A stretch of DNA of 54,448 nt from Deltaproteobacteria bacterium. Lineage in GTDB: Bacteria > Desulfobacterota > Desulfobacteria > Desulfobacterales > JAFDMD01. Shown here in pieces: positions 1-54,448 of the stretch (positions within the stretch are counted from its first letter, which is position 1; every line of letters starts with the position of its first letter). The translations under genes and the position numbers were made by a program. The notes under the pieces were generated by a model, which saw nothing but the letters and a program-made list of their open reading frames with translations, made no database searches and was not told where the DNA came from. The stretch is taken from positions 1-54,448 of the forward strand of contig JAFDMD010000001.1 of NCBI GenBank assembly GCA_019306185.1, written 5' to 3'.

Positions 1-103
1 TTTGACTATAAGTAGCGCTTCCCGTATGTTCTACGTCTGCGGCAAGCGCCGAAAACGCGATAAAGAAGAAACTTAAAAAGATATAAAAGATTATTTTTTT
101 CAT
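1..103 (-). CDS. 5' end of an exported protein gene running off the window (34 codons visible)
   Basis: ATG at 103-101 preceded by AAGGAT. Translation MKKIIFYIFLSFFFIAFSALAADVEHTGSATYSQ has a basic N-terminus, a hydrophobic core and an ALA-A cleavage-like site. Confidence 0.45.
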   Translation of the reverse strand, partial: MKKIIFYIFLSFFFIAFSALAADVEHTGSATYSQ

Positions 104-258
104 TTTGTTATCCTTATTTTATATTGAAATTGCAAATTGCCTCTAATACTTTTGCATAGCTTTTTTTTCGAGTTATGCCTTAATTTTAATAAGCCTGCGT
201 TTAAAACAGGACATCTTTTAAAAATAAAAAAATGTTATGCAAAGTTCTTTTCTATGTA

Positions 259-431
259 TAGATTGAGTTCTGAAATAGATTGAGTTCTGTAATAGATTGA
301 GTTCTGTAATAGATTGAGTTCTGTAATAGATTGAGTTCTGAAATAGATTGAGTTCTGTAATAGATTGAGTTCTGTAATAGATTGAGTTCTGTAATAGATT
401 GAGTTCTGTAATAGATTGAGTTCTGTAATAG
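259..431. repeat. Perfect head-to-tail tandem array, 17-bp unit TAGATTGAGTTCTG(T/A)AA, 10 full units plus a partial
   Basis: Read directly. Units start at 259, 276, 293 ... 412. Units 1 and 5 carry GAAA and the other eight carry GTAA. No spacers between units. Confidence 0.97.
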
Positions 432-527
432 TATTATGATGCTTTTATTTTATTTATATCATTAATGTCAAGCTTTTTTAGCAATTATTCCTTAAAATGT
501 AAGGGGGAAAAGATTAAAAATTTTTTA

Positions 528-1592
528 TTAAAATGCGTATATAAGATTTACCGGCAGCGGCGAATAGCGCAATGTTCCTGGTTTGGGCAGAATATATTGG
601 CAGTCAACTTTAAGCCAGCTTACGTCATGTTTTATTTCTCTTAATTTTCCGTCTTCCGGCGGAAGCGCATGCTCGGTAAAAGCATAAGAGGCGCAAAAAA
701 TATATATTTCGTCTTTTTCCTGTGTAACAACAGAGTAATTCTTTTTAAAACTTTTTAAGGTAATTGAGTTTGCTTGAGCTATCTTTTCGGCTTCTTTATC
801 TGTAAGTTTTACTAATACTGCTTTGGAAATTCTTTTTTCGGTAAGTTTTAAAAGGGCTCTTGATTCGGAGCTTGAAACATAAACGCCGCTTATGCAAGGC
901 AGCTTGCGCAGATACTGGGCGGCTATTATGGCGGCGGTTCTTCTGCCGCCGGCGGCAGGATGCATTCCGTAATATTCAAAAAATTTTCTTTGAACAATCT
1001 CCGCATATCTATCTCCTTTTTCATAAATGTCTTGCGAGACATAACGAAGAGATTTTGCAAGCTCTTCCGCGGCGTTTACTACAGGCCAATCTATTCTTAC
1101 ATGAAAATGGGAGATATGGTATCTGCTTTTCGATCTTATACTTTTATCGCGCTGAATAAGAGTCGCGTAATCTACGGATAAAAGCTGTGTTAAAAAATTA
1201 AAAATTTTCGGAGATTCCAAATATTTGTGAGTTCTATCAAAATTATCCAAAAGGCACAGTCCGCCGGAATTTATAAGATTGCTTTTGGTGGTTTTGTTAA
1301 TATCAAAAAATTTCAAATATTTTTTAAAAGAAGAGGGTATAAAATCTTCGGTAAAGATAACCAAAAACGGATTATGCTCTTTATATTCTATACTCGGTAT
1401 TCGGACTCTTGGCTTTAGCTCTTTATACTGGACAAAAGGAAATTCGGTTTTTTGTTTTAAAAAATTTTTATAAGAATCGACAAGTCCGTATTGTAAAAGG
1501 GTTTGTTCTAAATCGTCTGTCAATAATTCGTAATAAGACCTTCTTAATCTGTTTTTTAGGCTAAGCTCTTCCCGTTCTTTCCTGTAAGGCAT
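528..1592 (-). CDS. Hypothetical protein, 354 aa, no family recognised
   Basis: Long uninterrupted ORF in an AT-rich, stop-rich background. The overlapping opposite-strand ORFs are short and low-complexity. I could not name any motif. Confidence 0.7.
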   Translation of the reverse strand: MPYRKEREELSLKNRLRRSYYELLTDDLEQTLLQYGLVDSYKNFLKQKTEFPFVQYKELKPRVRIPSIEYKEHNPFLVIFTEDFIPSSFKKYLKFFDINKTTKSNLINSGGLCLLDNFDRTHKYLESPKIFNFLTQLLSVDYATLIQRDKSIRSKSRYHISHFHVRIDWPVVNAAEELAKSLRYVSQDIYEKGDRYAEIVQRKFFEYYGMHPAAGGRRTAAIIAAQYLRKLPCISGVYVSSSESRALLKLTEKRISKAVLVKLTDKEAEKIAQANSITLKSFKKNYSVVTQEKDEIYIFCASYAFTEHALPPEDGKLREIKHDVSWLKVDCQYILPKPGTLRYSPLPVNLIYAF

Positions 1593-1664
1593 TTTTAAAA
1601 CTCCGAATCTTTATTTGAGAATTGTAAATCTATCCTTTGATATTTATTCTATATTAATAAATTA

Positions 1665-1704
1665 TGTCAATAAAGTTTTTGGAATTTAAAAAACTTTATT
1701 GACA
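1665..1704. promoter_or_regulatory. Perfect 16-bp inverted repeat (TGTCAATAAAGTTTTT / AAAAACTTTATTGACA, 8-bp spacer) giving divergent TTGACA -35 boxes
   Basis: Palindrome read directly. The + strand TTGACA at 1699-1704 faces tRNA-Met. The - strand TTGACA (1670-1665) faces the 354-aa ORF, with ATAAAT 17 nt downstream. Confidence 0.45.
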
Positions 1705-1744
1705 AAGAGTTTTGTTAGAGTTAAAAAGTCAAATTAAATTTTAG

Positions 1745-1818
1745 GGGCCCATAGCTCAGTTTGGCAGAGCCACCGGCTCATAACCGGTAGGTCCCTGGTT
1801 CGATTCCAGGTGGGCCCA
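1745..1818 (+). tRNA. tRNA with CAT anticodon (Met, or Ile2 if lysidine-modified), no encoded CCA
   Basis: Acceptor GGGCCCA/TGGGCCC, anticodon stem ACCGG/CCGGT with loop CTCATAA, T-arm CCTGG-TTCGATT-CCAGG. Confidence 0.9.
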
Positions 1819-1824
1819 TCTTTA

Positions 1825-2748
1825 TTATTCGCAGCTATTTTCAAACAATTCTTTTTTAAGCCATTTATTAATAAAATGTTTTGTTATTGTTATATCCGTA
1901 TCGGTTTCTTTTGCCAAATTTTTAATTGATGATATAATCTCTAAACATTTTTTTTCTTTTCCGATTAAAGCATAAATTTTTCCGCTTCTTTTAAGATAAG
2001 AAACAGCTTCGCGCTTTTCGCCGGTAGCGCTTTTTACTTGAGCTATTTTTTCAAGATCTTCTGCTATTCCCTTATAAAAGCCGTTTTTTTTATCAACAGT
2101 TAGCGCCGTATCAAGATATTTTAAGGCAGAATCGTATTCCTTTTTTTTTATCATTATCTCGGCAAGTAAACAGTTTGCGGCGGCATATTCGGAAGCCTCT
2201 TTTTTTGCTTTTTGCAAGGCTATATTAAGCAGTTGTTCGGCTTTGTTATGTTTATTTTTTTTTATCATAACAGCGGCTTTTATATTAAGCAGAGGAGTAA
2301 ATATTATATTATTATCTTTTGATATTTTATCCGCTTGTTTAATAGTTTTTAAGGCTTCGGCTTGTTTGCCGTTTTCTATAAGCAAAGCGGCGGTATTGGA
2401 TAATGCTTGAAGCATTCCTTCGTAATTTTTTATTTCCGAATATATTTGATAGGCTTCTTTTAAAAAAGCTTCGGCTTTTTTAAGGTTTCCGATAGCTCTG
2501 TAGCTATTGCCTATGTTGTTTAGGCTCATAGCGACTCCATTGCTTGAATCCTCTCCGGAAAAAAATTCGTTTGCTTTTATGAAGCTATTAAGGCTTCTAT
2601 TATAGCAGCCTCTGTTATACCAAGCGGCGCCTTTTTTTATCTCTTTCATTCCAGCGGAAATAGAATTTTGCTCCTCTTTTTGTTGAAAGGGAAAGCAGGA
2701 GATAAAAAAAATAGAACAAAAGAGGGTTATTAAAGATTTTTTTAACAT
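1825..2748 (-). CDS. TPR-repeat lipoprotein
   Basis: N-terminal MLKKSLITLFCSIFFISC lipobox-like signal. Repeated A-x-x-x-Y/F and AL-x-x-A helical TPR-like pattern throughout the 307 aa. Confidence 0.7.
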   Translation of the reverse strand: MLKKSLITLFCSIFFISCFPFQQKEEQNSISAGMKEIKKGAAWYNRGCYNRSLNSFIKANEFFSGEDSSNGVAMSLNNIGNSYRAIGNLKKAEAFLKEAYQIYSEIKNYEGMLQALSNTAALLIENGKQAEALKTIKQADKISKDNNIIFTPLLNIKAAVMIKKNKHNKAEQLLNIALQKAKKEASEYAAANCLLAEIMIKKKEYDSALKYLDTALTVDKKNGFYKGIAEDLEKIAQVKSATGEKREAVSYLKRSGKIYALIGKEKKCLEIISSIKNLAKETDTDITITKHFINKWLKKELFENSCE

Positions 2749-2972
2749 AATATATCAGCCCTTTCATTGAGATATAACCTTATGAAACATTTATAACTAT
2801 CATGATTTCGGTTTAATTATCATATATTTTAAGTTATGTAAAAAATATTTAAGGTTTTTTTTTTATTGAAAAGAGGGGCTTAAAAAGAGATAATAAAAAG
2901 ATTTTTTGCTTTGCTCGACAGGACAGGAAGTAATTTTTTTTACAGCGTCATTTTACAGACTTTTTTTGCCAT

Positions 2973-2996
2973 GAGCGCAGCGAGGAGAAATCTCAT
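2973..2996. repeat. Solo copy of the GGGATTTCTC-type inverted-repeat end (GAGCGCAGCGAGGAGAAATCTC), followed by the ATAAACAGAGGAAA leader module
   Basis: Near-identical strings at 11821-11846 and 29762-29792, and in reverse at 17187-17220 and 32191-32216. Confidence 0.8.
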
Positions 2997-3029
2997 AATA
3001 CAAATATAAACAGAGGAAACATAAAAAAT

Positions 3030-4700
3030 ATGAAGAGTAAACTTTATGAAATTATAACCGATTCATTTAAGCGGGCTTATGAAAAGGGTTTTTTCCCGTC
3101 TGCGCGTTTGGTAGAAATTGAGATAGAAGAGCCGAGAAAGGCGGAACATGGAGATTTTTCTACAAATGCGGCTATGAAAAGCGCGTCGTTATATAAGATG
3201 CCGCCTAAAAAGATAGCCGAAATTCTTTTAGATAGTATAAAAGATACGGAAGGGATAATAGAAAAAGCCGAAATAGCCGGTTCCGGTTTTATCAATTTTT
3301 TTATTTCAAAAAAATTTTGGTATCCGATATTAAAACAGATACATAAAAAAGGCGCGCTTTATGGATCTGCAGATATTGGAAAAGGAAAAAAGGTTCTGAT
3401 AGAGTTTGTAAGCGCAAATCCTACGGGACCTTTGCATATAGGACACGGAAGAGGGGCTGCGGTAGGAGACGTTTTTGCAAAGATTTTTTCTTTTTGCGGT
3501 TATAAAGTAAGTAAAGAGTATTATTTAAATGATGCGGGCAGACAGATAAATACTTTAGGCAGATCTGTTTTTTTAAGATATAAAGAGATATTCGACAAAA
3601 AAATAGATTTTCCTCAAGACTGCTATAAGGGCGGATATATAAAAGATATTGCAAATAAAATAAAAGAGTTAAAAAAAGATCAACTTTTAAAAGCCGAAGA
3701 AAAGGATACTATAAAGTTTTGCGCCAAATTTGCGGCGGATGTAATTTTAAAAGGAATAAAACAGGATTTAAGCGAATTCGGGGTTGAATTTGATAATTGG
3801 TTTTCGGAGCGTTCTCTTTATAAATTCGGCAAAATAGATGCCGCTATAGAAGATTTTAAAGAAAAAAAGTATATATACGAAAAAGAGGGGGCATTATGGT
3901 TTAACAGCTCTTTGTTCGGAGATGAAAAAGACAGAGTTGTGGTAAGACAAAATAAAGAGGCTACATACTTTGCATCGGATATTGCGTATCATAAAGATAA
4001 ATTTGAGCGGGGTTTTGATAAGGTTATAGACGTATGGGGGGCGGATCACCACGGATACATTCCCAGGTTAAAAGCCGCGATACAGACTTTGGGTTATAAA
4101 AAAGAGAACTTTGAAGTTATTTTAATTCAGTTTGTAAATCTTTTAAGAGACGGCATCCCTATAGCAATGTCAACCAGAGCCGGAGAATTCGTTACCTTAA
4201 AAGAGGTTATAAAAGAGGTGGGAAAAGATGCCGCAAGATTTATCTTTTTAACAAGACATCATGAAAGCCCTTTAGATTTTGATCTGGAGCTTGCAAAAAA
4301 AAGAAGCTCTGATAACCCCTTATATTATGTTCAGTATGTTTGCGCCAGAATATCAAGCATTATTTCTAAAAAACAGGAGGATAAAAAAGGCAGTTTCGGA
4401 AGCGAATACGACATTTCGGCTCTTATGCTTTTAAAAGAGCCGGAAGAAATATCTATTATAAAAAATCTTTCTTTGTTTCAAGAAACCGTAATACTTGCGG
4501 CAGCATTTGCAGAACCTCATCGAATCGTATATTATTTAATCGAACTTGCATCTTTATTTCATAATTATTACAATAAACATAAGATATTAACCGATGACGT
4601 CTTACTTGAAAAAGCAAGAATATATCTTGCCCAAGCAATAAAAACGGTAATAAAGTCCGGTTTAAACCTTTTGGGCGTCGAAGCTTTGGAGCGGATGTAA
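3030..4700 (+). CDS. argS: Arginyl-tRNA synthetase
   Basis: 556 aa with class I HIGH motif (ANPTGPLHIGHGR), ArgRS-type N-terminal add-on domain and C-terminal anticodon-binding region ending ...GVEALERM. Confidence 0.93.
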   Translation: MKSKLYEIITDSFKRAYEKGFFPSARLVEIEIEEPRKAEHGDFSTNAAMKSASLYKMPPKKIAEILLDSIKDTEGIIEKAEIAGSGFINFFISKKFWYPILKQIHKKGALYGSADIGKGKKVLIEFVSANPTGPLHIGHGRGAAVGDVFAKIFSFCGYKVSKEYYLNDAGRQINTLGRSVFLRYKEIFDKKIDFPQDCYKGGYIKDIANKIKELKKDQLLKAEEKDTIKFCAKFAADVILKGIKQDLSEFGVEFDNWFSERSLYKFGKIDAAIEDFKEKKYIYEKEGALWFNSSLFGDEKDRVVVRQNKEATYFASDIAYHKDKFERGFDKVIDVWGADHHGYIPRLKAAIQTLGYKKENFEVILIQFVNLLRDGIPIAMSTRAGEFVTLKEVIKEVGKDAARFIFLTRHHESPLDFDLELAKKRSSDNPLYYVQYVCARISSIISKKQEDKKGSFGSEYDISALMLLKEPEEISIIKNLSLFQETVILAAAFAEPHRIVYYLIELASLFHNYYNKHKILTDDVLLEKARIYLAQAIKTVIKSGLNLLGVEALERM

Positions 4701-4705
4701 CAAAA

Positions 4706-5350
4706 ATGAGACAAAGAAAAATAAATAATTTTAAAACGTTGGGTAGAAGATGGGGTTTGTATATACTTATATCTATATGGATGTTTTTACTCGGAGTTTT
4801 TGTAGGCAGAGGAATGGTTGCGGTTCAGTTTGGAAAAGAGCCGAAAACCGAGCAGACAAAAGGAATTTATCCTATAGAAGACAATTCTACAAAAAGTAGT
4901 TCCGAACAAGACGGCATAACAGAAGAATGGAAATTAGGATATTATGAATCCTTGCGAGGAGGCGCCAATTTAAGTCGTTTTGTGGAAGGAAATTTTACCT
5001 CAATAGCGCGGCTTTCCATAGATGCTAATAAAACTTACGATACAAATAAAACCGAAAAAATAAAAAATAACAAAGATAAAAAAGTCGAAGAAAAAGCGGA
5101 AGAGCAAAAAGAGGTTTTTATTGTTCAGGCAGCGGCTTTTTTAAATAAGCAGGATGCGAAAAAATTTATAGCAACATTGAAAAGTAGAGGATACGAGCCT
5201 TATGAATCTGCAGTAACCGTTCAAAATAAAGTTTGGCATAGAGTAAGAATAGGACCGTTTAAAAGTAAATCGGAAGCCGAAAACATATTAAGAAAATTAG
5301 AGAAAGAAAGAGTTAATCCTATCATTTTAAAAATAAAAGAAGGTCAGTAA
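4706..5350 (+). CDS. SPOR-domain membrane protein
   Basis: N-terminal transmembrane helix and a low-complexity K/E linker. C-terminal FIVQAAAF...KVWHRVRIGPFKSKSEAENILRKL matches the SPOR peptidoglycan-binding fold pattern. Confidence 0.8.
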   Translation: MRQRKINNFKTLGRRWGLYILISIWMFLLGVFVGRGMVAVQFGKEPKTEQTKGIYPIEDNSTKSSSEQDGITEEWKLGYYESLRGGANLSRFVEGNFTSIARLSIDANKTYDTNKTEKIKNNKDKKVEEKAEEQKEVFIVQAAAFLNKQDAKKFIATLKSRGYEPYESAVTVQNKVWHRVRIGPFKSKSEAENILRKLEKERVNPIILKIKEGQ

Positions 5351-5351
5351 A

Positions 5352-5651
5352 ATGGAAACCGAAAAAATTACAAAAGAGGAAGTTTTAAAAGTAGCCCGCC
5401 TTGCGCGCCTTGAGCTTGACGACGAGGCAATTGAAGAGATAGCGCCGCAATTAGGCGATATTTTAAAATACATGGAGACTTTGGAAAATATAGATACCAA
5501 AGGGGTTGAGCCTACTTTTCATACTATAACAAAAAAGGATATTACAAGAGAAGATATTGCAGGCATTCATCTTCCAAAAGATAAAACTTTGGCAAACGCT
5601 CCGCAAAAAGATGAAGACGCTCAAAGTTTTATTGTGCCTAAAGTTATTTGA
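5352..5651 (+). CDS. gatC: Asp/Glu-tRNA amidotransferase subunit C
   Basis: 99 aa. EVLKVARLARLELDDEAIE...LGDILKYMETL...DT.GVEPT is the typical GatC pattern. Ends in TGA. Confidence 0.9.
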   Translation: METEKITKEEVLKVARLARLELDDEAIEEIAPQLGDILKYMETLENIDTKGVEPTFHTITKKDITREDIAGIHLPKDKTLANAPQKDEDAQSFIVPKVI

Positions 5652-5710
5652 TATTTAGTTTTTACTATCTTATTTTAAAGGATTAATCTTTGTAAAAAAA
5701 GGAGAATGTA

Positions 5711-5884
5711 ATGTCTGTCCAGCCGAAAGGAGAACATATAAAAAAAGCGATAAAATGGCTATCTGCCCAAAGAGAAGAGAATAAAAATAAATCTGAGGAG
5801 GCAATACTTGAAGAGGTATCGGTTCGATTTAATTTATCTCCTAATGATACGGAATATATAAAGAAATTTGTAAAAGATAATTAA
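5711..5884 (+). CDS. Small hypothetical protein, 57 aa (below the ORF-track cutoff)
   Basis: ATG 7 nt after a strong AAGGAG. Translation MSVQPKGEHIKKAIKWLSAQREENKNKSEEAILEEVSVRFNLSPNDTEYIKKFVKDN is not low complexity. Confidence 0.45.
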   Translation: MSVQPKGEHIKKAIKWLSAQREENKNKSEEAILEEVSVRFNLSPNDTEYIKKFVKDN

Positions 5885-5940
5885 AATTTATATGCAAACA
5901 AACTTTAAACGCCTCCAAACGGAATTATAGCCGAGTGAAT

Positions 5941-6180
5941 AATAAAGAAAAAATATTAGAAAAGCTGATTAAGCGGAATGGTTTTTGGAGCTATGATACA
6001 GACCAGATATTGACGATTCCCTTTTAACTGAGCATACCCTTTTGTATGCAGACGTAGAGGATATATTTCGTTAAGAGATAGATAAAAGTATGGAAAGAAA
6101 GAATTTTGCCGGATAAACGTTTTATAAAGCTTAATCATTATTTGGGAGAGATTTTTTTATTATTTAAACCAAAGTATTAA
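5941..6180 (+). pseudogene. Possible decayed gene remnant with multiple stops and frameshifts
   Basis: Protein-like stretches NGFWSYDTDQILTIP, LLTEHTLLYADVEDIF and IKVWKERILPDKRFIKLNHYLGEIF are spread over two frames and broken by TAA/TAG codons. Confidence 0.3.
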
Positions 6181-6259
6181 GTAAATCCGGAAGATATAAA
6201 AAGACATTTCTACAATGAAATAGCGAAATGGAACAAAAAAATAGAAAAAAGAATCCGAA

Positions 6260-8068
6260 ATGCCGAAAGTAAAAAAACTTACCGAAATACTCGCTAATAA
6301 AATTGCGGCGGGAGAGGTTGTTGAAAGACCGGCTTCCGCAGTAAAAGAGCTTTGCGAAAACTCAATAGACGCAAAAAGCCGTAGAATAATAGTTGAAATA
6401 GAAAACGGAGGCAAAAACCTTGTACGAGTTTCAGATGACGGAATTGGTATGAGTAAACAGGATGCAAAGCTTGCTATAGAAAGATACGCAACCAGCAAAA
6501 TTTATAAAGAGGAAGACCTGTTTTTTATAAAAACCCTCGGCTTTAGAGGCGAAGCTTTGCCGAGTATAGCTTCGGTTTCAAAATTTACGCTAATTACTAG
6601 AGAAAAAGATAAGCCATTCGGCACAAAAATAATAATCGAAGGCAGTGTAATAAAAGATATTACCGAAACAGGAGCGCCTATAGGAACAACTATAGAGGCA
6701 AAAGATCTATTTTTTAACATACCTGCAAGACAAAAATTTTTAAAAACAACAGATACCGAAACAGGACATATAACAGATATAATCACATCCTTTGCTCTTG
6801 GTTATTACGACAAATCTTTTTTGCTTATACATAATCAAAAAGAGGTGAAAAATTTTCCATCTGCAACTATGCAGATAGAAAGAGTAAAAGATATATTAAA
6901 AATTAGAAATCAAGAGGATATTTATCAAATAAAAGCCGATAAGCCTAATATATCGGTTGAAGGCTGGACGGCGTCTCCGGATTATTACAAAACCACTTCA
7001 AAAGGAATATATCTGTTTGTAAACGGGCGTTTTATAACAGATAGAAAAATAAATTACGCTATTTTTGAGGGCTATAAAGGAAGACTTATGAAAGGAAATT
7101 TTCCTATAGCCGTAATATTTATACAAGTTCCATTTCAACAGGTTGACGTAAATGTTCACCCTGCAAAACAGGAGGTAAAGTTTTTAAATGCAAAACAGGT
7201 TTTTGCCGCGGTTTCCGAAGCGGTTAATTCTGCCTTAAAAATAGGGGAAAAAATATTAATAAAAAAGTATCAAAATATCAAAACCGATCAAACATCAGTT
7301 ATAACTCCGTCATTTGAAAAAAAAATGGAGCAAAAATATCAAGATATCCGTCAGCCCTTTTCATATACTGCAAACGATTATATTACAGAGGATGTAGATT
7401 ATGTAAGCGCTCAAAACGTATTGCGCGAGCCGCCCGCTTATTACGGAAAATTTGCCCAAAAAAATATTATGCCGGATACCGAAAAATATTCTGATATAAA
7501 AGTAATAGGGCAGTTTTTAAAAACATACATAATATGCGAAAAAGACAACGAAATAATTCTTATAGATCAGCATGCCGCCCATGAGCGGATATTATTTGAA
7601 CAATTTAAAAAAAAAGAGAAAACTTCGGCAACTGCTTCGCAACGCCTGCTTATTCCGGAAATATTGGAAACAGGTTTTACGGAATCTGAAATAATAAAAA
7701 ACTTAATACCGGATATGTTGAAAATAGGGCTTGAAATAGAGCCTTTTGGGAAAAACACATTTGCCATAAAAGCGATACCTGCATTTTTAGCAGAAAAACA
7801 GACAGCACCCATTATTATAAATATTGCCGAACAATTAATCGAAAGAGGGGGCGGAAAAGAGATAGAAAACATATTAAATTCAACCCTTATCTTAATTGCA
7901 TGTCATGGGGCGATAAAGGCAAATAAGGAGTTATCCGAAACAGAGATGAAAGCCATAGTCTTTGAACTTTTTAAATGTGAAATTCCGTTTAAATGTCCGC
8001 ATGGAAGACCGACATTAATAAAAATGACCCAAAAAGAGATAGAAAAACTTTTTAAAAGAATAAATTAG
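6260..8068 (+). CDS. mutL: DNA mismatch repair protein MutL
   Basis: GHKL ATPase N-terminus (LANKIAAGEVVERPASAVKELCENSIDA, DDGIGM, GFRGEAL) and C-terminal dimerisation domain with the DQHAAHERI motif. Confidence 0.93.
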   Translation: MPKVKKLTEILANKIAAGEVVERPASAVKELCENSIDAKSRRIIVEIENGGKNLVRVSDDGIGMSKQDAKLAIERYATSKIYKEEDLFFIKTLGFRGEALPSIASVSKFTLITREKDKPFGTKIIIEGSVIKDITETGAPIGTTIEAKDLFFNIPARQKFLKTTDTETGHITDIITSFALGYYDKSFLLIHNQKEVKNFPSATMQIERVKDILKIRNQEDIYQIKADKPNISVEGWTASPDYYKTTSKGIYLFVNGRFITDRKINYAIFEGYKGRLMKGNFPIAVIFIQVPFQQVDVNVHPAKQEVKFLNAKQVFAAVSEAVNSALKIGEKILIKKYQNIKTDQTSVITPSFEKKMEQKYQDIRQPFSYTANDYITEDVDYVSAQNVLREPPAYYGKFAQKNIMPDTEKYSDIKVIGQFLKTYIICEKDNEIILIDQHAAHERILFEQFKKKEKTSATASQRLLIPEILETGFTESEIIKNLIPDMLKIGLEIEPFGKNTFAIKAIPAFLAEKQTAPIIINIAEQLIERGGGKEIENILNSTLILIACHGAIKANKELSETEMKAIVFELFKCEIPFKCPHGRPTLIKMTQKEIEKLFKRIN

Positions 8069-8080
8069 GAGAATTAAATA

Positions 8081-9511
8081 ATGGAATTCGAACCAGTTAT
8101 AGGGCTTGAAGTGCATGCCCAATTAAAAACCGAAACAAAAATTTTCTGCTCATGTTCCGCAAAATTCGGAGCTTCGCCTAATACAAACGTATGTCCGGTA
8201 TGTTTGGGAATGCCGGGAAGCCTGCCGACGGTTAATAAAAGGGTAATAGAGTTTGCGATACTTGCGGCTTTGGCTACAAATTGTAAAATATCTTCAAAAA
8301 GCATATTTGCCAGAAAAAATTATTTTTACCCTGATCTGCCAAAAGGATACCAGATATCTCAATATGAATTGCCTATAGCCGAACATGGATACATAATAAT
8401 TACTGACGGCGATGTTTCAAAAAAAATCGGAATAACGCGAATACACATGGAAGAAGACGCCGGAAAATTAATACATTCTACAGATTCTTTTTATTCCAAA
8501 GTAGATTTAAACCGCACAGGAGTGCCGTTAATAGAAATAGTAAGCGAGCCGGACATAAGATCCGCAGAAGACGCTGGAGCATATCTGCGAAAATTTCGTT
8601 CTATACTCCGCTACCTTAATATATGCGACGGCAACATGGAGGAAGGAAGTTTTAGATGTGACGCCAACATATCAATAAGGCCAAAAGGGGTTGAAAGTTT
8701 TGGAACAAGAACAGAACTTAAAAATTTAAATTCCTTTAGATATGTTGAAAACGCAATAAATTATGAAATAGACCGTCAAATTGATATTATATCCGAAGGA
8801 AAACAGATAATTCAGGAAACAAGATTATGGGACAGCGATAAAAAAATTACAATCTCTATGAGAGGAAAAGAGGATGCTCATGATTACAGATACTTTCCGG
8901 ATCCGGATATTCTTCCCGTAATTGCCGATGATTTATGGATAGAAGAATTAAAAGCAAAACTTCCGGAACTTTGCGACGATAAAAAAGACAGATTCATATT
9001 CGAATACAAACTCAGCCAATACGACGCCGACTTTTTAACAAATGAAAAAGAAATTGCAGATTATTTTGAAGAATGCGCAAAGCTTACAAATGAACCAAAA
9101 CAGAGCGCAAACTGGATAATGGGAGAATTAACTGCTTTGTTAAATACAAAAAAAATAGGAATAACCAATTCTCCTATTTCGCCAAAACAGCTTGCAGAGT
9201 TAATAAATTTAATAACAAAAAAAGTAATTTCATCTAAAATAGCAAAACAGGTATTTGCACAGATTGCCGAAACAGGCAAGAATCCAAAACAGATAGTTGA
9301 GGAGAAAAAGCTTATTCAGGTATCAGACGAATCTGTAATAGCTGCAATAGCAAAAGAGGCTCTTTCCGAAAATTCAAAAGAGGTAAGCGATTATAAAGCG
9401 GGAAAAAAGAAACTGCTCGGTTTTTTTGTAGGACAAGTTATGAAAAAAAGCAAAGGAAAGGCTTCGCCTCATGCGGTAAATAAAATATTGACATCTATGC
9501 TTGCAGATTAA
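8081..9511 (+). CDS. gatB: Asp/Glu-tRNA amidotransferase subunit B
   Basis: 476 aa. Starts [15 protein letters not shown], has the cysteine cluster CSC...CPVCLGMPG and a C-terminal YqeY-like tail. Confidence 0.93.
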
Positions 9512-9561
9512 CGGGAGAACGGAATAATAAAGGAGCTATCCAAAGTTTTTTGTAAGAAGAC

Positions 9562-9590
9562 GTTAGAGACGTTGAATGCAATATCTCTAC
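9562..9590. repeat. Degenerate GTAG-type REP-like hairpin (GTTAGAGACGTTGAATGCAATATCTCTAC) followed by TTTG..TTTGTAT tail
   Basis: Same family as 48746-48774. Arms TAGAGA/TCTCTA pair. Confidence 0.6.
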
Positions 9591-9630
9591 TTTGCAACTT
9601 TGTATTTTAATTATAAACAGAGGAATAACA

Positions 9631-10461
9631 ATGAATAAAAAAATAACCATAACAGACATAATAGATAAGAAAAAAGCAAAAATACCGATAACAATGTTAA
9701 CCGCCTATGATTATCCTACCGCCTTGCTTGTAGATGAAGCCGGCATAGACATTATACTTGTAGGCGATTCTCTTGCTATGGTAGTTCTCGGCTATCAAGA
9801 CACAGTATCTATAAGTATAGATGAAATGCTTCATCATGTAAAAGCGGTTACTAGAGTCGCGCAACATTCTCTTGTAATAGGAGATATGCCGTTTGGCTCT
9901 TACAACATATCGGTAAAAGAAGCGGTTGCAAATGCAGTCCTGTTCATGAAAGAAGGCAGAGTATCCGGCGTAAAACTTGAAGGCGGAACAGAGATGTCGC
10001 CTGTAATAGAGGCAATAGTAAAGGCTGGAATTCCCGTTCAGGGGCATATAGGGCTTACTCCGCAAACAATAGCCGCGTTAGGAGGCTTTAAAGTGCAGGG
10101 TAAAAGCGCTAATGCCGCAAAAAAGCTTATTGAAGATGCAAAAGCCATAGAAGATGCGGGCTGTTTTTCTATAGTGCTTGAAGCTATACCCGCTCAGATT
10201 TCAAAAAAAATAACCGAAAGCGTATCTGTTCCAACCATAGGAATAGGAGCCGGAGCAGATTGCGACGGGCAGGTATTAGTTTTACACGATATGATAGGAT
10301 TATTCGATCGTTTTACTCCGAAATTCGTCCGACAGTATGCTTCAATTTCAAAAATAATATCGGCGGCAATAAAAGAATATAAGGATGATGTTGAAAACAA
10401 AAAATTTCCGCAAGAAAAACATTCTTTTGTAATGTCTGATAAGGAGTTGAAAAAATTATAA
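9631..10461 (+). CDS. panB: 3-methyl-2-oxobutanoate hydroxymethyltransferase
   Basis: Typical KPHMT patterns: MLTAYDYPTA, VGDSLAMVVLGY..T, VKLEGG, HIGLTPQ. Start moved to the ATG at 9631, behind AGAGGA, rather than the track's 9592. Confidence 0.9.
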   Translation: MNKKITITDIIDKKKAKIPITMLTAYDYPTALLVDEAGIDIILVGDSLAMVVLGYQDTVSISIDEMLHHVKAVTRVAQHSLVIGDMPFGSYNISVKEAVANAVLFMKEGRVSGVKLEGGTEMSPVIEAIVKAGIPVQGHIGLTPQTIAALGGFKVQGKSANAAKKLIEDAKAIEDAGCFSIVLEAIPAQISKKITESVSVPTIGIGAGADCDGQVLVLHDMIGLFDRFTPKFVRQYASISKIISAAIKEYKDDVENKKFPQEKHSFVMSDKELKKL

Positions 10462-10462
10462 A

Positions 10463-11728
10463 ATGATACCTTTAATAAGAGGCATAAGAGACATATTTCC
10501 GCCGGATTCCGATTTATGGAGGCATATAAAAAACACCGCGGAAAATCTTTTTCAAGATTTCGGCTTTTCCGAAATATTAATACCGATTATGGAAAAAACG
10601 GAGCTGTTTAAAAGAAGCATAGGCGAACAGACCGATATAGTTGAAAAAGAGATGTACACATTTACAGACAGAGACGGAGAATCTACAACATTAAGGCCAG
10701 AAGCTACGGCTTCTATTGTGCGATCTTACATATTTCATAAAATGTATGCCGAGGATCCTATCAGAAAATTTTATACAATAGGACCAATGTTTAGGCGCGA
10801 AAGACCCCAAAAAGGAAGATACAGACAGTTTTATCAAATAGATGCCGAAATATTTGGACAAAGCTCTCCTTATGCAGACGCCCAGCTTATAATAATGTTA
10901 ACAATCTTGATGGACAGACTTGAGGTTAAAGATACTACCCTTCATATAAATTTTTTGGGGTGTTTTAAATGCAGACCCGATTTTAATAATTCGTTTAAGA
11001 AATTTCTTATAAAAATTTCAGATAATTTATGTGAAAACTGCAAGAAAAGAGCCGAAACAAACCCTTTAAGAGTATTAGATTGCAAAAACGAATCCTGCTT
11101 TCAATTAACAGCGGAGGCTCCCCAAATATCCGAATTTTTATGCAAAGAATGCAAAGAGCATTTTGAAACGGTATGCAAGGCTTTAAAAAATACAAATATA
11201 AAATTTCAAATGAACGATAGACTTGTCCGCGGGCTTGATTATTATACAAAAACCGCTTTTGAAATTCAAACCGACGCGCTTGGGGCTCAAAATGCGGTAG
11301 CCGGAGGCGGAAGATACGACGGGCTTGTAAAGCTTCTTGGAGGCCCCGATATGCCGGCTGTAGGATTTGCAATAGGATTTGACAGACTCGCGGAGATAAT
11401 TGCTTTAAATAATATAAATTATGCTCAAAAGCCGGAAATATTTATTGCGGCTTTGGGCAAAAAATGTATAAAAGAGGCTTTTCTGTGGGCGTCTGCTTTA
11501 AATGCCGTAAGAATAAAAACCGAAACCGAATTTTCCGGAAAAAGCCTTAAAAGCCTTATGAGAAGAGCCTGTAAAATAGGGGCGTCAAACGTGATAATAA
11601 TAGGGGATCAGGAATTAGAAAAAAAGGAGGCGGTATTTAGAGATATGAATACAAAAGAGCAGATTGGAATAAAACTTGATAATCCGGTTAAAAATATAAT
11701 GGAAGCGTTAAGCAAAAAAGCCCTATGA
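10463..11728 (+). CDS. hisS: Histidyl-tRNA synthetase
   Basis: Class II motifs: LRPE.T, FRRERPQKGRYRQF, GGGRYD. 421 aa, ends in TGA. Confidence 0.92.
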   Translation: MIPLIRGIRDIFPPDSDLWRHIKNTAENLFQDFGFSEILIPIMEKTELFKRSIGEQTDIVEKEMYTFTDRDGESTTLRPEATASIVRSYIFHKMYAEDPIRKFYTIGPMFRRERPQKGRYRQFYQIDAEIFGQSSPYADAQLIIMLTILMDRLEVKDTTLHINFLGCFKCRPDFNNSFKKFLIKISDNLCENCKKRAETNPLRVLDCKNESCFQLTAEAPQISEFLCKECKEHFETVCKALKNTNIKFQMNDRLVRGLDYYTKTAFEIQTDALGAQNAVAGGGRYDGLVKLLGGPDMPAVGFAIGFDRLAEIIALNNINYAQKPEIFIAALGKKCIKEAFLWASALNAVRIKTETEFSGKSLKSLMRRACKIGASNVIIIGDQELEKKEAVFRDMNTKEQIGIKLDNPVKNIMEALSKKAL

Positions 11729-11749
11729 CTAAAATTTAGAAATAATAAA

Positions 11750-11846
11750 GGGATTTCTCGCTTCGCTCGAAATTACAGGCTTCTTATTTCGGCCGACGAA
11801 CCTTTTTTACTATGTTATTTCGACGAGCAAAGCGAGGAGAAATCTC
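11750..11846. mobile_element. MITE-like unit bounded by inverted repeats GGGATTTCTCGCTTCGCTCG ... CGACGAGCAAAGCGAGGAGAAATCTC
   Basis: The two ends are reverse complements apart from a few indels and mismatches. The same end sequence recurs as solo copies at four other intergenic sites. Confidence 0.6.
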
Positions 11847-11947
11847 ATAATTAAAATATAAACAGAGGAAAGCTATATTATTAAAGATAGTTAAACACAA
11901 TTGTAAAGGAGATGACGATCTCCAAAAGTCCTCTGTCCAACAAAAAA

Positions 11948-12045
11948 TTTTGTTTATTTTCAAGGCATGCGAAAATTTTAACCGCAAGAATACATAAATT
12001 ATTTCGAGGATTAAAATTTGAGCATAACGTAGAAAACCGGTAAAA
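11948..12045 (+). repeat. Palindromic intergenic element, copy 1, sense orientation 39 nt upstream of aspS
   Basis: Looks about 85 percent identical by eye to 25863-25960. Arms TTTTGTTTATTTTC / GAAAACCGGTAAAA. The gene-proximal end contains TTGAGC-N17-TAAAAT (12018-12046). Confidence 0.85.
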
Positions 12046-12084
12046 TACGAAGTTAAACAGAGGGCTTTAAGCAGGGGAAAAGAG

Positions 12085-13863
12085 ATGACAACAAGCATTT
12101 TAAAAAGAACGCATAATTGCAATCAGCTTGGAATATCCGATTTAAATAAAGAGACAACCCTTATGGGCTGGGTTCAAACCAGAAGAGATCACGGCGGGGT
12201 TATATTTGTAGATTTAAGAGACAGAGAAGGGGTTACGCAGGTAGTATTTAATCCGGAATATTCGGCAGGTGTTCATAAACAGGCTCATGTAATAAGAAAC
12301 GAGTTTGTTATAGGAATAAAAGGAATAGTTTCAAAAAGACCGGAAGGAATGATAAATAAAAAACTTGCTACCGGCGAAATAGAAATTATGGCGGATCGGC
12401 TTGAAATATATAACAGCGCGTCAACGCCTCCGTTTTTAATAGAAGAGGATACGGATGCTTCCGAAAATATAAGGCTTAGATACAGATACCTTGATTTAAG
12501 ACGCCCGGATATGCAGAAAAATATAAGAACAAGGCATAAAACCGGCGTGGTTATCCGAAACTTTTTAAATGAAAACGGATATTTGGATATAGAAACTCCG
12601 TTTCTTACAAAAAGCACTCCTGAAGGCGCAAGAGATTATCTTGTTCCTTCAAGAGTAAATTCGGGGCAGTTTTACGCGCTGCCGCAGTCTCCGCAGCTTT
12701 TTAAGCAAGTTTTAATGGTTGCTGGCTTTGATAAATATTATCAGATAGTAAAATGTTTCAGAGACGAAGATTTAAGAGCAGACAGACAGCCGGAATTTAC
12801 CCAGATAGATATAGAAGCCTCTTTTGTAGATAAAGAGGAGATAATGAAACTTTCGGAAAAGATGATGAAAAAAATATTTGACGAGATATTAAATATAAAG
12901 CTTAAAATACCGTTTAACAGGCTTAGTTACGACGAGGCTATGTTGCGATACGGGCTTGATAAACCGGATACAAGATTCGGTTTGGAATTGATTGACATCT
13001 CCGAAATAATGGAAAAATCCGGCTGTAAGGTATTTGCAGATGCGGTAAAAAAAGGAGGAATAGTAAAAGCTATAAACGCAAAAAAATGCGCTTCGTTTTC
13101 CAGAAAAGAGATAGAGCAATTTACCGAATTTGTAGGAGTTTATAATGCAAAGGGGCTTGCGTGGATAAAGATAAAAGAGAATGGAAAATGGCAGTCTCCC
13201 ATCGCAAAGTTTTTTACAGAGCAAGAAATAGATGCGCTTTCCGATAAAATAGATATGCAAAAAGACGATATAATATTTTTTGTGGCGGATAAGCCGAAAG
13301 TAGTAAATGAAGCTTTGGGAAATCTTAGAAATCATCTTGCCGAAAAACTTGATTTAATAGATAAAAATTTATACAACTTTTTATGGGTTACAGATTTTCC
13401 GATGTTTCAATATGATGAAGCCGAAAAAGCTTATCAGGCGTTGCATCATCCTTTTACCTCTCCTAAAAAAGCAGATTTAGATAAACTTGAAACGAATCCT
13501 TTAAGCGTAAAATCGGAAGCTTACGATTTGGTGTTAAACGGTTCCGAAATAGGCGGCGGAAGTATTCGTAATCATAGAACAGATATACAAAAAAAAATTT
13601 TCGGCATACTTGGGATTGAAGAAGAAGGTTATAAAGAGAAATTCGGCTTTTTATTAGAAGCCTTGGAAGCGGGAGCGCCTCCTCACGGAGGAATAGCATT
13701 CGGTTTGGATAGGCTTGTTATGATACTTTGCGGAACAACCTCAATAAGAGAGGTTATAGCGTTTCCAAAAACCCAAAAAGCCGCCTGTCTTTTTACAAAC
13801 GCGCCGTCTGCGGCTTCTAAAATGCAGCTTGAAGAACTTTTTATAAAGGTAAAAAGAGTATAA
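12085..13863 (+). CDS. aspS: Aspartyl-tRNA synthetase, bacterial type
   Basis: 592 aa with an OB-fold N-terminus (GWVQTRRDHGGVIFVDLRD), class II motifs (FRDEDLRADRQPEFTQ, GGGSIR, PPHGGIAFGLDR) and the GAD insertion. Confidence 0.93.
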   Translation: MTTSILKRTHNCNQLGISDLNKETTLMGWVQTRRDHGGVIFVDLRDREGVTQVVFNPEYSAGVHKQAHVIRNEFVIGIKGIVSKRPEGMINKKLATGEIEIMADRLEIYNSASTPPFLIEEDTDASENIRLRYRYLDLRRPDMQKNIRTRHKTGVVIRNFLNENGYLDIETPFLTKSTPEGARDYLVPSRVNSGQFYALPQSPQLFKQVLMVAGFDKYYQIVKCFRDEDLRADRQPEFTQIDIEASFVDKEEIMKLSEKMMKKIFDEILNIKLKIPFNRLSYDEAMLRYGLDKPDTRFGLELIDISEIMEKSGCKVFADAVKKGGIVKAINAKKCASFSRKEIEQFTEFVGVYNAKGLAWIKIKENGKWQSPIAKFFTEQEIDALSDKIDMQKDDIIFFVADKPKVVNEALGNLRNHLAEKLDLIDKNLYNFLWVTDFPMFQYDEAEKAYQALHHPFTSPKKADLDKLETNPLSVKSEAYDLVLNGSEIGGGSIRNHRTDIQKKIFGILGIEEEGYKEKFGFLLEALEAGAPPHGGIAFGLDRLVMILCGTTSIREVIAFPKTQKAACLFTNAPSAASKMQLEELFIKVKRV

Positions 13864-13882
13864 AAAACCGATTTATTAAAGC

Positions 13883-13911
13883 TTGACTTTTACAAATTCC
13901 GCTATTATATA
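13883..13911 (+). promoter_or_regulatory. Sigma70-like promoter for tRNA-Asn (TTGACT-N17-TATATA)
   Basis: Hexamers and 17-nt spacer counted directly. The -10 ends 26 nt upstream of the tRNA 5' end. Confidence 0.5.
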
Positions 13912-13937
13912 GCAGCGCAATATTTGATGCTACTTAT

Positions 13938-14013
13938 TCCCCAGTAGCTCAGTTGGCAGAGCAAGTGGCTGTTAACCACTAGGTCCGCGGTTCGAGTCCG
14001 TGCTGGGGAGCCA
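13938..14013 (+). tRNA. tRNA-Asn (GTT) with encoded CCA
   Basis: Acceptor TCCCCAG/CTGGGGA, anticodon loop CTGTTAA, T-loop TTCGAGT, 3' GCCA. Confidence 0.92.
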
Positions 14014-14020
14014 TTTTTTA

Positions 14021-14060
14021 AAAGGGCGGTTTTTTTTAATAAAACCCGCCCTTTTTTTGT
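14021..14060 (+). terminator. Rho-independent terminator
   Basis: AAAGGGCGG-loop-CCGCCCTTT stem followed by a T7 run. Confidence 0.7.
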
Positions 14061-14243
14061 TTAGTTCCCGCAGAAACATGTTTTATTTTTTTTTACCTTT
14101 TTCAGCCCCATTTTATATCATTAAGAATAGACTGTTTGCCTTAATATAATTCTTGTAAAGATAATTGATATTTTGTATTAATTTCTATAACAAAATTTTT
14201 GTATTCATCTTTTAACCTTTTTAAAATATAGGCTTATTTTAAA

Positions 14244-17162
14244 ATGAACATATCCGATATTACATTAAAAACAAAACAATATAATATTGTTACCGAAGAA
14301 GACGTAAAAATTAAAATAGCAATTCCGATATTAGAAAAACTCGGATATTTTCAATCCGATATGGAGTTTGAAAAAAATATTGAAGTTTTTTACGGAAGAA
14401 AAAAAGCCGGAATAAAATCGGATATTATAGTAAATATAGTTTATGAAAATAAAAAAACTCCGGTTATGGCGGTAGAGGTTAAAAGCCCAAAAAAAAGACT
14501 CGGAGAGATGGAAAAAGAGCAGGCTATCTCTTATGCCCGCCTTCATACCCCGCCTATTAAGTTTGCGGTTATTACAAACGGAAACGAATGGAAAATTTTT
14601 CATACAGGCACAAAAAAAAGAATAAAAGGAGGCGTTCCGAGCGTTTCCGAATTTTTATCCGCCAAATATGATCTGTCCGAAAGGCAGATAGAAGAGAGCA
14701 AAAAATTTGTTGTCGAAGGTTATAAAACCGCAACCGAAATTATTAAGGCTTTGGAAAAATGCCATAATATAATGCGTTCCAACGACGGCTTTACTCCGTT
14801 AGACGCTTTTGACGAGATGATTAAATTAATCTATGCCAAAACCCAAGCCGAAAAAAGAGAAGGCAATAAATTCACAAAAAAATATTTTGAAAAGGAATGC
14901 GCGGCAATTAAAAACGGAAAAACACAGATAGATTACGACAAAGTAAAAAAAGAGATGGGGCGCATTTTTGAAGACGCTATAGAGGACTATCAATACAACG
15001 AAAAATTATTTGATAAAAAAGATAAAATAGAAATCTGCCCGGAATCTGTTTATGAAATAGTCCAAATTTTGGATAATAAAGGTTTTATCCAAACAGATTA
15101 CGAAATAATAGGATACGCTTTTGAAAACTTTTTATCTACGGTTTTTAGAGGAGAAAGATTAGGGCAGTATTTTACTCCTCGTCAAATTGTTGACTTTGCC
15201 ATAGACATGATAGACGTTAACATCGGAGATAAAATAATAGACCCCTGTTTTGGCTCCGGCGGTTTTTTGGTTGCGGCTTTTAAAATACTCAGAGAAAGAA
15301 TAAAAAACGGCGATTATAACGAAGAAAAAGAGAAAAAAGAGATTAAAACCCTTTGCGAAGAATCTTTGTTCGGAACCGATATTAACAAAAGGCTTTCTAT
15401 TGCCTGCAAAATAAACATGTATATTCACGGAGACGGAAGAACCGAAATATATCACAACGACGGTTTGTTAGATAATAAACATATTAAAGAAAACAGTTTT
15501 GATAAAATATTTACAAATCCGCCTTTCGGATCAAAAATCGGAAAACAGGAGATTTTAAAAAAATTTAAGCTTGCAGGCGCGCACAGAAAAATGCAAAGAA
15601 GCGAAGTTCTGTTTTTAGAACGATGCATAAATCTTTTAAAACCGGACGGAGAAATGGCTATTGTTTTGCCGGATATTATTTTAAACGGCGCAAATAATAA
15701 AAAAACGCGAGGTTTTATATTTGATAATTGCCAAATTCTTGCCATAGTATCTTTGCCCGCTCAAACCTTTGTAAAATCTGGGGCAAGCGTAAAAACATCC
15801 CTTCTTTTTTTGAAAAAAAAGCCGCTTTCAAAAATTTGTAGTAATAAAATATTTATGGCTATTCCCGAAAAAGTAGGTTTTGATTCCGCAGGCAGAGAAG
15901 AGGAAAGCCAACTCGGAAAAATTATAGATAGATTTGAAGAGTTTAAAAAAGGAAACGATTTTGAACAGGGCGAAATAATTTTTACGGTACTTGTTAAAAA
16001 TATTGCAGATCGTATAGATCCTAAAGTATATCGTCCGCAAAAAAAGATTAATACCGAGTTTAAAATTGTAAAGTTAAAAGAGTTGATACAAGAAAAAACG
16101 GAAAAGATAAAACCTCAAAATTTTTCTAAAACCTTATTTACAGTTTTGGGAGTCAATAATAATGATGGGGTTTTTGTAAATAAAATAGAACAGGGTAAAA
16201 ACTTAAAACAGCCGCATTATCTAATTGAAAAAAACGATTTTTGTTATAATCCTGCGCGCATAAATATAGGGGCGATAGGCTTGAATAAATTAGAAGGGCA
16301 ACATTATATTATTACAGGATATTATAGAGTTTTTAAAGTAGATGAAACCAGAATAATTCCGGAATTTCTTTTTAATCTCTTTGACTCTGAAAATTTTTTA
16401 AGATTTGTAAAAGAGAATGTTGCAGGGGCTGTCCGAATGGATTTAAAAATTGATGATTTAAAAACATGGCAAATACCCCTGCCCTCTTTGGAATATCAAA
16501 AAATTTTGCTTCAAAAAATAAACAGGCAAAAAGAGACTGCCGCGGCAATGGATGTTGCAATTAAAAATTTTGTAGAAATAGAAGAGGATATTTTTGAAGG
16601 ATTTGAAAAAGTGGAATTAAAGGAACTTATCAAAATAAAAAAACAGACTATTGAACCGCAAAAAAATAAAGATATGGAATTTCATTATATCGGTCTTGAG
16701 CATATAGAAAAAAATTCGGGAACAATTTTTAAAAAGGAGATAGTTAAGGGAAAAAATTTGGCAAGCGCCAAAAATTTATTTAAAAAAGGAGACATCCTTT
16801 ATGGAAAATTGCGTCCTAATTTAAATAAATTATATTTATCCGATTTTGACGGCATCTGTTCGACCGATATTTTGGTTTTTGAAGCAAATAAAGAAAAAAT
16901 TGCCTCCGCTTTTTTAATATATGTTTTATTAAGAAAAAATTTTGTAAAAGAGGTATCCGAAAAAATGAGCGGAGCAAATTTGCCTAGAATTAAAATCGGA
17001 GAGTTAAAAGCTATAAAAATCCCGCTACCGTCGTCTCTTGAAATTCAGAATAACATAGTTAAAAAATTTGACGAGCGATTTGAAAAGGTAAAAATTTTTA
17101 AAGAAACAAAAGAAGAGGCGCAAAATAACCGTAAAAAAATTATAGAAAATATTTTTAAATAG
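14244..17162 (+). CDS. Single-chain restriction-modification enzyme (Type IIB/IIG-like R-M-S fusion)
   Basis: Three parts. Residues 1-130 resemble an HsdR-N-type PD-(D/E)xK domain (SDIIV...AVEVKSP). The centre is a gamma-class N6-adenine methylase (QYFTPR, IIDPCFGSGGFL, TNPPFG). The C-terminus holds two HsdS-like target-recognition domains with conserved helices (GDILYGKLRPNLNK, IPLPSLEYQ, IPLPSSLEIQ). Confidence 0.8.
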   Translation: MNISDITLKTKQYNIVTEEDVKIKIAIPILEKLGYFQSDMEFEKNIEVFYGRKKAGIKSDIIVNIVYENKKTPVMAVEVKSPKKRLGEMEKEQAISYARLHTPPIKFAVITNGNEWKIFHTGTKKRIKGGVPSVSEFLSAKYDLSERQIEESKKFVVEGYKTATEIIKALEKCHNIMRSNDGFTPLDAFDEMIKLIYAKTQAEKREGNKFTKKYFEKECAAIKNGKTQIDYDKVKKEMGRIFEDAIEDYQYNEKLFDKKDKIEICPESVYEIVQILDNKGFIQTDYEIIGYAFENFLSTVFRGERLGQYFTPRQIVDFAIDMIDVNIGDKIIDPCFGSGGFLVAAFKILRERIKNGDYNEEKEKKEIKTLCEESLFGTDINKRLSIACKINMYIHGDGRTEIYHNDGLLDNKHIKENSFDKIFTNPPFGSKIGKQEILKKFKLAGAHRKMQRSEVLFLERCINLLKPDGEMAIVLPDIILNGANNKKTRGFIFDNCQILAIVSLPAQTFVKSGASVKTSLLFLKKKPLSKICSNKIFMAIPEKVGFDSAGREEESQLGKIIDRFEEFKKGNDFEQGEIIFTVLVKNIADRIDPKVYRPQKKINTEFKIVKLKELIQEKTEKIKPQNFSKTLFTVLGVNNNDGVFVNKIEQGKNLKQPHYLIEKNDFCYNPARINIGAIGLNKLEGQHYIITGYYRVFKVDETRIIPEFLFNLFDSENFLRFVKENVAGAVRMDLKIDDLKTWQIPLPSLEYQKILLQKINRQKETAAAMDVAIKNFVEIEEDIFEGFEKVELKELIKIKKQTIEPQKNKDMEFHYIGLEHIEKNSGTIFKKEIVKGKNLASAKNLFKKGDILYGKLRPNLNKLYLSDFDGICSTDILVFEANKEKIASAFLIYVLLRKNFVKEVSEKMSGANLPRIKIGELKAIKIPLPSSLEIQNNIVKKFDERFEKVKIFKETKEEAQNNRKKIIENIFK

Positions 17163-17186
17163 GTTATAATTTCAACCAATAATTAA

Positions 17187-17220
17187 GGGATTTCTCCTCG
17201 CTGCGTTCGTCAAAATGACA
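17187..17220. repeat. Solo GGGATTTCTCCTCGCTGCGTTCGTCAAAATGACA repeat end
   Basis: Reverse complement differs by only about 2 nt from 29762-29792. Confidence 0.8.
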
Positions 17221-17258
17221 AGATAAAAAACCGCTTGCTGACAAGACAAAAAAAATCC

Positions 17259-18260
17259 TTAATTTGTGCGAATCCGAGAATAAACGTCGTCTTCCGGCTT
17301 AATAAATCTGCCCTCTTTTATATAATAATAACCTGCCGCGGCAATCATAGCCCCGTTATCTCCGCAAAGATTATAAGAGGGAAAATAAGCGTTTAATTTT
17401 TTTTTTTTCGCTTTTTCAATTACTTTTTTTCTTAAACCCTCGTTTGCGGCAACCCCGCCCACTATAACTATATTTTTTGTATTTTTTACTATTGCGGCGT
17501 TAATAATTTTATAGCTTAAAACATCGGTTGCAGAATTTTGAAAAGATGCGGCAATATTTACAATCTCTTGTTTATATTCGTTTTTATGGGTTTGTATATA
17601 TCTTAATACTGCGGTTTTTAATCCGCTAAAGCTAAAATCAAAAAGTTCCTTATCCAAATACGGTTTAGGAAAATTTATTTTTAAAGGATCCCCCTTTTTT
17701 GCCAAATCATCTATTATTTTGCCTCCCGGGTATCCAAACCCTAACATTTTAGAAACCTTATCGTAAGCTTCGCCTGCCGCGTCGTCTCTTGTGCGCCCTA
17801 TAAGCGTATATTTAAGCGGAGATTCAACATAATAAATATTTGTATGCCCGCCGGAAGCAAGCAAAGATACAAAAGGAAACTTAGGCGGATTTTTTTCAAG
17901 AAAAATAGAGCAAATATGTCCGCAAAGATGATCTACTCCCGCGCAGGGAATATTTTTTGCAAAAGAAAAAGCTTTTGCAAAAGAAAAACCTACCAACAAA
18001 GAGCCTATAAGCCCGGGACCTCTTGTTGCGGCTACGGCGTTTATATCGTCTATTTTTATTTTTGCTTTTTTAATAGCTTTGTTTACAACCGGAATAATCT
18101 GTTCGTTATGGCTTCTTGAAGCAAGTTCCGGCACAACCCCGCCGAATTGGTGATGAATCTCTACTTGCGAAGATATTACCGAAGATAATATTTTATTTCC
18201 GTCTTTTATAACGGCAGCCGCGGTTTCGTCGCAGGATGTTTCTATTCCGAGTATTAGCAT
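17259..18260 (-). CDS. tsaD: tRNA N6-adenosine threonylcarbamoyltransferase
   Basis: MLILGIETSCDETAAAV start, the HH..GGVVPE.A.R.H pattern, and a Kae1/Gcp ASKHA fold of 333 aa. Confidence 0.92.
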   Translation of the reverse strand: MLILGIETSCDETAAAVIKDGNKILSSVISSQVEIHHQFGGVVPELASRSHNEQIIPVVNKAIKKAKIKIDDINAVAATRGPGLIGSLLVGFSFAKAFSFAKNIPCAGVDHLCGHICSIFLEKNPPKFPFVSLLASGGHTNIYYVESPLKYTLIGRTRDDAAGEAYDKVSKMLGFGYPGGKIIDDLAKKGDPLKINFPKPYLDKELFDFSFSGLKTAVLRYIQTHKNEYKQEIVNIAASFQNSATDVLSYKIINAAIVKNTKNIVIVGGVAANEGLRKKVIEKAKKKKLNAYFPSYNLCGDNGAMIAAAGYYYIKEGRFIKPEDDVYSRIRTN

Positions 18261-18264
18261 AGCA

Positions 18265-19458
18265 TTAATTTTTAGTTTTTTTTGAAACCGTTTTTTTTAC
18301 GGGAATCATTGCTTTTAATATTTCAATATTTGCTTGATATTTTTTACCTGTTTTTTTTATTAATTTTAATTTTTCCAATTCTTTTAAATCTCTTATTAGA
18401 GTAGTTATCGTCAGTTTGGCATATTTTTTAGCGATTAGAGGGGTAAGCATTACAATATCTTGGATAAAAAAATTTTGATTGGTTGGCAGTTCCAATATCA
18501 GATCTCGTTTCCGTTTAAAAGCTTCTCTTTTTGAATATCTTATATCTGCAAATGTTTCGTATATATAGTTATGCCAAAAGATTTTAAACTGGTTTTTTTG
18601 AATAATTTCCAAACTTTCTTTTAAGCCGTCTCTAAAACCTTGAACAGCATATTCTATAAAAGAGGTTAAATCTTTATTTTTTCTTGCGTTGTCAAACTGC
18701 CTGTAATATTCGGATCTGGTTTTATTATAAAAATTGGATAAAATATGAGATACAATATTAGGAAGCCCAGCTCTTAATAAAATATAAAATTCTATTAATC
18801 TTCCTGTTCTTCCGTTGCCGTCTCCAAACGGATGAATCCATTCGATATATACATGGGTTGCTATAGCTTCGATTACGGCGGTTGCAAAATCCTGATTTCT
18901 GTTTTTATCAAAATAAAATTCGGTTTTTATCCATCCGCATAATTTTTTTATAAGATCCGGGATATATTTATATTCCGGCGAGCGATATGTTCCTACTATT
19001 CTGTTATCTTCTCTGAATTTTCCGGGTATGGCGTCTATATGTTTTCCCAAATCTTTACTTATCATCTTATGAAATTTTTTGATAAGTTCTGGGGTAATAG
19101 CATTAATTTTATTTTCAAATACCACCTCTTTTAAAAGCCGATTAAATGCATTTATTATATTACGAACCTCTATTTCTTGATATTGTCTGCTGGGCGGCAG
19201 TAAGTTTTTCTTTAAGCCTTGCTCCAAACCTTCTTGAATTTTTTTTATTTCTTCGTCGCTAAGAGTATTTCCTTCGATAGCGGTTGTTGCCTGAGCGCCT
19301 TTTATAAGAGCTACTTGAAGCAGTTTGTCTCTATTTTCCGGTTTTAAAGGAATATTGGAAATAGCTTGAACCAAAGCGTCGCATTCTCCTAATTGATATA
19401 AAGTTTGCGAAGTTAATTCCCAATGTTTTTTGAATATTAAGTGTTGATGAGTTCTCAT
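18265..19458 (-). CDS. Fic-family protein (AMPylase class with N-terminal inhibitory helix) plus C-terminal winged-helix-like tail
   Basis: Fic motif HPFGDGNGRTGR and the inhibitory motif TAIEGN (S/TxxxE(G/N)) upstream. Start placed at the ATG at 19458, behind GGAGA. Stop lies 4 nt before the tsaD start. Confidence 0.85.
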   Translation of the reverse strand: MRTHQHLIFKKHWELTSQTLYQLGECDALVQAISNIPLKPENRDKLLQVALIKGAQATTAIEGNTLSDEEIKKIQEGLEQGLKKNLLPPSRQYQEIEVRNIINAFNRLLKEVVFENKINAITPELIKKFHKMISKDLGKHIDAIPGKFREDNRIVGTYRSPEYKYIPDLIKKLCGWIKTEFYFDKNRNQDFATAVIEAIATHVYIEWIHPFGDGNGRTGRLIEFYILLRAGLPNIVSHILSNFYNKTRSEYYRQFDNARKNKDLTSFIEYAVQGFRDGLKESLEIIQKNQFKIFWHNYIYETFADIRYSKREAFKRKRDLILELPTNQNFFIQDIVMLTPLIAKKYAKLTITTLIRDLKELEKLKLIKKTGKKYQANIEILKAMIPVKKTVSKKTKN

Positions 19459-19620
19459 TGTGTCTCCGATTATAAACTTAAACAAAATAAAATTTGCTTT
19501 ATGCAAACTGTTTGTTTGACAAATAGACTATGTCATTTGTCAATAAAGTTGTCAAATATTTTGTCAATAAAGTTGTTTTGTTTGGACTGACATTAAGAAG
19601 AAAAGATAAGGATAAAAAAA

Positions 19621-19708
19621 TGGTGCCGGAGGTCGGAATTGAACCGACACGAACATAATGTTCGGAGGATTTTGAGTCCTCTGCGTCTACCAGTTTCACC
19701 ACTCCGGC
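19621..19708 (-). tRNA. tRNA-Leu (CAA) with encoded CCA, long variable arm
   Basis: Reverse complement is GCCGGAGTGGTGAAACTGGTAGACGC...GAGGA-CTCAAAA-TCCTC...GGTTCAATTCC...CCGGCACCA. Confidence 0.9.
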
Positions 19709-19790
19709 TATAATCTATTAAAAAAAAATTAATAAGCGAAGTTATATAAAATTGCAAGCTTTTTTAACATAGAAAACTTTCATAACTATG

Positions 19791-21050
19791 TTATTTAATA
19801 TCAAGAGTAGAGACCTTAGAGTTTGATAACTTATTAGAAGTTGAAGCTGTTATAAAATTATAGAATGTATCGCACATATTTTTGAAATCAGGATTATAAG
19901 TAAGGCGTCTGAAAATATTCTTTTTTAAATTCAAAGAGCCGTAAACTATATCTTTATCTTTTGCATTTAAGCATTTTGCCAATTTTTGTTTGTTTCTTAA
20001 ATAATTAAGACAGTTTTTATAATTTCCGTTTTTTCCGTAATGATAATTATCAGGCGATATTGGCAAAGCGAGATGAGAAAAGTTTGATATATTTTGGTTT
20101 GGGTAGCGGCTTTGTCTTTCTTCTATATTCGGATTTTCATTTATCGAAGGATTGTTTTTATAAAGAATGAGTTTTTTAGGCGCTTCAATTCTTTTATTAA
20201 AAAAATTTTTGGCGGCGTTGGGAATTATTATGGGATCATCTTCGCTTAGCGCTATTATTACCGGAATTTTAATCTTTTTTTCTCCTTTAAGCTTAGTAGA
20301 TAAAAGATAAACCTGATATGCCGAATTAAGACTAACGGATTCATATCTGGCAACATCTTTATCTTCGGCTACGGTAAGCCATTTCCAGCCTAATTTTTCA
20401 TACAATTTTATATATTTGACAATCGATTCGTAAAAGATTTTTACGGCCGGAGATAAAAGTATAATTCCTTTTATTTTTGTATTAATCTGTTGAGGATTAA
20501 GCGCAAAATATAAAGCAAGAGCGCCTCCCGTTGAAAATCCGGCTATATATAAATTTTCGGTTTCTTTTCCAAAACTGTTTATTCCGTATTTAACCGCTTC
20601 AATCCATTGCTGGTATTTTATATCGGTTAGATCTCCGGGAATTGTTCCATGCCCGGGTAAAAGAATTGAGCGAACTAAGAAAGATTTTTCTTTAAAGTAT
20701 TTGCCTATATCTTTCATCATAAAAGGAGAATCCGCTAATCCGTGAATTAAAAGAATTCCGTTTTTTTTATTTTTTCTTTTGTCCGGATAAAATTCAAAAG
20801 GAGCGTTAGCTTCGATTATTTTTTTATATTCGATTTTTTGTTTTATATTTTTTAATTTTATACTTTCGGTTATTATTTTGCGGGTATCTTTTATGTATTC
20901 GGAAAAAGGTTTTTGAGTTTCAAAAGAGTATGAAGAGGATAAAGCGGAAGGCTTATGTCTTGCTTCTTTTTTAATTTCCGTGCAGGAATAAAAAAGAATT
21001 AACGAAATGAACAGAATATAAGAGGTTATTATCTTGTTATTTAAAAACAT
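19791..21050 (-). CDS. Alpha/beta-hydrolase lipoprotein
   Basis: Signal plus lipobox (LILFYSC), HG oxyanion context (LLIHGLADSP) and nucleophile elbow GFSTGG. Confidence 0.7.
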   Translation of the reverse strand: MFLNNKIITSYILFISLILFYSCTEIKKEARHKPSALSSSYSFETQKPFSEYIKDTRKIITESIKLKNIKQKIEYKKIIEANAPFEFYPDKRKNKKNGILLIHGLADSPFMMKDIGKYFKEKSFLVRSILLPGHGTIPGDLTDIKYQQWIEAVKYGINSFGKETENLYIAGFSTGGALALYFALNPQQINTKIKGIILLSPAVKIFYESIVKYIKLYEKLGWKWLTVAEDKDVARYESVSLNSAYQVYLLSTKLKGEKKIKIPVIIALSEDDPIIIPNAAKNFFNKRIEAPKKLILYKNNPSINENPNIEERQSRYPNQNISNFSHLALPISPDNYHYGKNGNYKNCLNYLRNKQKLAKCLNAKDKDIVYGSLNLKKNIFRRLTYNPDFKNMCDTFYNFITASTSNKLSNSKVSTLDIK

Positions 21051-21238
21051 TTTATTCCCCTTTTTATTTTATATTGTTTAATAATTTAGCAAATTAGCGG
21101 TTTCATTTTTTCGCCTCCGATAATTTAGAGCAGATTCGGTTAGATTTTTTACCGTTATTTTCTTTAAAAATTATCTGTTATAAGCTTATTGCATAATGCT
21201 AAGTTCAAAGTTTTTTAAAATAAATATTTTTGCTTATT

Positions 21239-23167
21239 TTATTGTTGAAATATTATATTACCGGTTAGTTTTGTATGATAACCGCCCAAAGATTTAACCC
21301 TTTTTTTAAATTCCGCGCTTTTGATAGTTTCAAGCAAAGAGTAAATATTGGAAGTATCAAAATATTTTTGAGGTATTATTATATCGTATTGTTCGGTTAC
21401 TATAGGTATAAAATTAAGATTCAAAGCTTTTGCCGCGGCATAAATGCCAAGCCCTGCATCCGCCGCGTTACTTGCTACGGCAGCGGCTACTGTCATATGA
21501 GTAAATTCTTCGTTTTCATATCCTTTTATATTTTCCGGATCTATTTTTGCCTGTTTAAGTTTGAAATCAAGAAGTATTCTTGTACCGGAGCCGGACTGTC
21601 TGTTTATAAAAACAACATTGGAACGAGTAATATCCTCTATATTTTTTATATTTTTCGGATTATTTTTTGCAATTATCAAGCCTTGTTCTCTTAATACAAG
21701 ATTTATAAGATAAAGTTTGATATCTGGAAGAAATTTTTTTATATAAAAAATATTATAAGAGCCATTTTTGACATCTAATAGATGAGCGCCAGCTATATGA
21801 GCGGCATTTCTTTTTATAGCCGTAATACCCCCCATACTGCCTACATGACTTGAAGATAATATAATGCCGTTTTCTTTTGCTCTTAGCATATCAGATAATA
21901 AATCAATAGAATTGTCATGACTTCCTATAGCTACTATGCTGTTTTTTAAAGATAATAAAGAGCGTCCGGGTAAAAGTTCCGCTTCTATAGGCTGGTTTTC
22001 TTTAAAGCCTTCTATATTTGCGGGAATTCTTATAATGCCGTCTGCTTGAGTTATTGAAGTTATAAAGCCTGCGCCTCGAGACAAAGGAGTTGCTGTAATT
22101 TTTTCGCCTACTCTTCCGAGTTTTACTCTTAAAAATTCTTCTATCCCAAGTTTTGAAGCTATTTTTCTTGCCGAAGTAACAGTAACTTTTTTTCTTTTTA
22201 TTTCCTTTTTTTTTTGCATTTTTATGAGCATAGGCGCTACAAACTGTTCGAATGCAATTATTGCGGAAACAGGATAGCCTGGAATGCCGATTACAGGCTT
22301 TTTATTTATTTTTCCTATTATAACAGGTTTACCCGGCATAATCGTAACTCCATGAATAAGAACTTCGCCCAAATCTTCTATTATTTTTTTTGTATAATCT
22401 TCGGAACCTGCAGAAGATCCTCCGCAAATTAAAATTATATCAAAATCTTCATTAACGCTTTTTGCGGCAATATTTTTTATAAAATTAAAATCATCTTTTA
22501 TTATATCGTAGCGTTTATAAATTCCGCCACATTCTTTTATAAGATTTCCCAAAATATAAGAATTTGTTTCTATTACCCGCCCCAGGTCAAGTTTTTTTAA
22601 AGAGGCTTTTTGCCAGTCTATCAATTCGTTTCCTGTAGGAAGAATTAAAACATTAGGTTTTTTTTTAATTTTTAATCTATATATTCCGCCAGATAAAAGC
22701 GCGCCTATACAATAAGGGGTAACAACATGATTTGTAGGAAAAAGAAGTTCGGTTGCAACAATATCTTCTCCCATTTTTCTTACGTTTTGCCATGGAAATA
22801 CAGGCGCTTCTATAATTATAGCGCCTTCTTTTTCTTGTATATGTTCTATCATTATTACGGCATTTGTTCCTTTTGGCATAACATTTCCGGTATTTACATA
22901 AAACGCCTCCTTTCCAACGATTAATTTTTTAGGTTTTGCATTACTTGCGCCTATTGTAATGTCCGCGTCAACCGCTATTCCGTCCATAGCCGCAGCATGA
23001 TAATTCGGAGAAGATATTTTTGCATAAACCGGAGCAGATAGTATTCTATTTACGGAATCAATGGTTAAAATATTTTCGGAACTTAAAAATTTTTCAAATT
23101 CAAAAAGATCCAAAACTTTTTTTGCTTGATCAAGAGATTTCATTTTCAGATAGATGTTGCGTTTCAA
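21239..23167 (-). CDS. moeA: Molybdopterin molybdenumtransferase MoeA fused to a C-terminal periplasmic-binding-protein-like domain
   Basis: The N-terminal 400 aa have the MoeA pattern (MDGIAV, PTGNEL, GGSSAGSEDY, PGKP, GIPGYPVSA). The C-terminal ~230 aa resemble a molybdate/PBP-like domain (NRQSGSGTR). Confidence 0.82.
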   Translation of the reverse strand: MKRNIYLKMKSLDQAKKVLDLFEFEKFLSSENILTIDSVNRILSAPVYAKISSPNYHAAAMDGIAVDADITIGASNAKPKKLIVGKEAFYVNTGNVMPKGTNAVIMIEHIQEKEGAIIIEAPVFPWQNVRKMGEDIVATELLFPTNHVVTPYCIGALLSGGIYRLKIKKKPNVLILPTGNELIDWQKASLKKLDLGRVIETNSYILGNLIKECGGIYKRYDIIKDDFNFIKNIAAKSVNEDFDIILICGGSSAGSEDYTKKIIEDLGEVLIHGVTIMPGKPVIIGKINKKPVIGIPGYPVSAIIAFEQFVAPMLIKMQKKKEIKRKKVTVTSARKIASKLGIEEFLRVKLGRVGEKITATPLSRGAGFITSITQADGIIRIPANIEGFKENQPIEAELLPGRSLLSLKNSIVAIGSHDNSIDLLSDMLRAKENGIILSSSHVGSMGGITAIKRNAAHIAGAHLLDVKNGSYNIFYIKKFLPDIKLYLINLVLREQGLIIAKNNPKNIKNIEDITRSNVVFINRQSGSGTRILLDFKLKQAKIDPENIKGYENEEFTHMTVAAAVASNAADAGLGIYAAAKALNLNFIPIVTEQYDIIIPQKYFDTSNIYSLLETIKSAEFKKRVKSLGGYHTKLTGNIIFQQ

Positions 23168-23485
23168 GTTTTTTTCTCCTCATTTATTTTTTTGAAGATA
23201 TATCAATATAGCAAAAAATTTTCAATTCCAAAATTTTTTACTTCTTTTTAATATATAAAAATAAAAAAACAACCTTTCAAATTCAATCCTTATTCTTCAT
23301 CTACTCAAACTCTTTGCGCTTAAATTGACTATAATTTTAATATCAGCATGATAACTATAACGCGCATATCAAATTACCTTTAAATTTTCTTGACACCTTT
23401 TAATATAAAGTTTAATTCTTTTTCTTTTTAAATTTTTATATTTTGTAAAAATATTTCATAAAAATTTATCCGATAATCTTAACAC

Positions 23486-23566
23486 GCGAGAGTGGCGGAA
23501 TTGGTAGACGCGCCGGATTTAGGATCCGGTTCTTTTAGAATGGGAGTTCAAGTCTCCCCTCTCGCA
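23486..23566 (+). tRNA. tRNA-Leu (TAG), no encoded CCA
   Basis: Acceptor GCGAGAG/CTCTCGC, anticodon stem CCGGA/TCCGG with loop TTTAGGA, T-arm GGGAG-TTCAAGT-CTCCC. Confidence 0.88.
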
Positions 23567-23784
23567 CTTTTAAAGATTTTAGTTAAAGAAAAGATTACAA
23601 AAGCAATAAGATGATTATCCCTCGCGTTCCCTATTGAAAAGGGGAGATTGATAAGAAATCTTATAATAAAAATATAAACAGAGGAAACGCCCATAACTAC
23701 GTTATAGGCATAAAAAAGAATGATTATGAAAGGAGATGACCATCTCCGAAAAGCCCGCTGTTCAACAAAAAATGAGGAAACATT

Positions 23785-25110
23785 ATGCAGGTTACAGTAA
23801 AAGATATAAATTCCGTTAAAAAAATTATTTCGGTTGAAATACCGGAAGCCGATGTAAACAAAGAAAGAGAAACAGCTTGCCAAGCATTTCAAAACGAGGC
23901 TAAACTAAAAGGGTTTCGTAAAGGAAAAGTGCCAAAATCATTAATTAAAAAACTTTATGAAAAAAATATAAATTCGGAGATAATTACCGCGCTTATAGAA
24001 AGCACATTTCCTAAAGCCGCGGAAGAAACAGGTTTTATAATACTTGGAGAGCCTTCTATAAAACCGAGCGCAATAGAGGAAGACAAACCTTATAATTATG
24101 AAGCAACTGTTGAAATAGAGCCTAAAATTAAAAACATAGATTTTTCAGGTTTAAAACTTAAAAAAAATCTATATACAGTATCCGAAGAAGAAATAGACGC
24201 CCAGCTTGAAATGCTTAGAAAAAATGCCGCGGAATATGAACCTGTAAAAGAAAGAGCCGCTCAAAATGAGGATTATATATCAATAGATTATCAAGCTTAT
24301 AAAGACGGCAAAAAATTTGAAGAAATCGGCGAAGTTAAAGATTTTAAAATGGAAATAGGAGATCCTAAAATGTTTGCCGAATTCAATCAAAACATAATCG
24401 GAATGAATACGGGAGAAGAAAAAAATATAACCGTTTCTATACCCGAAAACGATATGAATAAAAAAATTGCCGGAAACGCCATTGATTTTAAAATAATTTT
24501 AAAAGAAATAAAAAAGCAAATACTGCCACAATTAGACGATCAATTTGCAAAAAAATATGGAGAAGACAATACCCTTGAAGCATTAAAAAGCAAAATATCG
24601 GAAAATCTTAAAAAGGGATATGAAAAAAGAGCGCATCAAGAGTTAATAGAGCAAATATTCCAAGCCATTATAGAAAAAATCGATTTTGAAGTCCCTGAAG
24701 TTTTAATAAAATATGAACAAAAAATTATAGTTGCAGACGCTTTAAAAACATTTGAATATTACAATACAAGCTTGGAAAATCTGGGATTAAAAGAGGAAGA
24801 ATTTGCCGAAAAATATAAAGACCTTGCCGAGAAACAGGCAAGACGCTACCTTATATTAAAACGTCTTATAAAACAGGAAAAATTAGAACTTACGGACGAC
24901 GCGCTTGAAGAGGCTTATAAAGAAAATTCAAAAGCAATAGGAATGTCGGTAGAAGAGGTAAAAAAATATTATCAAAGCAATAAAGAGAATCTTCAATATT
25001 TGAAAGGAGCCCTTCTTGAAAAACAGATAATTGATCTTATAATATCAAAAACAGAAATTGAAGAAATAATACCGGAAAAAGAAGCGGATACAAAAAAAAC
25101 AGATTCTTAA
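23785..25110 (+). CDS. tig: Trigger factor
   Basis: 441 aa with GFRKGKVP ribosome-binding signature and an FKBP-like middle. Conserved tig-clpP-clpX-lon order. Confidence 0.92.
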   Translation: MQVTVKDINSVKKIISVEIPEADVNKERETACQAFQNEAKLKGFRKGKVPKSLIKKLYEKNINSEIITALIESTFPKAAEETGFIILGEPSIKPSAIEEDKPYNYEATVEIEPKIKNIDFSGLKLKKNLYTVSEEEIDAQLEMLRKNAAEYEPVKERAAQNEDYISIDYQAYKDGKKFEEIGEVKDFKMEIGDPKMFAEFNQNIIGMNTGEEKNITVSIPENDMNKKIAGNAIDFKIILKEIKKQILPQLDDQFAKKYGEDNTLEALKSKISENLKKGYEKRAHQELIEQIFQAIIEKIDFEVPEVLIKYEQKIIVADALKTFEYYNTSLENLGLKEEEFAEKYKDLAEKQARRYLILKRLIKQEKLELTDDALEEAYKENSKAIGMSVEEVKKYYQSNKENLQYLKGALLEKQIIDLIISKTEIEEIIPEKEADTKKTDS

Positions 25111-25141
25111 AAAATAAAGGGCGCATAAAAAGGAGAAAAAA

Positions 25142-25747
25142 ATGACCCTGATACCAATGGTCGTAGAACAGACAGGGCGGGGCGAACGGGCTTATGATAT
25201 ATATTCCAGACTTCTTAAAGACAGAATAGTATTTTTAGGATCAGCCGTAGACGACAATATCGCAAATCTCGTCATAGCGCAGCTGCTTTATTTGGAATCC
25301 GAAGACAGCGAAAAAGAAATAAATTTTTATATAAATTCTCCCGGCGGATCCGTTACCGCAGGGCTTGCGATATACGATACAATGCAATACATAAAGCCGA
25401 AAATCTCCACCTTATGCATAGGACAAGCCGCAAGCATGGCGGCCGTTCTGCTTGCCGCAGGAGCAAACGACAAAAGATACGCGCTGCCCAACGCAAGAAT
25501 ATTAATACATCAGCCAATGGGAGGCTCGCAGGGGCAGGCTTCTGATATAGCAATACAGGCAAAAGAGATACTTCGTATGAAAAATGCGTTAGATGAAATA
25601 TTATCCTTTCATACAGGCCAACAAATTGCAAAAATAGAAAAAGATACGGACAGAGATTTTTTTATGACAAGCGAGCAGGGAAAAAAATACGGCATAATAG
25701 ACGAGGTTATAACAAACAGAAGCCAAATATTAAATCCGAAAAAATAA
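25142..25747 (+). CDS. clpP: ATP-dependent Clp protease proteolytic subunit
   Basis: [23 protein letters not shown] (catalytic Ser) and ILIHQP (His). Confidence 0.95.
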
Positions 25748-25862
25748 CGCTTTACGCTGATGATTATAATCCCCCTTTCCCCTTGAAAAAGGGGAAGTAA
25801 ATAAATAACAATAAAAATATAAAACGAAAGTTCGATGTCCAACTTCGATGTCCAACAAAGAA

Positions 25863-25960
25863 TTTTGTTCGTTTTCAAGGCGCGTGAAAATTTTAACCGC
25901 AGTAATACTTAAAGTATTTCGAGGATTAAAATTTGAGCATAACGCAGAAAACGGGCAAAA
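25863..25960 (+). repeat. Palindromic intergenic element, copy 2, sense orientation 36 nt upstream of clpX
   Basis: Arms TTTTGTTCGTTTTC / GAAAACGGGCAAAA pair 14/14 if two T:G pairs are allowed. Core is shared with 11948-12045. Confidence 0.85.
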
Positions 25961-25996
25961 TACGAAATTAGGCGGCGAACTTTAAAAAGAGGAAAA

Positions 25997-27259
25997 ATGT
26001 CCGAAAACAATCGGAGAAACAAAGAAGAAATGCTTCATTGTTCATTTTGTAAAAAAAGCGAACAACAGGTTTCAAAACTTGTTGCAGGACCAAACGTTTA
26101 TATATGCGATAACTGTGTAAATTTAAGCCTTAAAATAATAACAGACGATGCTAAACAGGATATTTCAAACAAATCAAAAAACCTTTTAACGCCCCGCGAA
26201 ATAAAAGAAAAATTAGACGAATATATAATAGAACAGGATAAAGCAAAAAAAATATTGGCGGTTGCCGTATATAATCATTACAAACGGCTTAATTCCAATA
26301 AAAACAGCGAGGATAACGATGCGGAAATACAAAAAAGCAATGTATTGCTTATAGGACCTACAGGCTGTGGCAAAACCCTGCTTGCCCAAACCCTTGCCAA
26401 ATTTTTAGATGTTCCCTTTACAATAGCTGACGCCACCACCCTTACCGAAGCAGGTTATGTAGGAGAAGACGTAGAAAATATAATAGTTTCTTTAGTTCAA
26501 AATGCCGAATACGACATAGAAAAAGCAAAAAAAGGAATAGTATATATAGATGAAATAGACAAAATCGCAATGAAAAGCGGAGATAACCCCTCCATTACCA
26601 GAGATGTATCCGGCGAAGGCGTTCAACAGGCTCTTCTTAAAATAATAGAAGGCACAACAGCCGCAATTCCCCCCAAAGGCGGAAGAAAACATCCCCAGCA
26701 GGATTTTTTAAAAGTTGATACCTCAAACATACTTTTTATATGCGGCGGGACATTTAGCGGCTTAGAAAAAATTGTTCAAAAAAGAATAAAAGAAAAAACA
26801 ATAGGATTTCAAGCCGACATCTCCGGTAACAAAGATAAAAACAAAGACGAACTCCTTAATATAGTTCAGCCCGAAGACCTCATAAAATACGGACTAATAC
26901 CCGAATTTATAGGAAGAATGCCCGTAACTGCTGCGCTTTGTGAATTTACCGAAGAAACTTTAATAAGAATATTAACCGAACCGAAAAACGCTTTGATCAA
27001 ACAGTATCAAAAACTTTTTCAAATGGAACAGGTAAAATTAAGCTTTACAGACGCAGCGCTTAAAGCGATAGCTTCCGAAGCTTTTAAGCGAAAATCCGGC
27101 GCGAGAGGATTAAGAAGCATAATGGAAAAAGCATTATTTGATATAATGTTTGAACTTCCGTCTTTAAGAGACGTAAAGGAATGCGTAATAGGAGAGGAAG
27201 TAATTTTAAATGCACAAGAGCCGATACTGTTATTTGAACAAAAAAGACAAAAGGCATAA
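25997..27259 (+). CDS. clpX: ATP-dependent Clp protease ATP-binding subunit ClpX
   Basis: Zinc-binding CSFC...CDNC, Walker A GPTGCGKT and Walker [10 protein letters not shown]. Confidence 0.95.
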
Positions 27260-27367
27260 AGAGCGAAATAAAGAAAACAAACAAAAATAAAACCGATTAA
27301 ATTTTGTTACTTTATATCTGTTAAAAGAAAAAAATAATATTAAGCGAAGCAATAAAATAAAAAAAAC

Positions 27368-29752
27368 ATGAAATTTTTTACGCAAAACGATTCTAACGAA
27401 TCAATGGTTATGATACCCGTTTTACCTTTAAGAGACATAGTAGTATTTCCGTATATGGTAATACCGTTGTTTATAGGCAAAACAAAATCGATAAACGGAC
27501 TTATAGACGCGATGGCAAAAGATAAAAAAATATTTCTTGCCATTGAGACCATAACTACTATCGGCAAAAAAGGAAAAGAGCAGGAAGTTAAAAAAAACAT
27601 AAGCCAAACGGGAACAATAGGCAGCGTTTTACAAATATTAAGACTGCCGGACGGAAACATAAAAGTTTTGGTAGAAGGCAAAATAAGAGGCGAAATAGTC
27701 CGCTTTATAAACAATGATAAATTTATATCCGCAGAAGTCGCGCCGATAAAAGATTTACAAATAGACACTGCGGAAGCGGAAGCTTTAAGACGGTCAATAA
27801 TAAAAAGCTTTGAAAATTACGGCAAAATAAATTCTTCAATCCCAAACGAATTAATAAAAAACATAGCGTCTCTTACGGATCATTCTCAGATGTCAGACAC
27901 AATCGCGTCTCATTTTGCATTTAAAGTTCCGGATAAACTCAAACTGCTTAAAGAAAAATCTTTAAGCAAGCGTTTAAACCTTTTACTATCTTTTATAGAC
28001 ATGGAAATAGAAATATTTAAAATGGAAAACAAAATAAAAGAGAACGTAAAAGAGAAAATGGATAAGGCTCATAAAGATTATTATCTTAACGAAAAAATAA
28101 AAGCCTTAAAAAAAGAGATGGGAAAAGAAGAGGATACCGGAGACGAATTAAAAGACCTTGAAGAACAAATAAACAAAAAAGAAATGTCCGAAGAGGCGGT
28201 AAAAAAAGCAAAGCATGAATTTTCCAAACTAAAAAAAATGGCTTCGATATCTCCCGAAGCAGCAGTTATACGAAACTACATAGATTGGATAATAAGCCTG
28301 CCCTGGTATGAACAAAGCGAAATATTAGAAAATATAACAGAGGCGGAAATAATATTGGATGAAGACCATTACGGACTAAAAAAGCCGAAAGAAAGAATAT
28401 TAGAATATCTTGCCGTCCAACTTCTGATAAAAAAAGTCCGCGGACCAATATTATGCTTTGTAGGACCTCCGGGAGTAGGCAAAACCTCGCTTGCGAAATC
28501 GGTTGCAAGAGCAACCGGCAGAAAATTTGTCCGGCTTTCTCTTGGCGGAGTAAGAGACGAAGCCGAAATACGAGGACACAGGCGCACATACATAGGAGCA
28601 ATGCCGGGCAAAGTAATACAATCGCTTAAAAAAGCCGGAGCAAACAACCCCGTTTTCTGCCTTGACGAAGTTGATAAAATGAGCATGGACTTTAGAGGCG
28701 ACCCCTCTTCCGCGCTTTTGGAAGTATTAGACCCCGAACAAAACAACACATTCAACGATCATTACCTTGATATTGATTACGACCTTTCCGACATACTATT
28801 TATAACAACCGCAAACGTTTTACACGAAATACCTTTGCCCCTTCAAGACAGAATGGAAGTTATAAAACTACACGGATATACCGAAGACGAAAAGCTTGAG
28901 ATAGCAAAAACTTTTCTAATATCAAAGCAAATAAAATTAAACGGGCTTGAAGGCAGAAAAATAAGCTTTACTCACGACGCAATAGCCACAATAATAAGCA
29001 GATACACCAAAGAAGCCGGAGTAAGAAATCTGGAGCGAGAAATCGCCTCGATCTGCAGAAAAATTGCAAAACAAATAGTAAAAGACAAAAAAGACAAGCC
29101 ATTTAGAATAATAAAAAGCTCAATTAAAAACTATCTCGGAGTTTATAAATTCAAACGAAACCAAATAGAAGATAAAAACCAAATAGGGCTTGTAAACGGC
29201 TTGGCGTGGACGCAAGCCGGCGGAGAACTTCTTAACGTAGAAGCGCTCATAATGAAAGGCAAAGGAAACGTTCTTACTACGGGAAAACTCGGAGACGTAA
29301 TGAAAGAATCCGCAAGCGCAGCACTAAGCTACGTTCGTTCCAGATCAGACAAATTAAATATAGAAGAAGATTTTTATAAAAACTTCGACATACACATACA
29401 CGTTCCCGAAGGCGCAATTCCAAAAGACGGACCATCTGCAGGAATTACAATGTGCACTGCAATAATATCCGCCGTTACAAAAAGACCCGTTTATAACAAC
29501 ATAGCAATGACAGGCGAATTAACCCTGCGCGGAAGAGTTCTTCCCATAGGCGGATTAAAAGAAAAAATAATAGCCGCCTATACAAGCGGAATAAAAAAAA
29601 TCATAATACCCAAAGAAAACGAAAAAGACCTAAAAGAAACGTCAAAAACAATAATGTCCGAAGTTGAAATAATAAGCGTAGAGCATATGGATGAAGTATT
29701 GCCGCATGCGTTGATTTCGGCGTTGGATAAAAATTTTAATCCTCAAAAATAA
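27368..29752 (+). CDS. lon: Lon protease (LonA), paralog 1
   Basis: LON N-domain ([12 protein letters not shown]), Walker [10 protein letters not shown], and the protease Ser-Lys dyad context PKDGPSAG / ...GLKEK. Confidence 0.93.
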
Positions 29753-29761
29753 AAAGTCAGC

Positions 29762-29792
29762 CATTTTGACGAGCGCAGCGAGGAGAAATCCC
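29762..29792. repeat. Solo repeat end CATTTTGACGAGCGCAGCGAGGAGAAATCCC
   Basis: Lies between the convergent lon and selB genes. Matches the reverse complement of 17187-17220. Confidence 0.8.
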
Positions 29793-29796
29793 TTAA

Positions 29797-31707
29797 TTAT
29801 TTCCCCCTTAAAATCCTTTGATCCCCCACCCTTATCGTAACTCCGCTTAAATCAAAAAATTCTAACAACGGAATAAGAAATTTTCTCGGAACCCGGGCAA
29901 TCTTTTTAAATTGAGCCGCGGTAATCTCCTTATTATCCTGCAAAAATTTTACAAGCTTTTCCTTAAGCAAATTTACGGCATCGGCGTTAAAATACAAATC
30001 CTCCTTTGCTTTAACCAAAAGCCCCTCTTTTATCAGCATAGCAAACAACTCCTTTGCGTCCTTTGCGTTTATATCAAATTTTTTAATCAACCCGCTTGCA
30101 TAAGCCGGAGTTAATCCGCCTTTTTCATAATCTTTTAAAATATCTTCTCTAATCTTCTTGTGATCCGCCAAAAGCAAAACCTTATGTGCTGCAAGCCTCA
30201 CAATATCTTCAGCCAAAACAATAATCCCGCTTTTTATCATATTATTTAAAATAAGATTAAAAAGCTTCGGCTTAATATCGTAAAGAATTTTAGATTTTAA
30301 CTCCTCTTTTAAAATTCCTTCTTTAAGCGGATTATCTTTATGAAAAACTTCAAGCCGTTTTTTAGTATTTTCAATCAAAGCTTCTAACGTATCTTTATGG
30401 ATATAAATTCTATTTTCTTTATCCAATAAAATTACGGTTTTTGAAGAAAGATATTTTGCCAAAACAGCGTTTAACCTCTTTTCGGCAATATTTGTCATAA
30501 TAATCAAATCCGATAATCCAAGCCCCTTATGTCCGGCTTCTTTTATATGAAAAAGTAAAATCTGTTCCGTATCTTCTTTAAAAGCATCTTTAACAGCGCA
30601 AATTTTATCTTTTGCCTCAAGCTTTAACTTTTTTGCGATAGGATTTAAAATAACTCCGCCGCCAATAGTTTTAACCGGAGAATAACTTCTTATAACAAAT
30701 CTGTCATCTTTTACCGCCGCAATAGGAGTATAAAGCCTAATCTGCGCAAAACAACTCTCCCCTGTCTCAAGCTTTTCTTTATCTAACAAAATCAGATTTG
30801 CCATAGTTTCCACCGTTGCAGTATGAAAACGAACCTTTGTATTGTTTTTTAATGGCTTTTTTGCGCTTTTAAGATAATTAAGCTCAACGTCTATAATATA
30901 ACTCGGTTTTAAAAAATTTTTTTCCGAAACTGCATACCCCCTATTTAAAAGAGATTTTTCAAGCCCCTGAAAATTAATTGCGCATCTTGTTCCCGCTCTC
31001 GCTTCGTTTACGCTTTGGCTATGAACCTGAACCCCTCTTACCTTCGATATAATCTCAGGCGGATAAATACAAACGGTATCTCCGGTTTTAACCGTTCCGG
31101 CAATAACTGTTCCCGTAATAACCGTTCCGAAACCCTTCATCGTAAAAACCCTGTCTATGGGAAGCCGAAACCTATTTAAACAGATCCGCTCCGGTATTTT
31201 TTCGGCAATATTTTCAAGAGCTGCCGCAAATTCGTCAATACCCGCGCCCGTTGTTGAAGATACCGGAATTATCGGCGCGTTTTCCAAAAATGTCTCTTTT
31301 GTAAACTCGGTAATCTCCTCTATTACAAGATCAAGCCAATCTTCTTCAACCATATCAATTTTTGTAAGCGCCACAATTCCATGCTTTATTCCCAACAAAG
31401 AACAAATCTCCATATGCTCTTTCGTCTGCGGCATAATACCTTCGTCCGCCGCTATAATCATTGCAACCAAATCAATCCCGGTTGCGCCCGCGACCATATT
31501 TTTTACAAACTTTTCGTGTCCCGGAACATCCACCACCCCCAATCGCCTTCCATTAGGCAAAGTTAAAGAGGCAAAACCAAGCTCAATTGTAATGCCTCTT
31601 TCTTTCTCTTCTTTAAGCCTATCAGTATCAATGCCGGTAAGCGCCTTTATAAGACTTGTTTTTCCATGATCAATATGCCCCGATGTGCCCAGAATAATAT
31701 CTTTCAA
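29797..31707 (-). CDS. selB: Selenocysteine-specific elongation factor SelB (TTG start)
   Basis: GTPase G1 GHIDHGKT and DVPGHE. Four C-terminal winged-helix repeats give the 636-aa length. AAGGAG lies 8 nt before the TTG. Confidence 0.88.
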   Translation of the reverse strand: MKDIILGTSGHIDHGKTSLIKALTGIDTDRLKEEKERGITIELGFASLTLPNGRRLGVVDVPGHEKFVKNMVAGATGIDLVAMIIAADEGIMPQTKEHMEICSLLGIKHGIVALTKIDMVEEDWLDLVIEEITEFTKETFLENAPIIPVSSTTGAGIDEFAAALENIAEKIPERICLNRFRLPIDRVFTMKGFGTVITGTVIAGTVKTGDTVCIYPPEIISKVRGVQVHSQSVNEARAGTRCAINFQGLEKSLLNRGYAVSEKNFLKPSYIIDVELNYLKSAKKPLKNNTKVRFHTATVETMANLILLDKEKLETGESCFAQIRLYTPIAAVKDDRFVIRSYSPVKTIGGGVILNPIAKKLKLEAKDKICAVKDAFKEDTEQILLFHIKEAGHKGLGLSDLIIMTNIAEKRLNAVLAKYLSSKTVILLDKENRIYIHKDTLEALIENTKKRLEVFHKDNPLKEGILKEELKSKILYDIKPKLFNLILNNMIKSGIIVLAEDIVRLAAHKVLLLADHKKIREDILKDYEKGGLTPAYASGLIKKFDINAKDAKELFAMLIKEGLLVKAKEDLYFNADAVNLLKEKLVKFLQDNKEITAAQFKKIARVPRKFLIPLLEFFDLSGVTIRVGDQRILRGK

Positions 31708-31721
31708 TCTTTACTCCTTAT

Positions 31722-31856
31722 TAAGACCCTTGCCAGACTTCTTATTTTCTGCGTTATACTCAAATCTTACCACTCGAAATACCGTAAGTATGCCCGCGTT
31801 TAAAATTTGAGCAAGACAGGGAAATAAACAAAATTTTTTGTTATGCAAGGGTCTTA
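31722..31856 (-). repeat. Palindromic intergenic element, copy 4 (diverged), sense orientation 14 nt upstream of selB
   Basis: Perfect 12-bp outer arms TAAGACCCTTGC / GCAAGGGTCTTA. The interior shares TTTTCTGCGTTAT and the AAATTT arm pattern with 50687-50836. Confidence 0.7.
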
Positions 31857-31875
31857 TTTTAAAATTAAACCGGCT

Positions 31876-32055
31876 TTAATCGGTTTTTTTTCTGTTTTTG
31901 TGAATATATTCAAAAAAATATGCAAGCATAACCATAAAAACTCCAAGCCCCGCCGAATAAAAGATATGTTTATCCGGGTAAAAAGCCCTTGTAAGCAAAA
32001 TTCCGAAAGCAGCGCCTACTATAAGACGCATGATAAAAATATAAAATTTGTTCAT
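31876..32055 (-). CDS. Possible small two-helix membrane protein (59 aa from MNKFY)
   Basis: Two hydrophobic helices (IFIMRLIVGAAFGILL, AGLGVFMVMLAYFF). No clear RBS, so weak. Confidence 0.3.
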   Translation of the reverse strand: MNKFYIFIMRLIVGAAFGILLTRAFYPDKHIFYSAGLGVFMVMLAYFFEYIHKNRKKTD

Positions 32056-32190
32056 AATTTTTTTTCGTTTTTCCGTATTTTTTTTCGTTATCCGAAATCC
32101 CGTCTCCGTTTTTCGATTTATTCGATTAACAAATATATAGGGACATAGGGACAAAGTTTAAAATGAATTGTTTTTTATAATTTTAATCAA

Positions 32191-32216
32191 GGGATTTCTC
32201 CCTTCGGTTGACAAGA
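32191..32216. repeat. Solo GGGATTTCTCCCTTCGGTTGACAAGA repeat end
   Basis: Same head as 11750 and 17187. Marks the left edge of the accessory islet. Confidence 0.7.
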
Positions 32217-32540
32217 CGCGTAAACAAACCGCTTCCTATCTTCCTTTTTCTCTTTGTATCTCATAATTAAATATTAAGCAAAAAAATAAAAAACCTCTTC
32301 CTCCCCTCTTAATCAGGTTTGACAAAAAGTTTTTGCGTTAATATAGAAAAAAAGGACTTCGCCTGAAACTGATTTAAGCCTCATTACTTATGTAAAACTT
32401 TTTTCTTCTCTTATTACTTCTCTGATTTTTCCAATATTTTTTAAATCAATCCGACAATGCGGATTTTAACCATTCGGAGACGGAATGCCGAGCAATACGG
32501 TTACGGTTAAGTTTTAATAAAATTTAAAAGGAGAGAACAA

Positions 32541-33116
32541 ATGAAATATAGAATATTATTGTTAGGGTGCATTTTATACTATCTGATAGTGCCGGCAGCG
32601 GTTTATGGAACTGAAGATAATAATACAGTTCCTGTACCAGAAAGCACACATACGAATTATATTGACTGCGATAATAGCAACAGCGATCAGATATGGGAGA
32701 GACTTAGGGCGGCAAGGAGACAATATGAACTGACAACACATGAGCTTGAAAGTGCAATGAGCGCCTTAAGCCTATCGTTTAGGGAGTGTACTTCTCAACG
32801 ATGGCGAGTATTGTGGAATCCTTGTATTATAGAGGCAGAAAAGGCTCGGAGACAGCTTGAGGCCCAAAGAAGAAGAATTATGAGGTTGAGAAGGGATGTT
32901 GAAAGTGATCCCGGACCCGGCAATGCAAAGTTATATTGCCGGCGGATGCAAGGTGAGATTTTTCATGGCTACGACATATATATAGAAGGTATTAATGGGT
33001 ATTTTTCGTTTATTGAAAGTTCGACAACTATGTGTAATCAGAAAAACTTCGCTAATTGCTTATCATTGAAGACTATATTGGATGCTATAGGAGTACTTAG
33101 CAGTATTAGAAAATAA
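32541..33116 (+). CDS. Orphan secreted Cys-containing, Arg-rich coiled-coil protein, 191 aa
   Basis: Signal peptide MKYRILLLGCILYYLIVPAAVYG and AGGAG RBS. Visibly higher G+C and different codon choice (AGG, CGG, GAG) than neighbours. No family recognised. Confidence 0.65.
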   Translation: MKYRILLLGCILYYLIVPAAVYGTEDNNTVPVPESTHTNYIDCDNSNSDQIWERLRAARRQYELTTHELESAMSALSLSFRECTSQRWRVLWNPCIIEAEKARRQLEAQRRRIMRLRRDVESDPGPGNAKLYCRRMQGEIFHGYDIYIEGINGYFSFIESSTTMCNQKNFANCLSLKTILDAIGVLSSIRK

Positions 33117-33143
33117 TTACGAAATAAAATGAAGTCAAGCATT

Positions 33144-33172
33144 GTAGAGGCACTGTATTGCGGCGCCTTTAC
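33144..33172. repeat. REP-like hairpin GTAGAGGC-ACTGTATTGCGGC-GCCTTTAC
   Basis: GTAG head. Shares a 20-nt stretch (2 mismatches) in direct orientation with 34003-34022. Confidence 0.7.
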
Positions 33173-33198
33173 ATAATGCCGAATAGAAATCGCCGTTT

Positions 33199-33516
33199 TT
33201 ATATTAACTTTATTCCTGTTTTTAAAATTTCTTTTGCAAACGGGTTATGCAGGTTAAAATCGGCGGGCGAAAAGGGCAGAACTTCTATTTCGCTGCTAAC
33301 GGATAAGGTTAGACTTCTTATTTTATCTTTATCCTCAATTCTATCGCCTGTGAATATGTCCGAAACCAAAGCAATATCAATATCGCTCCATTTATTATAA
33401 TTTCCTTTAGCATAGCTGCCGAATAGAACCGCTTTTTTTATGGGAATATTATTTTTGATTAGAAGGTTAAGATATTTTTCTATTCTGTTTTTTATTTTAA
33501 TAGGGAGTCGAACCAT
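33199..33516 (-). CDS. Minimal nucleotidyltransferase (MNT-type antitoxin)
   Basis: LFGSYAKGNYNKWSDIDIALV fits the GSxxxG...SDxD Pol-beta NTase motif. Overlaps the HEPN gene by 25 nt. Confidence 0.85.
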   Translation of the reverse strand: MVRLPIKIKNRIEKYLNLLIKNNIPIKKAVLFGSYAKGNYNKWSDIDIALVSDIFTGDRIEDKDKIRSLTLSVSSEIEVLPFSPADFNLHNPFAKEILKTGIKLI

Positions 33517-33884
33517 TTGTAAAACTCCTTAATTTTATCAAAATATTTATTAGTAAACTCTTTTGTGCATCGCTGATAAAATTCAAGTTTATAATCGGGA
33601 TAGCGTATCTGAATATTGAAATCATTTATTTTATCCAAAAGAAATTTCTGTTCATTATTCGGTTTTATCTTCGATAATTCTGTCAAACGCACGAGATTAT
33701 GAATTTTAGGCGGCGTATCATTATTATTCTTGTCAACAAATACTGCTTTTAATATTTTTTCTAATGCCAAATGCCCGACAAATAAACATCAATCATAGCG
33801 TTTTGATTTAAACATGCTTGCGGCGGATTCAAGATCATGGGAAGCGGTTTTTCGCCAATAAGCAATATGTTCTTCTTTTGTCAT
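33492..33884 (-). pseudogene. HEPN-domain protein interrupted by an in-frame TGA at codon 32
   Basis: ATG at 33884 gives MTKEEHIAYWRKTASHDLESAASMFKSKRYD-TGA-CLFVGHLALEKILKAVF..., all in one frame. The track ORF only begins at an internal TTG (33770). Confidence 0.75.
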
Positions 33885-33992
33885 TTTTCTCTTTTAATTT
33901 GAAGTTTAATTTTTTTTAAATAGATAATTAATCTTTTTTGCTTTTAATTTCAATATATATGTTAGTAAATAAGCCGTAGTTTATAAAAAACC

Positions 33993-34022
33993 GTATAAAG
34001 CGCTGTATTGCGGCGTCTCTAC
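33993..34022. repeat. REP-like hairpin remnant GTATAAAGCG-CTGTATTGCGG-CGTCTCTAC
   Basis: Direct-repeat partner of 33144-33172, on the other side of the HEPN/MNT pair. Confidence 0.65.
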
Positions 34023-34157
34023 CTGTTTTGACAATTTCTAAACGAATCTCCATAAAACCTTTAAGGTTGTTTGAATATATGTAAGATTATAAATTTTACG
34101 AAAACGTTCTAATATTTTTTATTCCTCTTTTTTCTATTCCTTTTGCGTATTATTTTT

Positions 34158-34373
34158 TCAAGCGGTTTTGACATGCAGTTTTAAGCCGAGAGCGCCTATA
34201 ACTTTAAGTATTGTGTCGAAATTAGGATTTCTTTCGCCGGATAACGCTTTGTAAAGGTTTTCTATCGATAATCCGGATTAGCGCGCCGCTTGAGACATTC
34301 CTTTTGCGCGGGCTTTTATGTCCGACAATCCGTCTATCCATTTGGCAAATTTTTCTGTTTTTCCGATTTGCAT
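34158..34373 (-). pseudogene. Deletion remnant fusing a HigB/RelE-type killer N-terminus to a HigA/XRE-type antidote C-terminus, with an in-frame TAA
   Basis: MQIGKTEKFAKWIDGLSDIKARAK (killer-protein N-terminal pattern) joins directly to GMSQAAR-TAA-SGLSIENLYKALSGERNPNFDTILKVIGALGLKLHV (antidote HTH C-terminus). Confidence 0.65.
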
Positions 34374-34584
34374 TATAGATTTATTTGTATTCTTATGACT
34401 ACGGATTGTCAACGCCGTTTTATAATCTGTTGCGCTTGGGATTTTTTTTAGTTAAAAAAGGAAGAAAGATACAGAGGAAAAGAGGGAAAAAGGAAATCTT
34501 TTATACAAAAAGTTTTAAAATAAACATTTTAAACTTTGTATCTTTGTTACTCTGATACCGTTAAATAGAATAAAGGAGGCGTTA

Positions 34585-34755
34585 ATGATAGAATCCGCAT
34601 ATATGCTTAATACAGAGCTTGCAGTAAGGATAAAAAGACTGCAAAAACCGGAATATCGGATTGTTTTTTATCTTGAAGATGAGCTTATTACCGTAACCGT
34701 AATAAGAACAAGAGGAAATATTTATAAACGAGCAAAAAGAAAAAAGAAACTATAA
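34585..34755 (+). CDS. Short RelE/ParE-like C-terminal fragment (56 aa), possibly still expressed
   Basis: Strong AAAGGAGG RBS. YRIVFYLEDELITVTVIRTRGNIY resembles the last strands of RelE/ParE toxins, but the N-terminal half is missing. Its stop overlaps the moaB ATG (TAATG). Confidence 0.4.
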   Translation: MIESAYMLNTELAVRIKRLQKPEYRIVFYLEDELITVTVIRTRGNIYKRAKRKKKL

Positions 34756-35255
34756 TGACGCATAAAGATAATATATTAAAAAATTTAAATTTCGGGATAA
34801 TCAGCGTATCTTCTACAAGAAATATTAAAGAGGATAAAAGCGGAGACTGGATAAAAGAGGCGGCGGAAAAAAACGGGCATAAAGTAGTTTATAGAAGTAT
34901 GGCAAAAGACGATAAAAAAGATATTATAATAAAAGTTTCGGAAGCTTTGGATAAATTTAAAACGGACGCTTTAATTTTAACTGGCGGAACCGGACTTTCG
35001 GAAAAAGATGTAACGGTTGAGGCAATAAGCCCGTTATTCGATAAAACCTTAACGGCGTTTTCAGAGGTTTTTACTTTGGTAAGTTATAATAAAATAGGAG
35101 CGGCTGCCGCGTTATCCGGCGCTTGCGCAGGAATTATTAAAAAAAAAGTTGTTTTTTTACTTCCCGGAAGCCTTAACGCCTGCCAAGACGCTTGCAACGA
35201 GATTATTTTTTCTGAAATTGGACATATCGTAAAGCATTTGAGGCAGAATGATTAG
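34755..35255 (+). CDS. moaB: Molybdenum cofactor biosynthesis protein MoaB/Mog family
   Basis: MoCF_biosynth pattern: ILTGGTGLSEKDVTVEA, then ...LLPGSLNAC. Confidence 0.82.
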   Translation: MTHKDNILKNLNFGIISVSSTRNIKEDKSGDWIKEAAEKNGHKVVYRSMAKDDKKDIIIKVSEALDKFKTDALILTGGTGLSEKDVTVEAISPLFDKTLTAFSEVFTLVSYNKIGAAAALSGACAGIIKKKVVFLLPGSLNACQDACNEIIFSEIGHIVKHLRQND

Positions 35256-35306
35256 AAGAAGGAAGATAGGATATTTAACGATTTAAATAATTTTTTTAAC
35301 GGTTTT

Positions 35307-35328
35307 TATTTTGTAAAAAAAATAACCG
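35307..35328. repeat. Left copy of a 22-bp exact direct repeat TATTTTGTAAAAAAAATAACCG
   Basis: Identical to 37367-37388. The upstream TTAGAA..GATAG..ATTTAACG context is also shared. Confidence 0.9.
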
Positions 35329-35360
35329 CTTCAACTTGTCTTATAAATAGGAAAAGTAAA

Positions 35361-36780
35361 ATGAAGATTAAAATAACAGATTTTGGTCCCATAAAAGAGT
35401 TTGAATTTGATTTAAACAAATCTTTTATAGGAATATTCGGCAAAAATAATACCGGCAAATCTTATGCAATATCTGCGACGTATCTTATTCTTAAACAGCT
35501 TCTTGATATTAATAGTATGGAAATTACTACTTCGATGGAACTTCTGATTAAAGAAATAATAAGTAAGCATAAAAAAAATCAAGAAGAATTTTTATCCTTA
35601 GAACAAAATGAAAATAATATAACAAAAAAATTTGAAAGCTTTTTTAAAAACATGTTTTTAAAAAACTTTACCGAAAAACTCACGGATTCCTTTTATTCCA
35701 CTTTCGGCGATTTGGAAAAGCTTAAAAATAAGTTTTCAAAAAATTATCCCAAAATAATTTTAAATTTTGATTCTTTAGAAGCTGCATTTATAATAGAAAA
35801 AGAAATTCTGATAGATAAAGTAATTCTAAAACGAGAGATAATTGTAAAAAATACCGCCTTGAATGAAAATTCGGGAACAAGCAAAGATAAAATCACATTA
35901 TGTCTTGCCATTAACAACAATAACTCTTTTCATATAGCTGGTGGCTTACATCTAATAATGGGTTGTTTATCGCTTTTTGAAGAGATAAGAGAAGCCGTCA
36001 CTAATGTTTATTATATGCCCGCTTCAAGAACAGGTTTATATCAGGCTTTAAGCAGTTATTCCGAAATATTTGCAGAATTATCCAAACAAAGAAGACACAT
36101 TGCCAAAAAATTTGAAATTCCCCGATTATCCGAACCTGTAAGCGATTATTTCATGCATCTTTCCGGGACATACGCAAATCGAAAACTTGGCATACGGCAA
36201 GCCGAATTATATAAATCACGTGAAGATATTGATCTGGAAATTATTAAAGGAAAAGTGTCTTTTGACGATAAAGATAAAAGAATATATTACAGCCCTGATA
36301 ATTCGGATATAACAATAGAAATTTCAACGGCTTCTTCAATGGTTTCGGAACTTGCCCCCTATAGTTTTATATTTAAAACATATAATACTTTATAAAATCG
36401 GATTATATAGTAATTATGACATTATGTTTAGCCCGTTAATATTTATAGAAGAGCCGGAGGCTCATCTTCATCCGAAAGTGCAGCTTCAATTAACGGAGAT
36501 TTTTTGCAGATTAACTAAAATAGGGGTTAAAATTGTAATAACTTCTCATAGCAATAATATTTTTACAAAGATGAATAATCTTATTCTTGCAAAGGAGCTT
36601 TTACCCAAAGATGTAGATGTTTCGGTTTTTGAGGAGACAAAAACAGGAAGTATTGTTAAAAAATCTAAAATAGACGAATTGGGGATAGACGATGATAATT
36701 TTTTGGAGACAGCCGAAGAATTATTTGAAGAAAAGATGAATTTTATAGACAAATTAAATGATGAACAGAATGATAGATAA
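35361..36780 (+). pseudogene. ABC/SMC-like AAA ATPase (AAA_15/AAA_21 type) with its frame broken at a C5 run; about 470 aa if repaired
   Basis: N-terminal strand plus Walker A (KITDFGPIKEFEFDL...IFGKNNTGKS), and Walker B/D-loop/H-loop in the second ORF (LIFIEEPEAHLHP, ITSHS). The ORFs 35361-36395 and 36352-36780 join as ...SSMVSELAP/IVLYLK... if one C is removed at 36355-36359. Confidence 0.72.
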
Positions 36781-37327
36781 AATTAATGAAGACCAAGAAC
36801 GGTTTTGGTTTAAAAGCCTATTATGCAAAGAAAATGGTATTTCCGCAGAAATAGACGACAAAATACAGGACGAAGACTATATAGTATTAAAAATAGATAA
36901 ATATTATGCCTCCTTAAAGATGGCAGAAACTCCGCCTTCGCCGGACTGCCTTATTATAGTGAAATGTAAAAAAAATAACCTTTACGATTTATATCTTGTG
37001 GAATTAAAGAATATAAAATCTCCCGCCGGTTTTAAGGTGAACAATATTAAGGCAAAATTTAAAACTGCGGTAAAAGATTTTATGTGTGAAAGATTTAAAG
37101 ATATTCTTTTAAATAAATCATATTCTATTAATAAGTTTAAAATATATTTTGTAACGGATGCTTGTAGAATAAAAAAATATCATCCTGATATTACGGAGGA
37201 AGATTATCTTAAAAGAATTGAAACTACAAAATTAAAAAGGGTTCAGAATTTAAAACCGTTAAAATTCAGAAATAAATCTGCGGCTATTGATTCGAGACTG
37301 CCTAATCCTATGATAAAATATTGTTAG
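36758..37327 (+). CDS. Small PD-(D/E)xK-like putative nuclease, 189 aa, translationally coupled to the ATPase
   Basis: SPDCLIIVKCKKNNLYDLYLVELKN gives PD...(18 aa)...ELK spacing, typical of restriction-endonuclease-fold cores. Overlaps the ATPase 3' end by 23 nt. Confidence 0.55.
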   Translation: MMNRMIDKINEDQERFWFKSLLCKENGISAEIDDKIQDEDYIVLKIDKYYASLKMAETPPSPDCLIIVKCKKNNLYDLYLVELKNIKSPAGFKVNNIKAKFKTAVKDFMCERFKDILLNKSYSINKFKIYFVTDACRIKKYHPDITEEDYLKRIETTKLKRVQNLKPLKFRNKSAAIDSRLPNPMIKYC

Positions 37328-37366
37328 AAAAAAGATAGAAAGGGATAAAGGAGATTTAACGCTTTC

Positions 37367-37388
37367 TATTTTGTAAAAAAAATAACCG
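37367..37388. repeat. Right copy of the 22-bp exact direct repeat
   Basis: See 35307-35328. Lies 26 nt upstream of the glnD ATG. Confidence 0.9.
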
Positions 37389-37414
37389 AAAAAATAAAGT
37401 CGTATAATTTAAAA

Positions 37415-39994
37415 ATGGATATAAATTTATCTCCTATAAAAATATTGGAAGCAGAAAGAGAAAAGCTTATAAATTTGTTTTTAAAAAACAAAGCTTCCGA
37501 TTTTTTATATAAGCATTGCGGATTAATAGATAGATATTTTAAATCCGCATTTAAAATTGCAGGCGCTGATAAAAAAATTGAACCGGATATAAAAAAATAT
37601 GCGATTGCAGCTTTGGGAGGCTACGGAAGAAAAGAGCAGGCGATATGTTCGGATATTGATATAATAATTTTGTTTGAAGGCAGGCTTCCGAAAACTTCCG
37701 AAGATTTTATAAGCAGGATTATATATCCTTTATGGGATATGAAATTTGACGTGGGATATTCTTTTAAAAACGTAAAAGAGCCGATAAAGATAGAAAAAGA
37801 GCATTTTGAAACTTTTACGGCTTTGCTTGATTTACGATTCTTATGCGGAAACAAATTTTTATATTTAAAACTTGCCGATAATCTGAAAGAAAAAGTCAAA
37901 TCAGCCGAATCTCAAACAATAACGAGTTGGCTTATAGAAACAAATAAAGAGCGTCATAAAAAATTCGGAGATTCTTCATATTTGTTGGAGCCCAATTTAA
38001 AAGAGGGAAAAGGCGGACTTAGAGATTGTCATACTATTTTATGGATAGCCCGCATTAAATTCGGGCTTCGCGATTTCAAAGACCTTGAACGCACAGGCGT
38101 ATTCTCGTATGAAGAATTTAATAAATTAAAAGACTCCCTTGATTTTATATGGAATGTGAGAAACAGGCTTCATTATATTACAAAAAGAAAATGCGATTAC
38201 CTTTATAAAGAGTATCAGATACCGACCGCTTCCGATATGAATTTTGTCCGAATAAAAAACAGAAAGCCGGTAGAGGTTTTTTTAGGAACGCTTCATAATA
38301 GGATGGAATTTATAAAAGACCTTTTTTTGATTTTTATATATGAAAAATGCAGACCGAAAAAACCTGAGATTAAAAGAAAGAATTTAAAAAAACCTGAAAA
38401 AGGGCTTATAATAAAACGGGATTATATTCAATATTCTTCTTCGGAAGCCATATTGGAAAACCCAGAACTTTTAATTAAAATTTTTCAACACAGCGCCAAA
38501 CTTGATATTCCGTTAAGTGCAGAGGCAAAAAGACTTACCGAAGATTTTTTATATTTAATAGATCGCAAATATCAGAACTCGCAGGCTCTTTTAAAATCTT
38601 TTGAAAAGATACTTCTTATGCCTTTGTCTAATTTCAATACATTAAATTTAATGTTAAACAGAGGAGTTTTAGTTAAATATATTCCGGAATTTAAAGAGAT
38701 AACGGATCTTATACAATATAACGATTATCATATATATCCGGTTGACAAGCATTCGCTTTATACTCTTAAAACAATTAAACGCTTCGGAACATCCGAAGAT
38801 ATAACATCCGATACCCTTTGCGACGAGCTTTATAAAACTCTTATAAATAAAAAACCTCTTTTATGGGCGGCGCTTTTACACGATATAGGAAAAGGATACT
38901 CCGCAGGCGAGCATTCCGAAACAGGCGCAAAGATTGCCTGTGAAATCTTAAAAGAAAAAAAATTAAAAACAGAAGCTATAGATACCGTATCTTTTTTAAT
39001 AAAAAATCATCTTTTTTTAATAAAAACCGCCACAAGAAGAGACATTCAGGATGAATCAACCGCAATATTTTGCGCGCGTAAAATAAAAACAATTGAACGT
39101 CTTACAATGTTATATCTTTTAACGGTTGCGGATTCTATAGCCACAGGAACTAAAGCTTGGAACAAATGGAGGGAAGCTTTACTGCAGGATATTTTTTTTA
39201 AAACCTTCGACATAATAGAAAACGGAGAATTGGCAAGCGAGCAGACAATAGAGATAATCGAAGCGAAAAAAGAAAAGATTCTTCCTTTAAACCCCGCTAT
39301 TTTTGATTCAATGTCTCCGCGATATCTTTTATATACTGATATAAAAGATATAAAAGAGCATATAAAACTATACGAACAGTTAAAAGATAATAATTTTGTA
39401 TGGGATATAAAAAAGATAATAGAATCCGATACAAGAAAAATTACATTATGTAGTAAAGACAAACAGGGGCTTTTTTCTAAAATTGCCGGAGTTCTTGTAT
39501 TAAACGGAATAGAAGTATTAGACGCCCAAATCAATACTTGGAGAAACGGAATTGCTTTGGATATTTTTATAGTCAAACCTCCGAAAGATAAAATTTTTGA
39601 ACGGGAAAAATGGAAAAAAGCAGAGGCATCTCTTAATCTTGCTCTTTCCGACAAACTTAATATACAAGAAGCGCTGGAAAAAAGAAAAAAAGATTACAAT
39701 ATCAAAAAAAATAAAAACTACTGCGAAACCAAAGCCAACAAAGTTTCGATAAACAATAATATCTCGAAATTTTTTTCGGTTATAGAGGTTACAACTTATG
39801 ACGCGCAGGATCTTCTTTTTAGAATAACAGACGCAATATTTGGAAAAGAGATAGATATTAGAATTGCAAAAATAGCCACAAAAGCGGACAGAGTAATAGA
39901 TGTTTTTTATGTAAGAAATTTATACGGAGACAAAATATTTTCCAAAGAGAAAATTGAAGGATTAAAAACGGCTATTTATAATGCGTTGGATTAG
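37415..39994 (+). CDS. glnD: [Protein-PII] uridylyltransferase/uridylyl-removing enzyme
   Basis: NTase motif (GGYGRKEQAICSDIDI), HD domain (LLHDIGKG) and two C-terminal ACT-like domains. 859 aa. Confidence 0.88.
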   Translation: MDINLSPIKILEAEREKLINLFLKNKASDFLYKHCGLIDRYFKSAFKIAGADKKIEPDIKKYAIAALGGYGRKEQAICSDIDIIILFEGRLPKTSEDFISRIIYPLWDMKFDVGYSFKNVKEPIKIEKEHFETFTALLDLRFLCGNKFLYLKLADNLKEKVKSAESQTITSWLIETNKERHKKFGDSSYLLEPNLKEGKGGLRDCHTILWIARIKFGLRDFKDLERTGVFSYEEFNKLKDSLDFIWNVRNRLHYITKRKCDYLYKEYQIPTASDMNFVRIKNRKPVEVFLGTLHNRMEFIKDLFLIFIYEKCRPKKPEIKRKNLKKPEKGLIIKRDYIQYSSSEAILENPELLIKIFQHSAKLDIPLSAEAKRLTEDFLYLIDRKYQNSQALLKSFEKILLMPLSNFNTLNLMLNRGVLVKYIPEFKEITDLIQYNDYHIYPVDKHSLYTLKTIKRFGTSEDITSDTLCDELYKTLINKKPLLWAALLHDIGKGYSAGEHSETGAKIACEILKEKKLKTEAIDTVSFLIKNHLFLIKTATRRDIQDESTAIFCARKIKTIERLTMLYLLTVADSIATGTKAWNKWREALLQDIFFKTFDIIENGELASEQTIEIIEAKKEKILPLNPAIFDSMSPRYLLYTDIKDIKEHIKLYEQLKDNNFVWDIKKIIESDTRKITLCSKDKQGLFSKIAGVLVLNGIEVLDAQINTWRNGIALDIFIVKPPKDKIFEREKWKKAEASLNLALSDKLNIQEALEKRKKDYNIKKNKNYCETKANKVSINNNISKFFSVIEVTTYDAQDLLFRITDAIFGKEIDIRIAKIATKADRVIDVFYVRNLYGDKIFSKEKIEGLKTAIYNALD

Positions 39995-40011
39995 GAGACA
40001 AACATAAAACT

Positions 40012-43011
40012 ATGCCGCATATATTGGAAATAGCTTTAAAGCCTGATATTTTTGACGCCGAAGGCGAAAATATTAAAAAGAAAGCAAAAGAGTATTTTAA
40101 TATTGATATAGAAGATGTCCGAGTAATAAATATTATAGCGATTAATGCGGATTTTTCGGAAAAAGAGCTTGATATTATAGCCGAAGAATTTACAAATCCT
40201 GTTACTCAAATTTTTTCTTATAATTTGCCGCCTATTAATTTTGATTGGACAATTTGGGCAGGATTTAAAGTCGGAGTAAAAGATAACGGCGCAGACTGCG
40301 CAAAAGAGGCTATCGAAGATTTTTTAAAAATTAAAAAATTCGGTAAAAACAATTCCATTCACACTTCAAAAAGATACTGCATAACAGACGCAAATCTTAC
40401 TTATCAAGATATTAAAAAAATTGCAGACGAACTTTTGGCAAACGATATAATATCCGAATCTAAAATATATAATAATAAGCAATGGAATTTTAAAAAAAAT
40501 ATAGCCGATATTATTCCGCAAATAAAAAAAGGTTATAAACCGAAACTTGAAATAATATCTGTAAATTCCGCAAAAACCTTAAACGAAATACTTAAAAAAA
40601 GAGGAATACCTCTTGTAAAAAAAGATGTTTCGGCAATTTATTCTTATTTTAACGATAATAAAATATTAAAAAAAAGAGCCGAATATAATTTAACTAAACC
40701 TACCGATTTGGAGCTGGAATGTATTGCCCAAGCAAGAAGCGATCATTGTTGCCATAACACTTTTAGAGGTTTGTATCGTTACTTTGACAAAGAAACAGGC
40801 AAAAGATTAACAATTAATAATCTTTTTGCGCAATATATAAAAAATCCGACATTAAAACTCAAAAAAGATAAAAAAGAGATTGTTTCCGTATTATGGGATA
40901 ACGCCGGAATAGTCAGCTTTAACAATCGCTATAATTATGCGGTTACGGGCGAAACTCATAATTCTCCTTCCAATTTGGAGGCTTACGGCGGAGCGATTAC
41001 GGGCATACTCGGAGTTTTTCGAGATATAATGGGAGCGGGAAAAGGCGCAAAACCTATAATGGGAAGCTTCGGGTTTTGCGTAGGAGATATTAATTATAAA
41101 GGAAATTTAAAACCGAAGCTTCATCCGAAACGCCTTCTATACGGAGTAATAGAAGGGGTAAAAGACGGAGGCAATAAAAGCGGAGTGCCCACCTCTTTCG
41201 GCAGCATTATTTTTAACGATAAGTATATCGGCAAAAGCCTTGTTTTTGTAACCGCAATAGGAATAATGCCTGCAAAAATAAAAAAAGAGCCTTCCGAAAT
41301 AAAAAAAACCGAAGCCGGCCATCTTATAATAATGTCCGGCGGATTGGTTGGCAAAGACGGCATACACGGCGCCACGGCATCTTCAGAAATATTATCTTCG
41401 GATACTCCGGCAAGCCATGTTCAAATAGGAGATCCTTATACTCAAAAAAAGATGCAGGATTTTCTTATAGAGGCAAGAGATAAAGGATTAATCGAATATA
41501 TTACAGATAACGGCGCCGGAGGATTATCCGGTTCCGTTTGCGAATCCGCATATTGTTCCGGCGGAGCAAAAGTTGATCTTTCAAAAGTTCCTTTAAAGTA
41601 CGATTCGCTTGATTTTTGGGAAATATGGGTTTCGGAATCTCAAGAAAGAATGACAATTGCAATATCTCCGAAAAATCTTAAAACATTTATGCGGCTTTCA
41701 AAAAAATATGGCGTTAAAAGCAGCATAATAGGCGAATATACAAACTACGGCGCTTTACATATAACTTATAAAGATAAAACCCTTGCTTATATAGAACTTG
41801 ATTTTTTAAGAAACGGCTTTTTGCAGTCCGAATTCGATGCGGTTTGGACGCCCCCTAAAAAGCGAGGGTTATTCGAACCTGTTATCCAACAGCCGAGAGA
41901 TTATAATAAATTATTAAAAAATATTTTAAAAAGCCGAAATATATCTTCAAAAGAATCTGTTATAAGACAATATGATCATGAAGTATTAGGACAAAGCATT
42001 ATAAAGCCTCTTGTAGGAAAAAATAGAGACGTTTTTTCAGATGCCGTAGTAATAAAGCCGGATTTTAATTCTTACAAGGGGTTATCCTTTGCAAACGCAA
42101 TACTTCCTTTTTATTCCGAAATAGATACCTATTATATGACGCAGGCGGTTGTTGACGAGGCGGTAAGAAGAGTTATATCCGTAGGCGGAAATATCAATTA
42201 CATAAGCGGCATAGATAATTTTTGCTGGCCAGATATACGATATGACAAAAAAAATAATCCTGACGGAAAATTAAAAGCGGCAAAATTAGTCCGCTCCTGC
42301 ATTGCATTAAAAAGAATATGCTTATCCTATAAAATTCCGCTTATCTCCGGCAAAGACAGCATGTATGCAGACGGGCAGATACCGGATCAATACGGAAAAA
42401 TACATAAAATATCCGCTCCCGAAACATTATGCTTTTCTGCAGTAAGCATAGTGGAAGACATAAGAAAATGCGTTACTATGGACTTTAAAAACCCAGGAGA
42501 TATTATATATCTGCTCGGAAATACAAAAAACCAACTCGGCGGCTCCGCATATTACGAAATACTCGGTTATATAGGCTTAAATGTTCCGAGAATAAATAAT
42601 TTCAAAAAATTTTTATCATTATATAAGGCTCTTTTTTCCGCTATAAAAAAATCTCTTATATCCTCTGCTCGCGGCATATACAGAGGCGGGCTTGCGGTTC
42701 ATTCGGCGCTTTGTTGCGCGGCGGGAGAACTCGGAGCGGAAATCAATTTAAACAAAATTGCGTTATTAAATTCCGAAAAAAAAATAAGAGATGACATACT
42801 ATTTTTTTCCGAATCTCCGGGCAGATTCATAATAACCGTAAATTGTAAAAATAAAAAAAAGATAGAAAAAATTTTCGAAGGGCTTCCTTGTTATTGCATA
42901 GGCAGGGTAACCGAAGAAAGAAATTTCATCATAAAAGGGTTAAAAAATAAAAATATCGTTTCGCTTGCTATCAAAGATATAAAAGATTTTTATAAATCTG
43001 GCGTCTTGTAA
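40012..43011 (+). CDS. purL: Phosphoribosylformylglycinamidine synthase, PurS-PurL fusion
   Basis: The N-terminal ~80 aa are PurS-like. These are followed by PurL AIR-synthase-like repeats (ETHNSPS, DNGAGGLS, SESQERM). Confidence 0.88.
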   Translation: MPHILEIALKPDIFDAEGENIKKKAKEYFNIDIEDVRVINIIAINADFSEKELDIIAEEFTNPVTQIFSYNLPPINFDWTIWAGFKVGVKDNGADCAKEAIEDFLKIKKFGKNNSIHTSKRYCITDANLTYQDIKKIADELLANDIISESKIYNNKQWNFKKNIADIIPQIKKGYKPKLEIISVNSAKTLNEILKKRGIPLVKKDVSAIYSYFNDNKILKKRAEYNLTKPTDLELECIAQARSDHCCHNTFRGLYRYFDKETGKRLTINNLFAQYIKNPTLKLKKDKKEIVSVLWDNAGIVSFNNRYNYAVTGETHNSPSNLEAYGGAITGILGVFRDIMGAGKGAKPIMGSFGFCVGDINYKGNLKPKLHPKRLLYGVIEGVKDGGNKSGVPTSFGSIIFNDKYIGKSLVFVTAIGIMPAKIKKEPSEIKKTEAGHLIIMSGGLVGKDGIHGATASSEILSSDTPASHVQIGDPYTQKKMQDFLIEARDKGLIEYITDNGAGGLSGSVCESAYCSGGAKVDLSKVPLKYDSLDFWEIWVSESQERMTIAISPKNLKTFMRLSKKYGVKSSIIGEYTNYGALHITYKDKTLAYIELDFLRNGFLQSEFDAVWTPPKKRGLFEPVIQQPRDYNKLLKNILKSRNISSKESVIRQYDHEVLGQSIIKPLVGKNRDVFSDAVVIKPDFNSYKGLSFANAILPFYSEIDTYYMTQAVVDEAVRRVISVGGNINYISGIDNFCWPDIRYDKKNNPDGKLKAAKLVRSCIALKRICLSYKIPLISGKDSMYADGQIPDQYGKIHKISAPETLCFSAVSIVEDIRKCVTMDFKNPGDIIYLLGNTKNQLGGSAYYEILGYIGLNVPRINNFKKFLSLYKALFSAIKKSLISSARGIYRGGLAVHSALCCAAGELGAEINLNKIALLNSEKKIRDDILFFSESPGRFIITVNCKNKKKIEKIFEGLPCYCIGRVTEERNFIIKGLKNKNIVSLAIKDIKDFYKSGVL

Positions 43012-43255
43012 GAGGCTTCAGATATCCTATTTGCTTTGCCTGCCTTCTGGTATCTATATCCAATTTTTTTTATCAAAATTTTATAGATTAAAGCCGTAAG
43101 CATAAATTGTTTACATATTTTGATAATATTCTCTCTTTACAAAAAGGGCATCTTCTTTTAATTATGAAAAACTTAATAATTGATTTATATTTTAGGCAAA
43201 ATAACCCTAATATTTTTAAAATAAATTGTAAATTCGGATAGAGGAGAAGGAAAAT

Positions 43256-43759
43256 ATGTGTAAATGCGGAGCGAAAAAAGGGATGGATAAAATATTGGAT
43301 AAATATCCTGCCAGTTCCGAATATCTTATATTCTTATTACAGGATATACAAGACGCATACGGTTATATATCGCAAGAAAATATGAAAACCGTATGCGAAT
43401 ATATAAAGGTTCCTATAAGCAGAGCATATTCGGTGGCGACTTTTTATAAATCTTTCAGACTCGAACCTAAAGGAGAACACGAGATAAAGGTTTGTTTAGG
43501 AACTGCATGTCATCTTAAAGGCGGCGGGCGCTTGGCGGAGGAATTAAAGCGCCGTATAGGAGTCGAGCCCGGAGCCACTTCAAAAGATATGCGTTATACG
43601 CTGGAAACAGTAAACTGCGTAGGCGCATGCGCTCTTGCGCCGGTTATGTTGGTTGACGAAAAATATCATCCGAATACAAACGCAAAAAAAATCGGAAAAA
43701 TATTATCCGAAATAGATCAAGAAGACATGAGAGGAGTAAATAGTGAAAGCTGTATTTAA
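43256..43759 (+). CDS. NuoE/HoxE-like thioredoxin-fold [2Fe-2S] subunit
   Basis: CLGTACHLKG...CVGACALAP four-Cys pattern. GGAGAAGG RBS. Confidence 0.85.
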   Translation: MCKCGAKKGMDKILDKYPASSEYLIFLLQDIQDAYGYISQENMKTVCEYIKVPISRAYSVATFYKSFRLEPKGEHEIKVCLGTACHLKGGGRLAEELKRRIGVEPGATSKDMRYTLETVNCVGACALAPVMLVDEKYHPNTNAKKIGKILSEIDQEDMRGVNSESCI

Positions 43760-45650
43760 ACAAACGGAAAAAAGCGCTGATATTATTCCTTTGAATTCTT
43801 ACGAAGATATTAAAGCTCTTAAAGATAAAATTATAGCTTCAAAAGATCCTAAAAAGCCTGTTGTGGCAATCTGTTTCGGAACCGCATGCGCTGTAAACGG
43901 AAGTTTGGAAGTTAAAGAGGCTCTGGAAAAGGAGATTGACGAAGCCGGAATAGAGGCGGATATAATTCCTTATATAAAGGCTACCGGTTGTCAGGGATTT
44001 TGTTCGAGAGGTCCTCTTGTAGTTATTCGTCCTCAGGGAATATTTTATCAAAAAGTAAAGGCAAAAGATTGTAAAGATATAGTGGAGAAGACGCTGAAAA
44101 AAGGCGAACCTGTTAAAAAACTTCTATATAAAGACCCTAAAACCGGCAATGAAATTTTAACGGAAAAAGAAATTCCTTTTTATAAGCTTCAAAAAAGAGT
44201 GGTATTAAAAAATATAGGAACAATAGACCCTTGCGATATAAACGATTATATCGGCTCCGGAGGTTATCTGGCGTTGGGAAAAGCTTTAACTTCAATGACT
44301 CCTGAACATGTTGTGGCTGAAATCGAAAAGTCTGGTTTAAGAGGCAGAGGCGGCGCTGGCTTTCCTACTGGCAGAAAATGGAAATCCGCTCTTTTGGCAA
44401 TAGAGAAGAAAGGAAAACCGGCTTATGTAGTGGTAAACGGAGACGAAGGGAATCCTGGAGCATTTTTGGATATGGCGATTATGGAAGGCGACCCTCATGC
44501 GGTTTTGGAAGGATTGATGATAGGCGCTTATGCCATAGGAGCGGAAAACGGTTATCTTTATATAAGAGCCGAATATCCTCTTGCTATCTCGAAGCTTGAA
44601 ATTGCAATGGAGCAGGCAAGAGAGAGCGGATTAATGGGCAAAAACATACTCGGCTCCGATTTTTCTTTTGACGCCAGAATTAACAGAGGCGCCGGAGCCT
44701 TTGTATGCGGAGAATCCACCGCTTTATTTACATCTATAGAAGGGAAAGCAGGCAATCCGCGTCCCAAATATATCCGTTCAGTAGAGGAGGGTTTATGGGG
44801 AAGACCTACGGTATTAAACAATATAGAGACATGGGCGGCGGTTCCTAAGATAATAGAGAAAGGTGCCGAATGGTATGCCGGAATCGGCTCGTATAAAAAC
44901 GCGGGCACAAAAGTTTTTTCTTTGGCGGGAAAGATAAACAATGCCGGATTAATCGAAGTTCCTATGGGAGTTCCGCTATCAATGATAGTAGAAGATATAG
45001 GAGGCGGAGTTCCCGGAGGCGAACCTTTTAAAGCGGTTCAAACCGGCGGACCTTCCGGGGGATGTCTGCCTTACAAATTAAAGGAGAGTCCCGTCGATTT
45101 CGATTCTTTGATCAAAGCCGGTTCTATGATGGGAGCTGGCGGAATGATCGTAATGGATAAAAGAGACTGCGTAGTTGATGTAGCGCGTCATTTTTTACGT
45201 TTTTTGGAAGAGGAATCCTGTGGCAAATGCATACCTTGCAGGCTCGGGCTTACAAGAATGCGCGAAATATTGGATAATTTTTCCAAAGGAATAGGTTCGA
45301 AAGAGGATATAGAGGCTTTGGAAAGTTTGGCGCAAGCGATTCAAGACGGGGCTTTATGCGCTTTGGGAACAAGCGCTCCGAGTCCGGCGCTTTCCACTAT
45401 AAGACACTTTAAAGACGAGTATCTTGCTCATATAGAAGATAAAAAATGTCCCGCAGGAGTATGCAAAGATTTAATAACTTACAAAATAGATTCAAAACTT
45501 TGCACGGGCTGCGGAAGCTGCAAAGCCCAATGCCCGCAGCAATGTATTAGCGGTGAAAAAAAAGAACCACATATAATAGACGCCGAACAATGTATCAGAT
45601 GCGGCATCTGCATGGAAACCTGCAAGTTTAATGCGGTAACTGTTTATTAA
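43743..45650 (+). CDS. NuoF/HndC-like NADH-binding flavoprotein subunit with extra N-terminal [2Fe-2S] and C-terminal 2x[4Fe-4S] domains (GTG start)
   Basis: GLRGRGGAGFPTG.KW, GDEGNPGAF, ESCGKCIPCR, and a C-terminal CTGCGSCKAQCP...CIRCGICMETC. Confidence 0.88.
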   Translation: MKAVFKQTEKSADIIPLNSYEDIKALKDKIIASKDPKKPVVAICFGTACAVNGSLEVKEALEKEIDEAGIEADIIPYIKATGCQGFCSRGPLVVIRPQGIFYQKVKAKDCKDIVEKTLKKGEPVKKLLYKDPKTGNEILTEKEIPFYKLQKRVVLKNIGTIDPCDINDYIGSGGYLALGKALTSMTPEHVVAEIEKSGLRGRGGAGFPTGRKWKSALLAIEKKGKPAYVVVNGDEGNPGAFLDMAIMEGDPHAVLEGLMIGAYAIGAENGYLYIRAEYPLAISKLEIAMEQARESGLMGKNILGSDFSFDARINRGAGAFVCGESTALFTSIEGKAGNPRPKYIRSVEEGLWGRPTVLNNIETWAAVPKIIEKGAEWYAGIGSYKNAGTKVFSLAGKINNAGLIEVPMGVPLSMIVEDIGGGVPGGEPFKAVQTGGPSGGCLPYKLKESPVDFDSLIKAGSMMGAGGMIVMDKRDCVVDVARHFLRFLEEESCGKCIPCRLGLTRMREILDNFSKGIGSKEDIEALESLAQAIQDGALCALGTSAPSPALSTIRHFKDEYLAHIEDKKCPAGVCKDLITYKIDSKLCTGCGSCKAQCPQQCISGEKKEPHIIDAEQCIRCGICMETCKFNAVTVY

Positions 45651-45675
45651 AATAATAATACGGAGGCGTAACATA

Positions 45676-46269
45676 ATGATCCGTTTTAAAATCAACGATA
45701 AAGAGGTTAAGGCGCGGAAAGGATGGACAATCCTTGAAACCGCAAGAGAATATAATATCGAAATACCGACCCTTTGTTTTAACGAGGCGGTAGCTCCAAG
45801 CGGAGCATGCAGGCTTTGTATGGTGGAACTAAAAGAGGGCGGTTGGTCTAAAACCGTAGCTTCTTGCATATATCCGGCGGCGGAAGGAATCAACGTATAT
45901 ACCGAAACAGATAAAGTAAAAAATATCAGAAGATGGATATTCGAGATGCTTCTTGCCTCAAGTCCTGCAAGTTCCGAAATAGCCGCTATGGCAAAAAAAT
46001 ACGGAGTAACTTCTACAAGATTTACAATAAAAGATCAGAATGAAACATGTATATTATGCGGACTTTGCGCAAGAGTATGCGAAGAGGTTGTAGGGCTGTC
46101 CGCAATATCAATAGTAGATAGAGGAGTCCGCAAAAAAATAGGCGCCCCTTTTATGCAGCCTACGGACGTATGCGTAGCCTGCGGCTGCTGCGTTACAGTA
46201 TGCCCTACAGACAAAATGGAAAGTATATTTGATAATGTGCGCAAAAAAAATATTTCGACGGTTTATTAA
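45676..46269 (+). CDS. NuoG-N-terminal-like [2Fe-2S]/[4Fe-4S] ferredoxin subunit
   Basis: CRLCMVE, CILCGLCARVC and CVACGCCVTVCP cysteine clusters. Confidence 0.8.
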   Translation: MIRFKINDKEVKARKGWTILETAREYNIEIPTLCFNEAVAPSGACRLCMVELKEGGWSKTVASCIYPAAEGINVYTETDKVKNIRRWIFEMLLASSPASSEIAAMAKKYGVTSTRFTIKDQNETCILCGLCARVCEEVVGLSAISIVDRGVRKKIGAPFMQPTDVCVACGCCVTVCPTDKMESIFDNVRKKNISTVY

Positions 46270-46284
46270 GCAAGGAGAAAAAAG

Positions 46285-54448: not shown

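Follow-up and report, generated by a model that had tools for sequence, protein, structure and literature searches.

The window analysed here is the whole 54,448-nt stretch at positions 1 to 54,448 of contig JAFDMD010000001.1, from a deltaproteobacterial genome assembly of the Desulfobacterales (GCA_019306185.1). It carries four full copies of an imperfect palindrome of 133–157 nt, one each in the hisS-aspS and clpP-clpX spacers and the other two in divergent promoter regions, and one partial copy at the end of a lon gene, which amounts to 4.5 copies in 54 kb. The genes downstream were identified as aspS, clpX and selB by NCBIfam and as the prepilin peptidase gene pilD by Pfam, just as the original prediction, made from the letters alone, had named them; on the upstream side, copies 1 and 2 are preceded by hisS and clpP (NCBIfam). 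The features are as follows.

11925–12068, plus strand: full copy 1, a member of the W subfamily between hisS and aspS; the aspS ATG is at 12085, 16 nt on
11973–12008, plus strand: core pattern match in copy 1
12018–12046, plus strand: sigma-70-like TTGAGC-N17-TAAAAT inside copy 1 (promoter scan, 9/12 matches)
25827–25983, plus strand: full copy 2, in the clpP-clpX spacer; the clpX ATG is at 25997, 13 nt on; 108.1 bits
25888–25923, plus strand: core pattern match in copy 2
29712–29748, minus strand (antisense): partial copy, matching the right half of the core, within the terminal part of lon; lon stop codon at 29750–29752
31723–31855, minus strand: full copy 3, upstream of selB in a spacer between divergent genes; the selB TTG start is at 31707; 70.9 bits
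31773–31808, minus strand: core pattern match in copy 3
50687–50836, minus strand: full copy 4, between the divergent genes pilD (ATG at 50668) and lon (the second lon gene); 103.4 bits
50750–50785, minus strand: core pattern match in copy 4

That four related palindromic copies lie at these places was clearly confirmed. A degenerate 36-nt core pattern gave exactly four matches in the window and none in 100 shuffles, and a covariance model run on the window with the filters off returned the same four at 71–108 bits and no further full copy. Two extents had been drawn too narrowly: the copies taken to be 98 nt long in fact span 11925–12068 (aspS) and 25827–25983 (clpX). The selB copy runs from 31723 to 31855. 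The copies are 74–88% identical to one another by repeat finding. Within the family they are among the most decayed members (67% identical over the full length), and their hairpin energies in the weakest case reach only −38 kcal/mol, the family mean being −60.

Each copy has its own history of change. The aspS copy (101.8 bits by the covariance model), with the arms AAAGTCCTCTGT...ACAGAGGGCTTT, folds into one long hairpin; the left arm of the clpX copy bears a 13-nt internal tandem duplication, TTCGATGTCCAAC being present twice; and in the selB copy, with the arms AAGACCCTTGC...GCAAGGGTCTT, a deletion has shortened the right arm. The pilD copy forms the best-paired hairpin of the four (MFE −68 to −75 kcal/mol, z about −12) and was also picked up as inverted repeat I5 by repeat finding. 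In all of them the outer arms are unlike between copies and still pair within each copy, as had been noticed from the letters. The element has no coding capacity, the only ORF-like stretch being a spurious 45-codon call inside the clpX copy. The partial copy at 29712–29748, an nhmmer match to model positions 55–91 (E=2e-4), lies antisense to lon and supplies its last 11 codons, after which the stop codon follows; relatives of this Lon carry an unrelated tail of about 30 amino acids after ...HALI, which the window Lon lacks.

Several other features were observed in the window. The two full-length lon paralogues (27368–29752 and 51093–53465) are about 72% identical in nucleotide sequence over long stretches, and the second is divergent from pilD across the element copy. 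About 11 tandem copies of a 17-nt unit (ATAGATTGAGTTCTGTA) lie at 224–444, upstream of a minus-strand ORF at 528–1592. A second repeat family (GGGATTTCTCGCTTCGCTCGA ... TCGACGAGCGCAGCGAGGAGAAATC) occurs at 2880–3019, 11743–11871, 17178–17230, 23631–23687, 29762–29801 and 32184–32211; it is itself palindromic at two sites, adjoins the main element in the hisS-aspS spacer, and likewise stands next to an element copy in another genome, JAFDMF (locus L061, about 2730–2770). The block ATAAT.AAAATATAAACAGAGGAAA stands just upstream of three unrelated genes, at 2996–3019, 11848–11871 and 23663–23687, and could be a shared promoter or ribosome-binding module linked to this second family. Finally, adjoining nucleotidyltransferase and HEPN genes at 33199–33770 on the minus strand (Pfam matches in locus L145) resemble a toxin-antitoxin module.

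A scan of species-representative genomes with the core pattern gave 64 exact core matches in 30 assemblies, all of them metagenome-assembled genomes (MAGs) labelled Desulfobacterales, Desulfobacteraceae, Deltaproteobacteria, Thermodesulfobacteriota, or more vaguely; the genome of the window itself is not among the 30. At least 14 of the matches lie in JAHIFE. In addition, the covariance model revealed nine more diverged members, outside the ascertainment by the core pattern, in 714 kb of unrelated clpX-centred metagenome loci. Viral contigs, plasmids and phages gave no matches to the element, and Rfam, at both gathering and permissive thresholds, returned only tRNAs and chance long-hairpin matches far below the cut-off. 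[quoted passage not shown] The 51 full copies that were aligned fall into lineage-specific subfamilies with an 84%-identical core, a figure inflated by the 23 core positions that the 23 specified bases of the search pattern fix, so that part of the core conservation is ascertainment; the outer arms are 45% identical between genomes.

The element is more than a pair of terminal repeats, folding along its entire length into one irregular hairpin. This fold is clearly maintained, and with unusual strictness, as the stems covary and the loop motifs outlast stem replacement. RNAalifold applied to the core gave one irregular hairpin of 31 pairs, 12 of which show compensatory changes. In this structure 96.8% of the cells are paired as compared to 90.0% in shuffles; the covariation score is 0.217 vs. 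0.098 in shuffles (reached by none of 500) and 0.015–0.07 for slid partners; and the 12 pairs with double changes compare with 7.7 ± 1.3 in shuffles. The diverged members have wholly different stem sequences and the same architecture, keeping an unpaired CAAGG in the 5′ arm, an unpaired AACGCNG in the 3′ arm (AACGCAG elsewhere in the family) and an apical GNNTAC-N5-GTANNY hairpin with two basal G-U pairs. Inside the elements at loci L023, L052, L050, L063 and L048 we also observed nested insertions of 22–27 nt, short GC-rich hairpins such as CCCGCTCAGCGGG, or TAGCGCTAAAGCTTCACTAAAGTGC, the latter being present in both orientations, which suggests a second, tinier family of mobile hairpins.

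One strand of the element folds better than the other because of G-T wobble positions. The strand called “sense” in the original prediction is the more stable in 47 of the 51 copies (mean −59.9 vs. −48.8 kcal/mol) and in nine of ten diverged members, counts that come from copies which are not phylogenetically independent, and the consensus fold reaches −21.9 kcal/mol on this strand vs. −9.3 kcal/mol on the other. In the outermost, lineage-specific arms, the wobble-giving transitions favour it by 95 to 52. The two T-opposite-G positions pointed out earlier in the clpX copy are indeed present and turned out to be wobble positions of the whole family (columns 52:143 and 53:142). For the four window copies, the folding energies do not favour either strand.

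The young members of the family bear the marks of mobility. Within JAHIFE, JBDRRF, JAADHK and JAJSZO the copies are 92–96% identical over the full length and adjoin unrelated housekeeping genes, and several contigs terminate inside the element where the assembly breaks. Copies with GAGCC...GGCTC termini are flanked by variable 4-bp direct repeats (TCAA, TAAA, TAAT, AGTA, CTTT, AATC and others), and those with GTGCCC...GGGCAC termini by 6-bp repeats of the form TANNTA. When the left and right flanks of different copies were paired as a control, direct repeats of at least 5 bp were found in 4.5% of the mismatched flanks vs. 27 of the 51 true copies, and repeats of at least 6 bp in 2% vs. 37%. 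Target-site duplications of 4–6 bp are present in the family taken as a whole, and are absent from the W subfamily, including all four window copies.

Comparison of loci that share genes also speaks of mobility. The clpP-clpX spacer is 249 nt long in the window and 69 nt in the closest relative (locus L146), which shows no trace of the element. The window ClpX is 87% and 82% identical to the proteins of two short contigs in a larger protein collection, the nearest relative being the one at 87%, and at most 71% identical to those of JGI metagenome contigs; a second empty site was sought through AspS homologues, none of which exceeded 68% identity, and none was found. An 11-base run (ATGTCCAACAA) is common to the left arm of the clpX copy (window 25831–25856) and to L146 945–970, the clpX start-codon region of this element-free relative, and this match may be a coincidence. 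In the tig-clpP-clpX-lon cluster, the element occupies differing spacers in different genomes and both orientations: before tig, between tig and clpP, between clpP and clpX (as in the window), between clpX and lon, and after lon. No orthologous insertion sites were found among the loci sharing genes, the element being placed differently in each.

We searched about 8 kb around each match, some 0.5 Mb of flanking DNA in all, for a source of mobility. Repeats of the terminal 27–28-mers proved in all cases to be paired arms of one and the same element, no longer stretch of DNA with the element termini at both ends was seen in these flanks, and an all-against-all comparison of the 442 flanking ORFs yielded no transposase, only housekeeping clusters (recA, alaS, ruvB, sensor kinases). 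At L035 (4227–5776), three copies in the same orientation with a 725-nt period bracket two identical 141-aa genes, an arrangement that looks like a tandem duplication via recombination between copies. Copies lying close together within one locus have their orientation in common. By the features that define MITEs, the element is small and without coding capacity, has terminal inverted repeats, and is dispersed with presence/absence differences; a parent insertion sequence or transposase sharing its termini was not seen in the roughly 8 kb examined per match.

The four window copies, taken by themselves, gave the impression of a structured 5′ leader, that is, a riboswitch-like cis-regulator upstream of aspS, clpX, selB and pilD which senses a signal or a protein. 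All four are in the sense orientation, the ATAACGCAGAAA end facing each start codon at a distance of 14–39 nt, exactly as predicted, and the covarying stems and the better folding of the sense strand family-wide are what a leader would show. To see the gene context elsewhere, we applied a crude longest-ORF gene call to all loci, which gave 74 copies outside the window. In 22 of these cases the next gene downstream shares the strand of the element, and in 38 it has the opposite one, so the rule that the ATAACGCAGAAA end points at a start codon fails as a property of the family. Where both neighbours lie within 500 nt (n=43), the contexts divide into 25 tandem, 9 divergent and 9 convergent, about as expected if insertion into intergenic DNA were random, and in the tandem contexts the element is antisense in 18 cases and sense in 7 (p = 0.04); the better-folding strand is thus mostly not the one transcribed with the neighbouring genes. 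Many copies are flanked by convergent genes or directly adjoin a stop codon, and the neighbouring genes are functionally unrelated.

These orientation data largely refute the leader. There is further evidence against it: the nearest relative has clpX without the element, the spacers occupied differ between genomes, the window copies show no strand asymmetry, and the architecture, one long hairpin, has neither a junction nor a pocket. Of the properties expected of a leader or riboswitch, the covarying fold is there, and the constant sense orientation upstream of a coherent gene set is not. The original prediction had made its case depend on covariation in the arms together with orientation relative to genes: the arms do covary and the sense strand does fold better, but the sense-upstream rule does not hold outside the window. 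We regard a leader function as very improbable; the nearness of the window copies to start codons would rather reflect the shortness of the spacers.

The other reading put forward at the outset was a promoter-donating MITE of the Correia type, whose gene-proximal end would give the adjacent gene a −35/−10 pair. Its MITE part stood up well, being borne out by the duplications, the near-identical dispersed copies and the empty site. As for the promoter, TTGAGC-N17-TAAAAT is present at 12018–12046, as reported, and ends 39 nt before the aspS start; locus L005 has the same arrangement, and aspS, selB and pilD have little other promoter room between the element and the start codon. But only two of the 51 copies pass the promoter scan, and in the window the aspS copy alone does so, the other three failing. 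The TTGAGC box sits in a covarying stem and reads TTTCAC, TTTTAT or TTGCGC in other copies, and in most genomes the TTGAGC end points towards the 3′ terminus of a converging gene. A scan of the 51 copies found no conserved promoter on either strand of the element, and promoter donation as the role of the family appears improbable.

The conserved fold of a single strand also raised the possibility that the element is not a MITE moved by a DDE-type enzyme but a single-stranded DNA substrate for a tyrosine or HUH enzyme, similar to attC sites or to REPINs with their RAYT proteins. The attC boxes have the consensus RYYYAAC/GTTRRRY, and the aspS copy reads GTCCAAC...GTTAAAC around an unpaired spacer of 4–5 nt, much like such boxes. 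Strand-asymmetric folding with conserved wobble and bulged positions, conservation of structure rather than of stem sequence, and concerted change from arm to arm would all suit such a substrate. The boxes, however, fit the aspS copy only and the clpX copy in part, and they fail in the GAGCC and GTGCCC subfamilies. Moreover, young copies are flanked by variable target duplications of 4–6 bp, and we know of no HUH/RAYT system or attC recombination that makes them. The copies stand singly beside housekeeping genes rather than in cassette arrays, and no integrase or RAYT-like gene recurs nearby. Altogether, this makes recombination of that kind hardly probable.

The position of the element relative to gene ends shows a bias of its own. 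The stop codons of converging genes lie 20–27 nt from the right edge of the core, which is the right terminus of the element, in 17 cases, whereas the left equivalent was found in 2. In other words, of 38 converging genes, 17 have their ends only a few nucleotides from the right terminus, the stop codon at these sites being made of TA from the duplicated target and G from the element. At L002 (about 5230–5300, minus strand), the right arm is directly followed by the start of a tRNA gene. The stop-codon bias, along with the conservation of the loops across stem turnover, hints at selection beyond selfish spread.

This could mean that a hairpin which had spread as a MITE was later domesticated by the host and is now kept for its effect in RNA, where it would set the 3′ ends of mRNAs, their stability or their processing (by RNase III or RNase E), or would terminate or attenuate transcription between genes. 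Apart from the stop codons, covarying stems with loop motifs conserved over deep divergence speak for it, several W copies have A-tract/GC-stem/T-tract arms like those of bidirectional terminators (L035, L010, L061), and ERIC and Correia elements offer precedents for such effects (PMC10969869, PMC3184786). On the other side, the strand transcribed in tandem contexts is usually the one that folds less well, and the insertion sites are not conserved between species. No intrinsic terminator was called at any of the four window copies, although some W copies elsewhere have T-tracts, and the W copies in the aspS and clpX operon spacers have no U-tracts. Domestication of this sort therefore seems to us a possible but minority explanation.

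The arms of the W subfamily (the window, JAOZTP and JAFDMF) pose a separate problem. Their outermost 10–13 nt vary from copy to copy and are still complementary; thus L030 and L061, from one genome, have identical 105-nt cores and three coordinated double changes in the outer arms. Cut-and-paste transposition with point mutation does not explain this concerted change. We considered that the outer arms might be pre-existing palindromic targets, e.g., terminator loops, and rejected this, since no unoccupied palindromes were found in the window or the related loci; the palindrome matches to L030 were coincidences in coding sequences, not empty targets. A more speculative answer would be a hairpin-dependent class of element, in which a folded strand (RNA or single-stranded DNA), with the CAAGG/AACGCAG loop and the apical GNNTAC-N5-GTANNY hairpin, is read throughout the order by a dedicated protein and the arms are templated on each other. 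We consider this rather unlikely as it stands; if true, arm templating and a dedicated reader would explain the identical cores with coordinately changed termini, the better-folding strand and the placement at stop codons.

Among known systems, bcr1 of the Bacillus cereus group and the ERIC sequences behave most like this element. Elements of the bcr1 family are about 155 bp long and non-coding, occupy non-conserved sites, are flanked by 5-bp direct repeats and keep their fold by compensatory changes (PMC3184786), so that size, dispersal, short flanking repeats and compensatory changes are all shared with the element described here. The two differ in sequence and in host phylum, and bcr1 forms a cruciform-like pair of stem-loops instead of one long hairpin; its transcription has been shown experimentally, whereas our element is known from sequence alone. 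ERIC is an imperfect palindrome of about 127 bp, present order-wide at positions that differ by species and in very variable copy number. It often lies at the 3′ ends of genes, and its effects on mRNA are reported to depend on orientation (PMC10969869, PMC3184786). The order-wide distribution of an imperfect palindrome at variable positions is common to both. ERIC is flanked by TA, however, while the duplications here are 4 bp, 6 bp (TANNTA) or absent; the hosts (Desulfobacterales MAGs only) and the non-TA flanks of the GAGCC subfamily set the element apart.

The Correia elements of Neisseria (CREE/NEMIS) have a 26-bp terminal repeat, a TA duplication, recurrent outward promoters and RNase III cleavage, and are co-transcribed with their neighbours, which places a hairpin in the RNA. 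As MITEs of 100–160 bp with long inverted repeats they are like our element, one window copy of which has a promoter-like end. The likeness is limited by the lineage-variable termini of our element, its 4- or 6-bp duplications and the occurrence of the promoter-like site in only 2 of 51 copies. In Geobacter uraniireducens, the Chunjie MITE (178–235 bp, one species) was found inside an operon without breaking it; by description, it resembles the present element as a MITE of a related lineage (formerly Deltaproteobacteria) that can be operon-internal, like the hisS-aspS and clpP-clpX copies. REPINs are hairpin-forming inverted-repeat doublets of short REP units that insert without duplicating their target and require a single-copy RAYT gene. 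Their stems likewise stay complementary within genomes, but the element here has target duplications and no RAYT-like recurrent neighbour among the 442 flanking ORFs.

In summary, the element represents a previously undescribed, MITE-like family resembling bcr1, ERIC and Correia. On the best-supported reading, which we regard as probable, the window copies are old, diverged members of this dispersed imperfect palindrome of 130–160 nt, a non-autonomous element of the MITE kind found on the chromosomes of many uncultured Desulfobacterales. It would be moved in trans by a staggered-cutting transposase, none having been seen in the roughly 0.5 Mb of flanks searched, and its folded single strand, as RNA or single-stranded DNA, would be recognised by a protein, most simply by its own mobilisation machinery. 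Effects on neighbouring genes would then be by-products: read-through puts a hairpin of 50–60 bp into the transcript, which could alter mRNA processing or stability. The window copies, decayed and, in two cases, placed in operon spacers without U-tracts, fit tolerated old insertions. On this reading, the element has been maintained in the Desulfobacterales for long enough to divide into lineage-specific subfamilies.

This is a new and apparently abundant repeat family in a major group of sulfate reducers of the sea and of sediments, a group represented almost entirely by MAGs. It breaks assemblies, yields spurious calls of small ORFs and has remodelled the C-terminus of a lon product, and it cautions that a motif shared upstream of several genes in one window does not amount to regulation. 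With its covarying stems, loop motifs, preferred strand and concerted arms, the family is a natural data set on the upkeep of long hairpins, and it could make RNA- vs. DNA-level selection on ERIC-like repeats testable in a second, independent lineage.

Follow-up and report, generated by a model that had tools for sequence, protein, structure and literature searches.

Between a moaB-like gene (MoCF_biosynth) and glnD on a desulfobacterial contig lie two overlapping genes, read from the plus strand at positions 35361-37327, which together make up the 2-kb stretch with the lowest GC in the window (the whole 54,448-nt stretch of DNA that we analysed). The question raised by this cassette, an ABC ATPase gene followed by the gene of a small nuclease-like protein, is whether it is a phage defence system, and if so whether it is a new one and still in working order. 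A sequence-only reading had proposed an uncharacterised defence-type system, carried as mobile cargo into a housekeeping context.

The ATPase gene is split into two ORFs on the plus strand, 35361-36395 and 36352-36780. The product of the first ORF (344 aa) contains the Walker A motif GKNNTGKS (35439-35462), a Q-loop region with PASRTG and a signature-like ASSMVSE, and ends at a premature stop after a frameshift. The C-terminal part of the protein follows in the +1 frame (36360-36780), with the Walker B motif LIFIEE at 36436-36453, a D-loop region, PEAHLHP, reaching to 36474, the H-loop TSHS at 36541-36552 and a C-terminal helical extension at its end; the three motifs by which the sequence-only reading had recognised the ATPase (Walker A, Walker B and H-loop) are thus present. 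When one C is deleted from the run of five at 36355-36359, a 472-aa ATPase results, which has its motifs at residues 27-34, 324-330, 360-366 and 394-397 and is collinear over 99-100% of its length with some 120 intact homologues, which are 440-495 aa long. No variation was seen among 55 ATPase homologues in the Walker A, Walker B and H-loop residues. Pfam searches assigned AAA_15 (57.9 bits against a cut-off of 32.1, residues 2-400) and AAA_21 (41.7 bits against a cut-off of 27), and the top PDB matches of the predicted structure of an intact orthologue (P0183, pLDDT 87.6) were PtuA of Septu and retron systems, the retron Eco8 effector and Rad50, with E values from 1e-11 to 1e-8. The best PADLOC matches, namely PDC-M47A (5.6e-26), PD-T4-4_A (1.6e-25), NsnB, AriA and GajA, are all ABC ATPases from nuclease-coupled defence systems. 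The product of gene A is an OLD/PtuA-like ABC ATPase.

The frameshift site reads CTTGCCCCCTATAG in the window, as compared with CTTGCCCCTATAG and CTTGCGCCTATAG in two related genomes (L021 and L022, respectively), and orthologues are in frame at this position, with C4 or GCGCC in place of the C5 of the window. The earlier mention of a "repaired ATPase" implies that the frameshift had been noticed. An independent ENA assembly (P0182, at locus L020; contig labelled SAMN06288063) encodes the same 344-aa product with the same C5 run. Across the cassette, the ENA contig hardly differs from the window, and it may come from the same sample, so that a sequencing or assembly error shared by both in the C-run is possible. 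As the 1-nt insertion parts the Walker A, Q-loop and signature motifs from the Walker B and H-loop motifs, the system is most likely inactive; the ATPase copy in the window is disrupted, and the window copy is therefore probably non-functional in the source genome.

The downstream gene B occupies positions 36758-37327 of the plus strand when read from its first ATG, giving the 189-aa product and the 23-nt overlap with the ATPase stop described before. The likelier start is Met5 at 36770, which is the start used by homologues and by the NCBI annotation and which gives a product of 185 aa and an overlap of 11 nt. The key residues of the protein are D47 (36896-36898), D63 (36944-36946), E82-L-K84 (37001-37009) and K100. 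Among 138 relatives, E82 is present in all, D47, D63 and K100 are each present in 137, and position 84 is K in 106 and R in 31; the PD...ELK core that had been pointed out is real and near-invariant, and the D/E/K triad is conserved. In the AF2 model (pLDDT 91.6, pTM 0.89), D63 lies where strand 64-69 begins, E82-x-K84 where strand 76-83 ends, and D47 within helix 46-52. This is the PD-(D/E)xK arrangement, in which conserved acidic and lysine residues occupy successive strands and the helix before them supplies another acidic residue. Four cysteines (C23, C64, C70 and C189) are all found in 90 of the 138 relatives. C64 adjoins the catalytic D63, and C189 is C-terminal.

Foldseek searches with the model of B retrieved FokI (best E 0.04), HamA, MspJI, BspD6I, UL24 and bunyavirus endonucleases as top matches, with TM scores of 0.24-0.33 and none with an E value below 0.001, and the best match in BFVD had an E value of 0.005. 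These matches are weak, as are those from HMM searches, but PD-(D/E)xK nucleases account for nearly all of them. The B protein of the window matched no model in Pfam, PADLOC (at E <= 1) or NCBIfam, its profile found nothing among PDB sequences, and tblastn against plasmids returned no match. Among the 138 relatives, two matched PDC-M47B (best 4.5e-5), three matched Shedu SduA (2.6e-4), one matched PDC-M29B, and some matched TnsA_N and UL24 weakly. Judged from its sequence, the conserved D...D...ExK...K site of B is of the PD-(D/E)xK type.

The two genes belong together. In all 22 related loci examined, the B gene is directly downstream of the ATPase gene, either overlapping or adjacent, in line with the expected co-occurrence of the partners. 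The taxa concerned are Desulfobacterota, Thiotrichales/Beggiatoa-type Gammaproteobacteria, Vibrio, Aeromonas, Acidobacteriota and Bacteroidota; the locus search from a 15-sequence B alignment gave 12 genome loci, Anaerovibrio not being among them. The cassette is a genuine, co-inherited two-gene unit. The B family comprises 241 clusters at 50% identity among 1.84 billion representatives, and culturable Vibrio, Aeromonas, Agrobacterium and Desulfolutivibrio carry intact members. At another locus (L019), it is the B gene that has decayed. As for the surroundings, the Vibrio pair is found in a filamentous-prophage block at two chromosomal sites, one neighbourhood (L006) has the toxin-antitoxin genes RelB/YafQ and HicB beside the pair, another has UvrD with a 645-aa AAA_15 protein (a Gabija-like pair), and yet another has a DpnII/MboI restriction enzyme and an AAA_15-DUF4276 pair. 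About half of the neighbourhoods examined contain ordinary metabolic genes and no defence island.

At the locus itself, the toxin-antitoxin remains reported near the cassette are a truncated HEPN gene and its MNT partner. The duplicated sequence said to bracket the cassette was also recovered, as a 34-nt direct repeat on the plus strand: the upstream copy (TTTAACGGTTTTTATTTTGTAAAAAAAATAACCG, 35295-35328) ends 33 nt 5' of the ATPase start codon, and the downstream copy (37355-37388) begins 28 nt past the stop of the small gene and ends 27 nt before the glnD start. The two copies are identical at 32 of 34 positions, there is no third copy in the window, and no such match arose in 100 shuffles. 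We rejected the repeat as a terminator or promoter, given that its folding z-scores (-0.76 and +0.54) are not significant for a hairpin and that promoter and terminator signals at the repeat are no more numerous than in shuffled sequence. A recent insertion with target-site duplication was likewise rejected, because L021 carries the cassette while the upstream repeat copy is absent from its orthologous moaB-ATPase spacer. Gene order is kept in relatives, as moaB-A-B in L021 (moaB at 79% identity) and as B-glnD in L022 (glnD at 81% identity). With the cassette present between moaB and glnD in related genomes, it must be older than their divergence; it is no recent insertion at this site, and the pair is stably syntenic in the source lineage. 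For the source genome, the picture of mobile cargo inserted at this site goes too far.

The sequence-only reading knew of no named pair with a small PD-(D/E)xK partner, and on this point it was mistaken: PD-T4-4 and WonAB are such pairs, and PDC-M47 and PDC-M29 are PADLOC candidates. PD-T4-4 of E. coli ECOR58, listed as "ATPase, nuclease", is a validated anti-phage system (Vassallo et al. 2022; PMC9519451 Table S1/S2), found in a screen in which it protected against T4 (PMC9519451), and its partner protein is annotated as a PD-(D/E)xK nuclease (PMC10952713; bioRxiv 10.1101/2025.07.10.664194). EcPD-T4-4 showed no activity on any DNA substrate tried. The window pair resembles PD-T4-4 in being a two-gene operon in which an ABC ATPase precedes a protein of some 190-210 aa that has a PD-(D/E)xK site, and in gene order and size (1967 bp here, 1973 bp for the ECOR58 ORFs; PMC9519451 Table S2). 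PD-T4-4_A and PDC-M47A are jointly the nearest PADLOC families to the window ATPase, whose residues 1-437 align to positions 1-406 of the 460-position PD-T4-4_A profile. In contrast, the window ATPase scores only 88.2 bits (PDLC04033) and 54.1 bits (PDLC04032) where a true member scores 301 and 862. As a reference pair we used that of the E. coli plasmid CP057079.1 (862 and 357 bits in PADLOC), and BLASTP of the window ATPase against true PD-T4-4_A gave 29% identity over just 142 C-terminal residues. Among the matches listed, neither B nor its 138 relatives matched the PD-T4-4_B profiles with an E value below about 0.02, whereas true members score 310-357 bits, and when the B family was compared with two PD-T4-4_B sequences by hhalign, the result was not significant (1% probability). 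A true PD-T4-4_B protein that we retrieved has 209 aa and a D...DxK core (SCD...FDQK), unlike the ExK of B.

PDC-M47 and PDC-M29 are untested PADLOC candidates, cassettes that were found inside Hma systems (Payne et al. 2024; bioRxiv 10.1101/2024.01.29.577857). PDC-M47 likewise pairs an ABC ATPase family with another, small family downstream of it (FAM_00005>>FAM_02059, 66 occurrences), and PDC-M47A is the top PADLOC match of the window ATPase, but that match amounts to 89.5 bits in two stretches, and the window B has no PDC-M47B match. With the ATPase at only about 88-90 bits and B matching nothing at E <= 1, PADLOC would not call the window pair.

WonAB, from the WASA-1 prophage of Vibrio cholerae (Adams et al. 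2025), provides an experimentally supported example of an OLD-type ABC ATPase with a small PD-(D/E)xK nuclease (PMC12137116). It acts by abortive infection through translation shut-off, both defence and toxicity are lost in the WonB K71A mutant, and its authors relate it to an "OLD-ABC ATPase + novel REase" operon class (PMC12137116). The window pair shares this layout, that is, a two-gene operon in which an OLD-type ABC ATPase without a fused nuclease precedes a stand-alone small PD-(D/E)xK protein. Using the WonA and WonB sequences of Supplementary Table 4 of PMC12137116, we found that WonA and the window ATPase have PA(S/G)RS, signature, IEEPEAHLxP and T(S/T)HS motifs in common, while the stretch from Walker A to Walker B is shorter in WonA (whose E300 and H333 compare with E363/364 and H396 in the window ATPase), and phmmer matches to six WonA sequences reach 20-35 bits and are confined to the region from the signature to the H-loop. 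Comparison of the B family with 11 WonB sequences by hhalign gave a borderline result (69% probability, P 4.4e-5, 60 columns), in a register that sets D47, D63 and E82-K84 of B against the VDG, CD and ELK of WonB, with K84 corresponding to WonB K71. B therefore appears to be a borderline remote relative of WonB. The two differ in size (about 140-170 aa for WonB, about 185 aa for B) and in a C-terminal extension that B has and WonB lacks, and both families have several conserved cysteines, in different patterns. WonAB itself maps to PDC-M29 in PADLOC (the best model of WonA is PDC-M29A) and not to PDC-M47 or PD-T4-4. No B-type match to the core peptides of B (PDCLI, VELKNI and others) turned up in a motif search of the part of the PMC12137116 supplementary hit tables that was covered, and the wonB qPCR primer had no match in IMG/VR.

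Septu (PtuAB), PARIS (AriAB) and Gabija (GajAB) share the ATPase fold class and the principle of an ABC-ATPase sensor governing a nuclease; PtuA is the best structural match of the ATPase, and AriA and GajA are significant HMM matches. Their effectors, HNH in PtuB, TOPRIM/DUF4435 in AriB and the GajA-fused TOPRIM with the UvrD-like GajB, are absent from the window pair, and no HNH or TOPRIM match was found for B in Pfam or PADLOC. The OLD family proper (class 1/2 OLD and GajA) has a fused C-terminal TOPRIM, whereas the window ATPase ends about 75 residues past its H-loop, has no TOPRIM match in Pfam, and is matched by the GajA/Old profiles only around residues 350-410. Going by sequence comparison, the window pair lies outside the PD-T4-4, WonAB, PDC-M47 and PDC-M29 families. 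The architecture of an ABC ATPase with a small nuclease is already known as phage defence, and the sequence family found here is unnamed; of the proposal of an uncharacterised defence-type system, it is thus the family and not the architecture that is new.

Taking all of this together, we consider the cassette to be probably a decayed copy of an anti-phage system that has two genes, is of the abortive-infection type and follows the PD-T4-4/WonAB design. The lesion is a single one in an otherwise full-length, well-conserved ATPase gene, it falls within a homopolymer, a +1 slip of the P-site tRNA-Pro is possible in principle in the CCC_UAU context, and the B gene is complete with every catalytic residue, all of which would suit an intact system in which the extra C is a sequencing or assembly error or a minority variant, or in which +1 ribosomal slippage on CCC-U yields a full-length ATPase. 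We nevertheless regard an intact system as unlikely, since the C5 run is repeated in the separate ENA assembly, orthologues require no frameshift, the A site holds neither a stop nor a rare codon that would promote programmed +1 shifting, and an Illumina consensus seldom errs at 5-nt runs. Filing the pair as a divergent member of PD-T4-4 (or PDC-M47) seems to us very improbable: gene order and sizes do match, the ATPase and the PD-T4-4_A profile can be aligned from end to end, PADLOC already divides PD-T4-4_B into four weakly related profiles (190-206 positions), and true PD-T4-4 proteins also match PDC-M47A/B (227 bits on PDC-M47A for the ATPase), but the low ATPase scores, the short BLASTP alignment and the failure of the whole B family to match PD-T4-4_B all speak against it.

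Whether the pair serves immunity at all must also be asked, as moaB-glnD synteny in relatives at about 80% flanking identity, the absence of defence genes from many neighbourhoods, the naming of AAA_21 after an AbiEii/type IV toxin-antitoxin context, and the toxin-antitoxin modules near the pair in the window and in L006 would all agree with a selfish addiction or toxin-antitoxin-like module, or with housekeeping DNA or RNA processing, kept vertically at this site. Such a non-immune role is quite unlikely in our estimation, considering the patchy distribution across phyla in so few clusters, the varied contexts (including the prophage-linked block at two Vibrio sites), the repeated decay, affecting the ATPase in the window and the B gene in L019, and the fact that, among relatives that have been characterised, the closest are without exception defence systems. 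The WonAB experiments, moreover, argue against a simple toxin-antitoxin mechanism for this architecture (PMC12137116). It is also doubtful that the separate and unnamed B family has cysteines which gate the active site, as metal or Fe-S ligands or redox disulfides, with a regulation or substrate unlike that of WonAB and PD-T4-4 and a claim to a system name of its own.

For the favoured reading of a decayed abortive-infection-type system, we infer defence function, complex formation, activation logic and substrate by analogy. Gene A would encode the ATP-dependent sensor and regulator, an OLD/PtuA-like ABC ATPase of about 470 aa, and gene B a translationally coupled nuclease effector of about 185 aa with a restriction-endonuclease fold. 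As in WonAB, A may dimerise via composite ATP sites, B may dock onto the C-terminal extensions of A, and an infection cue would license B to cut. The likely target of B would be translation-related RNA, not bulk DNA, and its cutting would halt the growth of the infected cell. In the source genome, the intact B would be harmless alone, A being broken.

Few designs in bacterial immunity are commoner than the pairing of an ABC ATPase with a nuclease. The present family opens no new mechanism class, and its copy in the window is probably dead. Nevertheless, the family may be placed as a third, sequence-distinct branch beside WonAB and PD-T4-4, and the evidence from WonAB points to RNA of the translation apparatus as the target of small REase-fold effectors. 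The pair with this B family is apparently missed by current defence finders, which makes it useful for annotation models and for comparative work.

The contig, a metagenome-assembled 'Deltaproteobacteria bacterium' with the locus-tag prefix JRJ49, carries two co-directional genes between a moaB-like gene (MoCF_biosynth; 34755-35255) and glnD (GlnD_UR_UTase, HD and ACT domains; 37415-39994). The first encodes an ABC ATPase split into two ORFs: a 344 aa ORF at 35361-36395 with Walker A (GKNNTGKS), PASRTG and signature-like ASSMVSE motifs, and a +1 frame ORF at 36352-36780 with Walker B (LIFIEEPEAHLHP) and the H-loop (TSHS). Removing one C in silico from the CCCCC run at 36355-36359 yields a 472 aa ATPase that matches Pfam AAA_15 and AAA_21, both above threshold, and with which about 120 intact homologues (440-495 aa) align over 99-100% of its length. 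At the frameshift site, the orthologues in two related loci, L021 and L022, read in frame as CTTGCCCCTATAG and CTTGCGCCTATAG, respectively, and the C5 run is also present in L020, a separate ENA assembly with a near-identical cassette. By these comparisons, the frameshift is lineage-specific. The AF2 model of the intact L021 orthologue, P0183 (pLDDT 87.6), has as its nearest structural matches PtuA (from Septu and retron systems), the retron Eco8 effector and Rad50, and at the level of the model this confirms an ABC fold with no fused nuclease.

The ATPase stop codon lies within the second gene (36758-37327); with the start at Met5 (36770), as in homologues and in the NCBI annotation, the product is 185 aa long and the overlap is 11 nt. 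Searches of Pfam, PADLOC, NCBIfam and PDB sequences with the small protein came back empty, but an exhaustive HMMER search over 1.84 billion representatives returned a family of 241 clusters at E <= 0.001, almost all of them stand-alone proteins 165-205 aa long. In a 138-member alignment, E82 is invariant (138/138), D47, D63 and K100 are each conserved in 137 members, and position 84 is K in 106 and R in 31; all four of the cysteines C23, C64, C70 and C189 occur in 90 of the 138. The ATPase motifs, overlapping small ORF and PD...ELK core described in a sequence-only reading of this DNA are all present. The confident AlphaFold2 model (pLDDT 91.6, pTM 0.89) has a helix carrying D47, a next strand starting with D63 and a following strand ending with E82-x-K84, which, as modelled, fits the geometry of a PD-(D/E)xK site. 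The structure searches proposed in that reading leaned towards a nuclease in the kind of near-match but not in significance: nothing was significant (best E 0.04 in PDB and 0.005 in BFVD), although the top of both lists consists almost entirely of PD-(D/E)xK enzymes (FokI, Hachiman HamA, MspJI, N.BspD6I, bunyavirus cap-snatching endonucleases, herpesvirus UL24 and VRR-NUC). Single family members match Shedu SduA, TnsA_N and UL24 weakly. Motif conservation and geometry, more than any statistically significant structural match, make it very probable that the small protein adopts a divergent form of the restriction-endonuclease fold and that its active site is intact.

In every related locus examined (16 via the small protein and 6 via the ATPase), the small gene lies directly downstream of a co-oriented ATPase homologue, which it overlaps or abuts, so the predicted co-occurrence holds throughout. 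The pair is patchily distributed, with variable genomic surroundings, and its hosts include Ca. Magnetomorum, Desulfobacterales, Desulfolutivibrio, Thiomargarita/Beggiatoa relatives, Vibrio parahaemolyticus/diabolicus, Aeromonas rivipollensis, Acidobacteriota and Bacteroidota. In Vibrio, a filamentous-prophage block (Zot, pIV secretin, replication protein) together with DUF2726 precedes the pair and occurs at two different chromosomal sites. Two Vibrio assemblies (L004 and L005) share an identical block at 1-10425, comprising replication protein, coat, Zot, secretin, DUF2726 and the pair, with different chromosomal genes after it, which suggests that the pair travels there as cargo of the prophage block. 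The Desulfolutivibrio pair adjoins RelB/YafQ and HicB, and the Aeromonas pair adjoins UvrD and a 645 aa AAA_15 protein. At another locus, L003, a small defence island (1-4577) lies directly upstream of the pair, consisting of a DpnII/MboI-type restriction enzyme, a second AAA_15/AAA_21 ATPase and its DUF4276 partner, and a DUF3024 protein. Other neighborhoods, about half of those examined, are plain metabolic genes and not defence islands. In an uncultured Desulfobacterales MAG (L019, 2327-2913), the small gene consists of two overlapping fragments, so the pair has also decayed there, independently of the copy in the window.

No other 2-kb stretch of the window is as low in GC as the cassette (29.2% vs 34.4 ± 2.9%), which had been read as mobile cargo inserted between moaB and glnD. 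Its presence here predates the split from related genomes: in the related MAG L021, moaB (79% identical) is followed by an intact ATPase (65% identical) and then the small gene, and on another contig, L022, the small gene (82% identical) is followed by glnD (81% identical). Given this shared gene order, the cassette is not a recent arrival at this locus. The intact L021 pair, P0183 and P0003 (GCA_029935515.1, JAOZKE010000265.1, 422-2726; 65% and 68% identity), carries the same JRJ49 prefix as the window, and the two may represent two related populations in one bin or a duplicated locus. The duplicated sequence said to bracket the cassette is real, being a 34-nt direct repeat at 35295-35328 and 37355-37388 (32/34 positions identical) with only these two copies in the window. 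It offers no convincing evidence of a hairpin, a promoter or a terminator. Its 16-nt core, TGTAAAAAAAATAACC, occurs exactly once more, at 36965-36980 inside the small gene. As a footprint of the original insertion the repeat is ruled out, since the moaB-ATPase spacer of L021 is only ~20 nt long and lacks the upstream copy despite the presence of the cassette; by this comparison, the repeat is a local feature.

Elsewhere in the window, a HEPN-MNT (nucleotidyltransferase) toxin-antitoxin-type pair lies at 33199-33770 on the minus strand. With only 92 aa, its HEPN ORF covers profile positions 34-115 of 117 and is thus truncated at the N-terminus. Between this pair and moaB there are short ORFs, at 34278-34412 and 34585-34755, that could not be assigned. 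Additionally, a 999 aa ORF at 40012-43011 with an N-terminal PurS domain, an FGAR-AT linker and AIRS/AIRS_C is a PurS-PurL fusion.

The sequence-only reading knew of no named ATPase paired with a small PD-(D/E)xK protein, but several are on record: PD-T4-4 and WonAB, and, as candidates in PADLOC, PDC-M47 and PDC-M29. PD-T4-4 of E. coli ECOR58 is entered as 'ATPase, nuclease' with ORFs spanning 1973 bp (PMC9519451, Tables S1/S2), compared with 1967 bp here, and its two proteins are classed as an ABC ATPase and a PD-(D/E)xK nuclease (PMC10952713; bioRxiv 10.1101/2025.07.10.664194; bioRxiv 10.1101/2024.01.29.577857). For PADLOC scoring, the true pair from E. coli plasmid CP057079.1 served as the reference. 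The window ATPase scored 88 bits on PD-T4-4_A and 89.5 bits on PDC-M47A, whereas the true PD-T4-4 ATPase scored 862 and 301 bits on PD-T4-4_A and 227 bits on PDC-M47A. The true partner scored 357 bits on PD-T4-4_B; the window small protein matched none of the four PD-T4-4_B profiles, and in hhalign its family had no significant match to two true PD-T4-4_B sequences. The reference pair (L023, 2077-4159; 862 and 357 bits) resides on a mobilizable IncX1 plasmid of Enterobacteriaceae, and a 7.9-kb K. pneumoniae ColRNAI plasmid (L024) carries another bona fide PD-T4-4 pair, with the ATPase annotated as two overlapping ORFs.

WonAB, from the V. cholerae WASA-1 prophage, combines an OLD-type ABC ATPase with a small PD-(D/E)xK protein and aborts ICP1 infection; defence is lost with WonB K71A and with WonA Walker and H-loop mutants, and WonB is toxic only with active WonA, stopping translation while genomic DNA stays intact (PMC12137116). 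Its authors relate it to PD-T4-4 and to an 'OLD-ABC ATPase + novel REase' operon class (PMC12137116). With an inactive ATPase, the nuclease is unstable and non-toxic. Against 11 WonB sequences (Supplementary Table 4 of PMC12137116), hhalign of the small-protein family gave a probability of 69% (P 4.4e-5), with the WonB VDG, CD and ELK motifs in register with D47, D63 and E82-x-K84. WonA and the window ATPase are distant relatives (20-35 bits), and the best PADLOC model for WonAB is PDC-M29. Judged by sequence, the window pair thus falls outside both PD-T4-4 and WonAB while sharing the architecture of each, which makes it another, as yet unnamed branch of this kind of pair. The observation behind the sequence-only reading is confirmed, and its interpretation is partly supported.

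The anatomy, conservation and linkage of the pair were observed directly; for its mechanism as a whole, we infer that it works like PD-T4-4 and WonAB. Most likely, an ABC-ATPase dimer would hold and license the small nuclease in an ATP-dependent manner, and infection would release or activate the nuclease, leading to cell arrest. The analogy with WonAB, together with the inactivity of EcPD-T4-4 on DNA in vitro, would make translation-machinery RNA a more likely substrate than bulk DNA. In this genome, the system is expected to be inactive, as the frameshift separates the signature motif of the ATPase from Walker B, with no convincing restart signal ahead of the second part, and the window copy is probably a pseudogene. 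In this small-protein/ATPase family, which has no annotation, escapes PADLOC and bears a four-cysteine signature, we see an ATPase-nuclease design that is not new and has been validated in two relatives, PD-T4-4 and WonAB.
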